Shown here: positions 1-32,000 of the stretch, piece by piece
How the letters are laid out: each line of letters starts with the position of its first letter
Numbering within the stretch: position 1 is the stretch's first letter
Assembly (NCBI RefSeq): GCF_025273655.1
Contig: NZ_CP045921.1
Span: 600,001-632,000, forward strand
DNA: 32,000 nt
Origin: Candidatus Saccharimonadota bacterium
GTDB lineage: Bacteria > Patescibacteriota > Saccharimonadia > Saccharimonadales > Saccharimonadaceae
Direction of reading: 5' to 3'
The notes under the pieces: model-generated
Databases searched by the model: none
Seen by the model: only the letters and a program-made list of their open reading frames with translations
Told to the model about the DNA's origin: nothing
Program-made: the position numbers and the translations under genes

Positions 1-2241
1 AGTATCCTTGGCGTTTTTGGCAGGCTGTGGATGGGCTGCCGGTTCAGGCGTCTGAGCTAGCACATTCGTGATGGTTGCTTTCTTGACGACGCTCGCAATG
101 TCGTCATTAATACCAACCGACTGACGAATAGCCTCATCGATCTGCTCCGCTGGGCGACCGTAGATGCCAAGGCTGAATCGCTTGAATTTCTCAACGTTAT
201 TAATGACCTTTGGTGCAGGATTCGTCGTGGCACTGAGCCAGACCTTTTGCCCTACGCAGAGTGTTTGCACGTACACCTGATGCCGCGGCAGATACTTGAA
301 GTCGTCTGCCGATAGGATGCCCGTCATGTTGGCAATCGTGCGTGCGTCTGGGTCGTTGAGCGTAAATACCACTTTGTTGGCAACGTTGGAATCAATACCA
401 GCTAGCAACTCTTTATCCCTAACCTGATCGCGGTACTGGTGTGCTAGCGTAAAGCCGACCTTGTAACTCCTCGCTTGGCTGAGTGCGTCAGATATGTTGA
501 TCGGTAGTGCAAGATAGTCCTGCATCTCATCGACATATACCTTGACCACTGGTCGTTGGTTTTCTGGAATCGCACCTTGTCCTTGTGTGAGCGACCAAAC
601 CTGCGACAGGATGAGCGAGCCGAGGAACCGTGCACTGGTATTGCCGAGCTTGGCTTTGTTGAGCGATACCAGCACTATCTTGTTCTTCGTAAATAGATCG
701 CTCAAGTTAAAGTTCGGCTCTGGTTGTCCAACGGTGCGTAGGAGCGGCTTTCGCGTCAGCACCGTACGAAGCTTGTTCATCAGCGGTGCCGTGATCTCTT
801 GCTGCTTGTTGGGCGTGAGCGCCTCGTACTGTTTCCAGAATGAGCCAAGTCCCATTGGATCGTCTCTGCTCACTTCCTCAACCAGCTTCTTGCGAAACGT
901 TGGGTTATACAGCAGGGCTGGTAGCATCGATAGCGTGACGTCGTTGGTCGTCCGCATCAGGGTGAGCAGTGCGTTGGACAATATATCCTCGGTTCGCTGC
1001 CCCCACGAACTGGCGAATATCTCCCGTAGTACTGCAAGCATGGCATCGGCTGCAAGGTCGGGATCTCCACCACCGGCCAGTGAATTAATACTCACGATAT
1101 TATCTGCCGTCGGGTCAATATACACCACGTCCTTAGCTCGCTTCGGGTTCATGCGAGCTAAGATATCCGAGTTCAGGTCGTCTTTCGGGTCAATCACCAG
1201 CACACCGCGATTCTCATCGATGTCGTTTAAGATCATGTTGAGCATGGTGGTGCTTTTACCGACACCAGTTGGTCCGAGTAGGAGCGTGTGCTGTAACGAT
1301 GCCTGCTCCGAGATACCGAGGGGTATCTTTTTGCTTGGATCGTTCGTCACCGCAAAGCTCTTCTCGGATGCTGGCATCAGGGACGGTGTCCGTAGCACAA
1401 TCGGGTGCAGCGGTGGCACCGCAGGCAGGTTCTCCTCGCCATACGGGATTCCCATCAGGCAGGATACCTCTTGGCTAGACAGCATATGCGTCCACTTGCG
1501 TGGTCGGGTCAGGTTTTGCAACTGTTCGATGCAATCCTTGCCACGCAGTCGAATACTCGCTCCGTGGGCTTCCATCATGGCAAGTCCACTGCGAACTTGC
1601 TCGAGTAACCACCAGCCACGAATGGTGTCTGGTGCAACGGCTCCGATGCGAACTTCCGTAAAGAAGCCGTGCATGTTGTGCCGTCGTTGCAGCCCAGCAT
1701 GAATGTCTGCTGCCATCGGGATGACGCCCCCGATAAAAACAGATGCACCGCTTTGGCGTGGGTCACGCAGTGTCTTTGGTACCGTGTATGGCACAGTACG
1801 CTTGCCGAGCATGACCTGTAGCACAAGCCCCTCACCACCACGGACATTTGCCATTGCAGTGAGGATGCTACGGGTGATTTGGCTAATACGGTCAGGGTTC
1901 AATGCCATATCTGGGTGTCCCATCTCGACCGAGTCGGCTACCATGAGTCGTGGTCGCAAAGGTTTGGTGTCTTTCGGCAGGATACGGCTTAAGGTCGTTC
2001 CTGGCACGATTGACTCAAACAGGTCTTGCAGCTCACCTGCATAGCTATTCCTCGTTGCGACGAGGAACAGGACTTGCTTGTTGTGTGTTCTGGTCTCAAA
2101 GATGATTTCAGCGCCTAAGTCGTCGCTAGCTAATCGCTCCAAGAGGGATTGTGTTTGTATTGGGGATACTGGGCGTTGCCAATGGATTTGGTACCATACC
2201 CAGTTATTCTCAGCGTCTTTACTTCTCATCGAATTAAACAT
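1..2241 (-). CDS. Type IV secretion coupling-protein-like P-loop ATPase (VirD4/TraG/TraD type conjugative DNA-transfer ATPase); C-terminus runs off the left edge
   Basis: It is missing from the ORF track because no stop codon lies inside the window. I read the minus-strand frame from the ATG at 2241-2239 (MFNSMRSKDAENNW...) down to base 1 and found 747 sense codons with no stop. Motifs: Walker A LLLGPTGVGKSTT, Walker B-like VVKVYVDEMQDY, then SQARSYKVGFTLAHQY. The 386-aa plus-strand ORF 542..1702 is its Ser-rich antisense shadow. Confidence 0.75.
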   Translation of the reverse strand, partial: MFNSMRSKDAENNWVWYQIHWQRPVSPIQTQSLLERLASDDLGAEIIFETRTHNKQVLFLVATRNSYAGELQDLFESIVPGTTLSRILPKDTKPLRPRLMVADSVEMGHPDMALNPDRISQITRSILTAMANVRGGEGLVLQVMLGKRTVPYTVPKTLRDPRQSGASVFIGGVIPMAADIHAGLQRRHNMHGFFTEVRIGAVAPDTIRGWWLLEQVRSGLAMMEAHGASIRLRGKDCIEQLQNLTRPRKWTHMLSSQEVSCLMGIPYGEENLPAVPPLHPIVLRTPSLMPASEKSFAVTNDPSKKIPLGISEQASLQHTLLLGPTGVGKSTTMLNMILNDIDENRGVLVIDPKDDLNSDILARMNPKRAKDVVYIDPTADNIVSINSLAGGGDPDLAADAMLAVLREIFASSWGQRTEDILSNALLTLMRTTNDVTLSMLPALLYNPTFRKKLVEEVSRDDPMGLGSFWKQYEALTPNKQQEITAPLMNKLRTVLTRKPLLRTVGQPEPNFNLSDLFTKNKIVLVSLNKAKLGNTSARFLGSLILSQVWSLTQGQGAIPENQRPVVKVYVDEMQDYLALPINISDALSQARSYKVGFTLAHQYRDQVRDKELLAGIDSNVANKVVFTLNDPDARTIANMTGILSADDFKYLPRHQVYVQTLCVGQKVWLSATTNPAPKVINNVEKFKRFSLGIYGRPAEQIDEAIRQSVGINDDIASVVKKATITNVLAQTPEPAAHPQPAKNAKDT

Positions 2242-2242
2242 A

Positions 2243-2929
2243 TTACTGGTCTCCTACATTACGTGAATTGCTATGGATTCCATCTGAGTCGAAGTCTGAC
2301 GGTACGGGAAAACCAAAATCCTTAAACGATACGTCGCTCTCGATTTGGTTCCCCCATACGTCATAGCCGTGCTCTCGTCTCCGAGCGAACAGCTCTAACT
2401 TCCGGTTTGTACCGCTCCCTAAATGCCCAGATACTCTCTCGATGATCGGGTAAAGCTCCTCGGGCTTATGACTGTGATCTTGCAGTGGTGCAAACATCCA
2501 CGTCGGCTGCGAGCGGAAGCCTACGGGGGCTTTGCCTCGTGTGCCGAACAGGACATGCTCCGTGCTATTGCGCAGGTAGTTACCGAGCGTAAACCGAGGT
2601 TTACACCATGTCAGGATGCTGCGAGGCGTATAGCCCCACGCTTCCAAGACATCGTAGCCGTGGCGTAAGGTGGCATTTGTCACCCAGAGCCAGCAGTGAC
2701 TATTGTCGGCAGTGACGCTTTTGATCGCGTCACCCATATCCTTGATGTCGTCTAAGGTCATGAGATTGTAGTGCTTTTCAGCGCCACGTTTCTTACCTTT
2801 CTGCTCAACGTCCCATGGCGGGTCGGCAAGCAGAACGTCATACTTCGGACGAGGTTCCTGCGCTGCGGTAGTCGCAGTCGTTGTTAGGGTTGGTAGTGTT
2901 GCGTGTGACTGTTTCGTTATATTCGTCAC
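2243..2929 (-). CDS. MT-A70 family DNA N6-adenine methyltransferase (DPPW motif)
   Basis: The sequence LLADPPWDVEQKGKKRGAEKHYNLMTLDDI ... WLWVTN ... WGY ... TWCK ... EHVLFGTRGK matches the MT-A70 pattern. The start is GTG at 2929, preceded by GGAAAGGA 6 nt upstream. The TAA stop (2245-2243) lies 1 nt before the ATG of the coupling-protein gene, so the two are co-transcribed. Confidence 0.85.
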   Translation of the reverse strand: MTNITKQSHATLPTLTTTATTAAQEPRPKYDVLLADPPWDVEQKGKKRGAEKHYNLMTLDDIKDMGDAIKSVTADNSHCWLWVTNATLRHGYDVLEAWGYTPRSILTWCKPRFTLGNYLRNSTEHVLFGTRGKAPVGFRSQPTWMFAPLQDHSHKPEELYPIIERVSGHLGSGTNRKLELFARRREHGYDVWGNQIESDVSFKDFGFPVPSDFDSDGIHSNSRNVGDQ

Positions 2930-2938
2930 GTTAATTCC

Positions 2939-2997
2939 TTTCCGCCAGACAGTGGGCGGAAACCTGCTTCAGTGAGGCGCTCGCCGTGTCTGGCGAG
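2939..2997 (-). promoter_or_regulatory. Leader with mutually exclusive hairpins overlapping the MT-A70 Shine-Dalgarno
   Basis: Three pairings are possible. TTTCCGCC (2939-2946) pairs with GGCGGAAA (2955-2962). CGCCAGACA (2943-2951) pairs with TGTCTGGCG (2987-2995). CTCGCC (2980-2985) pairs with GGCGAG (2992-2997). On the minus-strand RNA the first helix includes part of the SD GGAAAGGA. Confidence 0.35.
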
Positions 2998-3951
2998 TCC
3001 TATTTCACTGTGTTTGACACTATTTATTAATCTTTTCTTACATAACGTTTTAAGCCGATGAGACACGACTAACAGATACGAGATGTTCGAAAAACATACC
3101 ACTTGCATACATCTTGAAAAGATGGTGCAATTTGGGTGAACTATGCGTCAAACAAGCCATTTGCATGGCTATTTTAATGACGTTACGCAAGGATGGATGT
3201 GGAACGACAGCTACTAACGAATTACAGAATTCTTGCTACAACATACGGTTCAGATGGAAAGGTATGGAGTTTTGTAGTCATACAAAAAGCTCCTCGATTA
3301 AGACGGAGCCGTGTTACAAAGTTTTATGTTGACCAACGTATGTTTTGTGGAAACAAAACGAGTCAGTGTGAATTAATTCGTGAGTAGGTAACTACTAGTC
3401 GTTTTCTACTTCGTCGGCTATATTAGCATAACCGTGATGAAAAAGCAAGAGCAATAGGCAAAAATGCGCTATATGTAGCGGTTTATGCAAGTATATTGCG
3501 CTATTTTAAGAGAACACCAGAAAGCTGCCTACTTACGATTACCTCTGTAAGTGGGGGTCTTAATCTGCAATGCATGATCTCTTTGATCAGTTCTGTATAT
3601 ATACCAATAAGTCTCTACTCTTGACGGCTCTGGTCAAGGACTACGGTATTTAGATGTCGATCTAATGTTCTAAACTCTACGTTCGGCCAGTCCACTCAAA
3701 TTGGTGCTTGTTTGATTACCGATATGTTCGCGACCCACACCCTGTCTGCGATACACAATGTCAATACTGATGATTGCTCAAGCACCTTTGGCGATCCATG
3801 CTGGAGTGGGCTTCACTCGTACCTTTACGGGGTATATCGCTGGGACGTGTCAATCTATTCGCATAATAGCGGAGGAGTGTTTGTGCATGCAAGCATGAGC
3901 GCGTATGAAATTTTATTAACAGAGGTCAATATGGCATTAGCCTCAAACAAA

Positions 3952-3978
3952 AAGCGACACTATATATCGGTGTCGCTT
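3952..3978 (-). terminator. Intrinsic terminator after gene 3992..4492
   Basis: A 9-bp stem AAGCGACAC / GTGTCGCTT has a 9-nt loop. On the minus strand it is followed by TTTTGTTTG. It starts 14 nt after the stop codon. Confidence 0.7.
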
Positions 3979-3991
3979 CATTGCTTTTAGC

Positions 3992-4492
3992 CTATCTCGT
4001 GTGTTTTATGAACATTTTCTGTAAATCATACGCATAGAATCTTTGTACTATTACCTCGTTGGCAAGCGTATTCTCTGCTTTGATATACCACATTGGGAAG
4101 AACCGTCTCGTCAATCGGTTGCTCAGTAGCTTGCTGTGACTGGGCGTGTAGATTGTAACCAAGCCGTATGGTGTCGGAAGTGACCAAACCACGTTGAGCG
4201 TATCGCCCCAGATATCTACGGTTGGCTCACCGACTATCGCTACGAGGTCACGGTATGGTCTGTGGAAGTGTTCAATACGGCATACCGTTCTCTTCGTTGA
4301 CGGTATGATACGCTTGATATACTCCTCAAGACGAAACTTTTCCATGTAGTCGCTGTAGTTTAGTGTAATATCTTGGACGACGCTCCGTGGCAAGGATGCT
4401 TTCGCTGCGACCTGTTTGAGATCATGCATGTCAGCCTGCACTTTGATGCGCACCTGTTCATACGCGATAAAGTTCTCCTTTGCTATATTCAT
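3992..4492 (-). CDS. Hypothetical protein, paralog B of a tandem pair
   Basis: 166-aa ORF with SD AAAGGAA upstream. Its N-terminus MNIAKENFIAYEQVRI...DMHD aligns with the neighbour 4735..5229. It has its own terminator. Confidence 0.6.
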   Translation of the reverse strand: MNIAKENFIAYEQVRIKVQADMHDLKQVAAKASLPRSVVQDITLNYSDYMEKFRLEEYIKRIIPSTKRTVCRIEHFHRPYRDLVAIVGEPTVDIWGDTLNVVWSLPTPYGLVTIYTPSHSKLLSNRLTRRFFPMWYIKAENTLANEVIVQRFYAYDLQKMFIKHTR

Positions 4493-4690
4493 ATAGGATT
4501 ATTCCTTTCTGAGCGAGGCGCTCCGAATTGTTAATGATCACTTAGTGCGATGTGTGTCGCTCGAAGCTAGGGATATAGTAGCGAGGAATGGAACAAATGT
4601 ACCGGATTGCGTGCATTATAGTTACTTCCGATGAGATGTGGCCGCATCTGTCGATCGCGTCATATTGATGCATTGTGCATACAAAACAAA

Positions 4691-4716
4691 AAGCGGCACC
4701 ATTGCTGATGCCACTT
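4691..4716 (-). terminator. Intrinsic terminator after gene 4735..5229
   Basis: Minus-strand RNA AAGUGGCA ... UGCCGCUU forms 8 bp including one G-U pair. It is followed by UUUGUUUUG. Confidence 0.55.
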
Positions 4717-4734
4717 CCTGTTTTTGTCCGATCG

Positions 4735-5229
4735 CTATCCTCCGATTCGTTCTTTGACGTAGTCATGAAGTGATGTCTGTATTTCTTTAAATACAGTCCT
4801 TCCGTGACCGCTGCCACCAATATGCCACTCCTTGATAGCTCGCACATCGAGTCCTTTATCTCCAAGGTAGGCTTTGCCGTCTTTGTAGTTGTAGATCGTT
4901 GCTATACCGTGTTCGGTTTCAACAATCCACTGCACATCCATCTTGTTCTCAGGCAGACGCGTGAATGGTTTGCCGTACACTGCCACGATATCTTCATAGC
5001 GTGCGAGGATAGAGCCGATGCCGTGCGTACCGCTTATTACTTTCGCCATGTCGGTATACTTTCGCTCATGGAGCCACTTTTTGTAAATACTGTAGTGCTC
5101 GATGATGTCCAAGATTACCTCACGAGATAGTCCGCTATACGCTTCGACTGCTCGCACGTCGAACATATTCGTGACACCGCTGATGCGAACATCTTCGTAT
5201 GCCTCGAAATCTTCTCGGGTTATTTCCAT
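4735..5229 (-). CDS. Hypothetical protein, paralog A of a tandem pair (N-terminal xxTNMFD-type small helical domain)
   Basis: 164-aa ORF with SD AAAGGAG 9 nt upstream. The sequence MEITREDFEAYEDVRISGVTNMFDVRAV has about 22 of its first 52 residues identical to paralog B. Confidence 0.6.
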   Translation of the reverse strand: MEITREDFEAYEDVRISGVTNMFDVRAVEAYSGLSREVILDIIEHYSIYKKWLHERKYTDMAKVISGTHGIGSILARYEDIVAVYGKPFTRLPENKMDVQWIVETEHGIATIYNYKDGKAYLGDKGLDVRAIKEWHIGGSGHGRTVFKEIQTSLHDYVKERIGG

Positions 5230-5380
5230 TGTTCATTACTCCTTTTCTAGAGCATAGATAGCTCTCGTTTGTTAATAGTTCACCAATGCGGAACGATGAA
5301 TGTCGTCCGTAGAGGATGAGGCTATACTAACGAGACAGCGCAAGGATGTAGAGGAAAACGTGAATAATGTTTACAGCCGA

Positions 5381-5410
5381 AAAGACAGCTCCGTATCTGG
5401 AGCTGTCTTT
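5381..5410 (-). terminator. Intrinsic terminator closing the methyltransferase-helicase-T5orf172 operon
   Basis: A perfect 12-bp stem AAAGACAGCTCC / GGAGCTGTCTTT has a 6-nt loop. It begins 18 nt after the stop at 5428 and has a U-tract on the minus strand. Confidence 0.7.
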
Positions 5411-5427
5411 GATTTTGGGCTATTTGT

Positions 5428-6585
5428 CTATGCATTGCGCAGGATGAGCTGTTCGAGGTCTTTATCATACTTGTACTCTGTTATGTCGCCATTTTGCAAC
5501 ATATTCACAGCCTGCTCGATAGCGATGAGCGGCACCGAGTACCATTCGCTTGGCGCATACTCTTGGCCGCTACGGTCTATGATCTTCAGGTCAACTTTCA
5601 CATCCGCAAAGATTCGATGGATGAAATGCTCAACTTTCTGTGTATTGTAGTCGCCCGTGATGATATAGCTGTCGACAACTTCCACGCCAGCCATGAGATA
5701 CGTCGGGTCGTTCTCGGCATCTTTGATACGCTCGGCAACAGTCGTAGAAGTAAAGCCAATTTTATGTAGATTCTTGATAGTTGTTATCTTCTCATCTTGG
5801 TTGCGTGAGCGAAGTACGTAAATGTGGCCAGCGATTGTATCGGCAGCATCGAGCTGTAGTTCACCGTTATAATCCGATGTCACTACGCAATAACCATCGT
5901 AGTAGAGTTGGCTCGAAAGCGAACGAAGATAGAGGTTTGATTCTGTGCCGTTCTCGTAAATCGCTCGGATACGGCTCTTCATGCGGCCATGTACCATCTT
6001 TTCTTCACCAATATCAGCGACGTAGAGCATCTGCCCGCCCGCCACAAAGTACGCTCCAGCTTTCAACTGTGTCACGCTCGTGAATCGCACCAGCTTAGCA
6101 GTGCGATCTCTCAAGCTTGCCTGCGTATCGGCAAACCCAGCTCGGAATGTATCGAAGTTATCGGCTCGCTTACGGGTTGCAATATCCTCAGGCGAAGCAC
6201 GCTGCACCACAGGCACATTTTTGACACGCAGAATATCATCACCGACACCATTGAATAGCCCGAATGTATCGTCGCTAAACAGCTCATCGATAGATTCCGG
6301 AGCTTCGGGCGTTTCGAGCAAGCCAAGGCTGTCAATAGGCTGCAATGCCTCACTTTTCGCTGCATCTGCACGTATGGAGTTGAGTCGAGCAGCTAGCCCT
6401 GCTTCAGAAATATCAACGGCTTCTAGCTCTGGCAATCGGTCGTTCTTCTCGACGAAATCAACAATCTGCTGGAATGATGCCGTGAGCCTATCGTCGGCCG
6501 TTGCGGCAACCTGCTTTTTAGGCGGTACGAAAAGCTGGCCGTCATCCGACTCAAAAAGCTGAACAAGATCGTCGGGCATCTCCAC
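5428..6585 (-). CDS. T5orf172 (GIY-YIG-clan) domain protein, putative nuclease/DNA-binding subunit
   Basis: The C-terminal half reads GHIYVLRSRNQ...LHKIGFTSTTVAERIKD...VEHFIHRIFADV...PSEWYSVPL, which is the T5orf172 pattern. The GTG start at 6585 overlaps the helicase TAG stop (TAGTG), with GAGGAA about 9 nt upstream. An alternative ATG lies at 6579. Confidence 0.8.
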   Translation of the reverse strand: MEMPDDLVQLFESDDGQLFVPPKKQVAATADDRLTASFQQIVDFVEKNDRLPELEAVDISEAGLAARLNSIRADAAKSEALQPIDSLGLLETPEAPESIDELFSDDTFGLFNGVGDDILRVKNVPVVQRASPEDIATRKRADNFDTFRAGFADTQASLRDRTAKLVRFTSVTQLKAGAYFVAGGQMLYVADIGEEKMVHGRMKSRIRAIYENGTESNLYLRSLSSQLYYDGYCVVTSDYNGELQLDAADTIAGHIYVLRSRNQDEKITTIKNLHKIGFTSTTVAERIKDAENDPTYLMAGVEVVDSYIITGDYNTQKVEHFIHRIFADVKVDLKIIDRSGQEYAPSEWYSVPLIAIEQAVNMLQNGDITEYKYDKDLEQLILRNA

Positions 6586-8564
6586 TATGCGTTATTCCTC
6601 TCTTTTTCTTGCTGCCACACGGTATAGCGTCGGGTCAGGTATGCTTGCGCATTAGCCAGTAGCTTCTCGTTCTTATCGGTTGCATTTAGCGCAGGATATT
6701 TGCCGTTATGAGCAATCACGAACGCCTTGATTTGTGGTACAAGTGCAAGGGCATCTTCGTCTGACATATCAATCCGAGAGCCAGCAATCGTATCTTGAAT
6801 AACACGAAACACATCTGCTCCCACTTTCTTGGATATCACCTCAAAGGCGTGCTGGAATGGATTGATCGAATCAATCAGGTCGATACTCAAATCATCAAGG
6901 TTTACAAAACTATTGGCCAGTGTAATGAACTTCTTGTCGCCCTCCTCGGTAACTTTCGTACCAGCAGATTTGAATGCCAGATTGCTCGCAAGATACTGAC
7001 GAGTTACCTCAACTTCTTCGTCAGAAAGCCCAGGAAGTTTCTCTCGGATAATCTTTGACTGGAGGTGCTTCATATATTCACCCGAGTGGCCGTTTGCGGC
7101 AGCACGCTGTATCTGCGTATCTTGCAGTACGGCTGCAGTCAAATCTTCTAGCTCAGTCGCAAGGATTTGTTTGACACGCTCGGTTGGTGGGTTTTTGAGG
7201 CCTTTGACGAACACCTCGCCAGCCTGTGCTTTTTGGTCTGGCGAGACACGAGGCTTGAATGTAAAGTTTGGTGCTAGCACTTGCTCCATCAGGAGTGAAG
7301 CGGTGATAGCTTTGAGCATATTATTCACCGACACTTGCACATCTTCGGTAGTGCCATTTGGCTGCACGATGAGGTTAGTAAACTGAGCGTGTGATTTATT
7401 GTAGCTATCACGGGTACAGCGGCCAATAATCTGCACGATTTCCGTCAAACTTGCACGGTAGCCAATCGTCAATGCTTGTTCACACCATGGCCAGTCAAAG
7501 CCCTCTTTTGCCATACCTAGTGCCACGATGATATCTACGCCATCAATATCTTCACGAGCCACCTCGCTGAGGTATTTGGTGATTCTGGCACGGTGCAGTG
7601 GGTCGTCATCGACGAGATTGGCGACCTTGCGTGTTATGCCATTTCCATCGAGGATATATTCGATACCTGTTTCGCTGTCTTGCGATTGCCATTCACCGAT
7701 ATGGCCGTAAATCTGCTCGACCTCCTCGTGTTTTCCAACCTGCGTTGATTCTTTTGAGTTGACGTTCGGAATGTGAATAATCGTCTTTTTGCTTGGGTCA
7801 AGCACCGCACTTAATGCACCATCATCAAGATAACTTCCTGTATAGAAATGGTAACCAATACCAAGTGTTTCGAGGTAGGTATAGCCATTCAGCTGCTCAT
7901 AGTAGGTATAGGTGACCTTATCAAACTCAGTTTCGTCCTCTGGCGTCAAAATCGGCACAGCATCGCCACGGAAGTACGAGCCGGTCATAGCGATTATCTG
8001 TACGTTAGTGCTATTCATCACTCGGTGTAGCAAATCACCAAGTCGGCTGTTATCGCTGACAGACACATGATGAAACTCGTCGATTGCCAGCACCGTGTCG
8101 TTAAACAGCTCGGTGTCCAGCTCTTCATTCTCAAACGCAAAGCGGAGCGTGGCATGCGTACATACCAATATCTTGCTATCATCCTGCATGAAGCGGACGA
8201 ACGATTTTACCTTGCTTTTATCATCGCCCGTACCGAGACAGAGGTTGTTGCGATCCTCGACTTCCCAGTTGGCGAAGAAGCCGTTATCTACGAGGTTTGT
8301 ATTACCGAATGATGAACCGATAGACTTTTCTGGCACGGCCACGATGACCTTTTTCTTGCCTTGGTGTATGAGCTTATCGAGGCCGATAAACATCAATGCT
8401 CGAGATTTACCAGACGCTGGCGGTGCTTTGATAAGCAAGTGATTGCTGGCACGTTTTTCAAACACCCGACACTGCATTTCTCGCATACCAAAGTTGTCGA
8501 TCTTGGTAGACTCACCGTTCTTCTCGTATTTTACGTCGATGATGTTGAGGGTTTCGCTGTTCAT
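6585..8564 (-). CDS. SF2 (ResIII/DEAD-DEAH-like) helicase
   Basis: Motif I is LLIKAPPASGKSRA, motif II AIDEFHHV, motif III AMTGSYF and motif VI QIIGRCTRD. I recognised no nuclease motif in the 220-aa C-terminal region. The ATG at 8564 lies 2 nt after the methyltransferase stop. Confidence 0.85.
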   Translation of the reverse strand: MNSETLNIIDVKYEKNGESTKIDNFGMREMQCRVFEKRASNHLLIKAPPASGKSRALMFIGLDKLIHQGKKKVIVAVPEKSIGSSFGNTNLVDNGFFANWEVEDRNNLCLGTGDDKSKVKSFVRFMQDDSKILVCTHATLRFAFENEELDTELFNDTVLAIDEFHHVSVSDNSRLGDLLHRVMNSTNVQIIAMTGSYFRGDAVPILTPEDETEFDKVTYTYYEQLNGYTYLETLGIGYHFYTGSYLDDGALSAVLDPSKKTIIHIPNVNSKESTQVGKHEEVEQIYGHIGEWQSQDSETGIEYILDGNGITRKVANLVDDDPLHRARITKYLSEVAREDIDGVDIIVALGMAKEGFDWPWCEQALTIGYRASLTEIVQIIGRCTRDSYNKSHAQFTNLIVQPNGTTEDVQVSVNNMLKAITASLLMEQVLAPNFTFKPRVSPDQKAQAGEVFVKGLKNPPTERVKQILATELEDLTAAVLQDTQIQRAAANGHSGEYMKHLQSKIIREKLPGLSDEEVEVTRQYLASNLAFKSAGTKVTEEGDKKFITLANSFVNLDDLSIDLIDSINPFQHAFEVISKKVGADVFRVIQDTIAGSRIDMSDEDALALVPQIKAFVIAHNGKYPALNATDKNEKLLANAQAYLTRRYTVWQQEKERNNA

Positions 8565-8566
8565 GG

Positions 8567-11377
8567 TTATTTCTTATCTTTCTCGGTGTTAGTCATCTGC
8601 TCGTAGAGGGCAAAGAGGTCGGCAAGGCGTTCTTCGTCAGAATTGTATGGCTTTTGGCGATACAATCGGTCGACGGCCACATCCAACTCTTCGTGGGCTT
8701 GTCGCAAGTCTTCGGGCATTTTGTCTGGGTCGTACATCTCGGCCAGCGTTTTCTCTGAGTGATTCTCACGAGCAAAGAGAACGCTGCGAGCTTTGGCGGT
8801 TAGTTCCTGTTTTTCGTGCTCGAGCAGTGGACGGAGTGGGAATGTATTGTAGACAACTGAAGCTGAATACCTAAGCCGTGTTTCTAGCTGGCCACCGACC
8901 GCTCGCACCCACGCCATGTGCATTTTTGAGCTAAGAATGCCGAGTAGCCATGGTTCGGCATCGTAGATAGCGAATGCAGCATTTGATACGACCGTTCCTT
9001 TTGGCAAGATACTCATAGGGATGTACTGTCTGCGCTCTGAAGATACGATAGGAGCTATCAAGCATTGCCTATCTTGATAGCGAATTTCGGCAAATCGCCA
9101 TGGCGTCGAGGCTAGCTTCTTGGTGCTAGCTCGCTTGCTATCCATACGCCACTCATATACTGCTTGGATCTTTTTGTTGAGTATCGGTATCTGCTTAGCT
9201 TCTTCGATATCCGCTTCGTTAATCCAGACGGCATACCGCTCAATGCCTCGTAGAAATTCCGCAGCACCGACAAACGGTTTGAGGAACTTCTCGGCATCTG
9301 GTGATGCCTTGAGGATATCCTTGTATTCGTTGAGTGATATTGTAAAGTGACCGTCATCGAGTGCGAAACTGCCATAGTCGAGAGATGGTATCGATGATAG
9401 TGGCTTAGAGCGTGACATCACAATCGTACTGCTGCCAGACGACAAGTATGCGTTGATATTGTCTACTTTTTGCCGAATACCGCCATTGTAGATATATTTA
9501 TCTTTTGAACTCTCCGAACCTATGCCGATAACGACAACCGTAACGCCTGCATTATTTCTGGCACTGTTCTGCCATTTGAATGATTGGTGAGCAAAAATAA
9601 TCTCGTGCTTTGTGTCGAATATGTACGACCATAGCAGCTCCACTTGCACGCCTTGAACGATGGAGTTGGTAGATATAATAGCAGCCCTGCATTTGTTACT
9701 ATCACCGATGTAGTCGGCCGCTTTTTTGAACCACACAGCAATATAATCAAGGTTTCCGTAGCCCTTAATATCACCAAGAACGAGCTGCATATCTTCTTTT
9801 TGAGCAGCGTCGAGCCACCTCGCACCTCCATATGGTGGATTACCGATAAGATAGATCTCGTCGTATTCTTCTTTTACGAGTTCTTGTTGCTCACTCTCGT
9901 TCTCAAACCCTATGAGTTCACTTTGCTGGCTGGCGGCACTTGGTATGCCAACGGCATGCGGCACATTCGAGCAGACATCGTTCCAGTCCAGCCGAGCGGC
10001 ATTGCCGTGGATGATATTCGCATTGTCTTTGAGCGGAATGAGCTTTATCTCTCGGCCGAACTGCTTCTCGAATTCGATGTTCATCTGATGCTTCGCAAGG
10101 TAGAGCGACAAGATGGCGATTTCGTGTGGGAAGTCGTCAATTTCGATGCCGTAGAAATTATCGAGTTTGATTTGCGAAGATAGCTTATTCTTCATACCTT
10201 CTTCGAGTAGGCTACCAAGGAGCAATCGCTCAATGATGGCATGTTCAATCTTACGCATTTCTTTGTAGGCAATAATCAGGAAATTACCACTACCACAGGC
10301 AGGGTCAAAGACCTTAATCTTGCTGATTCGCTCCCATAGACGGATGAGCTTGCTCGGGTTGTCATAGTGTTTGTCGAACTCCTCACGCAATTCATCGAGA
10401 AAGAGCGGCTCGATCGTTTTCATGATGTTTGGCACGCTAGTATAGTGCTGGCCGTGCGTGTGCCGCTGGTTTTCATCCACGATGCTCTGGAACATCGAGC
10501 CGAAGATATCGGGGTTGATTTCTGACCAGTTCAAGTTGCCGCAGTCGAGAATGAGTTTGCGAGCTTGGGCATTGAACTTTGGTATGCCGATGCTGTGCTT
10601 TTTGGTGTCAAAAATTGTACCGTTGACGTACGGAAACTTACTAAACGGACTGGTGAAGCTTGACTTATCTTCGGTATCGAGAGCGTCGAATAGCGTGCGG
10701 AGGAATGTATCGAGATCGCTGCCATCGGTCTGCGTGTAGTCCTTGATAGAGCCAGTAAAAATAGCCTTTTCATCATTACTAAATACCCGAGTATCCTCGG
10801 CAAAGAAGCAGAATAGTAAACGGCTAAAGAATACATTGAGGTCGTGACGGAAGTTAGCTTGTGGGTCAGCCAAGCGCTCGGCATTGAACTTCTCGATTTC
10901 AGAGTAGAGTTCTTGCATTTTGTCGGCCGCACGACGATCGGCAACGGCTTCAGTCTTTTCGTCGGTAATTTCATCACCCGTCCAGCCATAGAAAAAGTCA
11001 ACATCACGATCAATATCTCGCAGATTGATATCGAGGCGAGTATCTTTCTTGGTGTCGATAGCAACGAGCTTGTCGTAATCGGTAACAATGAGGTAGCGAG
11101 GGTTATAGCGAACAACCAGCGGATCTTGCTCTAGTTCTTCAAGAGTAGAGCGAAGCTTGCTTGAATCGGTGATGTGCCTGAAGTACACGACGCCACGCTG
11201 CAATACGTCGTTTTCTTTGTCGCTGGCAAGATTGAGTGAGCCTTGACGTAGCTTGGTGATGGCCGAACTCGCACGGCCATAGGCAGCCAGCAGCTCATAG
11301 AGGATGTCGATATTGTACGATTCACGATTGGCCAGTTCGGTAACGTTTCTCTGGACATCGGCAAAGGCAAGACGCAT
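8567..11377 (-). CDS. MmeI-family (Type IIL/IIG-like, gamma-class) N6-adenine DNA methyltransferase with built-in target-recognition region
   Basis: Motifs seen: LLFCFFAEDT, FPYVNGTIF, HGQHYTSVPNIMKTIEPLFLDEL, motif I FDPACGSGNFLI and motif IV GNPPYGG. The C-terminal segment YSASVVYNTFP...LAEMYDPDKMPEDLRQAHEELD matches my memory of MmeI. I chose the ATG at 11377 (MRLAFADVQ...), giving 936 aa. The 32 extra codons in the track ORF cover leader hairpins. Confidence 0.88.
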   Translation of the reverse strand: MRLAFADVQRNVTELANRESYNIDILYELLAAYGRASSAITKLRQGSLNLASDKENDVLQRGVVYFRHITDSSKLRSTLEELEQDPLVVRYNPRYLIVTDYDKLVAIDTKKDTRLDINLRDIDRDVDFFYGWTGDEITDEKTEAVADRRAADKMQELYSEIEKFNAERLADPQANFRHDLNVFFSRLLFCFFAEDTRVFSNDEKAIFTGSIKDYTQTDGSDLDTFLRTLFDALDTEDKSSFTSPFSKFPYVNGTIFDTKKHSIGIPKFNAQARKLILDCGNLNWSEINPDIFGSMFQSIVDENQRHTHGQHYTSVPNIMKTIEPLFLDELREEFDKHYDNPSKLIRLWERISKIKVFDPACGSGNFLIIAYKEMRKIEHAIIERLLLGSLLEEGMKNKLSSQIKLDNFYGIEIDDFPHEIAILSLYLAKHQMNIEFEKQFGREIKLIPLKDNANIIHGNAARLDWNDVCSNVPHAVGIPSAASQQSELIGFENESEQQELVKEEYDEIYLIGNPPYGGARWLDAAQKEDMQLVLGDIKGYGNLDYIAVWFKKAADYIGDSNKCRAAIISTNSIVQGVQVELLWSYIFDTKHEIIFAHQSFKWQNSARNNAGVTVVVIGIGSESSKDKYIYNGGIRQKVDNINAYLSSGSSTIVMSRSKPLSSIPSLDYGSFALDDGHFTISLNEYKDILKASPDAEKFLKPFVGAAEFLRGIERYAVWINEADIEEAKQIPILNKKIQAVYEWRMDSKRASTKKLASTPWRFAEIRYQDRQCLIAPIVSSERRQYIPMSILPKGTVVSNAAFAIYDAEPWLLGILSSKMHMAWVRAVGGQLETRLRYSASVVYNTFPLRPLLEHEKQELTAKARSVLFARENHSEKTLAEMYDPDKMPEDLRQAHEELDVAVDRLYRQKPYNSDEERLADLFALYEQMTNTEKDKK

Positions 11378-11466
11378 CAGCAGACACCCTCTGCAAACGC
11401 ATGATAATAGCAATAAGAAACTGACCTGTGAAGCGGCATAGTTTTGCGACCTTTCGTTTTCAGCCG

Positions 11467-11498
11467 CAAACAAAAATGCGACTATTTACTTAGTCGCA
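11467..11498 (-). terminator. Intrinsic terminator/attenuator in the leader of the methyltransferase operon
   Basis: On the minus strand, TGCGACTA (11498-11491), loop AGTAAA and TAGTCGCA (11484-11477) are followed by TTTTTGTTTG (11476-11467). This lies about 100 nt upstream of the ATG at 11377. Confidence 0.55.
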
Positions 11499-11548
11499 AA
11501 ACTACAATTTATTTTCCGAAGAAAGATAAAAAGCGTAAATAGCCGCAT
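11486..11548 (-). CDS. Candidate 20-codon leader mini-ORF (MRLFTLFIFLRKINCSFATK)
   Basis: A strong SD AAGGAAGG (11560-11553) lies 4 nt before the ATG at 11548. The TAA stop (11488-11486) sits in the loop of the terminator hairpin. The ORF is too short for the ORF track. Confidence 0.3.
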   Translation of the reverse strand: MRLFTLFIFLRKINCSFATK

Positions 11549-11593
11549 TTAGCCTTCCTTCAGAAAAATAAATCAAATAAATTGTAGTTTTGC
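11496..11593. repeat. Perfect 19-bp inverted repeat with a 60-bp spacer
   Basis: GCAAAACTACAATTTATTT (11496-11514) has its exact reverse complement at 11575-11593. The core TAGTTTTGC / GCAAAACTA also occurs at 11439-11447. Confidence 0.9.
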
Positions 11594-11599
11594 CTCTTT

Positions 11600-11608
11600 A
11601 TTATACCA
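11600..11608 (-). promoter_or_regulatory. Extended -10 promoter element (TGgTATAAT) for the methyltransferase operon leader
   Basis: The minus strand reads gaTGgTATAATaaagag, followed directly by the IR arm GCAAAAC at 11593. The -35 is weak. Confidence 0.45.
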
Positions 11609-11736
11609 TCATCTCCTCTGTATTTGTACGGTGCTGGCGATACTTATCTAAGTTTTTACATATCAACCCCTAGACTCTTGAGGTAAAGTATAATAAAAGA
11701 GCGAGGACGCCCCCTTGGGAATGGATAAGTGATAAA

Positions 11737-13971
11737 ATGTCGATAATCAAGAAAATAACTAAGCTAAAAAATCTAGGTATCTATACCAGTTTTAATTGGG
11801 ACACAAGTCTGCAAGAGCTAAAGCAATACAACGTCATTTACGGATGGAATGGCACAGGAAAGAGTACCTTCTCTAAGCTGCTCGGTGCATTGAATGTGGG
11901 CAACCATCCAGACTTTCCGTCTCTCGAGTATCAAGTACATGATAGTGATGGAAGTGTACACACCCACGGAACAGCTTTCGGCACCCCAATACGAGTCTTT
12001 AATACCGATTTTATTGCAGACAATATAGATTTCGACACTCTAAGCTCGAAGTCTATCACGGTAGTTCTAGGCAAAGAGAATAAGGCGGCACTCAAGGCTA
12101 TCGAAGAGGACGAAGCCGAGCTAGCTAGAACAAAGGAAGCTATCCGCACGAAAACTATCGAGAAAGAGGCCAAAGAGAAAGAGCGAGGCCTAGAATTTAC
12201 CACTGTCGCCAAAGTTATTGGTGCTGTGAGTCGAGGTGGCGTCGTGCGCACCTACAATAAAACTCACGCAGAGCAAGCCTTTGCAAGATTGTCTGACAAA
12301 GAATTGCTCGATGATACTGAGTTAGAAAAGCTAGTGTTGTCGGTTGCACAGCCATCTCTTCCTGAGCAGAAACAGATGTCGTTAGGCGAGACAAGCACTG
12401 ACCTGTCAGAAATTATTGACGAAGCCCATACCCTACTAGCTAAGACGGTATCGGCTAGTGTTATTGAGCGACTCAAAGAAAATGCGGATATTTCTGAATG
12501 GGTAGAAGCAGGCATCAAAGTGCATGCCGACCACGAAAGTAATACATGCGAATTCTGCGGTAACCCATTAGACACAGCAAGGCTAGCAGAGCTAACGGCA
12601 CATTTCAACGAAGCTGATGCAAAGTTAAAACTAGAGGTAGATGATCTTGCGAATAGATTAGTCACCGTATATAACATCATTAAAGATCTCAGCCCCGTCG
12701 ACAAAATGAATCTCTATCAAGAGTTTCATAGCGACTACGCAGAAAAAGTGGAAAGCCTGACAAGCGAACGTGATGCTTTGCTTGAGTCCATAAAGAAATT
12801 TGGTGAGCTCGTGCGATCCAAGAAGCTTCATACGACCGAAGAGCTTAGTATTGCGGAAACGCCCGACCTTACAAAAATCACTAGCTCCTTGGATGAAGTA
12901 AATAAAATTATTGCCAATCACAATAAAAAGACAAGCGACTTCCTCAACCAACAAAAGAATGATAGTGCTAAAATCGAAAACCACCACCTTAGCGGCATCT
13001 ATGACAAGGTCAATGGCCTGAAAGATCAGATTGAAGTACTGGATACCGAGATAGCTGTCCTGAAGGATGGAGATGAGAAAGTTACCGGACAAACTGAGCT
13101 ACTGTCTAGAATTGCAACAAATAAGAGCAAGGTCTCGTCAGAGCATAAGGCCTGCGAACTGCTCAATGTGTCGCTCAAGAAGTTTCTAGGTCACGACGAG
13201 ATAACATTTGCACCAAATACTGAAAGTGGCGATGACGCGGGCTATTTACTATTAAGGCGTGGCAACCCCGCGAAGAGCCTTAGTGAGGGCGAACGAACCG
13301 CAATCGCATTTGTATTTTTCGTAACACAGCTGCGAGACGATAGCTTCGATCCAAAGACCGGGATTATCGTTGTTGATGACCCAGTCTCTAGTCTCGACTC
13401 CAATTCACAGTATCAAGCGTTTTCATTTCTGAAAAAGGCCACCGAAGATGCGAGTCAGCTATTTATACTTACCCATAATTTCGACTTCTTGAAACTAGTA
13501 ACTAACTGGATTAAGCACTCTCGTAAAACGTTTGGTTTATTTATGGTGAAGAATAGCTTCTCTGAAGCGGACAGCACACGCACTGCGTACCTAGATAAAT
13601 TAGATAAAGCACTCGAAGAATTTGAAAGTGAATATCACTACTTATTCAATGTTGCCTACAAATACAAAGATGACGGCACTATAGCGAATGCCTATAAAAT
13701 GCCCAACATAGCTCGTAAGCTACTCGACAGCTTCTTGATGTTCCGAGTCCCAAAGAATACTAATACATTCAACCGCTTACAGGAAATAAGCTATGACGAA
13801 GAGAAAAAAGCATCTATCTATAAGTTCGCCAACGACCAGTCGCATATTACAGGCTCTGGTTTTGACCCCTCTTTGGTACCCGAGGCCAAAAATTGCATAA
13901 CCGACTTGCTTGACATGATGAAGGCAGTTGACCCCGACCACTTTAGATACCTAGAGGAAACCATATCTTAA
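11737..13971 (+). CDS. AAA_13 / RloC-PrrC-like ABC-type ATPase with coiled-coil CxxC insert and anticodon-nuclease-like C-terminal domain
   Basis: Motifs seen: Walker A GWNGTGKST, signature LSEGERTAIAF and Walker B/D-loop GIIVVDDPVSSLDS. About 400 aa of coiled coil separates Walker A from the signature and contains CEFCGNPL. The C-terminus reads NIARKLLDSFLMFRVP ... ANDQSHITG, resembling the PrrC/RloC R..E..H region. Confidence 0.75.
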   Translation: MSIIKKITKLKNLGIYTSFNWDTSLQELKQYNVIYGWNGTGKSTFSKLLGALNVGNHPDFPSLEYQVHDSDGSVHTHGTAFGTPIRVFNTDFIADNIDFDTLSSKSITVVLGKENKAALKAIEEDEAELARTKEAIRTKTIEKEAKEKERGLEFTTVAKVIGAVSRGGVVRTYNKTHAEQAFARLSDKELLDDTELEKLVLSVAQPSLPEQKQMSLGETSTDLSEIIDEAHTLLAKTVSASVIERLKENADISEWVEAGIKVHADHESNTCEFCGNPLDTARLAELTAHFNEADAKLKLEVDDLANRLVTVYNIIKDLSPVDKMNLYQEFHSDYAEKVESLTSERDALLESIKKFGELVRSKKLHTTEELSIAETPDLTKITSSLDEVNKIIANHNKKTSDFLNQQKNDSAKIENHHLSGIYDKVNGLKDQIEVLDTEIAVLKDGDEKVTGQTELLSRIATNKSKVSSEHKACELLNVSLKKFLGHDEITFAPNTESGDDAGYLLLRRGNPAKSLSEGERTAIAFVFFVTQLRDDSFDPKTGIIVVDDPVSSLDSNSQYQAFSFLKKATEDASQLFILTHNFDFLKLVTNWIKHSRKTFGLFMVKNSFSEADSTRTAYLDKLDKALEEFESEYHYLFNVAYKYKDDGTIANAYKMPNIARKLLDSFLMFRVPKNTNTFNRLQEISYDEEKKASIYKFANDQSHITGSGFDPSLVPEAKNCITDLLDMMKAVDPDHFRYLEETIS

Positions 13972-14024
13972 GACTACGATCTTAAACTGGCTTTGTATCT
14001 TTTATTACAAAAAGGCTTTGCGAA

Positions 14025-14507
14025 TTACTGGCAATCTTTTGCATATCCCGCATCAAGTGCTTCTTCTGGCGTAGCGAACCGCAGTTTCTCAGGATAGTCG
14101 GCTGGATATGGCGTGTAACTCTGTTCGTTGCTAAGGTAGCCAACGAGTACCGTACAATTACTACCATCTGATGTGTGGTAGACAGTTTTTCCGTCATCAA
14201 ACAACACTACTCCGTCGATCTTGAGGCTGTGCGCTCTTGTCCAATCAAGGATTGCTGCATCTTTCGGCACTCCACAACGTTCAGCGGCTGACGCTTCGAC
14301 ATTGCCTTGCTCTACAAACTCCGATGTAGCAACATCAGAAATGTCGGCAAGCTGACATGATGCCTTTGGTGTGGTGGTTGAGGCAGTATTCTTGGTTGCT
14401 GTGCTGCTTGGTCGATTCACGATATAGATACTACCTGCGATACCCGTCAGTAGGATAATCGCGACAACTATACCAATAACTCGCGGATTCTTGATGTTTA
14501 CATTCAT
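14025..14507 (-). CDS. Signal-anchored / secreted protein of unknown function (4 Cys)
   Basis: It has an N-terminal TM segment VIGIVVAIILLTGIAGSIYIV, a Thr/Ser-rich linker, then a roughly 110-aa domain. It starts 3 nt after the stop of the upstream gene. Confidence 0.6.
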   Translation of the reverse strand: MNVNIKNPRVIGIVVAIILLTGIAGSIYIVNRPSSTATKNTASTTTPKASCQLADISDVATSEFVEQGNVEASAAERCGVPKDAAILDWTRAHSLKIDGVVLFDDGKTVYHTSDGSNCTVLVGYLSNEQSYTPYPADYPEKLRFATPEEALDAGYAKDCQ

Positions 14508-14510
14508 TCC

Positions 14511-15416
14511 TTATTCTGTCTCTTCCTGTGCTTTTACAAACTGCACTATCGCATCACCGTTCATATTTCCGTATGCTTTTACTCCCTCACCAATCGTTGC
14601 TAGATAAATATTTTTTGTATAGTCGCTATACGCCACGACATAACCCGTAGGCTTTTTGAGTAGCTCGACGATCCTGCTCGCAGCATCTTCTTTCACGACA
14701 GTGGAGTTGTCAGCGCTCCAGATGATACCGCCATATTCAAGCGTCGCACCTACGTCCATTCTGTTATCTATTCCATTACCACACTCGGTCTTCAGGGTCG
14801 CTTTCAGACCTGCCATTGTGGTATACATCTGACTTGGCACGCCATCGTCACCATCGTTGAAATCCGCGCTTGAAAGTGGGGTATCATATAGCCTCATATT
14901 CTTTAGTTCCCAGCCAGGACTGTAAAGAGTGTCTATCCCACCAAGAAGCTGTTTCAGCTCTGTGCTAACCGGCTCCGCATAAACGGGCAGTACGGACATA
15001 TTCACGAGACACGGTGCTTTTTTGCCCGATGTCGTATTTGTGATCTTCACGCTGTAAACAGGCATAGTTGCTTTACTAATTCCTACATACCCCGGCTTGC
15101 CTTCGCTAGAATCAATTGTAGCGTCAACATCGCCCACTTCGTACTCTATGTCATAGCTATAGCCACTGACATCTGTAAATGAGAGCTTATCTATCTTTGG
15201 CTTCTCATCGAAAGTATCGTCACGAGGTGAGTTTGCTTCGCCATCATGGTACGTTGTCTCGCTTTGGTCTGGTGTCGCTTGAGACTGCGAGGACGATGGG
15301 CTACTCCACGAAATTTGCGTCAGAATAATACCGACCACAGTCGCAATAATTAATCCGGTAGCAACTTGCTTTTTATGTTCTTCTATCCAGATACTGAGTA
15401 GTTGTAAATTCATCAT
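14511..15416 (-). CDS. Signal-anchored protein of unknown function
   Basis: SD AAAGGAA lies upstream of ATGATG. It has an N-terminal TM segment VATGLIIATVVGIILTQI, a Ser/Gln-rich linker, then a roughly 230-aa domain with no motif I recognise. Confidence 0.6.
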   Translation of the reverse strand: MMNLQLLSIWIEEHKKQVATGLIIATVVGIILTQISWSSPSSSQSQATPDQSETTYHDGEANSPRDDTFDEKPKIDKLSFTDVSGYSYDIEYEVGDVDATIDSSEGKPGYVGISKATMPVYSVKITNTTSGKKAPCLVNMSVLPVYAEPVSTELKQLLGGIDTLYSPGWELKNMRLYDTPLSSADFNDGDDGVPSQMYTTMAGLKATLKTECGNGIDNRMDVGATLEYGGIIWSADNSTVVKEDAASRIVELLKKPTGYVVAYSDYTKNIYLATIGEGVKAYGNMNGDAIVQFVKAQEETE

Positions 15417-15434
15417 TGTATTCCTTTTTATTAC

Positions 15435-16142
15435 CTATGGATACTGCACCAAGAGCAGGAGTAATAAGCCAATATTTATAAGGAAGATGATGAACGTGAG
15501 TGCAAAACCGCCAATATTAAGCGTCCATTTTCCACCTTGATAACGATACCATGCGTAGATTGCTGTACCAATAACCCATAGCCATGCAAGAAGCATAATT
15601 TGCTGGCTTTCTTTTAACTCCCACGCCAGACGACTACTGGCTGGCTTGAAGATGAATAGCAACATCAGTGCTGTGGAGATACCGTACACCAGCCATGAGG
15701 CGTCTGCTTTCTTGTGTGTGCGTGGTGCAGCGGACTTTTCTTTGTGTGCAGTTTCGACTTTGGTCACGGTGTGTTTTGCTGCTGTTTTCTGCGACGCTGG
15801 ATTATCTACGAGCTTGGCTGCTTTGTGGCACGCCGAGGCGATAAAGATGAGGAGTATACCGAACGCAATCGAGGCAAACATACCGCCCATTTCGCTTGCA
15901 TAGTAGCCACTTCGCCCGTGAACGTAGGTTGAGACAATGAGCCAACCACCACCAAGTACGGCAATACCCATGCCAATCTTGAGACCAGTTGATGGGATAT
16001 TGTATGTCCTCGCAAGTCCCGCAATAAAGATGGCTAGTTTATGCGATAGGCTATCGAATTTGCCTTTAATAGAGTTGCCTAATTTATCGATTGAGCCATC
16101 AATCTTTTCTGCTGTATTTTTCTTCTCGTGTTGTTCGGTCAT
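15435..16142 (-). CDS. Multi-pass membrane protein of unknown function
   Basis: I chose the ATG at 16142 (MTEQHEKKNT...) because GCGGAGGAAGGC lies immediately upstream. The track ORF starts 20 codons earlier. The protein has at least four hydrophobic segments and a Lys/Thr/Ala-rich central loop. Confidence 0.6.
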   Translation of the reverse strand: MTEQHEKKNTAEKIDGSIDKLGNSIKGKFDSLSHKLAIFIAGLARTYNIPSTGLKIGMGIAVLGGGWLIVSTYVHGRSGYYASEMGGMFASIAFGILLIFIASACHKAAKLVDNPASQKTAAKHTVTKVETAHKEKSAAPRTHKKADASWLVYGISTALMLLFIFKPASSRLAWELKESQQIMLLAWLWVIGTAIYAWYRYQGGKWTLNIGGFALTFIIFLINIGLLLLLLVQYP

Positions 16143-16342
16143 GCCTTCCTCCGCAAGCATTAAATAGTTGGTAGAGCGGAGGTCGGATATAAAAAACGAC
16201 AACCATTCTAGGTTGTCTAGGCCAAGTAAAACGAGTCAAGCTCATTTAACGTTTCGAATGGTTGCCGTTATCTTAAACTTGACAACCAAAGCTATGATTC
16301 TTTGGCGAATCGTTTTACTTTTACCTAGACGTTCTCAGTATA
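16143..16342 (-). promoter_or_regulatory. Structured 5' leader (riboswitch-like or attenuator-like) of the membrane-protein operon, including a -10 TATACT
   Basis: See the finding for 16143-16342. The leader contains nested helices P0-P3, an intrinsic terminator, a duplicated UGGUUGUC 8-mer able to form an antiterminator, and an anti-SD/SD hairpin. Confidence 0.45.
16189..16217 (-). terminator. Intrinsic terminator inside the leader, 47 nt upstream of the ATG at 16142
   Basis: On the minus strand, GACAACC (16217-16211), loop UAGAAU and GGUUGUC (16204-16198) are followed by GUUUUUUAU. Confidence 0.65.
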
Positions 16343-16484
16343 CCGTACTATCTGGTAAAAATCACCACATCTGGCCGAATCTACCTCAGATTATCTAAAG
16401 AATTTCTCATAACTCGTGCGTCAAGCGTTACTGCGCTACACGAACATGCAAAAACAAAAGAGCGCCTCCGCACTCTATAGCAAA

Positions 16485-16540
16485 GAAGGTTCGTGCTTTC
16501 TCGCAGATATGGAGCAAGCACGAACCTTCCTTTTGCATTG
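16485..16540. terminator. Strong hairpin, probable bidirectional terminator/insulator
   Basis: A perfect 14-bp stem GAAGGTTCGTGCTT (16485-16498) / AAGCACGAACCTTC (16516-16529) has a 17-nt loop. It is followed by CTTTTGCATTG on the plus strand and TTTGCTAT on the minus strand. Confidence 0.55.
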
Positions 16541-16577
16541 TAGCAAACGCCTAAGATAAAGCTATAATGGACATACT

Positions 16578-17183
16578 ATGGCAATATCTCAAGAAAAATA
16601 CGATGCGATAAAATCTAGCCCATACAGCCCTCATGCAAGTTGGACAGTTTGGCAAGCAATTGAAGAATACGAAAAACCAAAAGCCCGCATGGGTGACTTG
16701 AGTGTTTTCGAGGATAGTCCCGAGTTACTACAGACACTCCACACCGACATCGTATTTGTTGCGCTGAACTCTGCCGATAGGGACATTCAGCCAAAGCCGT
16801 TCAGCGCGTTCCACGATACAAGCCCTTACGCTATGGACTACAAAATGCGCTACGCGTTTAAAGATACGGTACTTTGGGGTAGCTATCTCACGGATTTCTT
16901 TCATGGACTACGCGAGACGGACTCTAGCAAGGTGAAAGTATTTCTCGCGGCACACCCAGACTTTCTCCACCACTCCATTGCTCGATTTAATGAAGAGATG
17001 TAGTTCATCGCAGAAGAAGGCAAAAAGCCAACGCTCATTGCACTAGGGTCGCAAGTAAAAGAACTCTTGGAGCTGTATGTTGCAAACGAGTATCGTATTC
17101 TGGAGCTACCGCATTACAGTTATTCTGTAATGACCAAAGAGCGCTACCGCGAACGCGCCCTTGAGCTAATTAAGCAGCTGTAA
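16578..17183 (+). pseudogene. Uracil-DNA-glycosylase-superfamily-like gene interrupted by an in-frame TAG
   Basis: The 141-aa ORF ends at TAG 17001-17003. The same frame continues for 59 more codons (FIAEEGKKPTLIALGSQVKELL...LELPHYSYS...IKQL) to TAA 17181-17183. The joined product has the UDG-fold layout: VFVALNSAD near the N-terminus and LIALG...PHYS near the C-terminus. TATAAT at 16563-16568 lies only 9 nt before the ATG, so the mRNA may be near-leaderless. Confidence 0.5.
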
Positions 17184-17184
17184 G

Positions 17185-17352
17185 TTATTTGTCATTATTG
17201 ATAGTCGGCAGCACGACGGTTATTAGTTCGTCAGTCTCTTGTTGCGACATAGCTTGCTTCTTTGGTGGAATAGCCTTCTTGCTGCGCTTCTTTGCCGCAC
17301 CGATGAGTGCTAATACTCCGATAGCAGCGCCAAAAGCAATGAGCTCAATCAT
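17185..17352 (-). CDS. Unannotated 55-aa single-pass membrane peptide
   Basis: The sequence is MIELIAFGAAIGVLALIGAAKKRSKKAIPPKKQAMSQQETDELITVVLPTINNDK. Its ATG overlaps the TGA of the upstream gene (ATGA at 17352-17349). It is below the 60-aa cutoff of the ORF track. Confidence 0.45.
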   Translation of the reverse strand: MIELIAFGAAIGVLALIGAAKKRSKKAIPPKKQAMSQQETDELITVVLPTINNDK

Positions 17353-18842
17353 GCTCGCACCTCAATCAGTTCCTTGAGCTTCTCGTAAATGGCCACCATT
17401 GCATACGTATCCAACCCACAGTATTCACGTAGGTCGGCCAGTATCTGGTCTCTGTCTGGTCGTGTGCCATCGACAATCGCTTCGCGCCACGAACGGCTGG
17501 CAGTCGAGCCCTCTTGGATGCCAAGTGTCTTATAGGACAGCTCGGGGCATAGTAACGGCAACACCTTCTTGATTGAATACTTACCCTTGAGCCGCTTATC
17601 GAGATAGAAGCGTTTACTAAAGACATCCGCAAGATCAACGGTACGCTCGTTGAGATCTTCAAAGAACGGAGCATGCTCTGGATAGAGCTTGGCGTATTCT
17701 TTATGACGTGAGCACTCAAAGGTTTTGTTCCACACGATAATCGAGCCTGTGCTACCAATATCTTGCTTCAGGTGGGCGATAACACTCTCGGCAGGGTTTG
17801 TGCTTGTATCATGGAGGTATTCAATATGTGTGAGCGTACCGTCTTCTTGCATGATATGCAGCGAATACTGAAACACGACCTGCTGGTACGGGAACGTATG
17901 GTCAAATGGCGGAAAGATATGGTTAATCGACTCGTAGTCGAGGAAGTAGGCTGGGGATTCGATATCACCAAGGAATGCTCGAATAGCCTCTTTGTCGACG
18001 ATGACCTCATCTAGCTTCGTCACACGTACTTGGTCTTGCTGATGGGCTTGTAGCTTGGTTGAATCTGGAATATCGACGATGAGCTTCACGTCGTTATCTT
18101 CGAGGCTTCCGATAAGCTTGTCTGTACCTACACCCTTATTCGAGGCAAGGTCGTAAATGCTATATTCGGGAATATCTGGATGGAGCTTGTAGAAGATATC
18201 TCGGTATTCGCCCGCGGCACCAAGCCCGACGTAACGGAGCGAGTCACTTGGCATTGTATCGCTCTCGGCTATTTTGGCGGCTTCTCGCATCTTCTCAGGG
18301 GCATTCAGGACTTCTTTGTTTACTTTGTCGGTAACATCAGTGAACATCACGATATCTTCGAGCTTGATTTCACCGTTACGAAGATATTCTTTATTGGCGT
18401 GCAGTACTTGGTCAGTTCGCACAGGAAAGCCACTCCACTCAATAACCGTCTTCTGAAACGCAAGGTCGCAGATATGCTCTTTGTCTGGCGAGGTGGTGGC
18501 TTTGATTTCTGTCAGGGTGTAGGCATCGCCATCACTTGTAATGGCGTCAGCGATACACAAGAAGCCATCATAGAGAAAGGCTGCTTGCAAAATAGTGTCC
18601 ACGCCTTGCTCGAGTAGCGCCTTGGTCTCATCCGCCCATTCCTGCATGTCTGCATAGTCGTTACGATCGAGGCGTATTGCTTCGGGGAATATCTGCTCAG
18701 CTAGCTTCTCAAATTCACGACCCTCGTCGATGATAGCCTGCGAGTTGTCATCAGGCGTTGGCAAGAAATCTGGGTCGTGCTTGCGAAGCCAGAGCCACGC
18801 TGGATGTTTGAGATAGGTTATGTAGTCGGTTTTAGAAATCAT
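17349..18842 (-). CDS. DUF2779-like protein: N-terminal PD-(D/E)XK nuclease plus C-terminal DUF2779 region
   Basis: The N-terminus reads MISKTDYITYLKHPAWLWLRK. A candidate D...ExK is CIADAI...LTEIKAT. The C-terminal part reads FLDYESINHIFPPFDHTFPYQQVVFQYSLHI ... GSIIVWNKTFE ... YSIKKVLP, as I recall for DUF2779. SD GAGGAG lies 7 nt upstream and the gap to the preceding gene is 20 nt. Confidence 0.62.
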   Translation of the reverse strand: MISKTDYITYLKHPAWLWLRKHDPDFLPTPDDNSQAIIDEGREFEKLAEQIFPEAIRLDRNDYADMQEWADETKALLEQGVDTILQAAFLYDGFLCIADAITSDGDAYTLTEIKATTSPDKEHICDLAFQKTVIEWSGFPVRTDQVLHANKEYLRNGEIKLEDIVMFTDVTDKVNKEVLNAPEKMREAAKIAESDTMPSDSLRYVGLGAAGEYRDIFYKLHPDIPEYSIYDLASNKGVGTDKLIGSLEDNDVKLIVDIPDSTKLQAHQQDQVRVTKLDEVIVDKEAIRAFLGDIESPAYFLDYESINHIFPPFDHTFPYQQVVFQYSLHIMQEDGTLTHIEYLHDTSTNPAESVIAHLKQDIGSTGSIIVWNKTFECSRHKEYAKLYPEHAPFFEDLNERTVDLADVFSKRFYLDKRLKGKYSIKKVLPLLCPELSYKTLGIQEGSTASRSWREAIVDGTRPDRDQILADLREYCGLDTYAMVAIYEKLKELIEVRA

Positions 18843-18862
18843 ATTTTACTCCTCAGAATGCC

Positions 18863-21157
18863 CTATCTTTTACTTAATGAAAGAAATACATCATCAATGC
18901 GTGAATTCTCATCCGATTTCATTTCTCTTTGAGTCTCAAAGTCGTCATCGTCTTTAGAATAGAAGCTTGAGCCATCATAATCTTCTGGTGGTTCAGCCCA
19001 TGCATTGAACTCATTATCGACGAAACTACCGTCAAGACCATAGCATTCCAATGTATCGTTCATCTCATCTTTAATGTCGATATCCTTCTCGCCATCTGTT
19101 AACCTCTGTCGCACTTCTTCGCTAAGGATGTCTTCGTAATACTCGTCCTGAGCTATTCTTTCAGCTATACGATCCAAGACAAACTTTTTGATGCCGTAGC
19201 TCCATCCTATCTCAGCCACTGTTTTCATGTCCTCGTAGGTACCGACAGCACCTACAACCGAGTGTACAAAATTATCTGCCACTTCATCTGGTAGGTCGTC
19301 GGAATCACAGTACGTATCAAAGGCATTAAGTGCAGCCGAAACGTCTTGAGTGTGAGGGATAGAAGACTGCAATATCGCAAGTACAGCCCGAGAGAACTCT
19401 TGATTGACCTCCTCTATAGCATCCGACACATCAGAGAGTCTCGATATGCTATCAAAAATATCAAAGCTCTCAGGAGTACCTGAATTACCTAGCCATGGTA
19501 ACTGCTGCCAGCTACTGAGGACTTTTTCCTTCATCGCTTCAACACCCGATTCACTTAGTACGATAGGAGTATAGCCAGATAACGACGCCCGTAATTCGTA
19601 ACTGCTACTATCTGCACTGATTGCGAATGGATGCGTAAGCTGGTTGAGGTACACGGCACTTCTAATGAGCTTTTCAATCGAGTGGTTGTGTCCGCGATAA
19701 TAGTGAGTGATAAAGTCGTAAATAGTAGGGTTTAATACATCTACGACGATCTGATCATCTTTATCTTTTGATGTTTTCAGGAATGTACTTTCAAGCACAT
19801 CAATAGATCGACGCAGTTGCGTTTCGTCGATCGTATCATCAAAAGAAACCACTGCCTTATGTAGATATTCAAAGCGTACGTTTCTTCCGATCGACATCAT
19901 TACCAGCATAATATTGCGAGCATTTTCGTCGATCTTATTCATATAGATATCCTCGTATAACATCCAAGGATTATTAAATAGTTCGATTACCTTATCGCAA
20001 AATGATTCTGGCAGGCAATCCGACCAAAGCTTTTGCTTATTAATCGCTTCAATGAGGCGTGGATTATAGTTCCTATGTCTCACGATACTTCTATATACTT
20101 TTTTGTCGACAAAATATTCGAGGTGTTCCTCTGGTATATCCGATACCGCGAGATGATTGTAGAGGATCTTGGCTTTTGTCACCAAGTCATATTCAGACAA
20201 GTCGACAATATATTTCGCGTCAAGAAAGCCCTGATCTTTAAACACTTCGGTGCTTTGTTGAGCTTGATGAAGTATATACTCACGCGTCGTCATGATAAGT
20301 GCCTTATTTTTTCTTAGACGACCTGCGTTTTCAATCAATGTCCTAAATATGCCATCCTCTCTGCGAGATAGCTTATCGTCTAGGTAATTACTACCCAGAA
20401 AGTCATCAAACAGGAAGATCTGCTTCTTGTCAGGGTCGCTACTCATCATCTCTAGGGCGTCATTGATATCTTGCGGCAAGGCGACCAACTCATTAAAATC
20501 ACCTTCACCAAGCAAGTAGTAGCTCATAACGTCGGCAAGTGTCGTTTTTCCTACTCCAGGCTCGCCAGCAATGACAATAAACCCGTGCTCTTTTAGTGTT
20601 AACATAGCCTCATTAAAACTTGGCGTTGGAGAATAGGTTTCTAGCGTGTCGATAATCTTTTCTTTTATAAGACCACTATAATTAGACACCCTACTTGAAA
20701 GTATTGTCTGTAGTACATTACTGCTTGCGATCCAGAGCTTATAATGCCTCTTTTCAACATTGGGATGCTTGTGCAATAAACTATTAAGCTGCTTAGGTGC
20801 GAGTATATCGCTCGATTGTTTGATATATGGCGAGAATAGCGCAACTATATCGTTTATCTTATCCTCTGTAAGGTCTAGCGATACTGAGAGGATGTACCTC
20901 TCAGGAGCAGGGCTCATCTCATCCAGCTTTAGACGCTCTTTGGCTAAATTCGCCATAAGACCTGACGCGCTCTTGTAGCGCTTGCACTGCACAATAATCG
21001 TGCGGTCGTTGTCGCATGCCGAGTACCTTAGGTCGATACCACCATCCGCTCCATCCGCGAACGCCTGAAACGATACGCCCATTTCTTCTGAAAGCAGGTC
21101 TTTCGTGAATTCCTCGAACTCACCCCATGTTAAAACATTAAAGTTATACTCATTCAT
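18863..21157 (-). CDS. Mrr-like restriction-endonuclease domain fused to a STAND-type P-loop NTPase with an alpha-helical C-terminal region
   Basis: The N-terminus FEEFTKDLL...GADGGIDLRY...IIVQCKRYKS matches the Mrr catalytic pattern. Also present: Walker A IAGEPGVGKTTLA, Walker B IFLFDDFLG, then MTTREYIL, ILYNHL and NYNPRLIE. The tail is acidic. The gene is very AT-rich. Confidence 0.72.
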   Translation of the reverse strand: MNEYNFNVLTWGEFEEFTKDLLSEEMGVSFQAFADGADGGIDLRYSACDNDRTIIVQCKRYKSASGLMANLAKERLKLDEMSPAPERYILSVSLDLTEDKINDIVALFSPYIKQSSDILAPKQLNSLLHKHPNVEKRHYKLWIASSNVLQTILSSRVSNYSGLIKEKIIDTLETYSPTPSFNEAMLTLKEHGFIVIAGEPGVGKTTLADVMSYYLLGEGDFNELVALPQDINDALEMMSSDPDKKQIFLFDDFLGSNYLDDKLSRREDGIFRTLIENAGRLRKNKALIMTTREYILHQAQQSTEVFKDQGFLDAKYIVDLSEYDLVTKAKILYNHLAVSDIPEEHLEYFVDKKVYRSIVRHRNYNPRLIEAINKQKLWSDCLPESFCDKVIELFNNPWMLYEDIYMNKIDENARNIMLVMMSIGRNVRFEYLHKAVVSFDDTIDETQLRRSIDVLESTFLKTSKDKDDQIVVDVLNPTIYDFITHYYRGHNHSIEKLIRSAVYLNQLTHPFAISADSSSYELRASLSGYTPIVLSESGVEAMKEKVLSSWQQLPWLGNSGTPESFDIFDSISRLSDVSDAIEEVNQEFSRAVLAILQSSIPHTQDVSAALNAFDTYCDSDDLPDEVADNFVHSVVGAVGTYEDMKTVAEIGWSYGIKKFVLDRIAERIAQDEYYEDILSEEVRQRLTDGEKDIDIKDEMNDTLECYGLDGSFVDNEFNAWAEPPEDYDGSSFYSKDDDDFETQREMKSDENSRIDDVFLSLSKR

Positions 21158-21270
21158 TTTATTTATATCCGAGTTATGTAGCCCCTAACTCCTGTTGACT
21201 CATTGTTGCAATTATAGCAAAAGTTCATATTCATTGCTCAGCTAGATCAAGCCGTTGCAGATTAATAAGA

Positions 21271-21299
21271 ATCATAAAAACCGCCCAGTCGGACGGTTT
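21271..21299 (-). terminator. Intrinsic terminator of tRNA-Leu
   Basis: Minus-strand RNA AAACCGUCC-GACU-GGGCGGUUU forms 9 bp including one G-U pair. It is followed by UUAUGAUU and starts 17 nt after the tRNA 3' end. Confidence 0.6.
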
Positions 21300-21315
21300 A
21301 CTCGTAATTTCACTG

Positions 21316-21400
21316 TGGTACGGATGAAAGGACTTGAACCTTCACGCCCGAAGGCAATAGCTCCTAAGGCTATCGTGTCTACCAATTCCACCACATCCGC
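21316..21400 (-). tRNA. tRNA-Leu (anticodon UAG), 85 nt with encoded CCA
   Basis: The sequence is GCGGATGTGGTGGAATTGGTAGACACGATAGCCTTAGGAGCTATTGCCTTCGGGCGTGAAGGTTCAAGTCCTTTCATCCGTACCA. The anticodon stem is ATAGC/GCTAT around loop CTTAGGA. There is a long variable arm with a UUCG loop and a T-loop TTCAAGT. The acceptor stem's first pair is G1-U72. Confidence 0.9.
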
Positions 21401-21428
21401 GTATTTGTGTGTGAATTACTTAATCCAT

Positions 21429-21456
21429 ATTATAGCATAAGAATTGGTCGTGTCCT
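21429..21456 (-). promoter_or_regulatory. Promoter of tRNA-Leu
   Basis: On the minus strand, -35 AGGACA (21456-21451), a 16-nt spacer and -10 TATAAT (21434-21429). The tRNA 5' end lies 29 nt downstream. Confidence 0.5.
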
Positions 21457-21752
21457 ATGTCTTTTTTGTACTTTTATTATGTAATGTTATTTACATACAT
21501 TATGGCGTATCGTGCAATATCTTGGTATTTGCTTGTAAGATGGCTGTGTTATCCAGAACAAATTGACTCCACCGTGTACTCCCACGGGAACTCCTACGGT
21601 TACATATCCACCCGAGTGGGTACAAGTCTATACGACGGTTGCTCCTCTAATCGTGACTTATGCCTTTTTAGGCCATTGTGAGGCGTTATAACAGGGGTAA
21701 AATGAGAAATCGCACACAGTACACAAGGACACTTTTTATGCGCCATCTCACA

Positions 21753-21808
21753 AGCCTTAGGAGCTAGTGCCTCCGGGCGTGAAGGTTCAAGTCCTTTCAT
21801 CCGCACCA
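21753..21808 (+). repeat. Inverted partial copy (3' 56 nt, anticodon stem to CCA) of tRNA-Leu; att-site-like remnant
   Basis: AGCCTTAGGAGCTAGTGCCTCCGGGCGTGAAGGTTCAAGTCCTTTCATCCGCACCA differs at 3 of 56 positions from the reverse complement of 21316-21371. There is no matching 5' half upstream, so it is not a functional tRNA. Confidence 0.85.
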
Positions 21809-21809
21809 A

Positions 21810-21848
21810 CGTAAAAACATCGGAAATCCCGATGTTTTTACGTTTATG
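21810..21848 (+). terminator. Intrinsic terminator directly after the tRNA fragment
   Basis: A perfect 14-bp stem CGTAAAAACATCGG (21810-21823) / CCGATGTTTTTACG (21829-21842) has loop AAATC and is followed by TTTATG. Confidence 0.7.
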
Positions 21849-21921
21849 ATATCTCGATTTCTCGCAACTTTTGTCGTGCGTCTCACCAGATACACGGAAC
21901 CACAGCACCTAGAATGCGAAT

Positions 21922-21963
21922 GGGCGGCTTCGCTGCATCATCTCTGATACATCGAAGCCGCCC
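21922..21963 (-). terminator. Hairpin downstream of the hydrolase gene (possible terminator)
   Basis: An 11-bp stem GGGCGGCTTCG / CGAAGCCGCCC has a 20-nt loop and starts 21 nt after the stop at 21984. The U-tract is weak. Confidence 0.4.
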
Positions 21964-21983
21964 AGGGGCAATCCATCTGACTA

Positions 21984-22889
21984 CTAGCCAAACAGTCTGC
22001 CACACTCTCGATCGACAGCCGAACCCCACGCGCTCTTGTGCTCCTGGAACGTGAGGTGCTCTCCCTCGGGGATCTCAACCACTGTTGCGTCCGGGAATAG
22101 GCCCAGCCAGATATCACGGGCAACGTTGCCACGGATAGTCTTGTCTGAACCCGACTGGAGATACACCGACTCAATGCCCTCGAGCTTGGCCGCACTTGGC
22201 AGCGGCGCTCGAGCAATAGTGTCGGTCATCTCCAGAAACGCATTCAGTGTGTAGCGGCGCATCGCGTTGATGTGCGACCGCACTCGCTTCTCGAGTTTGA
22301 GATTGCCAGGCTCATCAAGATGAGAGTTGGGAATTCCTCGCAGCGCCAACCTGATGAACAGCTTTCCTGGCCAATTGAACACTGGTCCAGGATGCAGGAA
22401 TCGCACAACCTGAGCGAGCTGTCGTTGTCCTGCCGGTAGTACCTCGTTGCAAAGGGCGGCGTCGGCACCAAAAACCACAACTCTGTCGAATTTTTCACGT
22501 AGGGTTGCGGCGAGCCGCAGCGCGTTGATCGCACCCATGGAACCCCCGAAGAAACATACATCGCGGACAGCGCTGGCCTTGACCTTATCGCGAAACGCAC
22601 GGTACACCGCTTCGTGGTTGTAGCTGTCGAAGTCGTAGTCGACATAGAGCACCGTGCCCCACTGCGACAGCCGGGACATGATGTCATCCGCGTGTTCACT
22701 CGCGAGATTGAACGCCCCGTCGAGAAACACAATGTCACGATCTGCATCAGGGTTTTGCGAAAGAATATCCTCCACTACTACAGGACGCACCCACCAGCAC
22801 GCTCGCACATGCCTGCCTATCTGCCACAGCAGCAGGACCAGTAGCACGACAATACCCAGTAGAACCCAACGAGTGGCCACAAAGACCAC
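21984..22889 (-). CDS. Membrane-anchored alpha/beta-hydrolase-fold protein
   Basis: It has an N-terminal TM segment WVLLGIVVLLVLLLW and a nucleophile-elbow-like FFGGSMGA. The ORFs overlapping it in other frames are shadows. Confidence 0.6.
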   Translation of the reverse strand: MVFVATRWVLLGIVVLLVLLLWQIGRHVRACWWVRPVVVEDILSQNPDADRDIVFLDGAFNLASEHADDIMSRLSQWGTVLYVDYDFDSYNHEAVYRAFRDKVKASAVRDVCFFGGSMGAINALRLAATLREKFDRVVVFGADAALCNEVLPAGQRQLAQVVRFLHPGPVFNWPGKLFIRLALRGIPNSHLDEPGNLKLEKRVRSHINAMRRYTLNAFLEMTDTIARAPLPSAAKLEGIESVYLQSGSDKTIRGNVARDIWLGLFPDATVVEIPEGEHLTFQEHKSAWGSAVDRECGRLFG

Positions 22890-22970
22890 CCCCTTTCAGT
22901 CGATTTGTCGATGTCAAAGAGCTTAAATGTTATTATATCATAAGTTTATATAAATATCAATATATTTTCT

Positions 22971-23000
22971 ACGCAACAAAAAGGCGCCTAAACGCCTTTT
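22971..23000 (-). terminator. Intrinsic terminator overlapping the RsmD stop codon
   Basis: AAAAGGCG (22979-22986) pairs with CGCCTTTT (22993-23000). On the minus strand this is followed by TGTTG. Confidence 0.6.
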
Positions 23001-23545
23001 CGCCGACAATACATGAGGTGTGCTTCTCCGTAACTACGATTGTCCACCACAACAATTCCGTTTGGTAGCACAATGTCCTCACACTTGCCTGGTTTTGATA
23101 TTACCATAAGCCCTCCTGGTTTGAGAAGCCCAAAAAGTTTTTCAATTGTGGATAAGTGCTGATTGTACTCGTAATATGGAGGATCGACAAAAATAATATC
23201 AAAGCTATCTGCCGCGCGCGATGAGATAAATGACTGCACGCGACCTCTAAAAAGCGTGTACTCTGGGTAGCTGACACCAAGGAGGTCCATACTCGTAGCA
23301 ATAGTTTTTTGGGCAGCGCGACTATGTTCGACGGCTATGACTTCGTGCGCGCCACGACTGAGCGCTTCGAATCCCACCACGCCCGTTCCCGCATACGCGT
23401 CGAGCACGCGTGCGTCGGGGATATCTTGGATCAGCGAATTAAATAACGCCCCTCGAACACGCTCACCCATGGGGTGCGTCGTGCGTCCCCGCGGCGCATC
23501 GAGCTTGCGACCACCATATTTACCTGCGATGATACGAACTCGCAT
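22988..23545 (-). CDS. rsmD: 16S rRNA (guanine966-N2)-methyltransferase
   Basis: The N-terminus reads MRVRIIAGKYGGRKL..P.G..T.P. Also present: LDAYAGTGVVGFEALSRGA and the FVDPPY motif. The size of 185 aa fits. Confidence 0.88.
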   Translation of the reverse strand: MRVRIIAGKYGGRKLDAPRGRTTHPMGERVRGALFNSLIQDIPDARVLDAYAGTGVVGFEALSRGAHEVIAVEHSRAAQKTIATSMDLLGVSYPEYTLFRGRVQSFISSRAADSFDIIFVDPPYYEYNQHLSTIEKLFGLLKPGGLMVISKPGKCEDIVLPNGIVVVDNRSYGEAHLMYCRRKGV

Positions 23546-23548
23546 ATA

Positions 23549-24361
23549 CTACGATTCCTGTGCCTGAATTATGGCCGCATACCAGCCCATACAGACAGCT
23601 CGGACGATAAGCGGCACGAGCTCACGCTTAGTCTCCCGAGCGAGATGGCGCGTCCAACCTTTTTGTCCGAACTCGTCGTACATACCCATAGTATGTACGT
23701 CGTGTAAAATATGCAGAAATACAGCACGAAAACCGTCCTGGCGTAACTCAGCGATATCCGCTTCGTCGAAACGGTGAATCCCGTCGAGTGCTGCACCAGA
23801 TAATGTCGTTGCGACTCCAAGCTCAAACGCAAGATGTGTCGTCATGACACCTTTGGCGCCCCAAAATTCCCAGTTGTTTTTTATACGCATGCGAGCAGTA
23901 GTGCCGGGAAGCACCAGCTTATCTTTGGCGCTATTGCGTGTCTCAAGACCTTCACCGCGCAGCTCTTCCAGTTTCTCCTCAAACGGATAGTGGTGTGCCG
24001 GCGTGAGGCCATCTGTAATTGCATGCGCCATCCAGGCAGCTTCAAACGCTGCGCGGTAGTAGTTTTCCATACGAAGCGCTTCTGAGAGATTGGCTATATG
24101 CTCATCGATCATGTCGAGAAGTGCCGTGTCGGACGGATCATCGGGGTTGATATAATGCCACGGCTCGTCGACCGCAGGGCTTTTGCGCTTGATACCGTCG
24201 GGTCCGTTTTTGCCCTCGAAATGCACAATGTCGCGATATGTCGGAAACTGAAATGCGCTCGGCAGATGCGAAGCAATGTGGCGACGTGCCACACGGTCAA
24301 TGCGCTGATGTACGCCCATGAGGCGACCGGATTTAGTTCTGAACGTTGTGCCGGAGTACAC
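23549..24361 (-). CDS. Hypothetical protein, possibly zinc-dependent phospholipase C / S1-P1 nuclease-like fold
   Basis: 270-aa ORF in an operon between recG and rsmD. Only a weak cue supports the fold call: WMAHAITDGLTPAHHY, a His/Asp-rich helix. The start is uncertain: GTG at 24361 or an ATG 14 codons later. Confidence 0.45.
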   Translation of the reverse strand: MYSGTTFRTKSGRLMGVHQRIDRVARRHIASHLPSAFQFPTYRDIVHFEGKNGPDGIKRKSPAVDEPWHYINPDDPSDTALLDMIDEHIANLSEALRMENYYRAAFEAAWMAHAITDGLTPAHHYPFEEKLEELRGEGLETRNSAKDKLVLPGTTARMRIKNNWEFWGAKGVMTTHLAFELGVATTLSGAALDGIHRFDEADIAELRQDGFRAVFLHILHDVHTMGMYDEFGQKGWTRHLARETKRELVPLIVRAVCMGWYAAIIQAQES

Positions 24362-24377
24362 TAATATCTCTTCGTGT

Positions 24378-26411
24378 TTAATTTAATGTTGTAAGCCGCT
24401 GGTTCTTCTCCACCTGCGCTGCTAACTGTGTATATTGTAACAAATCTTCACTTGAATCGAGAAATGCCCGAGCTGCAGCCTGCGCCCGAGCGATAAGCTT
24501 GGCGTCTCCCAAGCTAGCCACCTGGAGATTGAGTGCGCCGTGCTGCGAGCGACCATAGATTTCACCGGGACCGCGCAGCTTGAGATCCACTTCAGCCAGA
24601 TAGAAGCCATCTTGTGACTTCTCAATCTCGCGCAGGCGCGCCGATGGTTTGGAGCTATCACTCATGACGAGGTAGCAGTAGCTCTGATGCGAGCTGCGCC
24701 CTACACGCCCACGTAGCTGGTGCAGTTGACTCAAGCCGAAACGATCAGCATTTTCAATAATCATGACGGTTGCATTTGGCACATTAACACCAACCTCTAC
24801 GACTGTGGTGCTGACAAGTAGATCGAGCTCGCCACTCGCAAATCGCTGCATGACTTCCTCTTTTTCGCCCGGCGTCATCTTGCCGTGCAGCAAACCTACC
24901 TGGCGATGGCGAAACACAGTGCTGCGCAGTTTGCGGTACTCGGCCTCAACACTTTTTACGTCGTTTTCTGGATCTTCGTCGATGAGGCTGCAGATGATGT
25001 AACCTTGCCTACCTTGCGCCAGCTCTGTATCCACTGCAGCATACAATTTCTCGGTGTTGGTCGGCGCCCAGATCCTGGTGCTAATCGGCTTGCGACCAGC
25101 AGGTAGCTCGTCGAGCACCGACACATCGAGCTCACCATAGACAGTGAGGGCCAAGCTGCGTGGAATCGGCGTAGCTGTCATGGCCAGGAGATGCGGCATA
25201 TGCTGCGATTTATCGAGCAAAGCCTGGCGCTGCGCCACGCCAAAGCGATGCTGCTCGTCGATTACCACGAAGCCAAGTTTATGGTACTCGACTTTTTTCT
25301 GAATGAGTGCGTGAGTCCCGACGATGAGATGTATGCCGCCACTCGCAATTTGCTCAAGCAGCGCAGCCCTCGCCTTGCCCTTAACAGCGCCTGTCAGCAA
25401 TCCTACTTCCACACCGAACGGGTCTAGCAGTTCACGCAGGGTATCGGCGTGTTGAGATGCCAAAATCTCCGTCGGCGCCATGAGTGCCGACTGATAGCCA
25501 GCCCGAGCCGCTTGGCGTGCCGCAAACCCGGCGACAACTGTCTTACCCGAACCTACGTCGCCTTGCAGCAATCGGTTCATGGGTATCTGTGATTCGAAAT
25601 CCTGGATAATCTGCCACGACGCTCGACGCTGGGCGTTTGTCAGCGCAAATGGCAGCTCGGCTACGAATTCTTTGGCAGCTACCACGTCAAACGGAATCTT
25701 GTAACCAGTCAGTCGACTATTTGCCCGCTTGTTGAGCTGGCTAGCCAGGAGTAACTCAAACAGCTCCTCAAAACCAACACGCTCCTTGGCTCTGGCGATT
25801 TGCTCCTGCGACTCAGGAAAATGCAGCGCGAGCAGAGATTCGGCGTTACTCATTAGCCCCTGCTCGGTCACAATGCCGGCTGGGAGCGTCTCGCCAAGCA
25901 TAGTGATGGTAGGACGCAGACTCTCGACAAGCTTACGTAGCAGCTGCGGCTTGACCCCGCGAATCGAGCGGTAGACTGGCACGATTTTTTCACCCGTCTG
26001 CTGTTCGAGTTTCTTCGCCTGCTCTACACTTGGATTGGTGAGCTGGTAGCGATTGTAGCTAAACTCAAATGTACCGGTAAATAAGTACTTTTCGTCCGAT
26101 TTGAGCTGAGTAGCTCGGTAGGGCTGGTTAAACCAGACAGCTTTGACCTTACTACTGTCATCTGCAAGTGTGGCAGTGGTGATTTTCATGCCGCGACGTA
26201 CCGAGTGAGTTTCGGTCGACTCTACGCGCGCTACAATTGTGACTTTGCCAGGTTTCAAATCACTAATTGAACTTTGCTGGGTGTAGTCGTCGTAGGTGCG
26301 TGGCAGGTAATGAATCAGATCTTTAACCGTGCGCAGGCCCACTCGACGAAACGCGTCGTCGAGCTTGTCACCCACCCCCGAGAGTTCGCGTAGCGGCAGC
26401 GAAAGATTCAT
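24378..26411 (-). CDS. recG: ATP-dependent DNA helicase RecG
   Basis: The protein is 677 aa, with an N-terminal wedge/OB region. Motif I is LLQGDVGSGKT and motif II is VIDEQHRFGV. Also present: LAMTATPIPR, LHGKM and QLRGRVGR. Confidence 0.93.
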   Translation of the reverse strand: MNLSLPLRELSGVGDKLDDAFRRVGLRTVKDLIHYLPRTYDDYTQQSSISDLKPGKVTIVARVESTETHSVRRGMKITTATLADDSSKVKAVWFNQPYRATQLKSDEKYLFTGTFEFSYNRYQLTNPSVEQAKKLEQQTGEKIVPVYRSIRGVKPQLLRKLVESLRPTITMLGETLPAGIVTEQGLMSNAESLLALHFPESQEQIARAKERVGFEELFELLLASQLNKRANSRLTGYKIPFDVVAAKEFVAELPFALTNAQRRASWQIIQDFESQIPMNRLLQGDVGSGKTVVAGFAARQAARAGYQSALMAPTEILASQHADTLRELLDPFGVEVGLLTGAVKGKARAALLEQIASGGIHLIVGTHALIQKKVEYHKLGFVVIDEQHRFGVAQRQALLDKSQHMPHLLAMTATPIPRSLALTVYGELDVSVLDELPAGRKPISTRIWAPTNTEKLYAAVDTELAQGRQGYIICSLIDEDPENDVKSVEAEYRKLRSTVFRHRQVGLLHGKMTPGEKEEVMQRFASGELDLLVSTTVVEVGVNVPNATVMIIENADRFGLSQLHQLRGRVGRSSHQSYCYLVMSDSSKPSARLREIEKSQDGFYLAEVDLKLRGPGEIYGRSQHGALNLQVASLGDAKLIARAQAAARAFLDSSEDLLQYTQLAAQVEKNQRLTTLN

Positions 26412-26496
26412 ATACCACCAGTGTAGCAGACCCAGCGGTTGTCCGCTCTCTGAAGTTCATTTACAATAAGAGGACACATTACCACAGGAGGACGAC

Positions 26497-27264
26497 ATGA
26501 AGAAACTTATCGCATTTGACCTAGACGGCACCCTCGCCCCAAGTAAATCAAAGTTTGACCCACGCATGGTGGCGCTATTTGACAAGCTACTTGAGCACTT
26601 CGAAGTATGCGTGATTTCTGGCGGCAAATACGAGCTATTCCAACGACAGTTTTTGACTCAGATTACTACCGAGCCTCACTTGCTTTCGCGGCTTCATCTT
26701 ATGCCTACGAGCGGAACACGTTACTATCGCTATGAAAAAGGTGATTGGCAGGAGAAATACGCCGAAAACTTCACCTCCGAGCAAAAAAAAGCCATCATTG
26801 CTGCACTCGCCGAAGGTCTAAAGGAGTCCGGGTACGCAGTAGCGAAGACCTATGGCGAGACAATAGAAGATCGCGATTCACAAATCACCCTCTCGATTTT
26901 GGGTCAAGAAATTGTAGCAGAACTTGGTGAAGAGGGTGTACGAATTAAGGAAGCTTGGGATCCAGACGGTACCAAAAAACTCAAAATTCGCGATATTGTA
27001 GCACCAAAAATTCCCGATTTCACTGTCCGTGCAGCTGGCGCCACTTCAATCGACGTTACCATGCCGGGTATCGATAAGGCCTACGGCATGGATAAGCTCA
27101 TGGAAGCAACTGGCTATAGTAAATCCGACATCCTCTTCATGGGTGACAAAATTGTGCCTGGTGGCAACGATTATGCCGTCTACGAGCATGGTATCGACTG
27201 TATTGCGGTACGTAGTTGGGAAGATACAGCTTATGCACTCGAAGGTATTGTGTCAGCAATATAA
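26497..27264 (+). CDS. HAD-IIB family hydrolase (phosphomannomutase/Cof-like)
   Basis: Motif I is IAFDLDGTLA. The cap region is typical of subfamily IIB. The C-terminal motif is FMGDKIVPGGNDY. RBS GGAGGA lies upstream. Confidence 0.78.
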   Translation: MKKLIAFDLDGTLAPSKSKFDPRMVALFDKLLEHFEVCVISGGKYELFQRQFLTQITTEPHLLSRLHLMPTSGTRYYRYEKGDWQEKYAENFTSEQKKAIIAALAEGLKESGYAVAKTYGETIEDRDSQITLSILGQEIVAELGEEGVRIKEAWDPDGTKKLKIRDIVAPKIPDFTVRAAGATSIDVTMPGIDKAYGMDKLMEATGYSKSDILFMGDKIVPGGNDYAVYEHGIDCIAVRSWEDTAYALEGIVSAI

Positions 27265-27280
27265 AAAGCTGCAACAACTC

Positions 27281-27312
27281 AAAAACACCAGACTGAAACA
27301 CCTGGTGTTTTT
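27281..27312. terminator. Bidirectional intrinsic terminator between convergent HAD and tyrS genes
   Basis: AAAAACACCAG (27281-27291) pairs with CTGGTGTTTTT (27302-27312). The A-tract before and T-tract after allow it to work on both strands. Confidence 0.7.
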
Positions 27313-27326
27313 GCAATACCTGACCC

Positions 27327-28622
27327 TTACACAATCAGAATGAAAGTATTCTTGCCTTTTTTTAGCAGAGTGGTATTTGAAACCATCGTATCTTCAAAGA
27401 CTTTCTCGCCATTAATAGTGATAGCTCCTCCCGCAAGCAGTCGTCTACCTTCGCCTTTACTTTTAGCGACTTGGGCCTTGACAAGCGCCTCCGATATCAT
27501 TAGTGTTGGCGCAGTATCTTTTCCATCGATAATTGTCTGGACACGCTCAATAGTGGGTAGCTCATTTGTAAGAATCTCTAATAAATCTGTGTTTAAGGCA
27601 TCAAATGCTTCATCACCAAACAGCACATTTGTGGCTTGCACTGCGGCCTGCGTTCGCGCTTCACCGTGAACCAGATTTGTCACTTCCCAGGCTAAGCGTT
27701 TTTGCGCAACGCGCGTATGCGGCGCGGCTGCTTGCTCGGCTGCAATCTTGTCGATTTCGTCTTTGCTTAGTAATGTATACATCTTCATGTAGTCAATCAC
27801 ACCTTCGTCGTCGACATTGAGCCAAAACTGATAAAACTTATAGACACTGGTTTGATTAGGGTCGAGCCAGATTGCACCGCCTTCACTTTTGCCAAATTTT
27901 CGACCCGTCGCTTTGTTGATGACAAGCGGTACGCTATAGACATGCGCCTCGCCACCTTCGATGCGACGAATCAAATCGACTCCGGCGATAGAATTACCCC
28001 ACTGATCTGCGCCGCACACCTGTAGTGTCACATCATGTTCACGATAAAGATGCAAGAAATCGTAGCCCTGGATAAGGCTATAACTAAACTCCGCATAGCT
28101 AATACCGTTGCCGCCATCTCCCAGACGAGTCTGAATAAACTCTCGTCCGAGCATCATACTCATCGGCACATGCTTACCGACATCACGAAGGAAATCAAGA
28201 TAGTTAATATTTTTGAACCAGTCATAGTTGTCGACGATATGAAAATTGAGCCCACCAAAGACCTGTTCGTATTGCCGTGCTATCTCCGATTTGTTGGTGG
28301 CGATCTCGTCGACAGCCTTAAGATCACGTTCGTCAAGTTTACCATCTGGGTCACCTATCATACCAGTCGCACCACCTACCAGTAGATACACTTCATGGCC
28401 GTGCGCTGCCATATGGCGCACCATCAGCGCTGCAGCAAGATTACCAATCTGCATTCCTCGACCGCTTGGATCGACCCCAAAGTACAGCTTGCGCGACACG
28501 CCGTCAAGCGCAGTTATATCGTCAAATGTCGTCTGGTTGACGAAGCCACGCCACGTCAGTTCTTCAGAAAGTGTCACTCGGGTTGTATCCTTGTTTTGCA
28601 AATTATCGTATATCACCATCAA
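27327..28622 (-). CDS. tyrS: Tyrosine--tRNA ligase (with C-terminal S4-like domain)
   Basis: Motifs seen: LTWRGFVNQTT, YFGVDPSG, GADQWGN and the KMSKS-equivalent KFGKSEG. The C-terminus GEGRRLLAGGAITINGEKV is S4-like. The HIGH position reads QIGN. Confidence 0.88.
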   Translation of the reverse strand: MMVIYDNLQNKDTTRVTLSEELTWRGFVNQTTFDDITALDGVSRKLYFGVDPSGRGMQIGNLAAALMVRHMAAHGHEVYLLVGGATGMIGDPDGKLDERDLKAVDEIATNKSEIARQYEQVFGGLNFHIVDNYDWFKNINYLDFLRDVGKHVPMSMMLGREFIQTRLGDGGNGISYAEFSYSLIQGYDFLHLYREHDVTLQVCGADQWGNSIAGVDLIRRIEGGEAHVYSVPLVINKATGRKFGKSEGGAIWLDPNQTSVYKFYQFWLNVDDEGVIDYMKMYTLLSKDEIDKIAAEQAAAPHTRVAQKRLAWEVTNLVHGEARTQAAVQATNVLFGDEAFDALNTDLLEILTNELPTIERVQTIIDGKDTAPTLMISEALVKAQVAKSKGEGRRLLAGGAITINGEKVFEDTMVSNTTLLKKGKNTFILIV

Positions 28623-28659
28623 TTGTAGCAGAAATAAAGATTTTCGGACGCCAAATGTC

Positions 28660-28668
28660 TGCTATAAT
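28660..28668 (+). promoter_or_regulatory. Extended -10 promoter element (TGcTATAAT) for the PBP gene
   Basis: tgctataat lies at 28660-28668 in the tyrS/PBP divergent region. If it is used, the in-frame ATGs at 28655 and 28667 cannot be the PBP start. Confidence 0.4.
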
Positions 28669-28702
28669 GGGGTGTAATACTGCTTATGGGAAAAAGAGAG
28701 TT

Positions 28703-31348
28703 GTGACTAAAAAATCTTCACCGCGTAAGATGAATCTTTATGCGAATTTGTCGCATAAACGTAAAACCAAAAAAGACCTCAAGGCACGCAAACGCGCTGA
28801 GTATTTGGCAACGTTGCCGAAACATCCAGTCAAGCGTTTCTTTGCTCGCATGCACCCAAGGCGCGTGGCCGGCTACTGGTTTAGTCGCAAAGGCGGCATG
28901 ATGCTACTCAAGATCGTCGGCGTGCTAGTACTCGTGGGTGTACTCACTATAGGCTCTCTCTTCGCCTACTATCGTCGCGATCTCAACTCTATCCGTCCAA
29001 GTGAGCTTGCTAAGCGTGTTCAGACAACCGTCACCAAATACTACGACCGTAACGGGCAGCTCCTATGGGAAGACAAAGGCGATGGCGACTACAAGCTCGT
29101 CGTAAAAAGTGACCAGATAAATCCTTACATGAAAGAGGCGACCGTCGCTATCGAAGATCGCGATTTCTACAACCACCGCGGCGTGAGCCCAACCGGACTC
29201 GCGCGTGCAGCGTTTAACAATGCCAGTGGCGGCAGTACACAAGGTGGCTCTACCCTCACACAGCAGCTTGTCAAGCAGGTCTTCTTCTCCGACGAATCGC
29301 AAGATCGCGGACTCAGCGGCGTACCGCGCAAGATCAAAGAGCTCATTCTGGCGATCGAAGTCGAGCGCATGTACGACAAAGATCAGATTTTGACACTATA
29401 TCTCAACGAGTCGCCGTACGGCGGTCGCCGCAATGGAGTGGAAAGCGGTGCGCAAACCTACTTCGGTAAATCAGCTAATGATCTCTCATTGCCAGAGGCA
29501 GCCCTTCTGGCCGCTATCCCGAACCAACCGGGACTCTACGACCCATACAACGAAGCAGGGCACGAAGCGCTTATCGCACGCCAACACAAGGTGCTGGACT
29601 CAATGCGCGAAACTGGTAAGATAACACAAAAAGAAGCAGACGACGCCAAGGCATACGATGTCATCGCCAACATCAAACCGCAGGTCAATACAAATGAAAA
29701 TATTAAAGCGCCTCACTTTGTGCTTGAAGTACGCAAACAACTGGAGAAAGAGCTTGGAAAAGCAACGGTGGGACGAGGTGGTCTTACCGTCAAGACAACA
29801 CTTGATCTCAAGGCGCAAGAAGCAGCCGAAAAAGCTGTTGCTACTGGCGCGGGCATGCTCAAAAACTACGGCGCCGACAACTTGTCGTTGTCTTCGGTGG
29901 ATGTCAAAACAGGCCAAATTATCGCCATGGTCGGGAGTGTTGATTACAACAAAGACATCTATGGGCAGCAAAATAGCGCTACCTCGCCACTTGAACCAGG
30001 CTCAAGTATCAAACCTATCGCCGACTACGCACCACTCTTCAAACAGCGCGAAGGCACCAATTATGCCCCAGGTTCGATCCTGAAAGACGAAAACATCAAC
30101 TCAATCTACTGCGCCGGCTCCACTTCGAGCTGCTCGCTCAACAACTACACGCGGCGCTTCTACGGCAATGTGCCGATTCGTCAATCGCTTGCCGGCTCGC
30201 TCAACATTCCAGCTGTAAAAGCCATGCAGATCAATGGTGTTGAAGATTCACTCAAAACTGCCCGCGACCTCGGTGATTCATCGTATTGTACAGACAATAA
30301 TAATGCAGGCTTATCTGCAGCAATCGGTGGTGGTTGTACTGTTAAGCAAGTTGAGCATACCAATGCATATGCCTCACTGGCTCGTGGCGGCTCGTACAAA
30401 CCTCTCGCCTATGTACTTGAAGTGCGCAACGCTTCCAACGAAGTACTCAAAAAATGGGAAGACCCCAAAGCTAAGCAAGTTGTCGATCCACAGGTTGCCT
30501 ATATGTTGAGTAGTATTCTCAGCGATGCTTCGGCTCGCTCAATCACGTTTGGCTCACAAGGTAGCTCGTACGGATTCGTAGTGCCAAATGTGTGGACCGC
30601 TTCCAAAACGGGTACGACCGAGAATGGTAACGGTCAGGCAAAAGACTCGTGGTTCATGAACTACTCTCCAGCTGTTGCTACTGGTGTTTGGATGGGTAAT
30701 CACGATGGTAAACCGCTTGGCTCAAGCGACAACTCGGTTGTGCGCCGCGTGTCAAACGATTACACGGCAGCTGTCCATACGCAGGTGTATCAGCCTGCAA
30801 AACAGTGGACACCGAATCAGCAGATCACGCGCCCGGATGGCATGAAAGATCTTGTCATCAATGGCAAAAAAGATATCTATCCTTCGTGGTACGATCAAAA
30901 AACAGCTGCCACCGCCGTGAAGATGACGTTTGACAGTGTCTCGAAAAAGAAGGCAACCGACTGTACGCCAGAAGGTGCGCGCGTCGAGCTCTCTGTCACC
31001 AAGACAACAGACCCAATCACCAAGAAAGATGCATATATTGCGCCTGACGGCTATGATGCATCCAAAGACGACGACAAACACAAGTGTGATGATATCAAGC
31101 CGAGTGTCACAGTGACTGTTACCAAATCCGGATCAAATGTAACGATCACTGCCAATGCCACCCAAGGCACCAATCCACTCACATCCCTCAAGATATCCGT
31201 AGGTGATACGGTAGTAGCCGATGTACCAGTATCTGGTAGTGGAAGCTATTCTGCCACAACCACCGTCACTGGACCGCAGACAATCACCGCCACACTGCAA
31301 GACAGTGCGCTCTACAGTGCGAGTGGCTCACAGCAATACAGTCCATAG
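28703..31348 (+). CDS. Class A penicillin-binding protein (glycosyltransferase GT51 + transpeptidase), PBP1A type, with a Thr/Ser-rich C-terminal extension
   Basis: GT motifs: EDRDFYNHRGV, GGSTLTQQL and RKIKELILAIEVE. TP motifs: SSIKP (SxxK), SLN and KTGT. A basic N-terminal tail precedes a TM segment LLKIVGVLVLVGVLTIGSLFAY. The start is uncertain: GTG 28703 or ATG 28730. The track start at 28571 overlaps tyrS. Confidence 0.88.
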   Translation: MTKKSSPRKMNLYANLSHKRKTKKDLKARKRAEYLATLPKHPVKRFFARMHPRRVAGYWFSRKGGMMLLKIVGVLVLVGVLTIGSLFAYYRRDLNSIRPSELAKRVQTTVTKYYDRNGQLLWEDKGDGDYKLVVKSDQINPYMKEATVAIEDRDFYNHRGVSPTGLARAAFNNASGGSTQGGSTLTQQLVKQVFFSDESQDRGLSGVPRKIKELILAIEVERMYDKDQILTLYLNESPYGGRRNGVESGAQTYFGKSANDLSLPEAALLAAIPNQPGLYDPYNEAGHEALIARQHKVLDSMRETGKITQKEADDAKAYDVIANIKPQVNTNENIKAPHFVLEVRKQLEKELGKATVGRGGLTVKTTLDLKAQEAAEKAVATGAGMLKNYGADNLSLSSVDVKTGQIIAMVGSVDYNKDIYGQQNSATSPLEPGSSIKPIADYAPLFKQREGTNYAPGSILKDENINSIYCAGSTSSCSLNNYTRRFYGNVPIRQSLAGSLNIPAVKAMQINGVEDSLKTARDLGDSSYCTDNNNAGLSAAIGGGCTVKQVEHTNAYASLARGGSYKPLAYVLEVRNASNEVLKKWEDPKAKQVVDPQVAYMLSSILSDASARSITFGSQGSSYGFVVPNVWTASKTGTTENGNGQAKDSWFMNYSPAVATGVWMGNHDGKPLGSSDNSVVRRVSNDYTAAVHTQVYQPAKQWTPNQQITRPDGMKDLVINGKKDIYPSWYDQKTAATAVKMTFDSVSKKKATDCTPEGARVELSVTKTTDPITKKDAYIAPDGYDASKDDDKHKCDDIKPSVTVTVTKSGSNVTITANATQGTNPLTSLKISVGDTVVADVPVSGSGSYSATTTVTGPQTITATLQDSALYSASGSQQYSP

Positions 31349-31371
31349 GCGTAGCAACTCCATGTATACAA

Positions 31372-31397
31372 AATCCCGTGTCGATATGCGCGGGATT
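31372..31397 (-). terminator. Intrinsic terminator after the PIN/TRAM gene
   Basis: AATCCCG (31372-31378) pairs with CGGGATT (31391-31397). On the minus strand this is followed by TTTGTATAC. Confidence 0.5.
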
Positions 31398-31420
31398 GTG
31401 TAGTTGTGAGTATAATATGT

Positions 31421-32000
31421 TTACTGTTTATCGATGAGGCTAATGAGCGAATCCTCACCGCTCTTTGGCTTGGAACTACGTCGCTGTGATGGTCGACGTC
31501 CACTCGTGCGAGGCGGTTTTGTCTCAGTATGCATAGTTGGCTTCGACTTTTGTGAAGATGTAGGTGTAGGGGTTACAACTGGCGCTTCGACAGGCGTAGA
31601 GAGCTGCTTTTGCTGCTCGGGTTTACGACCGCCACTTTTGCGCTGGATCAGCTTTTTGACGGGCTGACTATCGGACTTCGACGGCTTACCAGGCTTGCTG
31701 CCAGCGAGCCGAGCAAACATCATCTTACCAGCATCTGTCTGCAGTACACGGATAAACTCTACTTCGACCTTGCTCCCGACCTGTTTGGCTGCCTGCTCTA
31801 CTACCACCATTGTGCCGTCCTCTAGATACCCTACCCCCTGGTGGCTGTCCTGGCCGCGAGTCACGAGCTCGATAGTAGCCGATTCTCCCGGCATATGAAC
31901 AGCACGGATATTCTTTGCCAGTTCGTTAATATTGAGTACCTGTACGCCCTCCACCTGTGCAACCTTATTAAGATTGTAGTCGACAGTACAGACGCTCCCA
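31421..32000 (-). CDS. PIN/TRAM-domain protein (YacL-like), C-terminal part; N-terminus off the right edge
   Basis: The frame stays open to base 32000 (..GSVCTVDYNLNKVAQVEGVQVLNINELA..). The TRAM-like segment reads GESATIELVTRGQDSHQGVGYLEDGTMVVVE, followed by a basic, Pro/Ser-rich tail. Confidence 0.72.
   Translation of the reverse strand, partial: GSVCTVDYNLNKVAQVEGVQVLNINELAKNIRAVHMPGESATIELVTRGQDSHQGVGYLEDGTMVVVEQAAKQVGSKVEVEFIRVLQTDAGKMMFARLAGSKPGKPSKSDSQPVKKLIQRKSGGRKPEQQKQLSTPVEAPVVTPTPTSSQKSKPTMHTETKPPRTSGRRPSQRRSSKPKSGEDSLISLIDKQ

What the first reader, a model, noticed from the sequence alone, without database searches (positions are those of the whole stretch)
5428..11377. Translationally coupled MmeI-family methyltransferase + SF2 helicase + T5orf172/GIY-YIG-like protein: a split, non-canonical restriction or BREX-like defence module
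Seen in sequence:
- Three minus-strand genes are packed with almost no spacing. The junctions are TAA-CC-ATG at 8567/8564 and an overlapping TAGTG at 6585.
- They share one leader (11378-11608) and one terminator (5381-5410), so they form a single operon.
- Gene 1 is clearly MmeI-family: HYTSVPNIMKTIEPLFLDEL, DPACGSGNFLI, NPPYGG and an MmeI-like C-terminus.
- Where I remember MmeI carrying its D...ExK nuclease triad, this protein reads ...QRGVVYFRHITDSSKLRS.... I cannot see a D...ExK there.
- Gene 2 is a ResIII-like helicase (ASGKS, DEFHH, QIIGRCTRD) with no nuclease motif that I can recognise.
- Gene 3 carries a T5orf172 domain, which belongs to the GIY-YIG clan.

Inference: methylation with target recognition, translocation and cleavage may be split over three proteins. 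That arrangement does not fit the known classes:
- Type I: there is no HsdS or HsdR.
- Type III: Mod is beta-class and Res carries its own nuclease.
- Type IIL: that is a single polypeptide.
- BREX: there is no PglZ, BrxC or BrxL.

I faintly recall helicase-methylase-ATPase trios being reported. I cannot tell whether this is one of them.
Basis: partly seen in the sequence, partly recalled or inferred. Interest (0 to 1): 0.85.

Follow-up and report, generated by a model that had tools for sequence, protein, structure and literature searches.

The report
Known YeeA-YeeB-YeeC split restriction-like operon
This is an intact copy, in a Saccharibacteria chromosome, of a three-gene DNA-defence-type operon (nuclease-dead MmeI-like methyltransferase, helicase, GIY-YIG nuclease) that was first described in 2009 as the Bacillus subtilis YeeA/DnmA-YeeB-YeeC cluster, so it is real but not a new kind of system.

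Summary
Three intact minus-strand genes are packed together, with a 2-nt gap and a 1-nt overlap:
- an MmeI-like methyltransferase with a fused target recognition domain (TRD), 8567-11377
- an SF2 helicase, 6585-8564
- a T5orf172/GIY-YIG protein, 5428-6585

A strong terminator hairpin follows at 5381-5410.

A profile alignment to MmeI (PDB 5HR4) shows the PD-ExK site is gone. E80 is replaced by R and K82 by I, and these positions vary across the family.

The same trio, in the same order, occurs in:
- Saccharibacteria and Succinivibrionaceae genomes
- plasmids of Bacillus, Arthrobacter, Klebsiella, Vibrio, Acetobacter and Ligilactobacillus
- a Burkholderia island

This arrangement is already published. 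Morgan et al. 2009 described MmeI homologues that lack the nuclease motif and are "invariably" followed by a YeeB-like helicase and a YeeC-like GIY-YIG protein. They proposed the same split, Type-I-like mechanism. DnmA (YeeA) is a proven m6A methyltransferase. yeeAB protects Vibrio crassostreae from some phages. B. subtilis shows no restriction.

Added here:
- purifying selection on the helicase
- a swapped TRD cassette between near-identical loci
- a neighbouring RloC-like gene

Verdict: a new member of a known but mechanistically uncharacterised kind. Interest is modest.

The parts
8567..11377 (-). Gene 1: YeeA/DnmA-type MmeI-like N6-adenine DNA methyltransferase with fused target recognition domain (936 aa)
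   Evidence: All five MmeI Pfam domains match. PADLOC REase_MTase_IIG scores 9e-287. PDB MmeI 5HR4 scores 3.6e-175 with the single sequence and 6e-274 with the family profile.
10889..11332 (-). Degenerate MmeI_N domain (aa 16-163): retains the family fold signature but has no PD-ExK catalytic site. Inferred to be a docking or communication module.
   Evidence: Pfam MmeI_N scores 2.9e-16. The N-terminal 164 aa alone find nothing in the PDB. Residues conserved across phyla include L30, A32, R44, N49, R94, D108 and F128-F129.
11171..11212 (-). Site equivalent to MmeI D70...E80-x-K82. It reads NDVLQRGVVYFRHI (D, then R and I in place of E and K).
   Evidence: Profile alignment to 5HR4. Family alignment shows E80 replaced by R/K/Q/F/A and K82 by I/V/N/T.
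10277..10306 (-). SAM-binding motif I, DPACGSGNFL
   Evidence: Invariant across eight diverse homologues.
9830..9841 (-). Catalytic motif IV, NPPY
   Evidence: N513, P514 and P515 are invariant.
8831..9436 (-). Target recognition domain (aa 648-849). It lies inside a recombined segment (about 8940-9830) that is only 51-61% identical in DNA to the otherwise near-identical locus L001.
   Evidence: Pfam MmeI_TRD scores 6e-72. Sliding-window identity between the window and L001.
6585..8564 (-). Gene 2: YeeB-type SF2 helicase/translocase (659 aa). Motifs are I PPASGKS (8403-8423), II DEFHH (8067-8081), III MTGSYFRGD (7962-7988) and VI QIIGRCTRD (7407-7433). No nuclease domain.
   Evidence: Pfam DEAD and ResIII. 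All motifs are invariant in ten homologues from five phyla. dN/dS is 0.022 against L001. The fold search returns generic SF2 helicases only, from a low-confidence model.
5428..6585 (-). Gene 3: YeeC-type protein (385 aa). It has an N-terminal helical region, a disordered linker, a small beta-barrel middle domain and a C-terminal T5orf172/GIY-YIG-like domain.
   Evidence: Pfam T5orf172 1.1e-9 and MUG113 1.4e-10. AF2 model with mean pLDDT 73. Full-length homologues form 330 clusters (50% identity level) at E<=1e-30.
5500..5829 (-). T5orf172/GIY-YIG-like core (aa 253-362): G253-x-x-Y256 (GHIYVL), K275-I-G277 (HKIGFT), R286, E319/H323 and P345-x-E347-W348
   Evidence: These residues are invariant or nearly invariant in 10 diverse and in 63 sequences. 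NCBI annotates the plasmid homologues as GIY-YIG nuclease family proteins.
5381..5410 (-). Terminator-like hairpin after gene 3 (12-bp stem, then TTTTC)
   Evidence: Fold energy -25.6 kcal/mol, z = -6.6. Sequence.
11404..11432 (-). Candidate sigma-70-type promoter (TTCACA-17-TG-TATTAT) about 27 nt upstream of the gene 1 ATG
   Evidence: Best hit of the consensus scan, 10 of 12 matches. Not statistically distinguishable from chance.

Best explanation
The locus is an intact member of the YeeA(DnmA)-YeeB-YeeC family. I read it as a three-subunit, ATP-dependent, Type-I/ISP-like restriction-modification module.

Shown here
- The MmeI-like subunit keeps intact SAM-binding and NPPY motifs and a fused target recognition domain. 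Its N-terminal PD-ExK site is destroyed.
- The helicase keeps every SF2 motor motif.
- The third protein keeps the GIY-YIG-type core residues.
- The three genes are tightly packed and syntenic across phyla.

Inferred
- The methyltransferase recognises a short asymmetric site and methylates one adenine on one strand, as MmeI and DnmA (GACGmAG) do.
- At unmodified sites its degenerate N-terminal domain recruits or licenses the YeeB motor. The motor translocates on the DNA using ATP.
- The YeeC GIY-YIG nuclease makes the cut, probably away from the site.
- Because recognition resides in the methyltransferase, losing it disarms the system rather than poisoning the cell.
- Specificity diversifies by swapping the recognition-domain cassette.
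For: Domain content and motifs
-.

Loss of ExK
-.

Conserved gene order methyltransferase -> helicase -> GIY-YIG
- All 9 genome loci that can be evaluated, covering Saccharibacteria and Succinivibrionaceae.
- 6 of the 7 plasmid loci inspected, plus an IS-disrupted remnant in the seventh.
- A Burkholderia integrative island and a metagenome contig.
- 227 plasmids carry a gene 3 homologue.

Selection and recombination
- Helicase dN/dS is 0.022 at dS of about 1.
- Cross-phylum identity is 46-59% for the helicase, 40-49% for the methyltransferase and 30-44% for gene 3.
- The recognition-domain segment was replaced between two otherwise 99-100% identical loci, as expected for a specificity under arms-race selection.

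Genomic setting
- The locus sits in a low-GC island next to tRNA-Leu, together with other defence-type genes: nSTAND3-Mrr (PADLOC PDC-S73) and an RloC-like AAA_13 protein (PADLOC PDC-S06).

Literature
- The same hypothesis appears in PMC2731913.
- DnmA is necessary and sufficient for m6A at GACGAG (PMC7261158).
- yeeAB mediates resistance to one phage subclade in V. crassostreae (bioRxiv 10.1101/2021.05.05.442762).
Against: - No biochemical demonstration of cleavage or translocation exists for any family member.
- YeeA and a Moraxella homologue had no endonuclease activity alone.
- In B. subtilis the cluster restricted neither plasmid transformation nor three phages, and the DnmA motif is not depleted in phage genomes.
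- T5orf172 catalysis is inferred from motif conservation only. My fold search of the gene 3 model gave no significant PDB match.
- The helicase model was low confidence and matched SF2 helicases generically.
- I could not compare directly with the B. subtilis prototype sequences.
Confidence: 0.62

Rival explanations
1. The methyltransferase acts as a functionally orphan epigenetic enzyme. The helicase and GIY-YIG genes are a non-functional relic of a former restriction system, as Fernandez et al. concluded for B. subtilis.
For: B. subtilis dnmA, yeeB and yeeC deletions have no phage or transformation phenotype, and DnmA methylation tunes promoter activity. One Saccharibacteria genome (L005, CP064992) carries fragmented methyltransferase and helicase genes.
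Against: Here all three ORFs are intact and every catalytic motif is present. The helicase is under strong purifying selection, with dN/dS 0.022. The trio is kept in the same order on mobile elements across phyla. yeeAB protects Vibrio. The mBio authors themselves note that B. subtilis YeeB and YeeC lack C-terminal stretches.
Confidence: 0.12
2. The trio is a methylation-keyed defence or exclusion system that does not work by classical double-strand cleavage. It might instead nick DNA, block replication as BREX does, or cause abortive infection.
For: The DnmA motif is not avoided by Bacillus phages. Protection in Vibrio is limited to one phage subclade. No cleavage has ever been shown. GIY-YIG enzymes are often nickases (established knowledge of the superfamily).
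Against: Nothing here separates this from the best explanation. The architecture of recognition/methyltransferase subunit, SF2 motor and nuclease is that of the translocating restriction enzymes. No BREX, Pgl or abortive-infection effector is part of the conserved trio.
Confidence: 0.18
3. Gene 1 is an ordinary single-chain Type IIL (MmeI-type) restriction-modification enzyme, and the two downstream genes are unrelated neighbours.
For: Full-length MmeI architecture and a top PADLOC hit to 'Type IIG restriction enzyme-methyltransferase'.
Against: E80 and K82 of MmeI are replaced by R and I, and these positions are not conserved in the family. The downstream genes are syntenic in every locus examined. 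Morgan et al. found no endonuclease activity for two members of this subgroup.
Confidence: 0.02
4. The divergent AAA_13 (RloC-like) gene at 11737-13971 is an obligatory fourth component, making this a helicase-methylase-ATPase type system.
For: The gene is adjacent and divergently transcribed in the window and in L001. PrrC-type anticodon nucleases are classically coupled to Type I systems (PMC2610378).
Against: The gene is absent from the other eight genome loci and from all inspected plasmid, Burkholderia and metagenome loci that carry the trio. PADLOC treats it as the candidate family PDC-S06.
Confidence: 0.05

Closest known systems
YeeA(DnmA)-YeeB-YeeC cluster of Bacillus subtilis and its homologues (Morgan et al. 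2009 'second group of MmeI homologs'; Nye 2020; Fernandez 2023; Piel 2021)
   Same: MmeI-like methyltransferase with fused recognition domain and no PD-ExK motif, followed directly by a DEAD-type SF2 helicase and then a T5orf172/GIY-YIG protein, in the same order. Carried on horizontally acquired DNA.
   Different: The host is a Saccharibacteria chromosome. The recognition domain is different, so the specificity is unknown and presumably different. Direct identity to the B. subtilis proteins could not be measured. The nearest Bacillus plasmid trio is 42%, 59% and 36% identical.
MmeI / Type IIL restriction-modification enzymes (PDB 5HR4)
   Same: Same domain order (N domain, helical spacer, gamma-class N6A methyltransferase, recognition domain, C domain). 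The family profile aligns over MmeI residues 26-904.
   Different: The catalytic E80 and K82 are lost, and D70 falls at a variable position or insertion. Two extra subunits (an ATP-dependent motor and a GIY-YIG nuclease) are conserved partners.
Type ISP enzymes LlaGI/LlaBIII
   Same: Nuclease, SF2 motor, adenine methyltransferase and recognition domain acting on asymmetric sites. This is a plausible mechanistic analogue (translocation then cleavage).
   Different: Type ISP enzymes are single polypeptides with an Mrr (PD-ExK) nuclease. Here there are three polypeptides and a GIY-YIG-type nuclease. No sequence match to solved ISP structures was found.
Type I restriction-modification (HsdM/HsdS/HsdR)
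   Same: Separate subunits. The ATP motor is separate from the methyltransferase, and restriction presumably depends on the methyltransferase/recognition subunit.
   Different: There is no HsdS or HsdR. The recognition domain is fused (though split off in the Succinivibrionaceae variants). The nuclease is a separate GIY-YIG protein rather than the PD-ExK domain of HsdR. Hemimethylation is expected.
BREX PglX/BrxX and MANTIS (Gao_RL) MtsC
   Same: Related gamma-class methyltransferases that hemimethylate asymmetric 6-bp sites. MANTIS pairs one with a helicase-nuclease effector.
   Different: No PglZ, BrxC or BrxL, and no MtsA or MtsB type ATPases. PglX models score far below their cut-offs. The MANTIS paper does not mention MmeI, YeeB or GIY-YIG.

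Membership tests
YeeA(DnmA)-YeeB-YeeC cluster | MmeI homologue that is similar to MmeI along its length except for about the first 100 residues | tested here: met
   phmmer aligns the protein to MmeI only from MmeI residue 104 onwards. The N-terminal 164 aa alone find nothing in the PDB. The family profile aligns MmeI residues 26-904.
YeeA(DnmA)-YeeB-YeeC cluster | No PD-ExK motif at the positions of MmeI D70/E80/K82 | tested here: met
   E80 is replaced by R and K82 by I. Both positions vary across eight homologues.
YeeA(DnmA)-YeeB-YeeC cluster | A DEAD-type SF2 helicase gene immediately downstream (position +1) | tested here: met
   2-nt spacer. Pfam DEAD and ResIII. Same position in all loci examined.
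YeeA(DnmA)-YeeB-YeeC cluster | A conserved T5orf172/GIY-YIG protein at position +2 | tested here: met
   1-nt overlap. Pfam T5orf172 and MUG113. Conserved core residues.
YeeA(DnmA)-YeeB-YeeC cluster | Direct sequence homology to the B. subtilis prototypes YeeB and YeeC | not tested
   No B. subtilis sequence was retrievable. A search seeded with a Bacillus plasmid homologue did not list YeeC among its best 120 hits. Indirect link: gene 3 is 38% identical to the A. baumannii pABTJ1 gene of a transposon structure whose genes the literature names YeeB and YeeC (PMC3691203).
YeeA(DnmA)-YeeB-YeeC cluster | m6A methylation of one strand of an asymmetric site | not testable with these tools
   Motif I and NPPY are intact. 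A methylome is needed.
Type IIL (MmeI family proper) | A single polypeptide carrying an active PD-ExK nuclease | tested here: not met
Type I restriction-modification | HsdS specificity subunit and HsdR (PD-ExK plus SF2) subunit | tested here: not met
   No such Pfam or PADLOC hits among the window ORFs of 120 aa or more that were scanned. MTase_I models match only weakly, around 1e-6.
Type ISP (LlaGI/LlaBIII) | One polypeptide with Mrr nuclease, helicase, methyltransferase and recognition domain | tested here: not met
   Three separate ORFs. No Mrr domain in the trio.
BREX | PglX scoring above the family cut-off, plus PglZ and BrxC | tested here: not met
   BREX-1 PglX scores 36 bits against a cut-off of 500. 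No PglZ, BrxC or BrxL in the window.
DISARM class 1 | DrmMI together with DrmA, DrmB, DrmC and DrmD | tested here: not met
   Only a partial DrmMI match to the C-terminal half, 3.5e-39. No partner genes.
Type III restriction-modification | Beta-class Mod plus Res (SF2 with a C-terminal PD-ExK) | tested here: not met
   The methyltransferase is a gamma-class MmeI type, with motif I before NPPY. The helicase has no nuclease domain.

The most novel reading that the evidence does not exclude
The YeeA-YeeB-YeeC family may be a distinct type of ATP-dependent restriction enzyme that has never been reconstituted biochemically: a hemimethylating MmeI-like methyltransferase/recognition subunit, a separate SF2 motor, and a separate GIY-YIG cutter. 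In this Saccharibacteria lineage it would diversify by recognition-domain cassette exchange. It might also be backed up by the divergently transcribed RloC-like anticodon nuclease, which would sense its inactivation in the way PrrC guards EcoprrI.
Probability: 0.12. Interest if true: 0.6.

Novelty: new member of a known kind. Interest (0 to 1): 0.3.

Why it matters
- The family is widespread. Gene 3 has about 330 full-length homologue clusters at the 50% identity level. It occurs on 227 plasmids, including Klebsiella and Acinetobacter resistance plasmids. Thousands of Saccharibacteria variants exist.
- It is absent as a system from the two curated libraries searched here (PADLOC v2, NCBIfam), and its mechanism has never been reconstituted.
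- Recognising it prevents mis-annotation as an active 'Type IIG/IIL restriction enzyme'.
- For Saccharibacteria it flags a likely barrier to DNA uptake and genetic manipulation.
- It does not open a new question. The hypothesis has been in print since 2009.

Tried and rejected
- A PDB sequence search with the methyltransferase N-terminus alone found no MmeI match. A family profile was needed.
- The fold search of the gene 3 model gave only weak matches (E > 1e-3) of its middle beta-barrel to eIF5A, EF-P and Tudor-like folds, and no GIY-YIG hit.
- The helicase model was poor (pLDDT 62) and matched SF2 helicases generically (Pol theta, Hel308, Brr2, HsdR and others), so no subfamily could be assigned.
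- Megablast against E. coli genomes found nothing.
- An attempt to pull B. subtilis YeeC by name, through a search seeded with a Bacillus plasmid homologue, failed.
- The journal version of Piel et al. is not held, so I used the preprint.
- MANTIS/Gao_RL was considered and rejected as a different four-gene system.
- Hma-type trios were rejected. From my own knowledge PADLOC contains Hma models, and none appeared among the helicase hits.
- A search for att-like direct repeats of the tRNA-Leu end, to bound the island, found nothing convincing.
- The AAA_13 gene was rejected as a fourth component because it is not linked elsewhere.

Full report
**Observation**

The window holds three intact minus-strand ORFs at 8567-11377 (936 aa from the ATG at 11377), 6585-8564 (659 aa) and 5428-6585 (385 aa). 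The first junction is TAA-CC-ATG. At the second, the helicase stop TAG shares a base with a GTG start, and an in-frame ATG lies two codons further on.

After gene 3 there is a 12-bp hairpin at 5381-5410 followed by TTTTC. It folds at -25.6 kcal/mol, z = -6.6 against shuffles.

Upstream of gene 1, 11378-11736 is a divergent intergenic region shared with a plus-strand gene. One sigma-70-like site with an extended -10 lies at 11432-11404. Promoter-like hits here are no more frequent than in shuffled sequence. The single-operon reading therefore rests on the gene packing and the terminator, not on a demonstrated promoter.

**Identity of the three proteins**

- **Gene 1** matches all five MmeI domains in Pfam, including MmeI_N (2.9e-16). 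It also matches PADLOC's 'Type IIG REase-MTase' (9e-287) and the solved MmeI structure 5HR4.
- **Gene 2** matches only DEAD and ResIII. It has weak C-terminal similarity to PbeA/DndH-type helicases.
- **Gene 3** matches T5orf172 and MUG113 at residues 253-362, and nothing in PADLOC or NCBIfam.

**The nuclease site**

The N-terminal 164 residues alone find nothing in the PDB. A profile of eight diverse family members aligns MmeI from residue 26 to 904.

In that alignment MmeI D70 sits in an insertion next to a variable family column. This protein has Asp there; other members have E, I, H or A. MmeI E80 aligns with R (K, Q, F or A in other members). K82 aligns with I (V, N or T in others). The ExK half of the PD-ExK site is therefore absent across the family.

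The SAM motif DPACGSGNFL and NPPY are invariant. The N-terminal domain still has residues conserved across phyla, so it is retained for some non-catalytic role.

**Helicase and GIY-YIG protein**

All SF2 motifs are invariant in ten homologues from Saccharibacteria, Bacillota, Actinomycetota, Alpha- and Gammaproteobacteria: PPASGKS, VPExSIG, DEFHH, MTGSYFRGD, MAKEGFDWP and QIIGRxTRD. No nuclease domain is present.

In gene 3 the residues expected of a GIY-YIG/T5orf172 core are invariant or nearly so in 10 diverse and in 63 sequences: G253/Y256, K275-I-G277, R286, E319/H323 and E347-W348. Assigning R286 and E347 as the catalytic Arg and metal-binding Glu rests on general knowledge of the GIY-YIG superfamily, not on a test here.

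The AlphaFold model of gene 3 (pLDDT 73) shows a helical N-terminus, a disordered linker (about 93-135), a small beta-barrel (about 160-236) and the C-terminal domain. Its PDB fold search gave nothing significant. The helicase model was poor (pLDDT 62) and matched SF2 helicases generically.

**Co-localisation**

A scan of one genome per species with the helicase returned ten loci. Six are Saccharibacteria or related metagenome-assembled genomes with 84-96% identity in the helicase. Four are Succinivibrionaceae or Anaerobiospirillum, with best-segment identities of 42-53%. All nine loci long enough to judge have methyltransferase, helicase and T5orf172 genes in that order.

Gene 3 has homologues on 227 plasmids. 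Six of the seven plasmid loci inspected carry the same trio with short or overlapping junctions: Bacillus, Arthrobacter, Klebsiella pMET-1, Vibrio parahaemolyticus, Ligilactobacillus and Acetobacter. In the seventh, A. baumannii pABTJ1, an ISAba1 insertion has truncated it. A Burkholderia orbicola integrative island and a metagenome contig show the same arrangement.

Full-length gene 3 homologues form 330 clusters at the 50% identity level with E<=1e-30. Named hits reach Planctomycetes, Bdellovibrionales and Methanosarcina.

**Prior literature**

- **Morgan et al. 2009** (PMC2731913) split MmeI homologues into two groups. The second group lacks the PD-ExK motif and differs in the first 100 residues. 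[quoted passage not shown] The authors speculated that the MmeI-like subunit gives specificity and protective modification, while its altered N-terminus contacts separate helicase and endonuclease subunits, 'similar to type I R-M systems' but with single-strand modification. YeeA and a Moraxella homologue showed no endonuclease activity on their own.
- **Nye et al. 2020** (PMC7261158) showed that YeeA/DnmA makes m6A at GACGAG and found no restriction of transformation.
- **Fernandez et al. 2023** (PMC9973331) surveyed DnmA neighbourhoods. They found helicase at +1 and T5orf172/GIY-YIG at +2, saw no phage protection in B. subtilis, and called the cluster a relic there.
- **Piel et al. 2021** (bioRxiv 10.1101/2021.05.05.442762) found that yeeAB mediates resistance to one phage subclade in Vibrio crassostreae.
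- Further full-text searches found no later mechanistic characterisation or system name. MANTIS/Gao_RL is a different four-gene system.

**What this analysis adds**

1. *The operon here is not a relic.* Every ORF and motif is intact. The helicase has dN/dS 0.022 at dS of about 1 against L001. Cross-phylum identity is highest for the helicase (46-59%), then the methyltransferase (40-49%), then gene 3 (30-44%).
2. *Mosaic structure.* The window and L001 are 99-100% identical in DNA over gene 3 and part of the flanking genes. They are about 80% identical over the 5' part of the helicase gene and most of the methyltransferase gene. Over window 8940-9830 they are only 51-61% identical. That segment covers methyltransferase residues about 516-812, from NPPY through most of the recognition domain. 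This is a recombinational swap of the specificity cassette, the pattern expected for a restriction specificity under selection.
3. *Genomic context.* The locus lies in a low-GC stretch (about 3000-22000) ending at tRNA-Leu (21316-21400). Core genes (RsmD-like, RecG, TyrRS, PBP1) lie to the right. The island also carries an nSTAND3-Mrr gene (PADLOC PDC-S73) and a DUF2779 gene.

**Neighbour**

The divergent gene at 11737-13971 is an AAA_13 protein (PADLOC PDC-S06, 8e-236; PrrC model 1.2e-7). It has a Walker A motif, a CXXC (CEFC, residues 271-274), an ABC signature, and R660-x3-D664-x38-SH703. This matches the RloC/PrrC anticodon-nuclease pattern Arg-x3-Glu-x36-52-His, with Asp in place of Glu (PMC2610378). 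It is linked to the trio only in L001, so it is not part of the conserved system. Functional coupling of the PrrC-EcoprrI kind is possible but unsupported.

**Mechanism and verdict**

The best-supported reading is the published one: a three-subunit, ATP-dependent, Type-I/ISP-like restriction-modification module.

- *Shown:* domain content, loss of ExK, intact motifs, synteny, purifying selection and the recognition-domain swap.
- *Taken from the literature:* m6A activity of DnmA and protection in Vibrio.
- *Inferred:* hemimethylation of an asymmetric site here, recruitment of the motor through the dead N-domain, and cutting by the GIY-YIG subunit.

The negative B. subtilis results keep the relic and non-cleaving alternatives alive.

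The locus fails the defining tests for Type IIL proper, Type I, Type ISP, Type III, BREX and DISARM. It meets four of the six listed features of the YeeA-YeeB-YeeC cluster. Direct comparison with the B. subtilis prototype sequences could not be run, and strand-specific m6A methylation cannot be tested with these tools.

It is a new member of a known, under-studied kind.

Noticed in passing
window 11737-13971 (+): The divergent neighbour is an AAA_13 / PADLOC PDC-S06 protein with RloC hallmarks. It has a Walker A motif (aa 36-43), a CXXC 'CEFC' (aa 271-274; 12547-12558), an LSEGE signature, and R660-x3-D664-x38-SH703 (13714-13845). This matches the RloC/PrrC anticodon-nuclease triad pattern, with Asp in place of Glu. 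It is linked to the trio only in L001.
   Followed up: partly
L007 3701-6642; L008 5296-9324; L009 5613-9874: In Succinivibrionaceae/Anaerobiospirillum versions of the trio, the methyltransferase is split into a core ORF (676-689 aa) and a separate recognition-domain/C-terminal ORF. L008 and L009 each carry two such recognition-domain ORFs before the helicase. This is an even more Type-I-like layout, with a separate and possibly alternative specificity subunit. The gene 3 homologues there are also longer (536-556 aa).
   Followed up: partly
window 5428-14000 versus L001 4400-13300: Mosaic relationship between two Saccharibacteria loci. Gene 3 has dS 0.023, the helicase has dS of about 1, and the recognition-domain segment is about 52% identical in DNA. 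The recombination breakpoints fall inside the helicase gene and inside the neighbouring AAA_13 gene.
   Followed up: partly
L005 7214-11954 (CP064992.1, complete Saccharibacteria genome): The methyltransferase and helicase genes of the trio are broken into several fragments while gene 3 is intact. This looks like a decaying copy.
   Followed up: no
window 3992-4492 and 4735-5229 (-): Two paralogous small ORFs (166 and 164 aa, about 31% identical to each other) lie directly downstream of the trio's terminator. They are conserved in L001. There is only a sub-threshold DUF5049 hit and no defence-library hit. Function unknown.
   Followed up: no
window 18863-21157 (-) and 21316-21400 (-): An Mrr_cat + nSTAND3 NTPase gene (PADLOC candidate PDC-S73, 9e-132) lies directly beside tRNA-Leu at the edge of the low-GC island. 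No integrase and no att-like repeat was found within the window.
   Followed up: partly
window 17349-18842 (-); L003 16517-17986; L005 16484-17950; L006 16529-17995: A DUF2779 protein lies within a few kb of the trio in four Saccharibacteria loci, but on different sides. It could be a conserved flank of the same hotspot or a loosely associated gene.
   Followed up: no
window 2243-2929 (-): An MT-A70-family DNA methyltransferase gene (PADLOC MTase_II, 4e-42) with no obvious cognate nuclease gene next to it. Also present in L001.
   Followed up: no
window 6585-8564 (helicase family as a whole): The protein database holds at least 8000 helicase relatives (E <= 1e-5). The best 120 are all at least 75% identical, and the few that carry an organism name are all Saccharibacteria/Patescibacteria. 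The system appears very common in this reduced-genome lineage.
   Followed up: partly
L015 (A. baumannii pABTJ1) 4385-8189: A remnant of the trio (truncated helicase and a gene 3 homologue) sits beside ISAba1 in the blaOXA-23 region that the literature describes as Tn2009, a structure whose genes are listed there as YeeB and YeeC.
   Followed up: partly

Follow-up and report, generated by a model that had tools for sequence, protein, structure and literature searches.

Layout and composition of the locus

The window analysed here is a stretch of DNA of 32,000 nucleotides. Within it, the ORF list gives three genes on the minus strand: gene 1 (18863–21157; 764 aa), gene 2 (17349–18842; 497 aa) and gene 3 (17185–17352; 55 aa). 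Direct reading shows genes 1 and 2 to be separated by a 20-nt spacer (18843–18862, minus strand) that carries a GAGGAG ribosome-binding site, while the junction of genes 2 and 3 is an ATGA stop/start overlap. The tight series of three genes on which the original prediction was built is therefore present, and the motifs quoted for it are found in the translations: GADGGIDL, VQCKRYKS, GEPGVGKTT and FLFDDFLG in gene 1, and D...EIK in gene 2, where it corresponds to D99...E112-I-K114.

A scan for terminators and consensus promoters found no convincing example of either between genes 1 and 2, which makes it probable that the two genes are co-transcribed at this locus. A candidate extended −10 promoter element that may serve gene 1, TGcTATAAT (21211–21219, minus strand), was read by eye; it lies past a terminator-like hairpin (21299–21278) that follows a tRNA-Leu gene. 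It falls inside the region shared with relatives, since the gene 1 homology of two related loci (L004 and L173) reaches upstream to position 21226, and it is absent from the list given by the consensus promoter scan because it has no −35 match. Beyond gene 3 there is a weak terminator-like hairpin about 30 nt past the stop codon (17141–17156, minus strand; five pairs, three of them GC) and a second terminator-like site at 17046–17028. The six terminator-like sites observed are only slightly above the 3.2 expected from shuffled sequence.

The GC content is 42.3% for gene 1, 49.0% for gene 2 and 45.8% for gene 3, compared with 54.1% for recG. The block had been described as the most AT-rich part of the window. 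This holds in that gene 1 is strongly AT-rich, but genes 2 and 3 are not strongly so, and the lowest 1-kb value inside gene 1 (40.9%) is matched by the segment at 3001–4000 (40.8%). The GC content at third codon positions also differs between gene 1 (43.9%) and gene 2 (55.2%), and this difference in composition hints at different histories for the two genes.

Island context

The tRNA-Leu(tag) gene (21316–21400, minus strand; ARAGORN, and Rfam tRNA at 57.5 bits) lies 158 nt upstream of gene 1 and forms the right-hand border of a low-GC island: to the right of it, GC climbs from approximately 0.42–0.44 to 0.52–0.54. The rest of the defence-cargo island extends from 2243 to 16202. It comprises an MT-A70/type II methyltransferase (2243–2929; Pfam, PADLOC), T5orf172 (5428–6585; Pfam), a DEAD helicase (6585–8564; Pfam), an MmeI-like type IIG restriction-modification protein (8567–11473; Pfam, PADLOC), an AAA_13 protein identified as PDC-S06 (11737–13971; Pfam, PADLOC), and uncharacterised ORFs (14025–16202). 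The tRNA and these defence genes bear out the placing of the block beside a tRNA-Leu island boundary. The MmeI/DEAD and AAA_13 modules recur beside gene 2 homologues in two other loci (L167 and L168).

At the end of the cargo opposite the tRNA-Leu gene is a conjugative-type module, a type IV secretion coupling-protein-like ORF of more than 748 aa that runs off the window (1–2247, minus strand; T4SS-DNA_transf, TrwB_AAD_bind and TraG-D_C in Pfam). In relatives, a serine recombinase, Replic_Relax, DUF3768, DUF7249 and TrbC/TrbL are found around gene 2. Near gene 2 in the window, neither cas genes nor a CRISPR array could be seen.

Gene 1

Gene 1 consists of three parts, all encoded on the minus strand. 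The N-terminal effector module (aa 1–178; 20624–21157) has an Mrr-type PD-(D/E)XK core, D38/D42...Q57-x-K59, which is recognised by the Pfam match to Mrr_cat (aa 9–65, E = 1.2e-8) and by conservation: G36, D38, G40, D42, Q57 and K59 are invariant among 60 homologues. The nSTAND3 P-loop NTPase (aa 175–336; 20150–20635) matches Pfam with E = 1.6e-44 and 151.7 bits, against a cut-off of 27.2 bits. Here the residues invariant in the same 60 homologues are Walker A (G198-x2-G201-V-G203-K204-T), Walker B (D251-D252) and T291-R292-E293. The remainder of the protein (aa ~337–764; 18863–20149) is all-helical and presumed to be the sensor; in the AlphaFold2 model (pLDDT 81.7), DSSP assigns almost entirely helices from residue 325 on. 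The last ~250 residues are poorly conserved in the family: the consensus of the 60 homologues is mostly 'x' past about residue 510, and in BLASTP the query coverage of distant homologues ends at approximately 67–72%.

This is the tripartite layout of Avs proteins, similar also to NLRs, namely an N-terminal effector, a STAND NTPase and a C-terminal helical sensor, and the Avs/STAND architecture originally proposed for gene 1 is thus supported by both Pfam and Foldseek. The best Foldseek matches are Avs4, SAMD9, EfAvs5 and NOD2, with Avs4 bound to a phage portal (8dgf_B, E = 1.6e-7) and EfAvs5 (9jap_A, E = 5.4e-6) among the best PDB matches. Avs4 has an Mrr-like nuclease at its N-terminus, and gene 1 is about half as long as Avs4 (764 versus 1534 residues in 8dgf_B). 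Avs5 has the same Pfam nSTAND3 domain (bioRxiv 10.1101/2025.07.08.663546), fused to SIR2 rather than to Mrr. The TM-scores against Avs4 and Avs5 are low (0.13–0.27), so that it is the domain types alone that match, and gene 1 gave no match to the PADLOC AVAST models at E ≤ 0.1. Its N-terminal ~175 residues match two pAgo-associated PADLOC models, Aga_TIR-PNTD1-PNTD2 (E = 1.5e-36) and Aga_REase-TIR-PNTD1-PNTD2 (E = 1.2e-20).

Judged by profile search, gene 1 is a member of an already catalogued antiviral candidate, PADLOC PDC-S73: residues 1–758 align to positions 1–749 of the 752 in the model (E = 9e-132), and the Mrr, nSTAND3 and helical parts correspond end to end with no architectural difference. 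Payne et al. (bioRxiv 10.1101/2024.01.29.577857) define PDC-S73 as a candidate phage defence system of a single gene, and the entry is not mentioned in the literature searched. In view of this assignment, the suggestion that the locus represents a novel three-part system is not supported. The same architecture is common to thousands of BLASTP homologues annotated as 'restriction endonuclease' or 'nSTAND3 domain-containing NTPase'. The named homologues are mostly from Bacteroidota and Leptospira, while the copy in the window is in a Saccharibacteria-type (CPR) genome.

Genes 2 and 3

Gene 2 matches DUF2779 in Pfam (E = 1.7e-40) and its AlphaFold2 model has a pLDDT of 95.1. The N-terminal half is a Cas4/RecB-like PD-(D/E)XK nuclease (D99, E112, K114) and the C-terminal half a DEDDy RNase H-fold 3'–5' exonuclease (D302, E304, D403, Y474, D478); the catalytic residues of both halves are invariant among 62 homologues. 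The same two-nuclease fusion, Cas4-like PD-(D/E)XK plus DEDDy, has been described for the DUF2779 (PF11074) family (PMC3985635, PMC13621843), which belongs to RNase H-like clade F.17 and includes MMSYN1_0389 of JCVI-syn3.0 and UU173 of Ureaplasma. Members of the Mollicutes UU173 subfamily are longer than gene 2, which scores below the NCBIfam UU173_fam cut-off (105 versus 225 bits). Foldseek matches are to Cas4 (8d3l_I, 2e-4), MGME1 and RecE, and the N-terminal fold best matches the Cas4 structures 8d3l_I, 4r5q and 7mi4. The Pfam and Foldseek results agree with the initial description of gene 2 as a DUF2779 protein with a RecB-like nuclease motif. There is no Pfam Cas_Cas4 match; Cas4 has a four-cysteine Fe-S cluster, whereas the N-terminal half of gene 2 has two cysteines only (C96 and C125), and gene 2 has the additional exonuclease domain.

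Gene 3 has a single N-terminal hydrophobic segment, with a hydropathy peak at residues 1–19 as expected from its first description as a tiny single-pass membrane peptide, followed by a KKRSKK cluster and a conserved C-terminal motif, (D/E)ELITV(V/I)LPTINxDK.

Occurrence of genes 1 and 2 in relatives

We defined a close clade of 11 distinct gene 2 contexts with approximately 79–95% mutual identity, a small sample that is not phylogenetically independent. In 7 of the 10 informative contexts the two genes are no more than 3 kb apart, in four arrangements. Gene 1 directly precedes gene 2 in the window, L086 and L087; it precedes gene 2 with a 194-aa ORF between them in L002; the order is reversed in L004 and L173; and in L175 gene 2 and gene 1 are four genes apart, two of the four being on the other strand. 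L166, L168 and L174 have gene 2 without gene 1. Two divergent gene 1 lineages, of 84–97% and 61% identity, adjoin the gene 2 lineage of this clade. Co-location in the clade exceeds a random draw of defence cargo, unless it is due to shared island ancestry. In L174, TerB_N takes the place of gene 1 and gene 3 is still behind gene 2; gene 3 thus travels with gene 2 even in a locus that lacks gene 1. L174 and L086 have gene 2, gene 3 and SNF2 in common and differ in the upstream slot.

The homology between loci begins exactly at the ATG of gene 2, and unrelated upstream genes, which include GmrSD, TerB_N and ASCH, either overlap gene 2 or sit 1–9 nt away. Since gene 2 is equally close to these unrelated genes elsewhere, the tight spacing in the window is no specific evidence of operon partnership. 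The 20-nt spacer is identical in L086 and L087 only.

The divergences of genes 1 and 2 are discordant. Identities for gene 1 and gene 2, respectively, are 99.5% and 85% in L087, 89% and 84% in L004, and 61% and 82% in L002. In comparison with L086, 83 of 765 codons in gene 1 and 145 of 498 in gene 2 have synonymous differences (Fisher p = 3.9e-16). Neither gene tree groups the paired copies as a monophyletic set.

In the wider families the association essentially disappears. A DUF2779 match was found in only 2 of 79 metagenome loci seeded with gene 1 (42 of which have a downstream flank of 2 kb or more), one being a genuine Saccharibacteria relative and the other a weak match 5 kb away. Similarly, gene 1 was found in 2 of 80 GTDB loci seeded with gene 2 (67 with such a flank), both close relatives at 85% identity or more, and in viral contigs the genes are paired in 0 of 15 and 0 of 2 cases. 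Relatives of gene 1 at 57–65% identity (L001, L170 and L172) stand without DUF2779, beside type I restriction-modification genes or recombinases. The pairing is therefore essentially confined to one Saccharibacteria clade, rather than general among homologues, and even there order, spacing and intervening genes vary, which does not describe a conserved three-gene unit.

Interpretation of the locus

We conclude that the block probably represents two independent units adjacent by chance, gene 1 and the gene 2–gene 3 pair, and not a three-gene system. The best reading is that the defence-cargo part of a conjugative-type island already contained the gene 2–gene 3 pair as a resident, and that gene 1 was added beside it as a standalone cassette. 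Gene 1 would be a self-contained STAND-type sensor-effector with no need of gene 2. By analogy with Avs, recognition of a phage-derived ligand by its variable helical C-terminus would be followed by ATP-dependent oligomerisation, driven by the nSTAND3 NTPase, and the Mrr-type PD-(D/E)XK domains gathered in this way would cut DNA, with the result that phage DNA is destroyed or the infection aborted. In the second unit, the dual nuclease may trim DNA ends of both polarities, with gene 3 as a putative small membrane-anchored protein encoded with it. The pair would be a long-standing resident of such cargo regions in one Saccharibacteria lineage, and gene 1 would have come as a cassette into the position just ahead of gene 2.

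A genuine multi-gene defence module specific to this clade, built from genes 1 and 2 and perhaps gene 3, is unlikely. In it, the STAND protein would sense infection, Mrr would nick or cut DNA, and the DUF2779 dual exonuclease would break down the cut DNA from its two ends. Reduced genomes of this kind are not known to have RecBCD-like clean-up activity, which gene 2 would then supply. Such a module would account for the tight spacing and probable co-transcription, for the frequency of close-clade co-location across several arrangements and two gene 1 lineages, and for the block shared with L086: exactly 17185–21161, covering genes 1–3, is common to the two loci, with nothing else in common within 10 kb on each side, which implies at least one occasion on which the three genes were moved or retained together. 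However, the relatives differ in gene order, strand context and spacing, either gene is found without the other at high identity, and their divergence and composition are discordant. Moreover, the L087 copy of gene 1 carries a frameshift while gene 2 next to it is intact, the association in the wider families is close to zero, and the PDC-S73 entry describes a candidate that consists of one gene.

We regard it as quite improbable that gene 2 is a chromosomal housekeeping nuclease of DNA repair or turnover, flanking the island as a core gene beside which defence genes, including gene 1, accumulate. The DUF2779 member of JCVI-syn3.0 is a quasi-essential chromosomal gene (PMC13621843), and a DUF2779 gene is among the CDSs disrupted in a transposon-mutant screen of M. 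bovis (PMC7373297). Gene 2 is also the one constant gene across islands with differing cargo, and its commonest neighbours among 80 loci in the wider CPR are housekeeping genes (DsbA-like 11, rpoD 8, dnaG 8, hisS 8, rpoC 7, bipA 7). In the close clade, by contrast, gene 2 is inside mobile defence islands and is followed by the small membrane peptide; it lies several kilobases inside elements bounded by a tRNA gene and serine recombinase and by TrbC/TrbL, with variable defence cargo on both sides. Its chromosomal surroundings differ among the window, L086 and L087, and 15 contigs predicted to be viral or proviral also carry homologues. Finally, gene 2 is as near to proteobacterial copies (39–44% identity) as to other Saccharibacteria copies (40–46%), which suggests horizontal mobility.

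That gene 3 is no real gene but an ORF that arose by chance within the 3' UTR of gene 2, as its very short length and the lack of any Pfam match above threshold or PADLOC match might suggest, is very hard to reconcile with its 14 synonymous against 6 non-synonymous codon differences from L086, or with the L174 homologue, a 59-aa protein encoded immediately after gene 2 that is 50% identical and keeps the hydrophobic N-terminus, the basic cluster and the C-terminal motif. Database relatives comprise 14 protein clusters at 71–98% identity and further ones at 45–67%, and from this conservation gene 3 is a real, conserved protein, predicted to be a small membrane protein.

Domain structure of gene 1

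The three minus-strand ORFs of the block lie exactly where the original prediction had placed them: gene 1 at 18863–21157 (764 amino acids), gene 2 at 17349–18842 (497 amino acids) and gene 3 at 17185–17352 (55 amino acids), with a tRNA-Leu(tag) gene on the same strand at 21316–21400. The 20-nt spacer with GAGGAG and the ATGA overlap are both seen in the sequence, and all of the quoted protein motifs are found in the translations. The block had also been described as the most AT-rich part of the window, which is partly right: gene 1 is strongly AT-rich (42.3% GC), but gene 2 (49.0%) and gene 3 (45.8%) are less so, compared with 54.1% for recG. The GC3 is 0.44 for gene 1 and 0.55 for gene 2, and the other GC minimum of the window, at 3001–4000 (40.8%), equals the minimum within gene 1.

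The domain calls were right. Pfam places Mrr_cat (PF04471) at residues 9–65 of gene 1 (35.5 bits against a threshold of 21), where the match is confined to the front half of the profile (positions 4–61 of 115), and nSTAND3 (PF20720), the family that gene 1 had been said to resemble, at residues 175–336 (151.7 bits against a gathering threshold of 27.2). Among 60 gene 1 homologues, residues D38, D42, Q57 and K59 of the Mrr-type PD-(D/E)XK core are invariant, as are the Walker A (GxxGxGKT), Walker B (DD) and TRE motifs, while the last ~250 residues are poorly conserved. Sequence searches of the PDB yielded generic P-loop matches and no others for gene 1, and nothing for gene 2 (the best being vimentin, E = 0.31), and fold comparison was therefore needed. 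The AlphaFold2 model of gene 1 (pLDDT 81.7) is all-helical from around residue 325, and in the PDB its fold comes closest to those of Avs4 in complex with a phage portal (E = 1.6e-7), SAMD9, the SIR2-STAND protein EfAvs5, NOD2 and plant NLRs. The Avs-like sensor-plus-effector layout proposed for gene 1 is thus borne out by the domains, the predicted helices and the matches to Avs4 and EfAvs5.

Gene 1 shares with Avs1–5 the architecture of effector, STAND NTPase and C-terminal sensor, as judged from Pfam, AlphaFold2 and Foldseek matches to Avs4 and Avs5, but it falls outside every AVAST family profile of PADLOC: no AVAST/Avs model is among its PADLOC matches at E ≤ 0.1. Avs5 proteins bear the same Pfam nSTAND3 domain (bioRxiv 10.1101/2025.07.08.663546). 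The original prediction had suggested an uncharacterised system; a profile search for known entries instead assigns gene 1 to PDC-S73 (E = 9e-132, 439 bits), with residues 1–758 matching positions 1–749 of the 752 in the model. The PDC systems (n = 145), PDC-S73 among them, are candidates for phage defence, and the “S” denotes a single-gene candidate (bioRxiv 10.1101/2024.01.29.577857); a literature search for the name PDC-S73 gave no paper. As a single gene is also how it occurs in 77 of 79 gene-1-type loci, which have no conserved DUF2779 neighbour. By its profile match, gene 1 is a further member of this catalogued single-gene candidate family. Among its named relatives, those below ~40% identity are mostly from Bacteroidota and Leptospira.

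The mechanism of gene 1 is inferred from the Avs and STAND literature, the evidence from the protein itself being its domains, its invariant catalytic residues and the similarity of its fold. By analogy with Avs proteins, the variable helical C-terminus would bind an infection-specific ligand, nSTAND3 would mediate NTP-dependent oligomerisation, and the oligomer would bring the Mrr-type nuclease domains together, leading to cleavage of DNA.

The N-terminal Mrr-containing module of ~175 residues (residues 3–178; 20624–21149) also matches PADLOC Argonaute-associated models, namely Aga_TIR-PNTD1-PNTD2 (E = 1.5e-36) and Aga_REase-TIR-PNTD1-PNTD2 (E = 1.2e-20). These matches point to the same effector in STAND proteins and in short-pAgo-associated proteins, and the module therefore appears to have been shuffled between them.

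The gene 2–gene 3 pair

Gene 2 contains the Pfam domain DUF2779 (PF11074; E = 1.7e-40, 138.6 bits against a threshold of 23.3). Two nuclease centres are fully conserved among 62 homologues: D99, E112 and K114 of a PD-(D/E)XK site, and D302, E304, D403, Y474 and D478 of a DEDDy site. The structure model is very confident (pLDDT 95.1), and its N-terminal half matches structures of Cas4, MGME1 and RecE. DUF2779 has been assigned to RNase H-like clade F.17, joined to a PD-(D/E)XK domain (PMC3985635), and the predicted architecture of gene 2 agrees with the published analyses. The protein is predicted to trim DNA ends, as a Cas4/RecB-like nuclease combined with a DEDDy 3′–5′ exonuclease. It differs from Cas4 in that its N-terminal half has two cysteines, where Cas4 has a four-cysteine Fe-S cluster, and in that Cas4 is linked with cas1/cas2, whereas the annotated ORFs of the window include no cas genes and there is no repeat array. 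It also stands apart from the NCBIfam UU173 family (NF045869), scoring 105.3 bits, below the curated cut-off of 225, and matching the model in its C-terminal part alone. No PADLOC model matches gene 2 or gene 3.

Relatives of gene 2 are overwhelmingly from Patescibacteria/Saccharibacteria, which, together with the near-identical loci L086 and L087, suggests a Saccharimonadales genome as the source of the window. The DUF2779 member MMSYN1_0389 of JCVI-syn3.0 is quasi-essential and uncharacterised (PMC13621843); finding the domain within a defence island of a second lineage with reduced genomes therefore offers a helpful pointer to its role. DUF2779 homologues (31–44% identity) are also found on 15 predicted viral or proviral loci in IMG/VR, one contig of which (IMGVR_UViG_3300032737_000190) carries two copies.

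The N-terminus of gene 3 is hydrophobic, and the protein also carries a basic cluster. Compared with its counterpart in the homologous locus L086 it shows 14 synonymous and six non-synonymous codon differences, and databases hold 14 clusters at 71–98% identity together with more distant relatives of 57–73 residues. Judged by this pattern of conservation, it is a real small protein. In locus L174, from which gene 1 is absent, the order is TerB_N, gene 2, a 59-residue gene 3 homologue and SNF2 helicase; gene 2, gene 3 and SNF2 are common to L174 and L086, and the slot upstream of gene 2 differs. In L175 and L087, degenerate copies of the C-terminal motif of gene 3 follow gene 2. By these comparisons gene 3 goes with gene 2 and not with gene 1, and we regard genes 2 and 3 as a separate resident pair. 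We also considered gene 3 as a remnant of the genes of 218–227 codons that follow gene 2 in L002, L167 and L168, and rejected this, those proteins being unrelated to one another and to the window.

Co-occurrence of genes 1 and 2

HMMs were built for both families and used to scan 79 metagenome loci carrying gene 1 relatives (31–65% identity) and 80 loci from GTDB genomes carrying relatives of gene 2 (39–95% identity); a downstream flank of at least 2 kb was present in 42 of the former and 67 of the latter. A DUF2779 match was found in two of the 79 gene-1-seeded loci, one being a genuine Saccharibacteria relative and the other a weak match 5 kb away, and gene 1 in two of the 80 gene-2-seeded loci, both close relatives. 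In the broad samples, then, genes 1 and 2 form no unit, and the proposal of a three-gene defence system is unsupported as a conserved unit, given this co-occurrence and the variable gene order. A phage-borne association was rejected, there being no co-occurrence on IMG/VR contigs (15 gene-2-type and two gene-1-type loci). Nor does gene 2 have a universal partner: when 711 neighbours from the 80 loci were clustered, 471 of the 544 clusters were singletons and no family occurred in more than 11 loci.

The close clade was represented by 11 distinct gene 2 contexts, with ~79–95% mutual identity in gene 2. Gene 1 lies within 3 kb of gene 2 in seven of these, or seven of the ten that are informative; it is absent from L166, L168 and L174, and L167 gives no call because its upstream flank is cut. 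The arrangement is not conserved, with at least four arrangements as well as solo occurrences. Gene 1 directly precedes gene 2, with the same 20-nt spacer, in the window, L086 and L087. In L002 the order is gene 1, a 194-residue ORF, gene 2 and a 219-residue ORF; in L004 and L173 gene 2 precedes gene 1 with a gap of 166 nt; and in L175 gene 2 is followed by ORFs of 99 and 84 residues, two opposite-strand genes and then gene 1. Gene 1 relatives at 57–65% identity also occur without DUF2779, beside type I RM genes or recombinases (L001, L170 and L172).

The two genes also differ in their divergence between loci. Identities to the window for the gene 1 and gene 2 proteins respectively are 99.5% and 85% in L087, 89% and 84% in L004, and 61% and 82% in L002. 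Compared with L086, synonymous differences affect 83 of 765 codons in gene 1 and 145 of 498 in gene 2 (Fisher p = 3.9e-16). Paired copies form no single lineage in either gene tree, and the gene 1 copies of L001 and L170, which have no gene 2, are closer to that of the window than is the paired copy of L002. These comparisons indicate that genes 1 and 2 have different histories. In L087 the gene 1 copy (7685–9980) is broken by a frameshift near residue 165 and falls into two frames, whereas the adjacent gene 2 is whole; this copy is either a pseudogene or an assembly error in the MAG.

Genes other than gene 1 are also found tightly spaced upstream of gene 2. Loci begin to match one another at the gene 2 ATG, and elsewhere gene 2 abuts GmrSD, TerB_N, ASCH or unknown genes at distances of 1–9 nt or with an overlap.

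A functional link between genes 1 and 2 specific to this clade is unlikely, though we do not set it at zero, for three reasons. The DNA that the window and L086 have in common is exactly the three genes (17185–21161, 92% identical), with nothing else shared within 10 kb on either side, so on at least one occasion the three genes have moved together or been kept together. The close-clade gene 2 lineage has gene 1 copies of two divergent lineages beside it. Finally, a scan found no terminator-like or promoter-like element between genes 1 and 2, and they are therefore probably co-transcribed in the window; the sigma-70 promoter scan found 10 sites compared with 9.4 in shuffled sequence, which is no excess, and so does not itself decide the transcription units.

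A possible helper role for gene 2 and the favoured reading

It is conceivable, but in our view improbable, that in this one lineage gene 2 and the peptide serve as an island-resident helper of whichever DNA-cutting defence gene is adjacent, degrading the cleaved invader DNA as a surrogate for RecBCD/AddAB. The partner would most often be the PDC-S73 STAND-Mrr nuclease, and otherwise GmrSD or RM systems. Reduced genomes of the Saccharibacteria kind are not known to have RecBCD/AddAB end-processing. Such a role would account for the constancy of gene 2, alone among the genes of these islands, as the defence cargo varies, and for the closeness of PDC-S73 to it in most of the informative islands. 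In the wider CPR, gene 2 homologues are mostly beside housekeeping genes, namely those for a DsbA-like protein, rpoD, dnaG, hisS, rpoC and bipA, with RM genes a minority.

The best explanation remains that gene 1 is a standalone cassette beside the resident gene 2–gene 3 pair. If this is right, the locus is mostly ordinary, being one more copy of PDC-S73 in a defence island. It records PDC-S73 in the candidate phyla radiation, a group whose defence repertoires are little explored; it documents a family of conjugative-type islands of Saccharibacteria, with serine recombinase, Replic_Relax, DUF3768, DUF7249, variable defence cargo and T4SS genes; and it flags the DUF2779 nuclease, with a conserved membrane peptide of 55–59 residues, as the constant element of these islands.

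The defence island

The low-GC region at ~2.2–21.3 kb is a defence island. Besides gene 1, PADLOC identifies in it a type II MTase (an MT-A70 methyltransferase, 2243–2929), an MmeI-like type IIG enzyme (8567–11473, E = 9.5e-287) and, as a full-length match on the plus strand, PDC-S06 (AAA_13; 11737–13971, E = 8e-236). The MmeI/DEAD and AAA_13 modules recur beside gene 2 homologues in L167 and L168 respectively. The gene 1–gene 2 pair lies at the edge of other defence islands in L086 (CdiA-C, SNF2, GmrSD and KAP NTPase) and L087 (tyrosine integrase, tRNA-Leu, type I RM and HamA).

PDC-S06 is thus a second PDC candidate in the island, and its homologue near gene 2 in L168 is at 8481–10637. The MmeI-like type IIG RM enzyme is followed on the minus strand, in tight series (5428–11473), by a DEAD/ResIII helicase, which has weak PADLOC matches to PbeA, and a T5orf172/MUG113 protein. 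This array is kept in L167 (2560–8901) with an extra gene of 142 codons, and might represent a type IIG variant built of several genes.

A long minus-strand ORF (1–2247) runs past the start of the window and encodes a T4SS coupling protein (T4SS-DNA_transf, TrwB_AAD_bind and TraG-D_C), overlapping the stop of the methyltransferase gene by 5 nt. Its position at the left end suggests that the defence cargo sits between a conjugation module and tRNA-Leu. In relatives, a tRNA gene, serine recombinase, Replic_Relax, DUF3768 and DUF7249 lie within a few kb of gene 2 on one side, and TrbC/TrbL on the other. A direct repeat of the 3′ end of tRNA-Leu, which might mark an att site at the far border, was looked for and not found, and the window codes for neither an integrase nor a recombinase, so the island borders are drawn from GC content and gene content only.

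The backbone upstream of gene 2 in L002, L004, L168 and L173 consists of serine recombinase, a small ORF, Replic_Relax, in some cases an Rce1-like gene, DUF3768 and DUF7249. The recombinase abuts tRNA-Trp in L002 and tRNA-Gln in L168, and in L166 and L173 the cargo is followed by TrbC/TrbL genes. Taken together, these loci look like members of one family of integrative elements of conjugative type in Saccharibacteria.

An inverted 64-nt stretch at 21753–21816 on the plus strand (91% identical to 21308–21371) partly duplicates the 3′ two-thirds of tRNA-Leu; it lies 381 nt from the real gene, with AT-rich DNA between. Homology with L087 runs through this copy to 21815. An integration or an inversion may have left it behind.

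Two neighbouring minus-strand ORFs, at 3992–4492 (166 amino acids) and 4735–5229 (164 amino acids), have no significant Pfam or PADLOC match. They are similar over their N-terminal 50 residues and look, by eye, paralogous; copies of a 19-nt direct repeat lie ~30–50 nt past their stops (3945–3963 and 4684–4702). Between the AAA_13 gene and gene 3 are four ORFs of 160, 301, 255 and 141 amino acids (14025–16202 on the minus strand and 16578–17003 on the plus strand). None has a Pfam match and the three scanned with PADLOC gave no match; the 255-residue product has, by eye, several hydrophobic stretches.
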